A program made the translations under genes and the position numbers. This document shows positions 1 to 64,000 of a stretch of 64,000 bases of DNA, in pieces. The notes beneath the pieces were generated by a model. The model made no database searches. It was given only the letters and a program-made list of their open reading frames with translations, and was not told the origin of the DNA. Position 1 is the first letter of the stretch. The number at the start of each line of letters is the position of its first letter. This stretch comes from Macrostomum lignano. Its lineage: Eukaryota. Location: positions 1 through 64,000 of the forward strand of contig NIVC01001427.1 in NCBI GenBank assembly GCA_002269645.1, in the 5' to 3' direction.

Positions 1-1452
1 ATTGGGATCTGAGGCATGGATCTAGCATTGGGGATCTGAGGCATGGGATCTAGCATTGGGGATCTGAGGCATGGATCTAGCATTGGGGATCTGAAGCATG
101 GGATCAGCATTGGGGATCTGAGGCATGGGATCTAGCATTGGGGATCTGAGGCATGGGATCTAGCATTGGGGATCTGAGCATGGGATCTAAGCATTGGGGA
201 TCTGAGCATGGGATCTAGCATTGGGGATCTGAGGCATGGGATCTAGCATTGGGGATCTGAGCATGGGATCTAGCATTGGGGATCTGAGGCATGGATCTAG
301 CATTGGGGATCTGAGCGTGGGATCTAGCATTGGGGATCTGAGGCATGGGATCTGGATCTAGCATTGGGATCTGAGCATGGGATCTAGCATTGGGGATCTG
401 AGCATGGGATCTAGCATTGGGGATCTGAGGCATGGGATCTAGCATTGGGGATCTGAGGCATGGGATCAAGCATTGGGATCTGAGGCATGGAATCTAGCAT
501 TGAGGATCTGAGGCATGGAATCTAGCATTGGGGATCTGAGGCATGGATCAAGCATTGGGATATGAGGCATGGGATCAAGCATTGGGGATCTGAGGCATGG
601 GATCAAGCATTGGGGATCTGAGGCATGGGATCTAGCATTGGGGATCTGAGGCATGGGATCTAGCATTGGGGATCTGAGGCATGGGATCAAGCATTGGGAT
701 CTGAGGCATGGAATCTAGCATTGAGGATCTGAGGCATGGAATCTAGCATTGGGGATCTGAGGCATGGATCAAGCATTGGGGATCTGAGGCATGGGATCAA
801 GCATTGGGGATCTGAGGCATGGGATCTAGCATTGGGGATCTGAGGCATGGGATCTAGCATTGGGGATCTGACATGGGATCTAGCATTGGGGATCTGAGGC
901 ATGGGATCTAGCATTGGGGATCTGAGGCATGGGATCAGCATTGGGGATCTGAGGCATGGGATCTAGCATTGGGATCTGAGGCATGGGATCTAGCATTGGG
1001 GATCTGAGGCATGGGATCTAGCATTGGGGATCTGAGGCATGGGATCTAGCATTGGGGATCTGAGGCATGGGATCTAGCATTGGGAATCTGAGGCATGATG
1101 AGATCTAAGGATTGGATCTGAGGCATGAGATCTAGCATAGGGAATCTGAGGCATGGGATCTAGAATTGGGGATCTGAGGCAAGAGATCTAGGATCGGGAT
1201 CTGAGGCATGGGATCAAGCATTGGGGATCTGAGGCATGGATCTAGCATAGGGAATCTGAGGCATGGGATCTAGAATTGGGGATCTGAGGCATGAGATCTA
1301 GGATCGGGGATCTGAGGCATGGATCAACATTGGGGATCTGAGGCATGGGATCTAGCATAGGGATCTGAGGCATGATCTAGAATTGGGGATCTGAGGCATG
1401 AGATCTAGGATCGGGGATCTGAGGCATGAGATCTAGAATTGGGGTTCTGAGG
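1..1452. repeat. ~28-bp minisatellite (GGGATCTGAGGCATGGGATCTAGCATTG) with higher-order structure; probably intronic in the guanylate cyclase gene
   Basis: Tandem units are directly visible from base 1 to about 1452. A variant block recurs at 467 and 688 (221-bp period), and a 4-unit higher-order repeat appears near 1120-1440. Confidence 0.97.
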
Positions 1453-1512
1453 CAAAAAAAGTGTGTTCTGTTCAGCAAGACCAACCACTCGTCTTTCGGT
1501 TCTTCTCATCGG

Positions 1513-2713
1513 TTAGAGTGCGCAAACTTGCAGATCCTTTTCGTCCATCTTCTGCAACGACATGAACTCGAACACGTTGTTGGTATGCATGATCACCTGT
1601 GCGGAAGGAGGCGATTCAATTTTTGGCAGATGAATTTTTTCTGTCAGCTCATTTCCGAGGCTCTGTAGAAAAAGCAGTCACCTTATCCCAGGTGAAAGGG
1701 ATCATGGGCCGGGTGAGTAGGAATGCCTCGTTCACCAGCGTGCCCTCCAGGTCGGCAGGGCGTTGAGGATGCCGTCTCCGGCGTGGATTATCTCCAGGCC
1801 GCGTTGAACACGATGTTGAACGGGAACACTCGAAGAAGACCTCCGAGGGCACCGGGAAATCGTCGACGACTGCCTGTGGATTTATCGGCGGGTCCTCGTG
1901 GGTGCTTGTCGGCTGATAATCTTACAAATGGCCTGCGCCTAAACACATATAAACACAATTCTAAACACATGATTGCAGCCATGGCCAGGTTTTCTTGTAC
2001 TATTGGGACCTCCTATTCATGGCGTCAATCTGCCTCCCTTTTTAAGCGTTCTTCAAACGTCTTCCAGCAGATTACTGTGTGGGGCGTTTTAACGCGTACT
2101 GGTACGGTACCTCTCCCGACGCATCAGCATTAACAACGTTCTCACTTACTTTATAGCCGGTGTTGTGAAAGTGCAGCCTCATAATGCAGTTTGTCATCTC
2201 ACTGGTCTCCTCCAGGTTGATGATTGTGATGGTGATGCGGCTCTGGTAGAACGTCTTGCCGATCGTGGTGATCATGCCCTGCACGTAGTGCGTGTAGCCC
2301 TGCCGCCTAGTCCGGTACTGCAGGGTGATGCCAGTGGAACTCTCGTTCATGCAGAAGAACGACGGTGGCCGAAGCTTCTTGTAGCTCATCCGAAGGTACT
2401 CGTGCAGGTTGTCCAGCCCATTGAGGAAGTCGCGCAGGTTGCGGCCGAGAACGCGGAGGACACCATCGTAGCCAAAGTTGGACAGGTAGGAGACAAAGTA
2501 GGCGCCATTCGCGTAGGCCAGGGTGGACGCCTCCACGTTGAGGTTGGCGGACGCAGTGGCCAGAATCTTGGGAATGATGGTCTCGCTGTACACCTCGTGA
2601 ATGGAGAAGCTTTTAACCTCTGTGTCGGACTTGTGAATAAGGAAGTACCACATGTCGTCACCGTAGTGCTCCATGATGAAGCTGCGGAGACCTTCTAGAA
2701 GTAGGCCGTACAT
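1513..2713 (-). CDS. Gyc88E: Atypical soluble guanylate cyclase (H-NOX + start of H-NOBA/PAS), Gyc88E-like; 5' part only, gene presumably continues left of the window
   Basis: Exon 1 is 2713-2150 (MYGLLLE...DFLNGLDNLHEYL...YRTRR...HY, donor GTAAGT). Exon 2 is 1873-1682 (FPVPSEVFFE/VFPFNIVFN/LEIIHAGDGI/EAFLLTRP, three 1-nt deletions). Exon 3 starts at 1596 (VIMHTNNVFEF); its end is unclear. The proximal His, YxS/TxR motif and distal Tyr are present. The symbol means Gyc88E-like. Confidence 0.9.
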
Positions 2714-3744
2714 GCTTAGTGCTGAATGAGGTAAGACAACTTGATGTCGGCTTTTGCCAGTGGCACTCCCTGCCCCCTTATATCCTGAAGAGCTGGCCGC
2801 TCATTAGTATCGAGTCAGCCAATTTGGAGCTCTTCGGTTCCGTCTGCGGCTCAGCGCAGAGTTCGGCTGCTCGGCTTTTGTTTTATTTTTGTACCAGTCT
2901 GGAGGCTGTCTAGACTCAATAGTAGTGCTCAGAACAATGAGCTGCTCATTAGCTAACCATTTGACCAGAGCAGTCCACCAGTTGCCGTTGGTGGCGTCAG
3001 TGTGGAAGCAACTGACACCTGCACTTGTGACGCCTGTTTTGCCCGGTTTAATGAAGGCGACACTCTCTGTTCCGGGTCGCGGGTTTCTAGGAAGTTCTCA
3101 TTATGAGAAGGGAAATTCACAATTTTCGTCTCCCAACGACCTTCCCGTGCCACGCATGGGCGCCTAAGGTGCTTAAGGCTTTTTCACTCCAAATTGCGAG
3201 TCTGAGCTAATAGATAAACATGTAAAAGAGAACATGTAAAGAACATCTGACTCACTGATGCAGCTCAGCTGACTTGATTTAGTTAGCTCAAATAAAAAAA
3301 CACCACCAGCGTAGGCGAGACATTTTTGACATGATCGGGAAAAAGGCATTTCCAAATATTTTTCCAAGTGTCTTTGTGTCAGGTCCAAGCAAAAGAATAT
3401 ATATTTGGTCCAACAAGCTTCTGTTTATTGCTAGCGATTAGGTCAAAACTAAATATAAACTTTTGTTGCAGAGTCAAGCTCTAAAAGAAATTATATCCAA
3501 CCAGAAATTCGTTTAAAACCAGAGGCAAATGATCAGAGAGGCAGCCTTTTACAAACTTTGATGTGCTGCTAAAAACAGAAATTTTTCTGTAAATTAAAAG
3601 CTAATTTTGCGTAGGTTGACAGATTAGTATAAGGACCGAATTTTCTTAAACTATAAAGGCAGCTCTAATAGGATATTGAATATGAAACAAAGCTGTTTTT
3701 TTAGGCAGTTGCCGGGAGTTTTCGAGTAAGACCTCACGCTGGCC

Positions 3745-6700
3745 TCAAATCCAGCCGTGCTGCGACCAGTAGGTGATGAGAGTCCATGTCCGGTTGAGCC
3801 CGTCGGTGCTCGGGTGGAGGCCCTGCATGTCAACACTGAAGGCGTGGCTGGAGTTGAACGCCAACCCGTAGGTGCCGAACAGCGCGCTGGCGTTGCTGCT
3901 GCCGAAGTCCGACCACGGCACTTCCACGGCACGTAGGCCGGCGGCCAGGTAGGCGGTGTACTCATCCTCCGACACGGTGCTCCACGTCCAGCCGCCGTCG
4001 TCCGAGCGGACCCGGCTGGCCTGGTCGAAAGAAGTGCCGTACAGCCGCGACGCGCCCGGCTCCACAAATCAAATCTGGCTAACCAGGTCGTCCAGCCTCT
4101 CCCAGGTGATGCCGAAGTCGGCGGTGCGCGAGCACCTGCTCTGCCCTCCTGGCCGGTTCAGCATACACACATAAAGGACACCGTCGGCCGGGTTCACCAC
4201 GTAGCCGCGGCCCTGTGACGAGCCAGATGCGGTTGGCACAGGCTCATAGCAGGCCTCGGCCGCTGCCGTGTCCGCCATCAGGACGCAGCCGTAGAACTCG
4301 ACGCGCAGCGACCGGCTGAAACTGCTCGGTCCGCCGGTCAGCGGCAGCAGGCGGATGAAGCGGCAGGCTACCGGTCGGCTAAGCAGAACGTAGGCCGAAC
4401 CGGCAGTGTAGCTGGCGTTAAACACCTACAAGGGCAAAACACAGGTGTTCAGATCCGGTTTGATAGAATCAATTAGCTGTAAGAGGATCTTGAGAGGTAA
4501 TTTTGCCTTTTCCAAACTGAATAATGAAAATCCATTTATTGAGAACCTTTCCTCAATAAATTCAAGGATATTTAAGCAAACATGATGAATATCCGATTAC
4601 TGTTCGTATTCGGAGCAGTATTTTTATAAATCCAACTAAGTTTATTCTTCAGTACGAGCTATTCAGCGTTGCACAAGGCAACGATAAATTCTCGACCAGT
4701 AAACTCATTCGATCAACATAAATTTTTGGACTCTGGATTTAAATACACATAAAATTATGACCTCCGATTCATCTACATCTGCAAAGCCTCGAGGCTCAGC
4801 CCTCACCTCCTTTGTACCGGAAACGCTCGAGGTGACTTCGAACCACAGCCCCTCCTCACTGTGCTGCAGCCAGAAAGTGTCAACCCGATTGGACGAATCG
4901 CTGCTGTGACTTTGCAGGCGAACAGCGGTGACTTGAGTCCGGTTGCCGAGGCTAATATCCAGGTATTCGCTGCCGTAGAATGGGGGGCACCGGTGTAGAC
5001 TGGACCAGGCCCGGTCCGAGTTGTACCGGCCTTTTGTTGCCACGTCGCTTCCTAATTGTCCGCTGGCCGTGATCTGACAGTCGCAGATACTGCCAGACTC
5101 CATGCCGAGTGCCCTGAAGCACTCGAATGTAGATTTCTATGTTTTTGCGATATGTCGGCGTGTAGGTGGACAGGTCAGCAATGGATGTGAGGCCGGCTGA
5201 CTTGTTTCGAAAGGTGAAGAAGGCGTCGGCTGGTGACTGTGGTGACGCCTCTCCGGGCCTTAGCGCACCCTGAGGATCCACTGTGACGTTGATTGTCACT
5301 TGAAACTTCTGTGTGTACAAAATCGATGGGATGGAGATTACGAGACCCTCGTTGATGTCCGTCTTGTTTATCAAGGTGACGGAGCCGGGGTTCGACTCAG
5401 CCAAAGCCGTGTAACCAAGGATGTGCGGCAGGTACCAACACAGCTTTACATTGTAGGCGTTGCCGTGAGAGTTCTCGGTGTGGTTGAGGCGGATGGACAG
5501 CTGAAGCTGCGTTCCAGGCGTTTTGTTGGCCACCGGATAGCAAGAGCTTCGTCCTGGAAAAGTTGCAGTCACGGCTTGTCCTTTGGATTAGCGATCACCT
5601 GAACGGTAGCCATGGAAACTTTGCTTAGGCAACTGTAAGTCAGCTCACAGTAAAGATTCTGCACGCTTCCATGAATGTTCACGATGTGTTTAGTTGAGCC
5701 TTCACTTGTATCTGAATCACATCCTGATCTTTGTGGTACTCGGCGTATTGGTAACGACGCCAGACGCCTGAATTAGCGATCATGCCGGACACTGTCATCC
5801 TGTCAATCTGAAAGTTGCCTAGGTTTGACTCGTTGCCATAGACAAGCCTTATACGATCTTGGCAGCAATAATTTGGCCCGATGAAGGACACATTTAAGTC
5901 TCAGAGCAAGAATATCGCTTCGCCCGAGATTGTGTTTGAAAAGATGCTAATTGCCATGCTGGTGAGGGCTTCTCCAATTGATACGTTAAACGTAAAACTT
6001 TTTTCCTCGAAAATTCTCATGCCGACAGGCTGCAGATCGGCCGCAGTCACGGTCGGGTTGAGATCCTGCACAGACGGCAGACTGCTAACAACTGTGAGGG
6101 ATTTAGATCCCACGAAAAAGACAGCATTGCTTAGGTTGACAATCGCACCAATCCACAGGCTCTCACCAGGGTTCGTTAGGGAGCCATTGATAAAGATGTC
6201 TGCCTCAATTCGAATCTTATTGTCTACTTGCTCTATCGGACCTGAGACAGCGATATTCTGCCCACACGCAGTGAGCAGATGTGCATCTTGCCGCGATCGG
6301 ATGAGTTGAACGGCACCAGTAGTTCAACCGAGTAGTTGGCGATGGTGTCGACTGGCAGAAAGCCCTCCAGGACAAACGTATGGAATCCATCGGCAACAAT
6401 CTGCTCCGAATCGTTTCTCAGACGAATACTGAATCTCGGACTAAAGTTCAGTTCTGGCAGAGTAGCGTCGACTGTCAAGTTGGCCGCATCTGTCCACAAT
6501 ACACTTGAACCCAGGGACGATGAGGTCGAGCCATAGACATTTGATCCCGTATCGCCGGACTTCAGTTGAAGAACAATGTCAAACAGTCCAGAGTTGTCGC
6601 TACCAGTGTATGGCTGATTAAGTTGACCAAAGTTAGCAAAGTTTAGCAAATCAGGGTGTAGTTACCAACAGATTGCGAGTTGGCGAAGGTAGTTGTGCTA

Positions 6701-7769
6701 GGACTTATCATGGAGCCTAGGCAAGGAATGTTCCGGCCCCTTTTAGCGAGTCCGATGCGGCAAATGCTAAGATTCTCACTTAGGGAAACTGCGTTTATGC
6801 TGTAGTGTCCGTAGGCCTGCGGCACGCTAGTCATGTTGACAAGCATTGTGTAGGATCCTCCAACCCAGACAGTGGTGTTTGGCGTCTTCCTCACGGTAGC
6901 AAGAGTTGACTGATTTGACACTGCGACACTATTAAAAATTGTGACGGGATTATAGCTGAGGTCGACTCGATTAGAAAATGCAACTACCAGATTGTTCAAG
7001 ACTTTGCAGGAAATCCAATAGAGCGTGTTGTTGATCAAATTCGACGCATTCACTATATAATGCGCCGTAATGAATGCGAACACGTGAAATCGTATGGTAT
7101 TCTTCTCTGAGAGCCACGGATAGTCTATGCTACCAACGTTCGAAATAAATCCTCCAGGGAACTTGATAACTACCTTGTTGACCCGGCCATCGTCAGGTCA
7201 TCAAGAGTCAGTTGTCGTGGTAGTATTTCCAGTAATATTCGACCAAGCGTAAGCGGCCTGGCCAACCCAAATCTTTGTGCTGTTGGCGAAGCGGGCTCTA
7301 AAGCTGACACGATAGGTCATGTTGCTCAACATTCTGGGAGAGTTAAGTACCTTCGTTGTGAATTCGCATGCAATCTGGTTGTCGGACAAAACTGCACTGG
7401 GCCCACTGCTGGTAAGGTTGACTATTGTGAGCGAGGCCCTATCGTTTCGATAGTCGTTACCTTTGGCTTCCAGGACCCATTGGTTGTTTAATTCCGTAGT
7501 ATTGGATCCCTGTAGGTAGGGGTCAATCCAGGTTACCTGCGGGGAGCAGAGAGAGAACAGAGCCGACGTGTTGCTCGGGGTGTAGATCTCAGCTCGCAGT
7601 TCAGTCGCCATGCTGCCTGGCAGGGTGCCGGTAACGCGGAATTGTAGGTAACATAAGCCGGGTGGAAGCCGATCTTCTCCATTATCCAGGTGATGTTCTG
7701 GTCGCTTTGGCTCTGCCCCAGCTCTGGGAGAAAGACCAAGACGGAAAGCAATGTTATCAGCGATAGCAT
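3745..7769 (-). CDS. Large secreted protein: signal peptide, repeated beta-rich modules, F5/8 type C (discoidin) domain and C-terminal region; frame-disrupted (assembly errors or pseudogene)
   Basis: Signal peptide MLSLITLLSVLVFLPELGQS at 7769. Consecutive ORFs join across short frame breaks. The F5/8 domain (CFRALGMESGSICDCQITAS...RTQVTAVRLQ...RFIRLLP...SLRVEFYGC) is split by a phase-0 GT-AG intron at 4806-4426. Stop at 3745. Confidence 0.75.
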
Positions 7770-8506
7770 TGAGCCTTGAGGTTGTCAGCTGGATTCTTTG
7801 GTTGGATATTGCGAATGACTATCCAAGCTGTTGCTTATTGTCTATGCCTGTCTTGTAATGAATCCTGATTTAGGGGGTTTTATATAACACCGTATGAGCC
7901 CGCGCTCCACAGTTTATTATTGTGGGTGCCTTGGCAACCGAGCTCCGAAAGCAATTCCGAGAAAAATAAGAAAAAAATTCGTTGCTATTGCCGATTGAGA
8001 GCCAGCTCCCTCCCAACTGGTTTATCAATGATTTGCAAGGATTCTCCCTACAGACCTGCTCTGCCCGCATGTTTTATCACTTGTGTCAAAGCATCTAAAT
8101 TTTTCAAGCCTTGCATTCAGCTGAAATAAAACAGAATTTTTTTTAATCAGATTAAATTCCCAATCTGAATAATAAAGAATTGTAGAAGATTCGTTGCGTT
8201 GAAAAAATCTCTGCTGCAGTTGTTTGTGGGATTGCGACAACATTGATGTCATGGAATCAATGCGATGCCTACCTCGCCCTTGCTTGCCTTTTAAGCCCTC
8301 GTTCCGACTACGAATTAGCATAATAAAGGGATACAGAACAAAATACATGCACATGTTGATTCGCATGCAGTGTTGAATTCACGTAAATCTAACAGTTGCG
8401 ATGATTGCTAGTGAACAAAAACTTTTAGCTGCATTTTCACTGGATGAAATACATGTAAATTTTCATACATAGCTGACACAATAACTATATATGCGGTATA
8501 CATAGG

Positions 8507-11500
8507 CTTGATTTACTTAGACTTAGCTGCAGGGGGCATCCGGCGGATGCAGCGAGGAGGCGGAGGAGACCGCCCATTCCGCTAGCCCCTGGCGACCAAT
8601 GGCTTCCAGTGGTGTCGCTCAGGGGGACCCGTCGGTCTCGCCTGCAGCGCGGTCCTCCTCACCGACGGTGGGGAAGAACTCAGCTCGTCCCGTGTCCCTC
8701 ATGTACCGGGCGAGCAGCGGGATGCTCTCGGGCCTGCAAACGTCGGAGAGATCCGGGTTTGGCCCGAGGTGAGTGAGCCTGGCCCTGGTGAAAACCGGGC
8801 AGTGGCAGATAAAATGCTCGGCGTTTTCACTGCCTGAGCGGCAGAAGGGGCACCGCTCCTCGGGAACTTGGCCCTAAAGGAAACAGTGGCGAGAGAAGCA
8901 GCCATGCCCGGAGAGGGCCATGCTGACTGCTCTGGGGTCTCTGCGGTTGAGCCTGAAGAGGGCTCTACGCAGGAGAGGAGAGGGGCAGAGGACGGCAGCA
9001 CGGGATTGCCTACAATTCCCGGTGTCGTGCCACCTGCGGAGATGCTCGGATTAAGTCCAGCGCTAACGCGGGAGTTGATCACCGAGGCGGGGATGGGGGC
9101 TCCCGGCTCGGCCCCAGCAGCACGCCGGCGGAGCCAGCCTTAGCCAGCATGTCGGCGCGCTCGTTGCCGAGGAAACCAGTGTGGCCCGGGATCCATCTGA
9201 GTTCAACATGGTTGCCTAGCGCAAGCCCGTTGAGCTGGGTGTTGCAGTCCAGGACGGACCTGGAGCTGGTGGTGCTGCGGCGGAGGGCCCGAAGGGCTGC
9301 TTGGCTGTCAGAGTGAAAAATAAATTTCCGACCGCTAAGCTGCCTTCGGCGCAGCTCTGCCGCGCAGAAGCTGATGGCAAGCACCTCGCTCTGAAAAACA
9401 CTGGAGTTGAGCCCAGTGTGCTGGGAGTAGCTCCAAACCACTTCTCCCTTGAAGAAGACGCAAGCTCCGAAGCCTGAAAGACCATGCCTCATAGAGCCGT
9501 CAGTGTAACAGTGGACTTCAGAATCGCTCCAGCTGTCACTCGCCTCGTGTCGAGGCTGAATAATCACCTTATACCTTTGGCTCAGAAGAAGGGTGGCTAG
9601 GATCGAGTCCGTGAGTATGTTGAGCCCGCCACACTCCTCGAGAGCCTTGATAAGCGACCGCTTCTTAAAGGCCCGCACTTTCTTGAAGGCCACCCCAGCA
9701 TCCAGAAGACGCCGGGTGCTCTTCGCCGCCTCTCCTTTGATGTAAATATCCAGAGGAGGGGCACGGAGGAAGGCATTTATGCCTTCAAAAGGAGTAGAGG
9801 GTGGAGCGCCCATAGTCATGCGGCAGGCTCTGCCCTGGATTTTGTAGGCTCAAGGTTGCTCTTGACGCTCAGGCCGCTGGCCCACACGAGGTTGGCGTAA
9901 CTGATCGAGGGGCGGATGATGGCAGTGTAAATCCACCACAGCTTCCTGTAGGGTGAGCCCCCAGGTGGTGCCCACGGCGCGTCTGATCTGAGCCAGGACA
10001 GCCAGGGCTTTTTTGGCTTTAGTTTGAATGTGCGGAGTCCAGTTAAGCCTGTGGTCCAGAGTGAGGCCCAGGCAGCGGACCTGCTTCTCCATGGAAATAT
10101 TCTTTCCATAGAGGGTGAGGGGCTGGATGGTCCAGAGCAGTTTGTTGGTAAACATGACCGCTGTGGTTTTCGACTCTGAGAGTCTAAGGCCACATAGGTT
10201 TGCCCAACGCTCCGCTCGTCCCAGAAAGCTCTGCAGAAGGTCTCTGATGGTATCAACCGAGGGGCCCGCGCATATCGCGGTCACATCATCGGCATAGCCC
10301 ACCTTGAGAATGGGGTCGTGGAGATCACTGCAAAGCAACTCATCCATGACCATGTTCCAGAGAACGGGCGTGAGAACTCCGCCCTGGGGGCCCCCTTTCT
10401 GGACAGGCACCGAAAGAGAGCTGCCGTTCAGGTGGGCCACAACAGTGCGGTTTCGGATCATGAACATGATCCACCAGACAAGGTGAGGGTGCGTGGCCCT
10501 GGATTCCAGTGCTCTGCAAAAGGCCTCAAAGATGACGTTGTCGAAGGCCCCCTCAATGTCCAGGAAAAGCGAGAGGGCAAAGCCGCTGCCAAGAACGGCC
10601 CTCTCCAGGAAGTCAACAATGATATGGAGGGCACTCTCGGTAGACCTGCCCGCGCGGAAGGCGTGCTGGTTATGCGAGAGTGGGAAGCGCTTCAGCTCGA
10701 CCGAAAGTAGGCGCCAAAGCACCAGTCTCTCGAGGAGCTTGAGGCAGAAAGAGGTGAGGCTGATAGGCCTGAAGGCCTTCGCCGATTGGTAGTCGCTCTT
10801 TCCAGGCTTGGGGATAAAGACCACCCGGGCCTCTCTCCACGCAACTGGTACATAGCCCAGCTTCACACAAGCTCGGAGGAGACGACAGAGGAGGTCCAGG
10901 AAGCGGTGGTTTTTCACCGCCTCGTGCAAGAACGCTGGGTAGATGCCATCGAGCCCAGGCGCCTTGAACGGGTTAAAGGACCTTGCCGCTCTAATAATGC
11001 GGTCTTTGGTGATCATAGACTTTGCTAGGCCTTGCCCTTCCACGGTGTGGTCAGGCGGGCCCTGCTGAGTCGGAGATTTAGGGAAGAAACTGTTGAGCAT
11101 TAGCTCTAAAGTCTCTTCAGAGCTCTCTGTGACCGAGCCATCAGGTCTCTTCACAACAGAGAGTTTAGAAAAACGGTCGTTAGTGAGTGCCTTAACCACG
11201 CGGGCTACGGGGCGAGAGCCCAAGTCCTTCGCAGTATTGGCACCACTTGGCCGTCTTGGCCCTTCTGACTTGGCCCTTAAACTCGTGGATCGCACGGGTA
11301 TAGGCCTCTCTATCAGATTGGTCTTTGGTTTTGAGCGCTCGTCTTTGGAGGGTCCTGGCTCGGCGCCGAAGGGCCCCGAGCTCTGGGTTCCACCAGGGAG
11401 CAGATTTCTTGCCTTTGTAGGCTTTTAGAGGGCAGGCTGCTTCAAAGGCAGTGGTAATCGCCCCACCCAGGGAGGAGGCGAGATCATCCATCACCCGGCA

Positions 11501-11565
11501 GTCAGAGAGGTCGCTGGGGGGGGGGGTCAAGATCCCGCAGGCGGCGGCTCAGCTTCGAGCCAAAG
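8507..11565 (-). mobile_element. 5'-truncated non-LTR retrotransposon, R1 group/LOA-like (RT + RNase H + CCHC), degenerate
   Basis: RT motifs KAPGLDG, RPISL, DIEGAFD, PQGGVL, YADD. Thumb region TWGL..KLWWIYTAIIRP. RNase H motifs YTDGS/SEVLAI/SDSQAAL/GNERAD. CCHC CPFCRSGSENAEHFICHC near 8790-8850. Exact 14-bp TSD GCGGTATACATAGG at 8493-8506 and 11566-11579. Several frameshifts and one in-frame TAG (8874-8876). Confidence 0.93.
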
Positions 11566-12404
11566 GCGGTATACATAGGTCTTATTTTATGAAAAATATT
11601 AAGCACATACTTTTGCATGCATACATATAGACCGGCACTAATTATTATTTCATTATTAATGTCATTCTTAGCTCAATTGCGAGAATGGTGATCTGTTGTC
11701 TTCTCGGTTTAATAATCTGTAATTTAGTCTAATACAGGTCGATGGCTCAGCGTTTTGCAGCTTGCCAATTAAATGTAGCTGACACCTGCAGCTGAAAATC
11801 AGTTCCACATCAGGCAATGTACAGCTGAATGATGCATATGGATGTACATGCATCTCAATAAAGCATGAGCAGACAGCTCATTCCGACATGTATTTCAGCA
11901 AACACTTGCAAAGACATGCAGAGTGACATCTAATATGACTTTTTATAGCGAATTGCCGATACAAGCTGTCGTAGATAGTTTTTGTCCCTCGTTTTTTCAT
12001 TCTTAATTGTCTTTTGTACTTTAAGTTTTTAAGCACTGCAAGTTAAGTTGGTCTCAATATGATAACTAACCGTATGACGTGAAAGAATTTTTCGGCATGC
12101 AAGTTTAAATATTTTTATATATTATAACAAAAAGCAGACTCAAATACAGATATCGCTTAATGTTAAGTTTATTAAAAATAACAGAAAGCCATTATTTGAA
12201 TAGAAAAAAAGAAAATATTATTGGATTGAAAGGATTATCGAAAAATCATGTGACTTAGCTATGGGACGATTTTAATTTTTTAAACCGTCTCTAAATAAAT
12301 CCAAAAAGCCTGGGAAAAATACGTCGACGTATTTTGTGTTTGCGAATAATTATACAAAAAACCTTAAATTGCTGATTGTGCTTGCTTGAAATTCCCAACA
12401 TAAT

Positions 12405-15400
12405 ATGGCGAACGACTTCACAAAAATATTTTCGAAGTGTATTCTATCCATAATTTTTATCTCGCTATGGGTAAGTGACCAAATAAAAGATTTGTCTATG
12501 AACATGATTGTCAATGACGAATGTATTTCTTTTTACTGTTTCTACTCTACTAGTGACTGTAAAAGTAGTTTTAGCAAGCAAATAACAAAAATTATAGGAA
12601 TTGGCCTAAGGCCTACCCATTTTATTTCTTTCTTTCACTGAAATTGTCAATGAGCCCTAGCCTACACAAGGCTTAGGAAAATTTTATTTAGAAAAATAAA
12701 ACAATTAGAAAGATTTGTGAACAAGGCTAATTGTCTTAAAAGCTTTTTAATCATTCTTTTCTATTGAAATCATAGACATAGGCTCAAAGTTAGGCAATCT
12801 GGCAATCTCCTAGGCCTAATTTATAGCATTAAATTATTTTTCCGTTTTTTCATATGGAGATGTTTGGAACAGATGGAATACAATATACAAGTAGCAAGCA
12901 TATTATAAATGTCAAGTAGAGGTCACAATCCTGGGATCCTAAAATTTAGGAATCTTAGGAAGCTTTTTCTAGGTCCTAGGATTTATAGGGTTGGGATTCA
13001 ATCTCAAAAAGTTAGAAGTAGGCAGACAGAAGTTAGATAAAACAAATTAGATAAGCACAGTAGCGCAACCAGAAATTTTTTGAGGGGGTGGATTTTGGAG
13101 GGTAAAGTCCCAGGAGGGGAGTCAGAGGGGTGGCTCTGTTTATAGCAAAAATTTGCTTGGTCCCCCTTTGATTTTTTAGGTCTGTCTAAGGGGGTTGCAA
13201 TTGCCCCCTCTCTGGTTGTGCCACTGGATTAGCATAGTAATTAAAGTGCAAGTGCAGCAAAAACAAGCAAGAGAACTAAACAAGTAAATAAATAAAACAT
13301 TTTCAAAGTTTCATAGAATTTAGTTAGTTCCTTTCCATAATTTAACAAATATTTATTTAAAAGATTAATAAAGATTAAATATAGTTTATTTTGTATACTT
13401 GTCAACATGTTTTTTCACTTTTTACTTGATGCCAACAAATTTATTATGGATAACCATTATGGCAAATTCTGGAAATTTGTTGTAATCTGTAACTCTAGTT
13501 ATAAGCTTAAAAAGTTGCTATAGCCATAATCTGTTACAAAAATATAGTTACAAAATTGCTACTCCTATAATTTACTATACTAGAACCATGGCATAATGAT
13601 AGTGAAATGCTACTTTTATAATGTCTAATATAATATTAATTAGCTAGATATTAAGTCTTTTATAGTAGTTAGTTAATATATAAAGCAAACATGTGTCTAT
13701 GTCTATTCTCTGTTACCCTCTTTGTAAAATCTTTAATGTTGTTTGAGTTAAGTCTTGTTTAAATAATTTATTATTGATTTTAAATTTTGAACTCATTGTG
13801 TATATTGTAATAACCTAACAATGTGAATGCCCATAGCTAGGCAATAATAGATTATAATTATAAATGTAATATATACTTATATTGCTTTGTATAGTAATCA
13901 ATCATGATAGCAATATATATTAGATTATCCAATATATATTATACATAATATATATGCATATATTACAATATTCATATTACAAGTAATATATAAAAATATA
14001 TTATATTATATAGTTATACTTTATACTAACAGTTGCATTATCCCTTTATAATATATAAAGGGATAAAAGGATATTGTTTTTTTAAAAACATAACAATTTT
14101 ATAGCTTTAATAAAAGTAATTATATTTCTTTTTAGTTAGCATAAAACCACAATAGAAAAGTGTACATTATGACAAAAAAATTCTGGCATATATCAACAAA
14201 AATATGCATAAAGTGGCATATATAGTATGCAACAAAAGCCTAGCAGAAATTTTAGCACACAGTGGTGCATAGCAAAAGCTGATCAAAAATATTTAGCTCA
14301 AAATAGGTTGTCCAAAATGTATAATATATGTATGCAATGCATGAAATATGCTTTTAGATGCATTTTTCTAAGGCATAATTGATGCATGTCTATTAAATAA
14401 TTGTTTTTTTGGAAAATTAAACAAGTAATAAAAATTCAGGCTAGTGCTGTAATATAAAGTGTTTGTAGATTTTTTGTCATTTTTTAATGCAAGCTCAAAT
14501 AAAATGGAGTTTTAAATGAAAAGGTGCTTTTAAAAGCTACAAAAATGGATCTAATATTTTCATTCTTGATTTAATCTGAATTTTACCAAATTTTTTGTGC
14601 TATTGCACACTGGTGCTCTAATTATACATATAGCAATAAATGAATGTAGGCTTCAGTACACAAATTTGTAGTTTAGCTTTGCGCACATTGCACACCAAGA
14701 ATATGTTAAAATATAATAAATAAGTCCCATATTTGAGTTGGTAGCCATCTAGGAGATGTACGAATTAAACCTGGTTGCCTGGTCAACTGACTCAGCTAAA
14801 TAGATATAAGATATACTACTATAGACATGTGACACCTTCCTAAGTGTGGGTAAAGACAAAAAAATTCTTCTTATTTTTAGCTAGTATAATAAGAATATAA
14901 CTTTTAATAAAGTTAATATAGGTTTAAATGATGTATCTTAATATAACAAATTTTCTTTTTTATTTTAAGGCTTATAGTACAAGCACAAAAAAATTATTAT
15001 GCTGAAGCCTATTAGAATACCATTTTAATAGATTCTTTTAAAGTATATAATTTTTTATTTAATATAATATTTTGTTTGGAGTCATAAAATCGTAATCAAA
15101 GTTGTTATTAATTTTATTTATTAATTAACTATTTTAGGCTGCTTCTGCATGCCTAATTGTGGTTGGCGCCGTGGTCTGGCATGGGGCTGGCAGCATTGAC
15201 AGCATTGCCAAGAGCACTTATGCACTGGTACCCACTGTGATCATTCTCGGCTCTGGCATCTTCCTGTTCCTATTGGGCGTCATTGGCTGCTTTGCCTGCA
15301 TTAATGAGAACCGCTGCCTGCTGAGCACCTTCTTCATCCTGCTGCTGCTCATCCTGCTGGGCGAGATCACCGCTGCTACCATGGGCATCGTGTACCAGTG

Positions 15401-18400
15401 AGTCTGGCCCTGCTGTCAGCAACCTATTCACTGACACTTCTACTGTCAGCAACCCTTTCACTGACACTTGCACTGTCAGCAACCCTTTCACTGACACTTC
15501 TACTGTCAGCAACCCTTTCACTGACACTTGCACTGTCAGCAAACCTTTCACTGACACTTGCACTGTCAGCAACCCTTTCACTGACACTTGCACTGTCAGC
15601 AAACCTTTCACTGACACTTTTACTGTCAGCAACCCTTTCACTGACACTTCTACTGTCAGCAACCCTTTCACTGACACTTCTACTGTCAGCAACCCTTTCA
15701 CTGACACTTCTACTGTCAGCAACCCTTTCACTGACACCTACTGTCAGCAACACTTTCACTGACACTTCTACTGTCAGCAGCCCTTTCACTGACACTTGTA
15801 CCGTCAGCAACCCTTTCACTGACACTTGTACCGTCAGCAACCCTTTCACTGACACTTGCACTGTCAGCAAAACTTATCACTGACACTTGCACTATCAGCA
15901 ACCTTTTCACTGACACCTACTGTCAGCAACCCTTTCACTGACACCTACTGTCAGCAACCTTTTCACTGACACTTGTACTGTCAGCAACCCTTTCACTGAC
16001 ACCTACTGTCAGCAACACTTTCAATGACACCTACTGTCAGCAACCCTTTCACTGACACTTGCACTGTCAGCAACCCTTTCACTGACACCTACTGTCAGCA
16101 ACACTTTCACTGACACTTGTACTGTCAGCAACCCTTTCACTGACACCTACTGTCAGCAACACTTTCAATGACACCTACTGTCAGCAACCCTTTCACTGAC
16201 ACTTGCACTGTCAGCAACCCTTTCACTGACACTTGCACTGTCAGCAAAACTTATCACTGACACTTGCACTATCAGCAACCTTTTCACTGACACCTACTGT
16301 CAGCAACCCTTTCACTGACACCTACTGTCAGCAACCTTTTCACTGACACTTGTACTGTCAGCAACCCTTTCACTGACACCTACTGTCAGCAACACTTTCA
16401 ATGACACTTGCACTGTCAGCAACCCTTTCACTGACGCTTCTACTGTCAGCAACCCTTTCACTGATACTTCTACTGTCAGCAACCCTTTCACTGATACTTG
16501 TACTGTCAGCAACCCTTTCACTGACACTTCTACTGTCAGCAACCCTTTCACTGATACTTCTACTGTCAGCAACCCTTTCACTGATACTTGTACTGTCAGC
16601 AACCTTTTCACTGACACTTGTACTGTCAGCAACCCTTTCACTGACACTTCTACTGTCAGCAACCCTTTCACTGATACTTCTACTGTCAGCAACCCTTTCA
16701 CTGATACTTGTACTGTCAGCAACCCTTTCACTGACACTTGTACTGTCAGCAACCCTTTCACTGACACTTGTACTGTCAGCAACACTTTCACTGACACTTG
16801 TACCGTCAGCAACCCTTTCACTGACACTTGCACTGTCAGCAACCCTTTCACTGACACTTGTACTGTCAGCAACCCTTTCACTGACGCTTCTACTGTCAGC
16901 AACTCTTTCACTGACACTTGCACTGTCAGCAACCCTTTCACTGACGCTTCTACTGTCAGCAACCCTTTCACTGATACTTCTACTGTCAGCAACCCTTTCA
17001 CTGATACTTGTACTGTCAGCAACCCTTTCACTGACACTTCTACTGTCAGCAACCCTTTCACTGATACTTCTACTGTCAGCAACCCTTTCACTGACGCTTC
17101 TACTGTCAGCAACCCTTTCACTGACACTTCTACTGTCAGCAACCCTTTCACTGACACTTGTACTGTCAGCAACCCTTTCACTGACACTTCTACTATCAGC
17201 AACACTTTTAAGCTAGCATTAGTCATTTAGTTTGGCATTGAAGTGAAAGCTGTCAGTAGGTGTTCAAATCTTCAACCCCGTCAGTAGCGGGCGGAATGAA
17301 GCCAATGGGTAAGATTAAAAAGTTTATCAGTAGTTGGAGTGTACGCAGGGCAGTCTGCGCGGGCGATATTTGAACCTTCTGTCGCCGCCTGTCGGAATAG
17401 AGATAGAAATTTCCAGCAATGTGCTGTCACGTTTGAGATAAGCTGCCTCGCTGCAGTTTGCCTGTGCAACCAGCTAATTATTATCATTGCAATATCAGGT
17501 CGAATGCGTCATACCTCTGCTATGCCAATTTATAGTCTGCACGTGCCCGAGTGTAAATATTTTCTCTTGGCTATTTTTGTACACTTTATACTTCTAAACA
17601 TAACTGGGCGGTTGGTGCAAGTTATGCAGAAGTTGAACTGTTTGGCATAGAAAGTTTCAAGCGCTTAGAGGAGTCAGGACTGAAGGCGACATGCGAAAGA
17701 GTTTCGCTTTTCAGATCAAAGTTGCATCAGCTCCTCCCTCAGATTGGGATTCCTGCATCAGCTCCACCCTCAGATTGGGATTCCTGCCCCAGCTCCTCTC
17801 TCAGATTGGGATTCCTGCCCCAGCTCCTCCCTCAGATTGGGATTCCTGCCCTGCCCCAGCTCCTCCCTCAGATTGGGATTCCTGTCCTGCCCCAGCTCCT
17901 TCCTCAGATTGGGATTCCTGCCTCAGCTCCTCCCTCAGATTGGGATTCCTGCCCCAGCTCCTCCCTCAGATTGGGATTCCTGCCCCAGCTCCTCCCTCAG
18001 ATTGGGATTCCTGCCCCAGCTCCTCCCTCAGATTGGGATTCCTGCCCTGCCCCAGCTCCTTCCTCAGATTGGGATTCCTGCCCTGCCCCAGCTCCTCCCT
18101 CAGATTGGGATTCCTGCCCTGCCCCAGCTCCTTCCTCAGATTGGGATTCCTGCCTCAGCTCCTCCCTCAGATTGGGATTCCTGCCCCAGCTCCTCCCTCA
18201 GATTGGGATTCCTGCCCCAGCTCCTCCCTCAGATTGGGATTCCTGCCCTGCCCCAGCTCCTTCCTCAGATTGGGATTCCTGCCTCAGCTCCTCCCTCAGA
18301 TTGGGATTCCTGCCCCAGCTCCTCCCTCAGATTGGGATTCCTGCCCCAGCTCCACCCTCAGATTGGGATTCCTGCCCCAGCTCCTCCCTCAGATTGGGAT

Positions 18401-20840
18401 TCCTGCATCAGCTCCTCTCTCAGATTGGGATTCCTGCCCCAGCTCCTCCCTCAGATTGGGATTCCTGCATCAGCTCCTCTCTCAGATTGGGATTCCTGCC
18501 CCAGCTCCTCCCTCAGATTGGGATTCCTGCATCAGCTCCTCTCTCAGATTGGGATTCCTGCCTCAGCTCCTCCCTCAGATTGGGATTCCTGCATCAGCTC
18601 CTCTCTCAGATTGGGATTCCTGCCCCAGCTCCTCCCTCAGATTGGGATTCCTGCCCTGCCCCAGCTCCTTCCTCAGATTGGGATTCCTGCCCCAGCTCCT
18701 CCCTCAGATTGGGATTCCTGCCCCAGCTCCTCCCTCAGATTGGGATTCCTGCATCAGCTCCTCTCTCAGATTGGGATTCCTGCCTCAGCTCCTTCCTCAG
18801 ATTGGGATTCCTGCCCCAGCTCCTCCCTCAGATTGGGATTCCTGCCCCAGCTCCTCCCTCAGATTGGGATTCCTGCATCAGCTCCTCTCTCAGATTGGGA
18901 TTCCTGCCTCAGCTCCTCCCTCAGATTGGGATTCCTGCATCAGCTCCTCTCTCAGATTGGGATTCCTGCCCCAGCTCCTCCCTCAGATTGGGATTCCTGC
19001 CCTGCCCCAGCTCCACCCTCAGATTGGGATTCCTGCATCAGCTCCACCCTCAGATTGGGATTCCTGCCTCAGCTTCTCCCTCAGATTGGGATTCCTGCCC
19101 CAGCTCCACCCTCAGATTGGGATTCCTGCCCCAGCTCCTCCCTCAGATTGGGATTCCTGCCCCAGCTCCTCTCTCAGATTGGGATTCCTGCCCCAGCTCC
19201 TCCCTCAGATTGGGATTCCTGCCCTGCCCCAGCTCCTTCCTCAGATTGGGATTCCTGCCCCAGCTCCACCCTCAGATTGGGATTCCTGCCCCAGCTCCTC
19301 CCTCAGATTGGGATTCCTGCCCCAGCTCCTCCCTCAGATTGGGATTCCTGCCCCAGCTCCTCTCTCAGATTGGGATTCCTGCCCCAGCTCCACCCTCAGA
19401 TTGGGATTCCTGCCCCAGCTCCTCTCTCAGATTGGGATTCCTGCCTCAGCTCCTCCCTCAGATTGGGATTCCTGCATCAGCTTCTCCCTCAGATTGGGAT
19501 TCCTGCATCAGCTCCTCTCTCAGATTGGGATTCCTGCATCAGCTCCATCCTCAGATTGGGATTCCTGCATCAGCTCCACCCTCAGATTGGGATTCCTGCC
19601 CCAGCTCCTCCCTCAGATTGGGATTCCTGCCCCAGCTCCTCCCTCAGATTGGGATTCCTGCCCCAGCTTCTCTCTCAGATTGGGATTCCTGCCCCAGCTC
19701 CTCCCTCAGATTGGGATTCCTGCCCTGCCCCAGCTCCTTCCTCAGATTGGGATTCCTGCCCCAGCTCCTCCCTCAGATTGGGATTTCTGCATCAGCTCCT
19801 CCCTCAGATTGGGATTCCTGCATCAGCTCCACCCTCAGATTGGGATTCCTGCCTCAGCTTCTCCCTCAGATTGGGATTCCTGCATCAGCTCCACCCTCAG
19901 ATTGGGATTCCTGCCTCAGCTTCTCCCTCAGATTGGGATTCCTGCATCAGCTCCACCCTCAGATTGCGATTCCTGCATCAGCTCCTCTCTCAGATTGGGA
20001 TTCCTGCCCCAGCTCCTCCCTCAGATTGGGATTCCTGCCCCAGCTCCTCCCTCAGATTGGGATTCCTGCATCAGCTCCACCCTCAGATTGCGATTCCTGC
20101 ATCAGCTCCTCTCTCAGATTGGGATTCCTGCATCAGCTCCATCCTAAGATTGGGATTCCTGCATCAGCTCCACCCTCAGATTGGGATTCCTGCCCCAGCT
20201 CCTCCCTCAGATTGGGATTCCTGCCCCAGCTCCTCCCTCAGATTGGGATTCCTGCCCCAGCTCCTCTCTCAGATTGGGATTCCTGCATCAGCTCCACCCT
20301 CAGATTGGGATTCCTGCCTCAGCTTCTCCCTCAGATTGGGATGCCTGCATCAGCTACTACTGCCAGTAAGCAGACACCTGAACCCTGCTCCCCCCCCCCT
20401 CCATCAGCGGGCAGGTGCGAAGCGCCATCGACACCGAGCTGAACAAGGAGCTGCAGAGCTACCACAACGACTCGCTGCTGAAGTCTGAGGTCGACTTCAT
20501 CCAGTCCACCTACCAGTGCTGCGGCGTGAACAACTTTACCGACTGGCTGGAGACGCCGTGGTCCCGGCAGCACAACCTGACGGTGCCGGACTCCTGCTGC
20601 CGCGACCACCGCTGCAACGACACGGACCCGACTGTTGATAGCCAAGTGTTCCACAGCGGCTGCCTGAGCAAGCTCAACTACGACTTCTCTCGATTCCTGG
20701 GCCTCATCGCCGCTTTCTCCTTGGTGGTGGCCATCCTGCAGGCCCTCGGTCTGCTGGCCTCCTGCGTGCTCATGTGCCGGGAGCGGCGCAGCCCGACCTA
20801 CCAGCGCTTCGGCGAGCAGGAGGGCGGCCGGCACGTGTGA
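12405..20840 (+). CDS. Tetraspanin (TSPAN3/7-like), complete, 3 exons, 252 aa
   Basis: Exons 12405-12470 (MANDFTKIFSKCILSIIFISLW|GTAAGT), 15138-15397 and 20408-20840. Phases 0 and 2 match and the total of 759 nt is in frame. Four hydrophobic helices, CCG and PDSCC motifs, C-terminal YQRF (YxxPhi). Confidence 0.95.
13058..13226. mobile_element. 169-bp hAT-type MITE in tetraspanin intron 1
   Basis: TIRs CAGTAGCGCAACCAG and CTGGTTGTGCCACTG match at 13/15. Flanks GATAAGCA and GATTAGCA match at 7/8, consistent with an 8-bp TSD. Confidence 0.75.
15413..17209. repeat. 30-bp minisatellite (ACTGTCAGCAACCCTTTCACTGACACTTCT, with 28-bp variants), about 60 copies, tetraspanin intron 2
   Basis: Directly visible; starts 15 nt after the donor at 15398. 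Confidence 0.97.
17723..20355. repeat. 31-bp minisatellite (CCTGCCCCAGCTCCTCCCTCAGATTGGGATT, with 36-bp variants), about 80-85 copies, tetraspanin intron 2
   Basis: Directly visible; ends about 50 nt before the acceptor at 20407. Confidence 0.97.
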
Positions 20841-20902
20841 ATTGCGCATGGAGCTGGCGCGGAGTGCGACTTGATGTGACGGGACAGCTCTGAGAGTGTT
20901 TT

Positions 20903-21498
20903 GGGATTTGAGTTTGTCATATTTGAGTTGGGAAGTTTTTGTAGGATTTGAGTTTGTCATATTTGAGTTGAGAAGTTTTTGTAGGATTTGAGTTTGTCAT
21001 CTTTGAGTTGAGAAGTCTTTGTTAGGATTTGAGTTTGTCATCTTTGAGTTGAGAAGTTTTTGTAAGATTTGAGTTTGTCATATTTGAGTTGAGAAGTCTT
21101 TGTTAGGATTTGAGTTTAGAGAAGTCTTTGTTGGGATTTGAGTTTAGAGAAGTCTTTGTTAGGATTTGAGTTTAGAGAAGTCTTTGTTGGGATTTGAGTT
21201 TAGAGAAGTCTAGGATTTGAGTTTAGATAAGTCTTTGTAGGATTTGAGTTTAGAGAAGTCTTTGTAGGATTTGAGTTTAGAGAAGTCTTTGTTGGGATTT
21301 GAGTTTAGAGAAGTCTTTGTAGGATTTGAGTTTAGAAAGTCTTTGTTGGGATTTGAGTTTAGAAAGTCTTTGTTGGGATTTGAGTTTAGAGAAGTCTTTG
21401 TTGGGATTTGAGTTTAGAGAAGTCTTTGTAGGATTTGAGTTTAGAGAAGTGTTTGTAGGATTTGAGTTTAGAGAAATCTTTGTTGGGATTTGAGTTTA
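20903..21498. repeat. Tandem repeat downstream of the tetraspanin stop; a ~40-bp unit converts to a ~27-28-bp unit (GGATTTGAGTTTAGAGAAGTCTTTGT)
   Basis: Directly visible; the unit shortens at about 21110. Confidence 0.93.
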
Positions 21499-22736
21499 CT
21501 ATCCTTTAATTGAGAAGAAGTATTTGTATATAGGAGCTACCATACTGAGTTGAAACAAAGACTCATATAATTTAGGCTTGATGTGTTGTCTTGGTGTTAA
21601 TTTTTCTCATTCTATCCTGACCTCTTGTACCGCTGTCTGTCTGTCCGCAGCCCAACCTACTCAGATATTTAGCTTAGCTCGCAGTTTCCGATCATCCAAT
21701 CGATTGATGCACCTCTCTGGCCCGGTCGCTTTAGCCACAGTCAAAGCAATCTTTATTTTTTAGAACCCCAGCACTGCACAGATTGTTCAAGTTTGTCATA
21801 CTTGGTGTCCCTGCTGTTGTTACTAATGTTAATATATTATCTATTAATATCTATATGTAATACACAATATGTACCAGTCTTCTTATGTTCGAATCTTCTT
21901 TAAAAAGTCGTCTGTTATTGTAGCAGGATCTGTGTAAACTTGCTGTCAAATTCAGACATTTGAGCTGCCTGGGCGTGGCTTGCCTGATCTCCGATTGTGT
22001 TCTGCTTTGCGTATTTTTAGTCCCCCCAGCCCCGCCCTTATCCAGACTCTAGCTGGTTCCGCCAGACAATACTGAAAACTGTTTTTTTGTTCATTAATGT
22101 TTTCCTTTGTTAATTTCTGTTTCAACTCTGCACTTCGATTTTAAAATAAGAAACCGAAATTTTCTTCATCATTTTTTTATTCGATGTTTGGAAAGTATAT
22201 ATTGTTTTTCGCGATTATTCAGCTACTATCCTATCTAAATTTAGACAGCAAAAATTGCAAATGTGAAAGTTCTTTTTTGTGGCTTTTTTCTTTTTGAACT
22301 GTGCACTGTAGCAGCTAACCCACAGTTGGGAAGTCTTGCTTTCATGTAGGGTTGTGCCATAGACAAACATTTATGCGGTGGGAACATGGGCTCTGTCAAG
22401 GTGAGAAGGCTTCAATATTTGAATTAAAATGGCATCCATCGAACAAAAGAAACTTTTTCTGTCCCTGACGGGAGCTCGCAAGTCAATACTGTTTGGAAGT
22501 TTTGCTGACGTTTCTGAGGCGAAAAGAGTAAGAAAAGAAAGGCATGGAAGGAGATTAGAGCTGCCATGGAGTCCGATGGACTGCAGAGCAAGTCTGTTGA
22601 TTATCTGCGAGACACGCTGTGGAAAAACATTCGGCTTCCACTTCTCGCTCAACTGCGGGCCAATATGATCCACCGGGAGCGCGTCAAATAGTGGAATCTC
22701 CATTCTTAGCCGCCTCTCGAGAATGCTAAGCATTAG

Positions 22737-23413
22737 TATCGCTTTTGACGCTCTAGATAAGACTTTAGACATTCAAAATAAGACTGCATAGGATCGCAAG
22801 CAAGGCCAGGCTAGCCACGGCCAGAGCATGCCCAGTCTTGGCTGCAGGAATGGCTTGGCCATAGACTCAAAAATGGAATATCAAAATGAGATAAGACGCT
22901 CAATATGAGACTGAGTGTGAAAGCCTTCTTGTGAGAGGCTGCTCCACCTGCAGATTTCACACAAGAGGAGTGGCGCTTCATGCTGCTGGAGCGGATTGCA
23001 CGGGAGGCAGTCGGCCTCGTCATCACAGCTGAGAAGGCGGCCAGATGGGAACTCCGCTGTCAGAGGCACTTTGGCAGGTGCTTAAATCGAATGGCCTTCT
23101 AACGCAGTCCGCCAGGCTGACTTCAGTGATGGACTAAACATTTCGATATGCTATTCTGCTTCTTGTTTATTGCCTAATTTCTTCTTAGCTGTTTGTATGG
23201 TGACTGCCAAAAAGCAAATAAATTACGTTCACTCCCGGTCTCATATTGAGCGTCTTATTCTCATTTTGATATTCCATTTTTTAGTCTATGGCCAAGCAAT
23301 TCCTGCAGCCAAGACTGGGCATACTCTGGCCGTGGCTAGCCTGGCCTTGCTTGCGATCCTATGCAGTCTTATTTTGAATGTCTAAAGTCTTATCTAGAGC
23401 GTCAAAAGCGATA
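22737..23413. repeat. Long inverted repeat, ~175-bp arms (22737-22911 and 23238-23413), ~326-bp spacer
   Basis: The reverse complement of 23238-23413 matches 22737-22911 with only a few differences (TATCGCTTTTGACGCTCTAGATAAGAC...CAATATGAGAC). Confidence 0.92.
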
Positions 23414-23565
23414 GCACTTAAAGTTGTGTCCTTTTAGCTGAACTGCTAAGCTCATGAACCGCAAACCAAGCCTTTTGACCATGGACATCGCTCAGAAACC
23501 ACTCTCATCCGACTGCAAAGCTCGTGAAGCCGAAAGCTGCCTAAGCAGCTTTGCTAAATAGTAAA

Positions 23566-23798
23566 CCTTTTCATATTCAATTTTAATCAAAGTCCACTTC
23601 TAAAAAAACGCGGAAATTCAAATTCAGACTGGGGACGATTTTGTTTATGGCTAAACCTTGCTCCGGTGGCATAAATGTTTTGAACTGGGGTTTGTTTCTA
23701 TTGATTTTCCGTAAGCGTTTCCGCAGTCTGAATTGTCTGAATTGAATTTCCGCTAGTTTTTTAGAACTGGACTTTGATCAAAATTGAACGTAAAAAGG
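23566..23798. repeat. Imperfect inverted repeat, ~64-bp arms, MITE-like
   Basis: CCTTTTCATATTCAATTTTAATCAAAGTCCACTTCTAAAAAAACGCGGAAATTCAAATTCAGAC aligns with the reverse complement of 23735-23798. Confidence 0.7.
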
Positions 23799-23799
23799 T

Positions 23800-23885
23800 G
23801 TAGTTAGCAGTGCTTCATGAAATCGGTCCCGGGTTCGAATCCGTGCGCGGCCACATTCATTTGGGGCTTGTGTACACTTTGACGA
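23800..23885 (+). mobile_element. Fragment of a second tRNA-derived SINE-like family (copy A)
   Basis: B-box GGTTCGAATCC followed by GTGCGCGGCCACATTCATTTGGGGCT; a similar string occurs at about 27880-27930. Confidence 0.35.
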
Positions 23886-24321
23886 GAGTGAATCGAAGTT
23901 TCAGTAAGTCTGGACCATAGACTGTTGATATGAAGTGGACTTTGTCAAAAATGGAAGTGAAGTTTTTACAATTTTAGACATGTGCCTATCTATGTAGTGC
24001 AATTTCGTTTTCCAATTAACATTTCAGTTTGCTTTGGTGCGAAGCTATCCGTACAGAATGGAGATTCTGATCGTACACTGCTTTAATGAACAGCTGTATA
24101 AATTTGGAACAAATTTGACCACAGGGAAGCATTTTCTTGAGGTTAGAACTGACCTTCCCTTTCAGTTGTCGATTATGAAAGGGAGTTGGTCTGAAGTGGA
24201 TGTAGTTTCAGAGATGCTAAGCTTGAAGTGTCGAAGATGAAGTTCCCTTCGTCGAAAGAGGAACTGAGTTTGAATGAAAATGGAGGTAAAATTTAGTAGG
24301 AAGAGCAGTCTCTCAGAAAAA

Positions 24322-24625
24322 GGGGTTGGTAGCCTGCTAGTGGTTAGAGCGTCTGACTCATGACTTGAAGGTCAGGGGTTCGATTCCCGATCCCACTGGA
24401 ACAATTTCTGTCCTTGAGCAAGATACTTAACTCTGCATTGCTTCAGTTCACCCAGCTGTAAAATGGGTACCAGCACTAGCTGGGGTAGTTGAGGGTGTGT
24501 GGCTTGGACTGAACAGCCGTACGCAGCCTTCAGATGCCCCGTGAAATAGCTGCGGCTGAGCTGTCAGTTGCACATCTGGCCCAATTGGGGCAGGTGTAAT
24601 CAGTTGTTATATATATAGTATGATT
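24322..24625 (+). mobile_element. tRNA-derived SINE with CORE-like central domain, copy 1
   Basis: A-box-like and B-box (GGTTCGATTCC) head, then CCTTGAGCAAGATACTTAAC...CAGCTGTAAAATGGG. 15-bp TSD AGTC[T/A]CTCAGAAAAA at 24307-24321 and 24626-24640 (one mismatch). Confidence 0.88.
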
Positions 24626-25269
24626 AGTCACTCAGAAAAATCAGTTGTAATTTTCTAAGGGAAACGGCGACAATTTCCTAACTACTGTCCTAACTATTCT
24701 ACTGTCAGTAGAGAGCACAGCAAATGCACCAGCCAAATGCTTGGCAATCAAATACAATAAGTTTGCGCCGGTAAAGCTTTATTCCTCCTCAGAGTTGCAC
24801 AATGAGTTGGGAAGCGGCTCACAACCCGGCCACTGGGGATATCTCTCGTGAACTCAAAAGGTTTGGAGCAGCCATTTGACTGTGGCAGGAAGCTGGACCC
24901 GCCCGCAGCCTCATCCAGTGAGCTGTCACTATAGGTGGAACTGGGAACTGGAGCATGCAATTGAGTTCAGGTACTAGATTTTCATACAATATAGAATAGA
25001 TGGCTCATTATTTGAGATCCAGCCCCATCACTTATTTCTTCATGCTGGTCCTGTGCAGAATTTATTGCATATAAATTCTCGTATGTTGAGTTTTTTTCTT
25101 TATTAAAAAATTAAGATGCAGGCAGATCGCTGCCAGCTGATCCTCAAGCCGAAGCCTGTGAGGCCGAGAGGGGCGCCAGCGGCTACCTTCTTGAACTGCC
25201 ACAACAGGTGAGAGTGGCGTACAATTGAGTTTGACAGAGTTAAACTGCAATTTTTTGTGAGACAAGTTT

Positions 25270-26590
25270 TTAGTTTGTGTGAACCGATAGTGTACAGTGT
25301 AGTTTGTGTGAGCCGAGAGTGTAGTTAGTGTGAACCGAGGGTGTACAGTGTAGTTTGTGTGAACTAATTGTGTACAGTAGTGTAGTTTGTGTGAACCAAT
25401 AGTGTACAGTGTAGTTTGTGTGAACCAATTGTGTACAGTGTAGTTTGTGTGAACTAATTGTGTACAGTTTAGTTTGTGTGAACCAATTGTGTACAGTTTA
25501 GTTTGTGTGAACCAATTGTGTACAGTTTAGTTTGTGTGAACCAATTGTGTACAGTTTAGTTTGTGTGAACCAATAGTGTACAGTGTAGTTTGTGTGAACC
25601 AATTGTGTACAGTGTAGTTTGTGTGAACTAATTGTGTACAGTTTAGTTTGTGTGAACCAATTGTGTACAGTTTAGTTTGTGTGAACCAATTGTGTACAGT
25701 TTAGTTTGTGTGAACCAATTGTGTACAGTGTAGTTTGTGTGAGCCGAGAGTGTAGTTTGTGTGAACCAATTGTGTACAGTGTAGTTTGTGTGAACTAATT
25801 GTGTACAGTGTAGTTTGTGTGAACCAATAGTGTACAGTGTAGTTTGTGTGAACCAATTGTGTACAGTGTAGTTTGTGTGAACCAATTGTGTACAGTGTAG
25901 TTTGTGTGAACTAATTGTGTACAGTTTAGTTTGTGTGAACCAATTGTGTACAGTTTAGTTTGTGTGAACCAATTGTGTACAGTGTAATTTGTGTGAACCA
26001 ATTGTGTACAGTGTAGTTTGTGTGAACCAATTGTGTACAGTGTAGTTTGTGTGAACCAATTGTGTACAGTTTAGTTTGTGTGAAGCAATTGTGTACAGTT
26101 TAGTTTGTGTGAACCGAGGGTGTAGTTTGCTGAACCGAGGGTGTAGTTTGTGTGAACAGAGGGTGCAGTTTGTGTGAACCGAGGGTGTAGTTTGTGTGAA
26201 CAGAGGGTGCAGTTTGTGTGAACCGAGGGTGTAGTTTGCTGAACCGAGGGTGTAGTTTGTGTGAACAGAGGGTGCAGTTTGTGTGAACAGAGGGTGTAGT
26301 TTGTGTGAACAGAGGGTGCAGTTTGTGTGAACAGAGGGTGCAGTTTGTGTGAACAGAGGGTGCAGTTTGTGTGAACCGAGGGTGTAGTTTGTGTGAACAG
26401 AGGGTGTAGTTTGTGTGAACAGAGGGTGCAGTTTGTGTGAACCGAGGGTGTAGTTTGTGTGAACAGAGGGTGTAGTTTGTGTGAACAGAGGGTGCAGTTT
26501 GTGTGAACCGAGAGAGTACAGTTTAGTTTGTGAGAACCGAAGGTGTACAGTGTAGTTTGTGTGACCCGAGACGGGAGTTTGTGTGAACAA
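25270..26590. repeat. Minisatellite: ~28-bp unit (TGTGTGAACCAATTGTGTACAGTGTAGTT) switching to a ~21-bp unit (GTGTGAACAGAGGGTGCAGTTT) at about 26110
   Basis: Directly visible. Confidence 0.95.
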
Positions 26591-27422
26591 GACATTCAAA
26601 TTTAGTTTGTGACAACTGATGCATTGTGCGAGCTGCAAGAATCGCAGCGGTTTCAGTGGCACAGTTGCAATCAGATTCTTTATTAAGTAAACAATTTTTG
26701 ACGGGCGTCAGTCCGCTCATCTCACACCAAAGCCTGTCTCAGCCCCCGGTCCATTAATGCCCCAGACTCTCTGCTCACCTCATCTTTATGGCCTTCTCAT
26801 TTCTCTTCGTGAAATTTGAAACTGTGTTTGCCTTGCGCGAACTTGTCGAGCCTCTCTGCATCCAGCTCAATTGAGTTGCTACACACCTCGCCGCCTCCAC
26901 CATTTTGTTGTTGCTTTCGCTTCAGCCTTAGCCAGATGCTCAGTTTCTCTAGCCAGTAGCCTCATCACTCGCTAGCATGGGCCGTGAGCTCTGCGCCTGT
27001 CTCTATTCTCCTGCCTCTCTCTCTCTCTCTCTCTCCCATCTGCATTTCAAGCCCGGCGCGGTTGCCAAGCCAGAAGTTTTTCTATCGGACCCCCTCAGCC
27101 TCAACAAGCAGCACTGGCACAGCGGGACTTTGAAAGCATTCTGAGATGGAGGAGAGAGGGGGTGGGGGTCGGCTTGAGTGCTCCTGAGCTCTGATTTGTG
27201 CGGCCACAGCTGGCTGTCAGTAGCCGAGTGCATTAATTATGGCAGCAGCTGCTCATCTGCCTGCGATCTCTGCTCTCTATACTTCTTTCATTCTTCGCCC
27301 AAATCTGCTGCCGTTTCTTTTGCGTGTTTGCGCCGAAAATCCAGTTCAATTCTCTGCGCTCTGAAAGCCCCCCCGGCCCGCCTCGTCTACAGTGACAGGT
27401 CCGCCCCCCTCCCCCCTCCAGC

Positions 27423-37864
<10,442 letters not shown>

Positions 37865-39929
37865 GTCTGGGGAGGAGGAGAACATTGTGCTTGATAGCCT
37901 GTACCCGGCTGTGATTTTGAAAGAAAGGGTTTTGGACTTTAACTGTGGGTTGGATAGTAGATTGGCTGGAACCCATGCTTGATTCTGATTGGCTGGTTTA
38001 GTTGACGATTTATTCGCCGGTTGGCACCCACCCCACGCCCTCACGCAGCCAGCTGGGGTAAGAAGTGAGCGTACAGGATTGAATATCGACAACCACCCCA
38101 CGCCCTCGCTTAGCCAGGCTGGGGTATGAATTGAGGGTACAGTATTAATTATCAACAGCCACCCCACGCCTTCAATAAGCCAATTTCAACTCAGTCCTAG
38201 AAGCCCTATCCAAGCCACTAGTTATAGTTTAATCACTGGAATGTGTTTTGAACTGTCAAAGCAGCACAATTGTTCCCTCGATTTTTGCGCACTTCCGTCC
38301 AGAGTCCTGAAAAAAATGTATTTTAAAGCGCGCAAAGGCGTACGAACGTATTGTGTGCGGATTACTAAGTACTATGTTAATTAGCTTATTATTAATTAAG
38401 GTAGCGATTTTCAGCACTGATCGCACTGATGGCGGGGTCCAGAGACTTCAATGTACTGGTTTTATTTTTATTAAAACAGATTAGCTTACCATGTGTGTTT
38501 CATTTATCCTCATGCCATGTAGCCTTGTAATTTCCCCGATTAACTGCGTGCTTTTGTGTTTTGTTTTGCTAGCACTATGTCCGTTTTTATCAAAGTACAA
38601 CACGCACTTTTGAAACCTCTCATCCGGGCGCATCTCAAGACCGGCCGAGAAGTGAGCTCGCAGGAGTTGACATCACCGGCTAAGTTTTTTGTAGCTTTGA
38701 AGCAGCGGCGATCGCTGGCTGTGCCTGATCGCGTCGGCGTTGTTAGACTTTATTAGCATTGCTGCTACTAATAGTAATACTATTTGTTACATTAAATATA
38801 TTTTTATACCCGGACTCAGTACCTGCTCCCATCCGATTGCATAGCTACAATTGCGCTACCATCAACTCGGTGCTGGCATGCTGTGTCGGAATGATTCCTT
38901 TGAAGCTTAAACGGACAACTGAACTAGCAGGTCTCTGTATGTCGGTGCCATGCCAATGAGTATCTCAGACAGAAATGTATTCGGTTGAATATTTCTAGGG
39001 GCCAAAATCATTCGGTACCAAAAGCAAACAAGGCCCTCTTAAACCATCTGAGGGTAAAAGTGCCTGCTGTGAGCACTGACGCAATCATGTGGAGACTTCA
39101 TGTGGAGTTTAATTTCATCAGACAATAACACATATTGTATATTAGCTCGTACGATGGTCACAGTGACTGGACAGTCCAGAGAATGCGACGAAGAATCAGA
39201 AGTGCTCAGAAGTGCATTCAGAAGAAACACAGACAAAAAAGGCGGCCCAGCAAAATACCCAAGAGTTGCGGGCCAACCGCGGCTAACCCTGCTTAACTTG
39301 GAGTTAGCTCGCTAAGCTGTGACCACTGAATATACGAGGCAATTAACAGATACCACAATAGGCATCACTCAGCAGTGCTTTGGTCATTGAGCAGAATGAT
39401 TAATGGAGCACTATTAGTCATTGAAAACTAATTAGCATAGCAGTAGTATATTTCTAAGATAAAAATCCCTCACTTATTAACGCAAAACCTTTCTAGGAAA
39501 AGTACGTTACAGTATTTAAACAACAATGAATCTCTAAGCGAGAGAAATTCGAGAATTATAAATATGAGTTTTAATCGTTAGAAGTGGGGAGAAGGTACGC
39601 TCGTAGCAGGCAGTTCAATAACTGGCGTCTTGGAAGACCGATAGTTATTCGCAGAAAGTTTTAGTAAACAAAGGTAGGAAAAATTGATAAACAAAATACA
39701 AGTATTTGAGCTGAGGAGCTCAAGTCTGATACGTCAGCGGTCTGTAATGCAGAGCAGGTCGAAGGCTACAGCGGTAACAATCGTACATGTTCGCAATAGC
39801 AAGGCAACAGCATAGTGATAGTATACTACAGTAGCAACATCATAGCATAGCAACAGCATAGCAATAGTATAGAAACAGCATACTTTGGTAGCATCATCAT
39901 AGGAACAGCTTATAAACATAGAAACATCG

Positions 39930-40177
39930 CAGCAGCATCACAGCAATAGCACAGCATCAGCATAGTGCAGTAGCAACAGCATAGCAACAGCATACTCCAG
40001 TAGCAACAGCATAGCAACAGCATAATTCAGTCGCTATAGCAACAGCATAGCAACAGCATAGCAACAGCATAGCAACAGCATAGCAACAGCATAGCAACAA
40101 CATAGCAACAGCATAGCAACAGCATAGCAACAGCATAGCAACAGCATAGCAACAGCATAGCAACAGCATAGCAACAA
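39930..40177. repeat. 11-bp minisatellite (CATAGCAACAG), with degenerate copies back to about 39770
   Basis: Directly visible. Confidence 0.92.
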
Positions 40178-40320
40178 CAAAGCAAGCGGCATTGCAACAG
40201 AAATAAGCAGAAAAGCTGGCAGTCTAGCGGAAATTCTGATCGGCGGAAGCTCCGAAATTTTTCTGCAGCGCTATGGAAGCAATTCGCAGGCAGGCCAACT
40301 GCGACAAGAAAATGTGCCGC

Positions 40321-42400
40321 TCAGGCGGACAAGTTCTTGTATACTTTGAAGCAGTGGTTGCCAGTGTCAACAACTACCAGCTGATTGAATTCGGGCAGAT
40401 ATGCGACACCCTGCGGACCGTACAGCTGGTCCGCGTGGGTGCTCACGCTGGAGAGGAACCGGCCTTCGCTGTTGAATATCTGCGGGTTCGTTGCGGTCAG
40501 CATGGAAATTCTTCAGCAGAATCAATCAGTTTGTTTGATATATTCAACCAACGTAGCCAGAAGTGAACTAAATATTTTTGGATCTTCAACCAGCAGAGTC
40601 TACTGGAAGTGGGATCGGGATTGGCGTTCTCACCTGAAGCGACGAGCTGCCCCAGTCAGCCACGATGATGTTGTCCCTGATGTCTACTGCCACCCCGGTA
40701 GGCGCGTTGAAGCGTCCGGCCTCCCGGCCGGTGCAGCCGATGACGAACAGGAAGGCGCCCTGGCTGTCGAACACCTTCACGCAGTGGTTGTGAAAGTCGG
40801 TCACCACCAGCTCGTCCCGAGACGTGGTGGCGATGTAGTGCGGCCCCGCGAACTGGTGCTCGGCCACGCCGCGGCTGCCGAACCGGCGCTCCACCTTGCC
40901 GAGCGGCGTGAACAGCAGCACGCAGCAGGCGCGGTTGTCCACCACGGCCACCCGACCGTCCGACAGAACCGTCAAGCCCTTCGGCCCGGCCAGCCGGTTG
41001 GCGCCGAACCGCTTCTTGTAGCGGCCCTCGGCGCTGAAGACGTGGACGCAGCGGCCGTCGTAGTCGCTGACGAGAATGTCGCCGGTCTCCGCGGACTCGG
41101 CCACGTCCACTGGCCGCTGCAGATGGCCGGGCTCACGACCGCGGATGCCGAACCGGCTGATGAAATCGCCGCCGGGGCCGAATGACTGCACATTGGCGTT
41201 GTTGGCGTCCACCACCAGGATGCGCCCGCTGCGGCCCGAGACGCGGGCGCCCTGCGGGTTGCTGAACTCGCCGTGGCCGCGGCCGCGGGCGCCGACCCGC
41301 AGGACGAGGTCGTCGGGCTCGTGGTTGCCAAATGCGGCCGCCGAGGCGGCGGCTCGCCGGCTGACTCCTGTCCGGCTGACGGAGCGGCGGAGGGAAGCGG
41401 CGACGCCTCCACCGCTGCTCGCGCTGGTTAGCGAGCGCGTGGAGCCCCGAACGGCGCCGATGCTGCGGCTGGTGGCCGGCATGCGGCTCGAGCTGGCAGG
41501 CCGGGTGGGCCTGGCGGGCCGCCTGTGGACGCCGTCGCTGACGCCGCCGCCGCCGGCGCCGCTGCCGTTTTCTGGCGCCACGGCGTGCACGGCGAACGGG
41601 GATCCGCGAATGTGCTCGCCGAGCAGCTTGACGTTGAGGTCGTAGACCCCCGGCCGGTCCAGCTGGAATTTCACCCGCAGCTGGTCGTCCTCCTGCTGAA
41701 CGGCCACCGAGTAGGAGTTCTCGAACGGCGAGCTGATGCTGGCGGCGCAGTTGACGCTGGCGAGGGCGGCCGGATCAACCGGCCGGTTCTGCGAGTCTCG
41801 GGCCAGCACGGTGGCGACGCACTCGGTGGCCACAGGGCAGGCGCGCAGAAGATCGCCGCCGGCCTCCTGCAGGCGGCAGTTGGCTGCCTGGACTCCGCCA
41901 AGGACCACCAGGCCGACCAGGTGCAGCCGGCTGAGCAGCTGGTCCAGCTCGGCCGGGAAGAAGGACAGCGAGTCCGACTCGCTCGGGTGGACGGAGGGCC
42001 GCTCGGCAGCCAGCTGGGCTGCGGCCGCTTCGATCTCGGCGGAGTCGGCTGGTTGATCCTCCAGCAGCTGCAGCAGGGCGGCGGCCGCGGCGTCGGCGGC
42101 TTCGGCGCGAGCCTCCTCGGCCTGCATGGCCTCGGCGCGGGCGGCGGCCAGCTCGTTGAGTGACTCGGCCAGCCGGGCCTTGCGGTTGCGCAGGAATCGC
42201 TCCACCATCTGGAAGCTGCGCTCCATCTGGTCGAGAACTTCGCGGCGTTCGGCTGGCTCGCGCTCACGAATCCGCGCCAGCTCGGCGCGCCGCTCCGACC
42301 AGGCCTGGCGCGACTCAGCGGCCACTCGGCGCCACTCGTCGGTTTCAGCGGCGGCCGCTGGCACCGGGGCCTCGTCGTCGCCTCCTTCGTCGCCGCTCAT
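40321..42400 (-). CDS. TRIM3: TRIM2/TRIM3-like protein: coiled coil + filamin/Ig domain + 6 NHL repeats; no RING or B-box seen
   Basis: Exons 42400-40634 and 40479-40321 (phase 0; 641 aa). Filamin signature YDLNVKLLGEHIRGSPF. NHL region DDLVLRVGARGRGHGEF...LAGPKGL...FAGPHYIA...DFHNHCVKV...FNAPTGVAVD...LYGPQGVA...DTGNHCFKVY is collinear with vertebrate TRIM2/3. The symbol means TRIM2/3-like. Confidence 0.9.
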
Positions 42401-44282
42401 GGCCGCTGGCTGGTGAGTTTTTCGGGGTGGTGGTGGGGGGGGCAATTAGCTGCAGCAATTTTTTTCGAGAGTTTCTTCAGCTGCCGGTTACTCGGCTTTC
42501 GCAGCCCTCAGCTAAATTCCTGCCGCCACTTGCCAGTGCGAAGCGGAAGACGGGGGGCAGAGAGCTGCGGCTGTGCAAACTGCGGCCAAGCAGGCCAGGC
42601 GGTTGCGAGGCCGCTCGGAGTTCGCGTGGTGCCGAGTTGGCCACAAGCTGGAGCGCCCAGCAACGGTACAGCAACCGGCCGCCCCCCCCCCTCCTACCCA
42701 ACTCAGCACCACCTGCCCTGCCGAATACGAGGGCTCATTTCTAGATCGGCTGCAATCGAGCATGAAAGAAAAATGTGTGTGCAGAAATATTCTGGCCAGG
42801 CATTGGATTGCTGGGTTCAGCTGCATGGGAACTGCTCGCTTGGGGTTGCCGCCTGCTCTCTGGCTGTGGCTGGCAAAGTTTGGCTCAGCTGCAGACACAG
42901 GATGCGCAGACGAATGAGTCACAGCTCTGCTTTGGCGCGGTAGAAACTTCTACTAAGTAGAAATAAAGAAACTGTGTTTTTCAGTTTCAGTACACTGTCC
43001 TGAAGGCTTCCACACGCCACCATCAAATGAGGCATCAAATCACATGTCTGACGTACAAAGCTACACGACATGTGGCTTTGATAGCCTGTGTGAGTGACCG
43101 AGTCAAAAGTGGGATCCAAGTGCCGCAAGCAGGAGGTCCTCGGACTTTTTGGCGGACGCGATGGGAATAAAGTCATCAACCCTGTTTGTCCATTGGAGCG
43201 TTTCAAACTATAACACACTAGTGATACACTAGACTCGGCAATGCTTACCTGCAGTTGCTTCAAAGGTCAGACAAGTAGAATTATCGAATTACTGAAAGTC
43301 CGCTCAGACCTATAGCTGAAGTGCTTGAGTAAGGCGCTCAGACTGCATGGGTTTGAGGTGGACAAAAACTGGTTGACGCCCTCTCAGACGGAGAAGTTCT
43401 GTCCTTCTGCCAATTCCGTGCAGCCCTGCAGTGCTCCGAGTTTTGCGTGAGCCTCGTTTTATAGCTGGCAGACGGAGCACTTCTGCCTTGGTCTGGCCGG
43501 GGCTGTACGACCCCTGTGCAGAGAGAGCCCAGTGCTCTGGCCCGGACTGCAGGGGAAGGGAAAGGGAGGCGAGCGGAAGGGGAAGAAGATTTCAGTACAG
43601 CGGGAGACTCAAAATTCCCTGGCGCCCCTCTGCCCCCCCCCAGCGCGAGATCGATAGTGTTAAATCCCTAAGGCTGCAGCGATTGCCTCAGCTCAGCCAA
43701 CCCCCCCCCACCCAGCCGGCCTCAGTGAATTAATTTTCTTTGCGTGTCGCCCTGGTTGGTCGCCCTGCGCGTGGCCTGTCGGCTCAAAAATAGTAGGCGG
43801 CGGCGGCAGTCCAGGGCAGAGTCTGCAGCAGCGGGGTCTCCTCATGTCCGGCGTACTTGGCATGCAGAGCACCCGGACTGGTGGAGCCGGTCAGGGCACG
43901 CAAAAAGGCCACCTGTGAGATCCATACGACCTGTCAGGCCCCTCCTGTCAATAAGAAACTTGATATGACTTAAGCGTCTGTGTCGCTGTCGCTGAAGTGT
44001 CGCTGGGTGAGACAGGACCTGTACAGTCGTATAAAATTTCTAAGGTGTCAGACAGGGTGTAGAGTGTACCAGACAGCCAATGAGAGATACATGTACCGGA
44101 GAAAGTCATCATGCTTACAGGTGCATTAATCCGAAATGAATAAAAATGATCGACTTGTCTAGGAATATTAGCAATCGGTTCCTAACCAAACCTAGTCCCA
44201 CTTGAAATTGCCTAGGGGCTACACTTGTGGCTAGCTAGAGGCTACCTAGGGGGTTGTCACTAGATTCCTTAGGGGTACCCTA

Positions 44283-44351
44283 GGGGCCATTAAGGGCCAG
44301 CCTGCTAATAACTTTAATATGTACTCGTAGTTGCTGGCCCTTAATGGCCCC
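44283..44351. other. Perfect 19-bp inverted repeat with 31-bp spacer (hairpin)
   Basis: GGGGCCATTAAGGGCCAGC (44283-44301) and GCTGGCCCTTAATGGCCCC (44333-44351). Confidence 0.9.
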
Positions 44352-44595
44352 TCAATATAAAACTGTTTACAATTTTGATATGCATGCACTCTGGACTTCT
44401 AGTGGGCCCTTTGGGCTTGCAATTAAGAAATATTGCAAGATATTGCTAGATCTTGGACGATAAATCAATGATCTAAGAATTTTGGAAGAATTATCAAAGA
44501 CCATTTGAATAGTCGACTTACTTCTTGAATTAATTCAGAAACTGAGGCATAGCGCATGCAGGATGAATAGTTTAATTAGTGGTGAATCGCACTAA

Positions 44596-44994
44596 TTTTG
44601 GCGCCACAGGCACTCATTTTGGCGCCACAGGCACTCATTTTGGCGCCACAGGCACTCATTTTGGCGCCGCAGGCACTCATTTTGGCGCCGCAGGCACTCA
44701 TTTTGTTGCTGCAGGCACTCATTTTGGCGCCGCAGGCACTCATTTTGGCGCCGCAGGCACTCATTTTGGCGCCGCAGGCACTCATTTTGGCGCCGCAGGC
44801 ACTCATTTTGGCGCCACAGGCACTCATTTTGGCGCCGCAGGCACTCATTTTGGCGCCACAGGCACTCATTTTGGCGCCGCAGGCACTCATTTTGGCGCCG
44901 CAGGCACTCATTTTGGCGCCGCAGGCACTCATTTTGGCGCCGCAGTCACTCATTTTGGCGCCGCAAGCACTCATTTTGGCGCCGCAGGCAATTT
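44596..44994. repeat. 21-bp minisatellite (TTTGGCGCCGCAGGCACTCAT), about 19 copies
   Basis: Directly visible. Confidence 0.96.
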
Positions 44995-46926
44995 TGTCGC
45001 CCTTCATTCATGCAAAGCAGCAAAAACCAGAAGTAAGAGTTACAAAGTAAGCAAAAAGAGTCTAAATTTATCATTTAAAATGTGGAGTGGCCAGACCATA
45101 CTACCCCCCAACTTTAAAAAGTGGGGGGCGTTCTTATGGATACGCCGATGAGTTACGCTGAATAGCAGACTCTGGGTTCAGTTTTGGAACTGTTTGCGCC
45201 ACAGGTGAATGATGCCATGATGACGTCTGCCGCATTATTTGCTCAATTCGATTTTCGGATCCTTAATTACTTCCCTCCTTCTTCCTTCTTCTGTATGTCT
45301 CTACGTCATCTAGAATTGTCTTTTCTTCCGTAGATAATACCGTTTTTGTCTGGATCCCGGCTTCCACAAGCCCCCTCCCGTGTTGCATATGTAAGCTCGT
45401 ACTCGTAATGAGATATGCAATTAAGTATTTTTTCTCCAACTTTTTTGTTTTTGACGGATTAATTGAATTGCCACTGATGGTCGATTTCACTTGATCAATT
45501 TATTTCTTTGTTCAGTTCATGGTAGTAAATCGAATTTGCTGAGCTCTTTCTACCTCTTTCTTCCTCTTTCTACCGAAGATTAAAAAATTCTCATTCAAAT
45601 TTCTGCTCAAGCGCCGATCCTTCCGCGGCATTCTTGGACTGTTGTTAAACTTATAGTCACCGTGACTCGATCATGCATGTACAAAAGGACGACTTAAGTA
45701 GACTAAGTAAGTATAATTTCATGTAATATAAAATATAAGTAAGTAAAATCGAAAATTAAGGTCGTGCTTGCGATAATTTTTAGATAAAATTTTTGAATGA
45801 GTCGATTTCGTCTAAGCCTAGGCCATTGGGTGGACAAATCATTCACTATTTGACGAGTCGTCCTTTAGTTTTGACCACAATAATAATATTCTGTGGATTT
45901 CACCTTGCTAATTAGGTGAATCTGTCGCAAACGGGCAGCAATCAGTGTTGAATAGAAACGAGGCTTTTTGCGCGAGTTTTTCTGATTTGTTGCATCACAG
46001 CATCGACATCCCACTCCTTCCTATCCTAAAGCATAGATTAAAATGACGGCCGGTTTGACGCAGTGTTTCGCTCATAGAAGCAATATAATGCGGAATGATA
46101 TTGTAACTTTTAAAAATAAATAGACTTTTATTCTAGCGATCTAAGGCGTTGGATTTTCGTGGGCCTATTTTTTGCTCAGTAAACGTAAACTTTTGTTATA
46201 AATAATTTATTGTCATTAATTTTAATTTCACATGCACTGACTTAAAGATTACGCACTCGATTCGATTCGGTTCGACTTTAGTAAGATTGTTAAAGTCATA
46301 TTCGTCTTTTTATTCCTTTTTTAAATGTTACTATATTCTACTTTATTATTAAGCCTATAATAGATCTAGGCCTATCATAAATTTTTGTAGGCCTAACCCT
46401 AAGCGTAGCTAATATAAAAAGCAATGGCAACAGCTCCAGCACCAGAACCTGAGAACCTTTTTCTAGCAGGCTCTATGGTTGTATGAATCTAGTAGTGCTA
46501 ATAGTGCAAAATAGTAATTGAAAATTTTAATTGGTAAAAACTTATTAAAATTTAACTTTAACTATAAACATTTTTTACTTTTATTTAAATTATAAGTCAG
46601 GCAAGATCTTGATCTTGCAATTTATATTTAAGATTTTGACTTTTCTCTTAATTGAATCTCAATCAAATCTTGATTTTAAAATGCATCAAGAATCTTATAA
46701 TAGGGATTTCAATGAGATAAATAGAAATATAACCAAATGAAAAATATGATAAAATAGAAAGTATTTTTCTAGCTTACAAAATAACCCAGATAACTAAAAT
46801 AGAAATAAGTAGTATAGAAAGAAATTTCTATAGGTAGAGACTCTAATGTCAATGAAATTTTGAAAGTTAAAAATATTCAATATCTTTTGATAAAATATAT
46901 AATAAATAGAGCTTGATTATACTAGT

Positions 46927-48090
46927 AAAAAGGGCAACCGATCAAAAGGGTGACAGATGAAAAGGGCGACAGTTAAAAGGGCGACAGTCAAAAGGGCGAC
47001 AGGGTATTAGACCAAGAACTACTTAAGTGGAAGGACGGGAAACCTCGTTTCTTAGAAAATCTTAGAATTTTAGCAATAACAATTTTTGTGCTGACAATTT
47101 GTACTTGTATGTTAGAATGGGGTTCTAATATTTAATGTATGCTCATACATTGTACATTGAAACATAGATCAGTGGGGTTTATTTATTTCATTCACTGAAA
47201 TCACTATACCATATAAGTGCTGAGTGTGGTTGCCACGCCTGAATTTAAAATTCATTGCAATCTTGGAGAGAACTTGGAAAAGACAGTACACATGTGTACA
47301 CAAGTGCACATGTAGGAGTAAAAGTGCACATGGATGCAGAGTACTAATTAAGGTGCATGTTTATGCATATCATGGTGTACACGTATATGTACCTGAAAAT
47401 GTGTACTTTCCATAGAAAAAAAGAAAAAATCAAACTCGACGGGGTGTGCCCGCCCTGTGCACCCCCTTTAAATCCGCTACTGCTAAGCAGCCAGAAAAAA
47501 TATTTTTTTCTTTACTTCAACAGGCGGTTAGGACCAACAACGACTTAGAGAGCTGGCATCGCGCTCTAAACTACAGAGCCCAGCGAGGAAACATCCAATT
47601 CTACCTGCTCATCAAGCTCCTATTCAATGAAGCGCAAATGATCCCCGTAGTGGTGCAGCTCCTCTCCCAAGGAGTAATGCGCTGCGTACAGCGCAACAGA
47701 TACCGAAGTATGCAGGCCCAGTACTTCAAATACTGGAGAGAATTCAGGCGTGGCAACCGCTCGGCGGATGATCTACTGAAGGTGGTTAGTGAAATAAATG
47801 GACCTCACTGAACCACATTTTAACATTTAATAGTGTGTCCAATACGTGTCCAGCTTTTATACAACCCCAATTTAACTGCTCGTACAATTTTAACAATGCA
47901 TTTTAACAAATACAAGTATGATACATGTTTACTGCTTTTAACAAATACTTTTAATGTACGTGGAACTCGTATTTTGTGGAACACTGTAACTGTCGCCCTT
48001 TTGACTGTCGCCCTTTTGACTGTCACCCTTTTGACTGTCACCCTTTTAACTGTTGCCCTTTTGATCAGTCACCCTTTTGACCTGTAGCCG
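46927..48090 (+). mobile_element. Internally deleted MULE (Mutator-like) DNA transposon remnant with ends built of 15-bp tandem units
   Basis: The left (AAAAGGGCGACAGTC)n array at 46927-47002 is inverted relative to the (GACTGTCGCCCTTTT)n array at 47987-48082. The internal exon 47525-47811 encodes RTNNDLESWHRALN, the MULE C-terminal RTNNxxExWH motif. No TSD found. Confidence 0.7.
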
Positions 48091-48457
48091 TAAAAAGACA
48101 GCTCACTTTTAACATTTGGCCTAGAATTAGAAAAGTTATACATTTTTGTAAATATATTTTTGCACAATTAAGATATTAGTAGTAACTATAGCTTAGAGCT
48201 GACTATGTCTATAGTGTATAGACAATAGTATATAAAAACAAATAGTAAAACTAAGTTAAACTCATTTACTAATGGTTAGAATATATCTATTACTTTTATT
48301 TTCTCTTAGTTTAATATGATAAAATCTCATCTTATAACTATGACAAATACTTTTTATCCTAGAAACTTTGCCTAACTTACCTTTTCTAACCTGGCAAAGT
48401 TTCGTTTTTTTACAAAAAAAACTAGAATTTAATTTGAAACTCAATGAGTGATGTACC

Positions 48458-49122
48458 CCATACTCAGGAAGGTGGCCTGCATGCGGGAATTTTCCCGCAT
48501 GCACAAGCCACGCTAAAATATTGGCATGCAAAGTTGGCGTGCAAATAGGGGTCTCAAGCCACGCCTAAATTTTCAGCGTACAGGTTTTTTACTTGGCGTG
48601 TAACCTTGGCGTGCAATTATAAACTGACAGTATATCAACAAGTCAGATATAGATGTATACACTATATGTATACAATATATAAAGTTAAACATGAACAATT
48701 GAATTTGAATACACAGTTGATTAAACCAACTAGTTGAGGCTACAGCCTAGCCTACAGCCAGGCCTACACTCTACAGCCTACATTAAAATTAAAATATCCA
48801 ACAACTTTTAAACGCTCTTATTTTGTGACTCTTGTAGACTTTTAGTTTATTTGTTTCTTGAAATTTGAAGAAAAAGTTTTTGATACTCACTATGTTCTTT
48901 GTAGCAAATTTCCTTTTTTTATATAAACTTTGTTTAACGTAAGTAGAAAATTTATTCAAAAATAGTATCTAATATGGTTAATATTCAAATCACACGTAGG
49001 CCTACATTAGGCGTACATGATTTTTGGTATTCAAGATTTTTGGCGTGCAACAAAAACGTCATGTTAAGGGTTTTAAAAAATTGGCGTACATTCGCGTGCA
49101 CTTGCCACATTCCTGACTATGG
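48458..49122. mobile_element. 665-bp non-autonomous TIR element with 8-bp TSD
   Basis: TIR CCATACTCAGGAAGGTGGC pairs with GCCACATTCCTGACTATGG. Direct flanks GATGTACC at 48450-48457 and 49123-49130. Subterminal TTGGCGT(G/A)CA motifs are repeated inside both ends. Confidence 0.78.
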
Positions 49123-50794
49123 GATGTACCTATCTATCCTTAGCTTTAGGAATAAGTAAGATAAGAATATCATATTTTTTTATAAATGGCATTGATTGCA
49201 TTGCTAGATCCATAGCCATTAAAAATGGTTTTGTATCCTATATAGGCCTACTAAAAATGAAAATCTTGCTTTCTTGCTTGTGCGCAATAGTGAAACTAGC
49301 CATTGTCAATATTGACAAATGGCTTGTATTAAATATTATATATTTTTGTAAAGTACTAAAAAGTTAAATTTGATTATTTCTAAATTTAGGAATGTTAATT
49401 ACATGCAAGCATACTAATTGATCTATCAAGGATATTATCTATATATAGATCTCTTTCCATTATAGTTTTGGTATTTTGTTATTATATATTATGCTAATTG
49501 ATAGAAATCTTACAATAGCTTAATATTACTAACAAATTCACATAATGTTTAGTACGTCTTAAATAAGGCCTAAATAAGGTCTATTTTTCTAGTTTAAAGC
49601 TTTGTAATATAATATAAAATGGCTTTTTTGTATATTTCAGCTAATTTATATATTATATAGGATATATACAAGAACAAAAAAGCAATAGTTTACTGACCTT
49701 ATTCTAAGAAGCTGTATAAAAAATATGATTATATTTACAATAGACCTAGATATTTTGTGTCTTTAGGGTAAAATTAAATTGAAAATGCATAAAAAATATG
49801 TAATATAAAGTTGTAAAACTATTGTTAAAGTTATTGTTTTTGTTACTATTTATGATATAATGCTATCAAAATCAATGTTTGTAAAAATAGTGTTTTATTG
49901 GCAAGATAAAGTTATTTATAACTTTGAACAATAAAGTTCAAAATGAATAGATGTTTTACAATTTTCTTTAAAGACAAAGACAATAATAAATATTGTGTAC
50001 AAAAAGCATAAAATAATCTAATTAATAATATTAAAAAGTTGAAATATGTCAATGATTTGTCCTTATCTTTTAGTTTCAACCTTTTAACATTATTATCTAG
50101 TCTTATCTAGTCTATCTAGCATTTATTTTGAGTATTTTTAAACCAAAATTATTCTATATCTATATCTGTAGCTAATAAATTCCCCTTAACTTCCCATAAA
50201 TTTTGATGCAGTTAAATCCAATGGCAACAGTTCCACCATTCACTGTAATATAGTAATAAAGTAAATAAATATAATCAAACCCATCACTCAATAGCAGACA
50301 TTCATCTTAACTTTAGCCTCCATTATCCCAACCACAACTTGCATGTGGCATTGGAAATCTCTGAGGTCCCTCACCTCATAGACTTGAGAGTTGGAGATGT
50401 CCTGGGCCTCTTGCATTGAAAAAACATTCATCTTAACTTTAGCCTCACTATATCCCAACCCCAGAGACTTGAGAGTTCCCCTCACGAAAGCTTAAGGTCG
50501 CAGTTATGAAGTGGCCAGTATTCTAGATGTAGGAAATGTGTTCACATAACCATATTTATATCCATATGTTCTGTTTAATACCCTCCATATCTGCATCTTC
50601 TGTAGCTACAGTGGAACTGTGTATCTAATCATGCTATATTTAAAGCCAGTCAGTTTTTTTTACTTGCAGTGCCAATAGCAATAAGATTGAACAATGCTAT
50701 GGCGTGGCTGAGTTCATATGGGCTGCAAAAACCATATGATTTCTCACAGCTCACCCTTTTCGCATTGCAGCAACGGTAGCTAGCCAGCCTGCCA

Positions 50795-51151
50795 ATGTCT
50801 CTTAGCGTTCGTACCTTGAAGGTGTTTTCCAACCGCCTGCTTTATCGAAAGCAGATGATCGTTAGCGTCACCCACGGCGGCTCCGGCAAAAACGTCAGCA
50901 AGAGTGACGTCAAGACTAAGCTGGCTGAGAAGTTCCGCACCACGCCGGATCTCGTGGTCTGCTACGGCTTCAGGACCAGCCTTGGCGGCGGCCAGTCCCG
51001 CGGATACGCGCTGGTGTACGACAGCCCCGACTACATGAAAAAGTTCCACCTGGTCAAGCGAGTCCGCGACGCGAGCCGGAAGCAGCGCAAGGAGCGCAAG
51101 AACAAGAAGAAGAGGCAGGGTCATAAGAAGGAGAAGAAGAAGGCCAAGTAG
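50795..51151 (+). CDS. RPS24: 40S ribosomal protein S24 (eS24) paralog, intronless and divergent
   Basis: NRLLYRKQM, TTPD..GFRT..GGG, YDS.DY.KK and SRKQRKERKN motifs; intact 118-aa ORF; AATAAA about 90 nt downstream. Confidence 0.9.
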   Translation: MSLSVRTLKVFSNRLLYRKQMIVSVTHGGSGKNVSKSDVKTKLAEKFRTTPDLVVCYGFRTSLGGGQSRGYALVYDSPDYMKKFHLVKRVRDASRKQRKERKNKKKRQGHKKEKKKAK

Positions 51152-53652
51152 GAAGTCATGAGAAGTTGAAGTCGTAAGGGCGAAGTTGTGTGCAGACTTT
51201 CTGGATTTAAAAATGTCTGCTTTTGCTCGCATTGCAGGCAAGAAATAAATATTGCTCCATGTGAGAGCCGTGAATTGACTAGCTACTTACAGTCGATTGC
51301 TACAGAGGATCGCGCGTCTTGTGGATTGAAATGCTTGCTACTTTATTTTGAAGGCTTCGTTTCTTTACTTGGAAATTTTTTTTCAGTTCAAGGCGTCAGT
51401 TAAGATTAGAACTGAAAAATTATTGTCTGTAATGTAGGTCTGTAATGTGCACTATGGACGTCGTAGTCCACTTCGAACAACACGGACAAAACTGGAGCTA
51501 CTGCTTAGTACAGGAGAGATGCGGGAATAGCCAGAGCCAGAATAGCAATCCATTCTATTCATTCATCCATGATTAGGGCCCACTCTGCTTTCTATGGGCA
51601 AAGTTGCTTGGGAATAATCTTGCAGTTTTGAGCTGCATAGCATTCCTGGTTAAAGTTGCAATTTCTGACTGATGTGGCCACAGAATATTCAGTGAAGTGG
51701 CTCAAATTTTTTCCGACTGAGACTATGGATGGTCCGAAAATGTTGTCGAGTTTTTGGGAGGAGAAAGTTAACAAAACTGTTGCATCGCTGCGAGAAGGGC
51801 ATCCAGATGAATGGCAGCTTTGTAGAGCTCGCTGAAATTGCTGAAGAAATGAAAAATTGTGCCGGATTTTTGACTTGATGAACACGGGCAAACTTGGTTA
51901 CTTTTGCCATAGACAAAAATCGTAATCTTCAATCTCGAGGCATGGACTTTCATTTACGATTACACAGTTGCGTGCAGCTATATAAGGCTTAAAGTATAAA
52001 GCTATTAGTTGTTAATATGTGTAAAATTGTTGGGTGAAAATTTCAGGTTCATACGTTTATCTAATCAAAAGTTATAACAAAATTCTCGTTACTTTTGAAA
52101 CACCACTCGTAAAATTGTACGTAGAATAAAAAATATAGAATCCTAATTTTCTAAACGAAAAACTTTAATGAATGGTCAAATCGCGTAGAGCTAGCCGGTA
52201 TAAGACATCAAAAGATGAACCTGGGTCTGATTCCTATCGAAAGCAATAACAATTGTTCTGAAAAAATGAAAACTTCCTATCTCCGTAGTGTATTTTCTCC
52301 GGAAAAAACATGCCTCCTAAATTTTTTACATTCTTCTACTCGAGTAGTCCTTGCTACCTACTAGCAGTAGACGCTATGGGCAGTTCTAATTGACAAAATG
52401 AGAACTAAGGCTTGGAGTATGGAGGCAATCCTTGGTGAGCAGTAGGACGTACCTGTCTGTTAACATTTTCGATTAATTTAGTGGCACCTTTGCTCCTGTA
52501 TTGCCAGTAATAATTGCGACTAATAGGCACTGGAAGCTTTCAGCAACTCTGCAATTTGGCTGATAAAACTGGAGATGCGCCAAAATCTTGTGCTGCTTGA
52601 AGAGTTCTGGAGGCCAGATCGCTTCGCTTGATTGTCTGTTAGACCAGCTCTTGGACCACTTTGTCCCAGCTGAAGAGAAGAGAATTGCTTTCTAACTGTC
52701 TCACTGTCTTATGCCTTCATGTAGTCAAGGGTCCTGCGCTATAACTAATTAATTGTCTGTGTAGCCACGCGTTCGGGTGGCCTACTCGAACTCTTAAGGT
52801 ATCTGCAGCGTCTGCCGTGAGAGCGAGTCGTCTCGAGCGCTGCTCAGAACCCACCTGACAGGTCTTGTTTCGCCATTGTTCAGCCCTCTGTAGCTCGGCT
52901 TGTCTGCTGAAAGAAACAAATTACTTTTATACATCTTCGCCCGGCCCCGTCTCGAAGCAGGCAGATGCAGCATCGCAGCAGCACTTCACTGCCGCACTCA
53001 TTATTGTCATTTTGACATATACGCATGCCAGCTGGGGTATTTCAATTTCTATCTCAGAATTGAGTTACAGTAAATATACTGAGCGAGGTTGAGCTAGCTG
53101 CTCACTGTAACAGATACGGGTGAGAGCCGTACTCTGGCAGACTATATATTTCCCTTTGCCTGGCAGCGAAGCACCTACATTACAATCGACGTGACAAGAG
53201 ACCTCGCTCGGTTTGTCATCGAGGACTGCAGGGTAAGAGAGCTTGCATGCTGTTTAGTTTATCCTGTGTTGATGTACAAAAATCCTCCGAGGGTTTCATT
53301 GAGATGCAAACCCAATAGGAGCTGTGCGAAGCCAGGCTGAAATTTCCGGAAGAATCAGTGTCTGGCATGAAATGCGCGTACGAGACACCTACATGTAGTC
53401 TCCGTCTGTATCTCGTACAGGGGTCGATAAATGCGCTGTAAATAAGAATGAAATTTTTAGTCCTAAAATATGGAAGAAAAGCTTCTGCATAAGCACTACA
53501 GCACCGTTGACTTCTGTGCATCGGAAAACAAAAAAGCTTCTACTTTGTCCGTTGTACGTCGGACTGAATATTCATTCATCTTCTTCATCGAGCAACATTT
53601 CTTCAGTCTTAGCAGACCACGCACCCTGCATGCAACTCCCCATAGCACCGCC

Positions 53653-55294
53653 ATGCCGTTGCGCCAGTTCAGCGCCGACGAAGTCGACGACTTCTACCTG
53701 GCCGCTGGGCGCGGTGACATCGACGCGATGCTTCGCCAGCTGGACGCCGGCCTGGACGTCGACAGCGCTACGAGTCGGGAATTTCATCGCACCGCCTTGA
53801 TGGCGGCCGCCATGACCGATCAGGCTGAGGCCGCCCGGCTACTCATGTCGCGGGGCGCAGCGCTGGACGTGCGCGACCGCGAGCTTGGCTGCACAGCGGC
53901 TCTGCTGGCGGCCCAACAGCAAAGCCGCGGCGTCCTCCGCTTGCTCACCGAGGCCGGAGCCCGACTCAACGCCTTCAATTCGGCGGGCTACTCGGCCTTG
54001 TTCTGGTGCATCGAGAACAACGACGAAGCTTCAGTGGCTCTTCTGCTAGAGGCCGGCGCCGATCCGAGCCGTCGAAACCCGAACGGTCTGGCGCCGCTGC
54101 ACCTGTGCGCCGCCTTTGACCGAGTGGACATTGCCCATCGCCTGCTGGAGGCCGGAGCCGAGCCAGATCCGGTAAGCTGCGAGTTGCACGGAAGACACAC
54201 GCCGCTGACGCTGGCGGTCTCAGCTGGCGGCCGGCCGCAGATGCTGGAGATGCTGGCATCCAGCGGTGCTGACCTGGAACACGCGTCCGAGGAGGGCACT
54301 GCGATGGCCCTGGCCAGGGGCCGCCCAAAGCTGCTCACCTGTCTCGAGTCGCTGATGCGAAGGTTTGAAGAAAATCTAGCTGAATTAGGCAGCTTTTTCG
54401 CTGGGTCTGGTTTTCCAAAATGTGAACATTTGGAATCGTGATTTCTCAAACTTACCTTTTAGTCGTCGAGCGTCCGAAAGGAGACGCTCCAGCACTGTAA
54501 ATGCAGCCGCGGTAGCCAAGCAGGCATCAGCGGCGCGTCGACAGACAGCCCGGCGCGCTGCAGCGACAACGTCCCGCAGGCCGCGCTCTGCGCTACCCTC
54601 CGGAATTTACCCGTGTGCGGCGCGGCCCCGCGGCACTTGCCTGCTGGCCGGGTGCGCTCGGTTCGCGCACGAGTTCGATTTTCCCGCCATGCCGGGAAGC
54701 GAGGAGCGGCTCGCGCTGCTCACGGACACGTTTAGCGACCTTGGCCTGCTCATCAGGCCCGCAGTTGGGCTCGCCGGCGGCGACCTGCTCGCGAGAGCGC
54801 AGCGCCTTGCTGCCGCGGACCACTCGGCTGCCGACTTGCTTGTCTGCGCCTTTGTCGGCTACGGCCTCAGCGGCGGCATGGTTGGTTTCGACGGTAGGCC
54901 GACCGACATCGGCCAGCTGGTCGACTGCTTCTCGCCAGCTGAATGTCCAAGCCTGGCCGGCAAGCCGAAGCTCTTTCTCTTCCTGCTGTCTGCGGCCCCG
55001 CGCGCTCGCGGCCCAGGCCCGACCTTTCCGGAGCCCAGCCAGGCCGACTGCTTGCTGGCTTACGCCTGCGTTGCTGACGCCAGCAGCTGCGGCCGCCTCA
55101 CCGACTTTCTGCACCGAATGCGGCGGGCCTTGGACACCGAGGCCGAGCACGTCGATTTCGGCCGGCTGTTCCTTGGCGCCAGCGAGCGGCTTCTTGCCGC
55201 GTCTGCCTCGACGGATGAGAAGAGCGGCTTCTCCCAGCCGGCGCTGCTGACGGAGGTGCGGCACAGCCTGGACAGACAGCTGCTCTTCCGTTAG
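53653..55294 (+). CDS. Ankyrin-repeat / caspase-like (C14 fold) fusion, catalytically inactive, 513 aa
   Basis: Kozak-like CCGCCATG at 53653. Exons 53653-54362 and 54463-55294 are joined by a 100-nt phase-2 GT-AG intron (1542 nt in frame). About 6 ankyrin repeats (TALMAAA, SALFWC, PLHLCA, TPLTLAV). Caspase p20-like landmarks PRGTCLL, DHSAAD, CPSLAGKPKLF. Confidence 0.87.
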
Positions 55295-55619
55295 CTGTAG
55301 CGGTGCCGGATGTTTACTAAAAATAGAATGAGCTACTAAATATCACAAGTGGCCTGACTGGACCTACTCTATATGTCTAGATTCTATAAATTTCCCCAAA
55401 AAGAACACCGTTTTGTGTTTAAAGTCTCAACTAAAATTTAAAATCAAAATGCTTTGTCTTTCCGCATGAGGTTTTTTTCACGAGAGTTTTTCCCGCCGAG
55501 GTTTTCCCGCAGGGTTTCCCCAGTCGGAATTTCAAGTCAAATATAGTCTATAGACATTGCTAGACTAGATTAGATTTCAAATCGAAAACTTCCTGCGGGA
55601 AATTCTCATAGACCGAGTA

Positions 55620-55783
55620 AGCCTAGTGGTTAGAGTGGCGGACTCACGACTAAAAGGTCCTGGGTTCGATTCTCTCGACCCAATCGGAACAATTTGTCCT
55701 TGGGCAAGACACCCAACTCTACATTGCTTTAGTTCACCCAGCTATAAAATTGGTACCAGCATTAGCTTGGGGTATTGGGGGTA
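55620..55783 (+). mobile_element. tRNA-derived CORE-like SINE, copy 3 (3'-truncated)
   Basis: AGCCTAGTGGTTAGAG...GGGTTCGATTCT...GTCCTTGGGCAAGACAC...CACCCAGCTATAAAATTGGTACC. Confidence 0.82.
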
Positions 55784-57007
55784 AAATCAGAGACTAAAAT
55801 ACCTATATTTTGTAAATGGGATCTCCAACTATGGGGATCTATTCGTAGAATGACTGATCCCTGCATCTAAAACTATCGACTGTAATTTCGAAATTACGCC
55901 ATTTCGTTATTTGACGTTCTGAAATCAATCAGTTTTTCATTTTTGTTCATCGAATTTCTCAAGGACATCTATATTAGCTAGACTAGATTAGTTGATTTCC
56001 GAAGTGACTCCTGTGGTCCTTGAATCATCTGTCTTCTCTTTCTTGGATGTGTTTTATCGTATCTCACCTGCCTCAGGTATGACTTTAGCATGACTTCCCA
56101 CAGCATCTTTCTTTTTGGGGCTCTGTCTGAGGGAGAAGTCTCGCTGGTCACTTCAGGAACCGACTACAATCGATTAAGTACAATACATGCAGGGACTCCA
56201 CTCAATAGCTTGAGTTAACACTTCCTCTTGCGCTTGTAAAGCGCCTCCCATCGAAAATGACCAAGTGAAGCTACTTACTGCATCAAATTAAGTAGTATAT
56301 GCAGTACATACAGCATTGTTAGACATTGTTACGGTACATGTGTGGTTCTGAAAACAGACAATAATTTCGACTCATGCCACAAAAGTGTCCAAGAAGCAAT
56401 TACGTACGTCCGTGCCACGCGTCACGACTATAGATTATTTATTTATTGATCCGCTGCGCAGAAACTGTGTCTCAGTCTTGGCTTTATTGAATTTCGTTGT
56501 TTCGTTTCGTACGACTGGCAGTGTACGAACGTACGTATTGAACTCAAAACAAGCCAGAATGGAAGGTAAATGAGAAACAGGAGTGACGCGTAAAGGGGGC
56601 AGGTGCGAAGGGAAATTCTGAGTAATAGTGACACAATAGAAAGCATTTACCCTGCTAACTAAAACCCCTTTGTCAAGCAGACGGATTAACCCAAACAGTT
56701 AAGTCCCGCCCACCGAAGCAGAAGCACATCGCGAAGGAGAGATGACGTAGAGGCGACCCCACACCGTTTGTTTGACACCATCTGATCCTAAGAGTAGTGC
56801 ACATGAAAATACAAAAAATTACCGGAGCAAAAATTTTTTTCGGCTAAACGCCGTTTCAATATGCCGCTTTCATTTTCGGATTATGCAGGTAAATTGTACA
56901 TTGCTGTGATAATCGAAAACCTGATCATTGAACAATTTTTGGTATTCACCGTTATAGAGAGTCCGTCTTGGCTCGTTGTCTCGTTTGATGGCGGTGTGAA
57001 CGAGCCT

Positions 57008-59100
57008 TCAGTACACTCCAAGGCATTGTGTGTTTAGGCTTACAAAGAAAATAACAAATGGCACGACCATCATTGCGACTCCGAAGATGACAAAAACTTT
57101 GAAGAACACCCGATCAGCGGAAGATCCAACAGTCTTCCATTCGTTTCCCCCAAAACTGACGTTGGAAGCCTGCGACACCGATACTTCGCCATCCGCATCG
57201 GCTGTGGTGCGTGTGACTGTCCGCTTAGAACTTTCTCCGACAAAGAATCTGTTGAAGAAGAGTGCACGGACGACCCGACTGCTGACGCTGCTCTCTTGCC
57301 TGAAGTGACAGCTGAGAACGAATGCGTTGCAGAGCACATTTACAATTGTCATGATCACGGCCAAGCTGAAGTACCAGGCTGGAATGTGAGGTAAGTGTCA
57401 ATTTCAGATAGACTGCTCACGCAATGGAAGCAATCGAGAGACTCACTGATAAACGGCACGGACTCGCTCTGCGTGGGCGTGTAGTTGACAACCAGCTGCA
57501 GGAACACGCACATGGACAGCACGATGGTGATGCTGAAGGAGACTCGCTCGCCGCACTCGGGAGGCAGGCAAAAGGCGAGCGCGGAGAATCCAAGGAGAAG
57601 AATGCAGGGCAGCATCAGGTTTATCATGTAGAAAGTCGGAAGTCGCTGCAATTACAAATCCTGATCTACATGTAGAACTCCAAGTCTCAGAAACACTATC
57701 TCAAGAAATTTTATCAAGATCTGAACCAAAACTCACTTGAAATCCGACCCGGAGCTCGGCTGTGTCGTACAGGCCAAACGACCCGTTTTCTAACCGGACC
57801 CACAGAATGCAGAACTCGCTGCTCTTGATGACGTACCCCGACGGTGAATCATTCTCATTCAGAGACTTGATGCGGACTCGAGTCGATCCCGTGACTTGCT
57901 GCAGACTCGAGAGCCTGACGAGACAATTTTGCTCATCGAACGGAAACTGCTGCATTTGCATGCTGCACTTGGTGGACAGAATCATTCCGGTGCTCCACAG
58001 CACAATGCCTGAAGACATCACCATAAGAACTGCGTTGTCCTTCGTAGCATCCGAGAGCTCCACCCTAAAGTGAATTGTTTAAATGAAGGCACTGCGACCT
58101 AGCTTTTGGCAGTCCTTGTCATCTTTTTTTTTCATACCCAGACAGTATGCTATGTTAGAAAATCATCCTACTCTATAATTAAATTTAAGGTATATGCTTA
58201 AACGACTCACACATCGTAAAAAGAAGCGTCAGGTTGCCACAGGTACGAAGCCGGAAGGCTGATTGCGCTGATGTTGTCCAGACTGGAGTTGAACTTTCCT
58301 TTCCAGGCCAGGCGACTGTCGGTCCAGTGCTGCAATTAGATCGTATGTCAATCGTAGATTGACGTAGATTGTCCTAATGGTCAGATGTGCAACCGACAGC
58401 TCAGCCGCAGCTATTGTGCGGCGCCTCTGAAGGCTGCGTACGGCTGTTCAGTCCAAGGACTGGAGGGTCGCCACACACACCCTAAATTACCCCAACTAGT
58501 GCTGGCACCCATTTTACATCTGGATAAACTGAAACAATAGATGGAGAGTTAGGTGTCTTGCTCAAGGACACAAATTGTTCCAAGTGGATTGAGAATTGAA
58601 CCCCCGACCTTTCAGTCGTCGGTCCGACGCTGTCACCACTAGGCTAAACCTACAACCCCCTAGATCGTATAGTTTAATATAAAAGCACAACAGGCATAGT
58701 AGGGAAACTGACGTGGAAATTTCTGCGAGTTTTTACGAGTACAAACTCACCAAATTAAGCCACACCTTGAGTTGTATCTCCTGATTTGCGGAATCCTAAA
58801 ACGAATTCGGAACAACTTTCGGATTCTAGAAATGGTTGTTCAAAAACATAAAATAGACTTAAGCAGCCCTCTAAGGCGCAGCATCCAAGCACAACTCACC
58901 ACTTTAACGATGGAGTTCAGATAGATGAAGACATTGAGGGTGTTGGCGAACCCGCTGTCAGGTGGCGGTCGGATCGCTTTGTTATACTCGGTGAAGAGCT
59001 TCAGCGCTGCCGCGACGGCATCGTCAGGTGAGGCGGGCGATGCGGCCGCTGACACAGCGGCGCCAAACAAGGCCAGGTAGATGAGGCCTCGCGTTGACAT
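57008..59100 (-). CDS. Divergent Cys-loop ligand-gated cation channel subunit (nAChR-like, non-alpha), copy 1, complete, 420 aa
   Basis: Exons 59100-58900, 58795-58751, 58329-58211, 58064-57737, 57645-57447 and 57378-57008 (1263 nt, all GT-AG, phases consistent). Signal peptide, WTDSRLAW, WQPD, Cys loop CSMQMQQFPFDEQNC, M1-M4, and M2 starting PPECGERVS. Confidence 0.93.
58347..58660 (-). mobile_element. tRNA-derived CORE-like SINE, copy 4, inside intron 2 of channel copy 1
   Basis: Full-length reverse-strand copy; exact 10-bp TSD TAGATCGTAT at 58337-58346 and 58661-58670. Confidence 0.9.
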
Positions 59101-60380
59101 GCCGGATGCTTTAAGAGTCCTTCAGGCACGGAACGCAAAATGTAGTTGCAAATCTGGCTAAATGTACGATTTCTGGAAAAGCGGACTTCAATCCCTCTGC
59201 CAATTATTTTAGAGCTGGCATGTGGCATGTTTCTGTTTGCTTAGTATCAGAGGGCGCGAGCTGTCCAGGCTTTCATCCTGAGTTTGTTCTCCGCGGTGTG
59301 GCGCAGGAAAATTTCGCGAGAAAACCAGCCCGTTAGCCTTGCAAAAGCCAATTTACTCAGCGATTTCATGCGAGTCAGTTGGTTTCTCCCTGCTCTGTGT
59401 TGTCACAGCAAACTTTTCTCTTTGTAAATTTTCTGTATTGTCCAGCCAGTCCAAAGAGAACTTTGAAAGTCATTTGTTGAAGTTCAGGCACAGTCACGAA
59501 GTGGTCCTGTGGAAATATCATTATGCCTACGCCAGTGCCGCTTGCATATATACTACTTGCTAAGTAGCTTCAACTCCTTGCCTTTTATACATTCCACAGT
59601 AGTTTGGAGTTGAAAAACAACATCGGTCTCACAAGTAGGAAGCAGAAAAATAGAGAAGAGTGACGAGCAAGAGAGACAGCTGGGACCAGATTTCCAGAAA
59701 TAAAGAAAAATGAGAAGCAAACAACAAAACGCCAAGTCAAATGCCACTGATTTAGCGTTTCTTATCAAAGTGTCGCAGAGGATCAAAGATGGATTTTGGA
59801 AGAATGGCTAAAATGGGTTAAATGTTAAGACCTAAGAAATCTTCTGGGATGTGCTAGCTGCCACGGCTCGATTCCAAGTGCAGTCACATTAAGTTCACAT
59901 TATTTAGGGCCGCTGTACACTCCTGCGTGAGTGTGTGTCATGACTGCGTACGTATTCGCGCGCCTGTGTACCTGCTCAGAGGAGTCGGGGGGAACGGGCA
60001 GCAATGCCTCTCGCCGGTAGTGTGACAATGTAGCTTTAAGCGCGCCAGGATGCACACAACTCCTGCCTCTAAGTAACTAGAAATATCCTGGCATTGACTG
60101 ATGGCAATTTGTATGCTTTGTCTTGATTGACGATGCTGGATGGATGGATGAGGCTTTGGCGCTTGTTCAAACAGGGGGAAAAACAATTCCCAAACCTGTT
60201 ACTCCAAAAGATTTTCTCAGGAAGTTTGATGAGATCGAGAACTTTTGCTCAAGTGCTAAGCTTTTGAGGTGGGATATCTGGTGTCCAAGTGGGGAGTTGA
60301 AGTGGTTAGCAACTGATGAGTCTCTTTCATGCTTTATGCGAGGGCAATACCTGATTGGCCAAGGTACCAGCGTGCTAGAC

Positions 60381-60690
60381 TAATAATAATAATAATAATT
60401 GATGTATAAAACTTGCCCTAATGGGCAGATGTGCAACCGACAGCTCAGCCGCAGCTATTGCGCGGCGCATCTGAAGGCTGCGTACGACTGTTCAGTCCAA
60501 GGACTGGGGGGTCGCCACACACCCTCAATTACCCCAGCTAATGCTGGCATCATTTTACAGCTGGGTGAACTGAAGCAATGCAAAGTTAGGTGTCTTGCTC
60601 AAGGACACAAATTGTTCCAGTAGGATCGGGAATCGAACCCTCGACCTTCAAGTGGTGAGTCCGACGCTTTAACCACTAGGCTACAACCCT
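60381..60690 (-). mobile_element. tRNA-derived CORE-like SINE, copy 5, with (TTA)n tail
   Basis: Reverse-strand copy with A/B boxes at 60630-60685, the CORE-like block and (TAA)6 at 60381-60398. Confidence 0.88.
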
Positions 60691-61730
60691 CCCGTTGTAG
60701 CCTCGTTTTGCTTGACTACTAAGAGTAATATGAATGAACATGCACTGCCTATGGTTTCCGGCCTTCCAATGCTAACAGATCTCTTGTAACCCACACTCAC
60801 AGAGTCGCCCGGTGTAGGCTCACAGCTTTGTTGTTGTCTGAAGCTGACTTGATTGACAGCTTGATGGAGGACATGGCTTAATGGCCGCCTGCCTGACAGA
60901 GTATTCTAAGCAAGCAATTAGGATTCAAACGAGAAATGTGAAAGAAATTATAGCTTTAATTAATCATTCAGGCAAAGAAGCAGCTTAAATTAATTAATTC
61001 TCGGTTTAATAGGTTTCCTATTATATCCGGATACTGGTTATCGAGTTTGAGGCCTCCCTTTTCCTAAGGATAGGATCTGCCGACCGATTCCGATACCCTT
61101 AGAGGATTATTGATTGATTTATTTTGTTACCCTAGAGTAACCGATAGGAGCACACGACTCCGATTCCGTTATTTCTAGAAGAAGACGCCCTTTCTGGAGG
61201 ACCTCGTTATTGATATAGAGTTGAATTTGTTATTAGGGCGCATCTTTGATACTGATTTCTGCACTCGAGGAACATTTTGATTGCTGCACTCGAGGAATAC
61301 TGCGACGTCGACGGATTAAATTGTTGCGCTCTCACTTTCGGCCGATTTTGGAATCCAAGAAGACTACTCCGGAGGAAGACGTGTTGAAGAAACGAGCTCG
61401 GAGAACCTGCCCGACAAAGAAGAGGAGCCGGCACCAGTAAGTGATCACTGAATTTTGTTTGCAGGCTTGAGGTCTGGAAGTGGGAGTTTTCGGGTGACTA
61501 ATCACCACCCGATCAAACTCTTTAACAATGGGACTAACAACCCTGTATGATTATAATTGAATTTATTGGATTGAATTATAGATTAAACTTCTGTGGAATC
61601 AGTGAGTGGGGCCGCAGGGCCTCGTATATTTATTTTCGTAAATTGATTAGGGTGGTTAGTTGGGTGCTGATACGAAAAGAGGATTGGAGTACGCGACTGA
61701 GGAAGAGGTAAGATTAATGGGCCAATCAGA

Positions 61731-61923
61731 AGATAAGAATGACAAGGGTGAATCAGAAGGCCTCGAAGCGAAGAGATAAGAATGACGAGGGTGAATCAGA
61801 AGGCCGCGAAGGGAAGAGATAAGAATGACGAGGGTGAATCAGAAGGCCGCGAAGGGAAGAGATAAGAATGACAAGGGTGAATCAGAAGGCCGCGAAGGGA
61901 AGAAATAAGAATGACAAGGGTGA
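61731..61923. repeat. 43-bp tandem repeat, about 4.5 copies
   Basis: GATAAGAATGACGAGGGTGAATCAGAAGGCCGCGAAGGGAAGA recurs at 61775, 61818 and 61861. Confidence 0.93.
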
Positions 61924-62640
61924 ACTACAAAACAGAGTAAACAGGCAGATATCTGAAGAATAGATTAACAAATTTGCGACACAGGTTCTCGTTGATAATG
62001 GCGTCACTTAAGCAGTGTGGTAGACAAGGTTCGAGAACAATAGGAAGTAAGTAAAACAAGAGCTATGGGACAATGAGGGAACAATAAATTGCGGAAGATG
62101 AGAAAATAAATTCGGGTGTTTGGGTTAGTGATCACGAGATTTGGGCGTGCGACACTGCCACACCGTCTTTCTTGTGCGTTCTTGGACTTGCGGGGATTTC
62201 AGAATTCGATGTACGTTCATGCGTACTCACAGTAACAATAAGAGTATAGTATGAAAAGGCAGTCAGTTTCTGGTCTAGTAGTACTTTTCCACTCACTAGC
62301 GACCGAAACTGCGCTTCAATACGATGCGAAACCAATATTCCCGTGTAGAAAACAAAAATTTGAGTATGTTGGGACTTTGTAGAGTCATTAAAAGTCCCAC
62401 GCATCTTGTCCGTGAGAATAGAGAAAAAGGAATTTGTCAACTTAAACCTCAGTTTGGATGCCTCCGCTATGGCTGCGCTAAACTAAAGAGACTAAAGAAA
62501 GAGATGGGAATATCAACGGTCATCACCCTCCGCCGTTGATACACACAACAGATGTACGAGTAAAAAGCGACTGAAAACTATGCAACAGTCATGCGATTGC
62601 TCAATTTTGCCTTTCGTTTGATGACGCTGTGAACGAGCCT

Positions 62641-63705
62641 TTAGTACTCTCCTAGGCATTGCGTGTTCAGGTTTGCAAATAAAAAAGAAAATGGCACCGC
62701 CATCATTGCGACTCCGAAGATGACGAACGCTTTGAAGAACACTCGATCAGCGGAAGATCCGACAGTCTTCCATTCGTTTTCGACAAAAGTGGCGTTGGAA
62801 GTCTGTGATGCCGATACGTCGCCATCTGCATCGGCTGTGGTGCGTGTGACTGTCCGCTTAGAACTTTCTCCGACAACGAATCGGTTGAGGAAGAGTGCAC
62901 GGACGACCCGACTGCTGACGCTGCTCTCTTGCCTGAAGTGACAGCTGAGAACGAACGCGTTGCAGAGCACATTTACAATTGTCATGACCACGGCCAAGCT
63001 GAAGTACCAGGCTGGAATGTGAGGCAAGTGTCAAATTCAGATAGACTGCTCACGCAATGGAAGCAATCGAGAGACTCACTGATAAACGGCACGGACTCGC
63101 TCTGCGTAGGCGTGTAGTTGCCAACCAGCTGCAGGAACACGCACATGGACAGCACGATGGTGATGCTGAAGGAGACTCGCTCGCCACACTCGGGAGGCAG
63201 GCAAAAGGCGAGCGCGGAGACTCCAAGGAGAAGAATGCAGGGCAGCATCAGGTTTATCATGTAGAAAGTCGGAAGTCGCTGTAATTACGAGCGTAGAATT
63301 CCTAATCTAGTATTTCATGTTTCTACGAGTAAAGCATGATTTCAAGAAATTGTACCAAGATCTGGACAACAACTCACTTGAAATCCGACCCGGAGCTCGG
63401 CTGTGTCGTACAGGCCAAACGATCCGTTTTCTAGCCGGGCCCACAGAATGCAGAACTCGCTGCTCTTGATGACGAGCACATCAGGCGCATCATTCTGGTA
63501 CAGGGACTTGATGCGGACTCGAGTCGATCCCGTGACTTGCTGCAGACTCGAGAGCCTGACGAGACAGTTTTGCTCATCGAACGGAAACAGCTGCATTTGC
63601 ATGCTGCACTTGGTGGACAGAATCATTCCTGTGCTCCACAGCACAATGCCTGAGGACATCACCGAAAGAATCGCGCGGCCCTCTGTAGCGTCCGAGATTT
63701 CCACC
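62641..63705 (-). CDS. Divergent Cys-loop ligand-gated cation channel subunit, copy 2 (last three exons; 5' exons not in the window)
   Basis: Exons 63705-63378, 63278-63080 and 63011-62641 have the same lengths and phases as copy 1 exons 4-6, offset by 5633-5641 bp. The ORF is intact. Confidence 0.92.
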
Positions 63706-64000
63706 CTAGAGTGAATTGTTTAAATGAAGGCACTCATTGAGAGCAGTTTCAATTCGTCAGTCGTCAGAACGTCAGAACTTAATTTCTTCAGTACTTAGTC
63801 TCTGCAGTGCATGCATCAAGCAGGATATCTTTTTTAGTTTGATTGAGTAGCTTTTTATTTAATCCATTTGCTTGTAGAGCGTATGTCCGAGACACAAAAA
63901 TTTTGTTGCACTGGGATACCTGCAAAGGTTTTCCTAATTGGGTTATTTTATACCTAAGTTCGAAATTTTCCCTTTATCAGTTTGCGTTGCCTTAAGAAGT

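Follow-up and report, generated by a model that had tools for sequence, protein, structure and literature searches.

Lineage-specific tandem expansions of nAChR-like genes have been described in lophotrochozoans (Jiao et al. 2019, PMC6896357), and conversion between tandem duplicates that spares some functional segments has been described as well (PMC3213168). The original prediction had presented a pair of duplicated receptor genes in the flatworm Macrostomum lignano, here called A and B, as the best candidate for an undescribed system. Given these precedents, this claim did not hold, and the A/B mosaic reported below is a known kind of event. Like the lophotrochozoan expansions, A and B are tandem nAChR-like Cys-loop subunits in a lophotrochozoan genome, and many members of those expansions likewise lack both the canonical ACh-binding residues and a known ligand. 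However, in molluscs the expansions consist mostly of intron-poor retrogene arrays, whereas gene A has six exons, including a classic 45-nt exon 2, and resides in a flatworm; gene conversion is not mentioned in PMC6896357.

The primate L/M opsins (PMC3213168) resemble A and B in that adjacent paralogues have been homogenized by short conversion tracts, with persistent islands of divergence in the exons forming the ligand (chromophore) environment and with trees that differ between segments. In the opsins, however, homogenization is stronger in introns than in exons and population data back selection against conversion, whereas A and B have one intron homogenized, the other not, and an unconverted 3' end. 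The cephalopod chemotactile receptors (PMC11526382) are also nAChR-derived subunits from the expansion of a single lineage in which ACh-pocket residues have been lost, the binding pocket being their variable part. Their ligands, expression and structures are established, as is diversifying selection on them, while the pairwise patch dN/dS between A and B is below 1. Orthology of A and B to these receptors is unlikely.

The 64,000-nt stretch analyzed (the window) carries the two genes head to tail, with B upstream of A and a period of 5.6 kb (Table 1). All splice sites of gene A are GT/AG and its ORF is intact; the 299 codons of gene B are also intact, with conserved splice sites. Of the expected tandem array, only two copies are present in the window, and the span first singled out (57737-63705) runs from the 3' end of A exon 4 to the 5' end of B exon 4. 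No exon-3-like sequence of B was found by tblastn in 63735-64000; exons 1-3 of B, if they exist, lie past position 64000. The A/B homology block shows 90.4% identity across 1121 columns (blastn) and stops 29 nt upstream of exon 4, and a sensitive self-comparison revealed no more A/B similarity in its flanks. The protein collection searched held no transcript-derived protein for A or B.

Table 1. Positions of the genes, homology blocks and divergence segments in the window
Feature	Position	Strand	Remarks
Window	1-64000		Macrostomum lignano assembly Mlig_3_7, contig NIVC01001427.1
Gene A	57008-59100	-	complete, six exons, 420 aa, nAChR-like Cys-loop (pLGIC) subunit
Gene A exons	59100-58900, 58795-58751, 58329-58211, 58064-57737, 57645-57447, 57378-57008	-	exon 4 (58064-57737): 1 nt + 109 codons
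Gene B	62641-63705	-	exons 4-6 alone within the window
Gene B exons 4-6	63705-63378, 63278-63080, 63011-62641	-	
A/B homology block, A side	56981-58093	-	1.1 kb; partner 62614-63734
A/B homology block, B side	62614-63734	-	partner 56981-58093
Patch 1 in A	58022-58057	-	exon-4 codons 3-14, residues 125-136; DNA-level deep-divergence block 58012-58064
Patch 1 in B	63663-63698	-	codon comparison
Patch 2 in A	57833-57859	-	exon-4 codons 69-77, residues 191-199; deep-divergence block 57830-57866
Patch 2 in B	63474-63500	-	codon comparison
Intron 4 of A	57646-57736	-	deeply diverged; partner in B 63279-63377
Homogenized tract 1	57867-58011	-	mid exon 4: beta5'-beta6, Cys-loop, beta7, loop B region; partner 63508-63652
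Homogenized tract 2	57197-57645	-	exon 5 (M1-M2), intron 5, 5' half of exon 6; partner 62830-63278
Diverged block, 3' half of exon 6	57008-57196	-	cytoplasmic loop, M4, C-terminus; dS 0.34, dN/dS 0.35
tRNA-derived SINE-like repeat copy, intron 2 of gene A	58369-58650	.	self-comparison

The gene A protein matches the Pfam families Neur_chan_LBD (9.6e-35) and Neur_chan_memb (2.1e-20), and its top solved-structure matches are nAChR alpha-1, beta-2 and 5-HT3A (E ~1e-40). It carries a Cys-loop (C155-x13-C169), a PECGER motif in M2 and four hydrophobic segments. In subunits of the A/B type the loop-B Trp is replaced by Leu, the vicinal Cys pair is missing and loop C is very short. The product of both genes is an orphan subunit of a pentameric ligand-gated channel, nAChR-like and non-alpha; their nearest relatives are all M. 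lignano proteins.

Codon comparison of exon 4 revealed amino-acid differences between A and B at 14 of 109 codons. Six fall in patch 1, LSDATKDNAVLM in A versus ISDATEGRAILS in B (L3I, K8E, D9G, N10R, V12I and M14S), six in patch 2, NENDSPSGY in A versus YQNDAPDVL in B (N69Y, E70Q, S73A, S75D, G76V and Y77L), and two elsewhere (Q39L and V89A). Twelve of the 14 replacements thus lie within two 12-codon windows (permutation p <= 2e-4), while the 54 codons between the patches (codons 15-68) have Q39L as their single replacement and are silently changed at four positions (S17, T25, N46 and S67). These counts agree to the residue with those originally given. The accompanying claim, which placed both loops on the complementary face of the pocket, stood for patch 2 and only partly for patch 1. 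When aligned by HMMER to nAChR beta-2 (5kxi_B) and alpha-1, patch 2 falls on loop F (beta8-beta9; beta-2 residues 164-172), whereas patch 1 corresponds to beta-2 residues 100-111, chiefly the beta4-beta5 linker plus the start of strand beta5. Only M136S (beta-2 V111), and perhaps V134I (beta-2 N109), in patch 1 occupies a recognized loop-E position, and A does not differ from B at the beta6 loop-E positions (L144 and S146, equivalent to beta-2 F119 and L121). In an exon-4 AlphaFold model (pLDDT 70), patch 1 spans a loop plus strand start and patch 2 lies in a long non-regular segment.

Divergence between A and B is not confined to replacements. The shared 1.1 kb is a mosaic in which two to four segments of ~2% divergence (mid exon 4; exon 5-intron 5-5' half of exon 6; and probably also the tail of exon 4 and the final 29 nt of intron 3) alternate with four segments where silent and replacement sites are both ~22% diverged (the two patches, intron 4 and the 3' half of exon 6). 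For patch 1 (codons 2-17) dS is 0.65 and dN/dS 0.40, with at least two nucleotide changes in 2 of 6 replaced codons; for patch 2 (codons 67-77) dS is 1.18 and dN/dS 0.37, with 4 of 6 multi-hit. Outside the patches dS is ~0.05, i.e., 10-20 times lower (0.06 in mid exon 4 and 0.045 in codons 110-236). Codons with an unchanged amino acid differ more often in the strict patches (4/9) than outside (11/197; Fisher p = 0.002), and the same holds when three flanking codons are added (7/19 vs 8/187; p = 7e-5). Replaced codons with at least two nucleotide changes number 6 of 12 in the patches versus 0 of 7 outside, and along the full set of 465 silent sites the differences show over-dispersion (index 2.68, permutation p ~1e-4). 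In the non-coding sequence, intron 4 has 27 mismatches in 91 columns (30%) plus 8 gap columns, its 3' half being unalignable, whereas intron 5 has 2 mismatches in 68 columns (3%; Fisher p = 6e-6). Homogenized tract 2, with ~2% divergence including intron 5, extends in exon 6 over M3 and the start of the cytoplasmic loop. As a result, A and B share the Cys-loop, the loop-B and loop-C regions, the pore and M1-M3, and differ in loop F, the beta4-beta5/beta5 segment, the cytoplasmic loop and the M4 tail.

A third sequence was available for the DNA-level comparison of the two paralogues: the homeologue A2, the copy of gene A on contig NIVC01000301.1 (L002 15786-16898), with 98.3% identity to A. Of the informative sites, 78 of 83 in the high-divergence blocks place A with A2 against B, compared with 5 of 19 in the low-divergence blocks (Fisher p = 1.7e-9). 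The former pattern was seen at 13 of 14 variable sites in the patch 1 block, 13 of 13 in the patch 2 block, 27 of 27 in intron 4 and 25 of 29 in the 3' half of exon 6. Tract 1 is star-like (1 site uniting A and A2, 2 uniting A2 and B, 2 uniting A and B), and the corresponding numbers in tract 2 are 4, 7 and 3. Distances in the low-divergence blocks are 0.024 for A-A2, 0.024 for A-B and 0.017 for A2-B, matching the published SNP divergence of the Mlig_3_7 subgenomes (1.9-2.4%; PMC10733133). Over the patches, intron 4 and the 3' end, B stands as a deep outgroup to A and A2, and in the conserved blocks it is as near to either A copy as these are to each other.

Because silent-site divergence is mosaic and the three-sequence site patterns are incongruent between blocks, the A/B mosaic was very probably generated by non-allelic gene conversion between tandem paralogues. 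Short-tract non-allelic (interlocus) conversion would have recently homogenized the well-conserved segments of an old duplicate pair, the exon-4 patches being stretches left unhomogenized and not a burst of adaptive replacements. By an alternative route, conversion may have pasted foreign patches into a young pair; the data agree as well with a partly homogenized old pair as with a young partial duplicate into which patches were imported. At the protein level, the B patch-1 peptide ATEGRAILS is common to the M. lignano paralogues P0008 and P0076, and at 12 sites beyond the patches A and B are alike but P0076 differs; the tree therefore changes between segments. Both this explanation and diversifying selection had been raised originally, and the mosaic dS and block-incongruent patterns favor the former. 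Under diversifying selection on ligand specificity, a recent tandem duplication would have been followed by adaptive replacements in loops E and F, and conversion would be unneeded. The clustering of replacements, the identity of patch 2 with loop F and the pocket position of M136S agree with this, as does the lack of a usable principal face, which would leave the complementary face as the part that could matter. Furthermore, each of the three paralogues A, B and P0076 has a different loop F, another M. lignano pair (two exon-4 segments, P0003a/b, fused in model P0003) differs mainly in the same two regions, and the octopus chemotactile receptors offer a precedent (PMC11526382). However, dN/dS within the patches is 0.35-0.9 and not above 1, while dS is greatly raised there and purely synonymous codon differences are enriched; the non-coding intron 4 is as deeply diverged, with intron 5 near-identical. 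In the low blocks B is as near to A2 as A is, which amino-acid selection cannot yield. Nor were variable sites enriched at the pocket across the family, a result named beforehand as counting against selection: in a comparison of eight M. lignano paralogues, variability in the patch columns did not exceed that in the remaining exon 4 (Mann-Whitney p = 0.32). Diversifying selection is therefore an improbable account, and conversion explains both "variable loops" more simply than adaptive evolution does.

Selection might instead have acted together with conversion. Under neutrality it would be somewhat surprising for repeated conversion to spare patches as short as 37-53 nt within an exon, and the loop B and loop C regions, as variable as the patches in the family, are near-identical between A and B. 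The short spared patches and the homogenized loop B/C regions therefore leave room for selection keeping the patches distinct, and it is possible that selection holds loops E and F apart. Their persistence may reflect removal, by purifying selection, of converted alleles that lose the loop E/F difference, a mechanism established for the L/M opsins (PMC3213168); or mismatch density may block heteroduplex formation. This opsin-like reading is a refinement of the gene-conversion explanation and not exclusive of it. All of the mosaic evidence applies to it, converted sequence flanks the very short patches on both sides, and the P0003a/b pair differs in the same places. On the other hand, conversion also missed intron 4 and the 3' half of exon 6, for which no ligand-related selection need be invoked, dense mismatches by themselves can halt heteroduplex extension, and there are two patches only. 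Their match with the loops is not improbable as a coincidence, because surface loops are the first place where old duplicates diverge. We regard such selection as a tentative addition, rather doubtful on present evidence; if it is true, the two subunits differ in function and the patches mark that difference. As A and B share the pore and the loop B/C regions and differ in the patches, any such difference would sit in the extracellular domain, on its complementary or interface side.

An assembly artefact, with A and B being uncollapsed haplotypes or subgenome copies misplaced in tandem in a neopolyploid assembly, is very hard to credit. It is true that Mlig_3_7 has three subgenomes, with 36% of its length in chimeric scaffolds (PMC10733133), and that the low A/B blocks are about as diverged as subgenome copies. 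However, NIVC01000301.1 is colinear with the window at ~97% over 52225-61297 (more than 9 kb), including gene A and 2.2 kb upstream, while A and B share 1.1 kb only, 22% diverged in four blocks, between unrelated flanks; uncollapsed haplotypes are thereby excluded. In addition, the fused gene models P0009 and P0003, from an independent older M. lignano assembly, also join neighboring family members.

Intron 2 of gene A is 421 nt long because of the SINE-like repeat copy inside it, which shares 87% identity with 60413-60688 and has further matches at 24323-24629, 28066-28330 and 55620-55782.

Genes A and B, two tandem copies of an nAChR-like gene, are encoded on the same strand with B located 5.6 kb upstream of A, and the similarity between them (90.4%) is confined to positions 56981-58093 and 62614-63734, ending 29 nt upstream of exon 4 on one side and 27 nt past the stop codon on the other. 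Of gene B, the window takes in exons 4-6 only. In a sensitive self-comparison of the window, nothing else was common to the two genes except SINE copies, and tblastn detected no third gene for a pentameric ligand-gated ion channel (pLGIC) within the window. Rfam and ORF scans of the 3.5-kb spacer yielded a tRNA-like SINE head only and no convincing gene. In its locus listing, NCBI's annotation of Mlig_3_7 has no called gene over gene A, and what is documented here for M. lignano is a pair of orphan nAChR-like genes, intact and unannotated.

Positions of the nAChR-like genes and of other features in the window
Feature	Positions	Strand	Remarks
Gene A	59100-57008	minus	six exons, intact; all introns GT..AG; 420-aa product
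Gene A exons	59100-58900, 58795-58751, 58329-58211, 58064-57737, 57645-57447, 57378-57008	minus	
Gene B exons 4-6	63705-63378, 63278-63080, 63011-62641	minus	intact 299-codon frame; splice sites conserved
tRNA-derived SINE-like repeat, at least five copies	24323-24629, 28066-28330, 55620-55782, 58369-58650, 60378-60689		roughly 280-310 nt; 76-87% mutual identity
43-nt tandem repeat	61731-61924		4.5 copies, 96% matches; spacer between B and A
Large minisatellite arrays	15270-20490, 25955-26662, 29001-29624, 30419-31073, 44579-45151		
Non-LTR retrotransposon remnant	9079-11295	minus	adjoining RVT_1 (8.5e-29) and RNase H (4.8e-12) ORFs
Haem-NO-binding (HNOB/H-NOX) exon	2072-2713	minus	3e-44
Ankyrin-repeat and caspase-domain (Peptidase_C14) gene	53470-55294	plus	annotated in NCBI's Mlig_3_7
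Ribosomal S24e-like gene	50795-51151	plus	intronless, 118 aa; annotated in NCBI's Mlig_3_7
Filamin/NHL-repeat gene	40586-42445	minus	annotated in NCBI's Mlig_3_7

The predicted product of gene A starts with a signal-peptide-like N-terminus and combines a ligand-binding domain (Pfam Neur_chan_LBD, 9.6e-35) with a four-helix transmembrane domain (Neur_chan_memb, 2.1e-20; hydrophobic segments at about residues 241-259, 266-284, 301-319 and 392-410), as is required of a Cys-loop channel subunit. Its Cys-loop, CSMQMQQFPFDEQNC (residues 155-169), is of the C-x13-C type with FPFD, and that of B is the same save for a change from Q to L at residue 161. The best matches among solved structures were nAChR alpha-1, beta-2 and alpha-4, and 5-HT3A (E about 1e-37 to 1e-40). 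The M2 motif is PECGER, and M2 of A ('PECGERVSFSITIVLS') pairs in the alignment with 'PTDSGEKMTLSISVLLS', with a Glu at -1' (the 'GE[KR]' motif); by these sequence features, the predicted subunit falls into the cation-selective nAChR/5-HT3 branch. A retains the Tyr of loop A and the Trp of loop D. In alignments to the solved structures, the loop-B equivalent of alpha-1 W149 (beta-2 W151) is Leu, the vicinal Cys pair of loop C is absent from A, and the segment from 'EF' to 'QR' has 26 residues versus 35 in alpha-1, leaving loop C about nine residues shorter. An AlphaFold (AF2) model of exon 4, of moderate confidence (pLDDT 70) and used for secondary structure alone, has a beta9-beta10 hairpin with a 2-residue turn. 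Judged from the alignments and the model, A would not be an ACh-binding (alpha-type) nAChR subunit, and the loss of the loop-B Trp, the missing Cys pair and the short loop C make it unlikely that its principal face binds acetylcholine. The predicted product is that of an orphan, non-alpha, nAChR-like subunit.

The original prediction concerned the replacements in exon 4, and its counts proved exact in the codon comparison: A and B differ by 14 replacements in 109 codons, six of which are found in LSDATKDNAVLM versus ISDATEGRAILS (patch 1, codons 3-14) and six in NENDSPSGY versus YQNDAPDVL (patch 2, codons 69-77), while the 54 codons between the patches hold a single replacement besides four silent changes. 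The replacements are clustered beyond chance, with 12 of the 14 lying within two 12-codon windows (permutation p<=2e-4). The assignment of the patches to loops E and F stood for patch 2, which corresponds to beta-2 (5kxi_B) residues 164-172, i.e., loop F, but only partly for patch 1. The latter aligns with beta-2 residues 100-111 (5kxi_B), which are mostly the beta4-beta5 linker plus the start of beta5; the loop-E positions within it are M136S (beta-2 V111) only, or perhaps also V134I (N109), and the loop-E positions on beta6 are the same in A and B.

A mosaic was also seen at silent sites along the two genes, where differences are over-dispersed (465 silent sites, index 2.68, permutation p about 1e-4). 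Among codons with an unchanged amino acid, 4/9 differ in the strict patches versus 11/197 outside (p=0.002), and when three flanking codons are added to the patches the counts are 7/19 versus 8/187 (p=7e-5). Two or three nucleotide changes are present in 6 of the 12 replaced codons within the patches and in none of the 7 outside. Intron 4 carries 27 mismatches in 91 columns plus indels (30%), whereas intron 5 carries 2 in 68 (3%; p=6e-6).

Pairwise Nei-Gojobori estimates between A and B, by segment
Segment	dS	dN/dS
Patch 1 (codons 2-17)	0.65	0.40
Patch 1, strict span (codons 3-14)	0.43	0.88
Middle of exon 4	0.06	0.14
Patch 2 (codons 67-77)	1.18	0.37
Exon-4 tail	0.10	0.14
Codons 110-236	0.045	0.39
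Last 62 codons	0.34	0.35

A third sequence was available for comparison. Contig NIVC01000301.1 is colinear at about 97% with window positions 52225-61297, where the compared stretch of that contig (locus L002) stops short of B, and it bears an intact homeologous copy of gene A (A2). Mlig_3_7 contains three homeologous subgenomes with an SNP divergence of 1.9-2.4% (PMC10733133), and the presence of A2 on a colinear second contig fits this published assembly structure. In the alignment of A, A2 and B, the high-divergence blocks (both patches, intron 4 and the 3' half of exon 6) group A with A2 at 78 of 83 informative sites, with d(A,B) about 0.22 and d(A,A2) about 0.014. The low-divergence blocks (594 nt: mid exon 4, exon 5, intron 5 and the 5' half of exon 6) have star-like site patterns, in which 5 of 19 sites group A with A2, 9 group A2 with B and 5 group A with B, the distances being 0.024 for A and A2, 0.024 for A and B, and 0.017 for A2 and B. 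The share of sites uniting A with A2 differs strongly between the two classes of blocks (Fisher p=1.7e-9), and the aligned sequences support incongruent trees in different segments. In the low blocks, B is no more distant from A than A2 is, and sequence was therefore transferred between the A and B loci at about the time of the subgenome split or after it. Between A2 and A (15705-18020 of locus L002 on the second contig versus window 56900-59200), pN/pS is 0.25, and there are 12 amino-acid differences, of which the signal peptide accounts for four and exons 4-6 for seven. At five of those seven (Q161L, F251V, V284G, F339L and F343V), A2 has the residue of B; either A in the window has acquired several replacements of its own, or a B-type copy was the donor in a conversion of A2.

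The close relatives found were all M. lignano proteins: relatives above 40% identity to exon 4 came from this species only in a representative search, and a word-index search with the same query matched P0008 alone. At the protein level, this third paralogue (P0008/P0076, 79% identity in exon 4) joins B in patch 1, where it has B's peptide ATEGRAILS, while the remainder of exon 4 joins A with B; outside the patches, it departs at 12 sites from a residue that A and B share. P0008 and P0076 themselves differ once over their shared 133 residues, G versus D at exon-4 codon 9, which is the patch-1 position with D in A and G in B. Among fused gene models of an older assembly, P0009 comprises three genes and P0003 ends with a second exon-4 segment. 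Neighbouring members are strung together in these models, and tandem arrays of the subfamily are therefore real.

The original prediction offered either diversifying selection on ligand specificity or patchy gene conversion, with uncollapsed haplotypes named as what would undo it. A and B are not haplotypes or homeologues of each other because colinearity with the true homeologue extends beyond 9 kb, and the homology between A and B is far shorter. Simple relaxed constraint is not a sufficient cause either, as it predicts no synonymous or intronic mosaic. Both signatures of interlocus gene conversion, mosaic silent-site divergence and phylogenetic incongruence between segments, are present, and we infer that short-tract non-allelic gene conversion produced the A/B mosaic; the clustered replacements would be mainly its footprint. 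The history may have been that of an old pair partly homogenised, or of a young partial duplicate that was given foreign patches; no other copy of either patch was found in the window at <=25% mismatches as a possible donor. The patches might then owe their persistence to selection (as in the opsin model, PMC3213168), to a mismatch barrier or to chance.

Positive selection on amino acids, which should give dN/dS above 1 without elevated dS, is not borne out as the origin of the patches: pairwise dN/dS in them is 0.37-0.88 and dS is raised. Such selection cannot lift local synonymous and intronic divergence, for which segments of different ages can account. Nor are the patch columns more variable across the family than the rest of exon 4 (Mann-Whitney p=0.32, in a small sample of eight M. 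lignano paralogues), mean column entropy being 1.83 and 1.71 in patches 1 and 2, and 1.89 and 1.98 in the regions of loops B and C, respectively. Some room is left for selection, since loops B and C lie in regions that vary as much in the family as the patches do, yet have been homogenised between A and B, and since the two exon-4 segments fused in P0003 differ mainly at codons 1-26 and 65-79, regions like those of the patches. There is a slim chance that, taken together: A, B and P0008 belong to a Macrostomum-specific nAChR-derived clade without an ACh pocket (no loop-B Trp and a stub loop C); members of this clade take an accessory or complementary-face role, or else act as chemoreceptors for environmental cues, analogous to the cephalopod chemotactile receptors; and loop F with the beta4-beta5/beta5 region sets ligand or partner specificity and is held distinct by selection against conversion.

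The locus can no longer be regarded as an undescribed system, as had been proposed. Lineage-specific tandem expansions of nAChR-like genes have been described in lophotrochozoans (PMC6896357), and it is to these that the A/B locus is likened; in cephalopods, nAChR-derived receptors with diversifying pockets are known (PMC11526382). The pair serves as a caution that clustered loop replacements in tandem receptor duplicates can mimic adaptive diversification, the conversion mosaic having been revealed here by silent sites, by the introns and by a third, homeologous copy, and it points to non-allelic conversion in M. lignano over the same time-scale as the recent genome duplication. Should the patches indeed be protected by selection, A and B would be a compact natural experiment on the roles of loop F and beta4-beta5 in pLGICs.

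Several other features of the window were recorded. The HNOB/H-NOX exon presumably encodes the N-terminal part of a soluble guanylate cyclase. One SINE-like copy is housed in intron 2 of gene A, another was called as tRNA-Val(CAC) by ARAGORN (28064-28136), and the head of a third (60621-60690) attains the Rfam tRNA gathering score. Strand composition in the minisatellite arrays is extreme, GC skew and AT skew both being about -0.33 at 16-20 kb, and the arrays give rise to long spurious ORFs in several frames.
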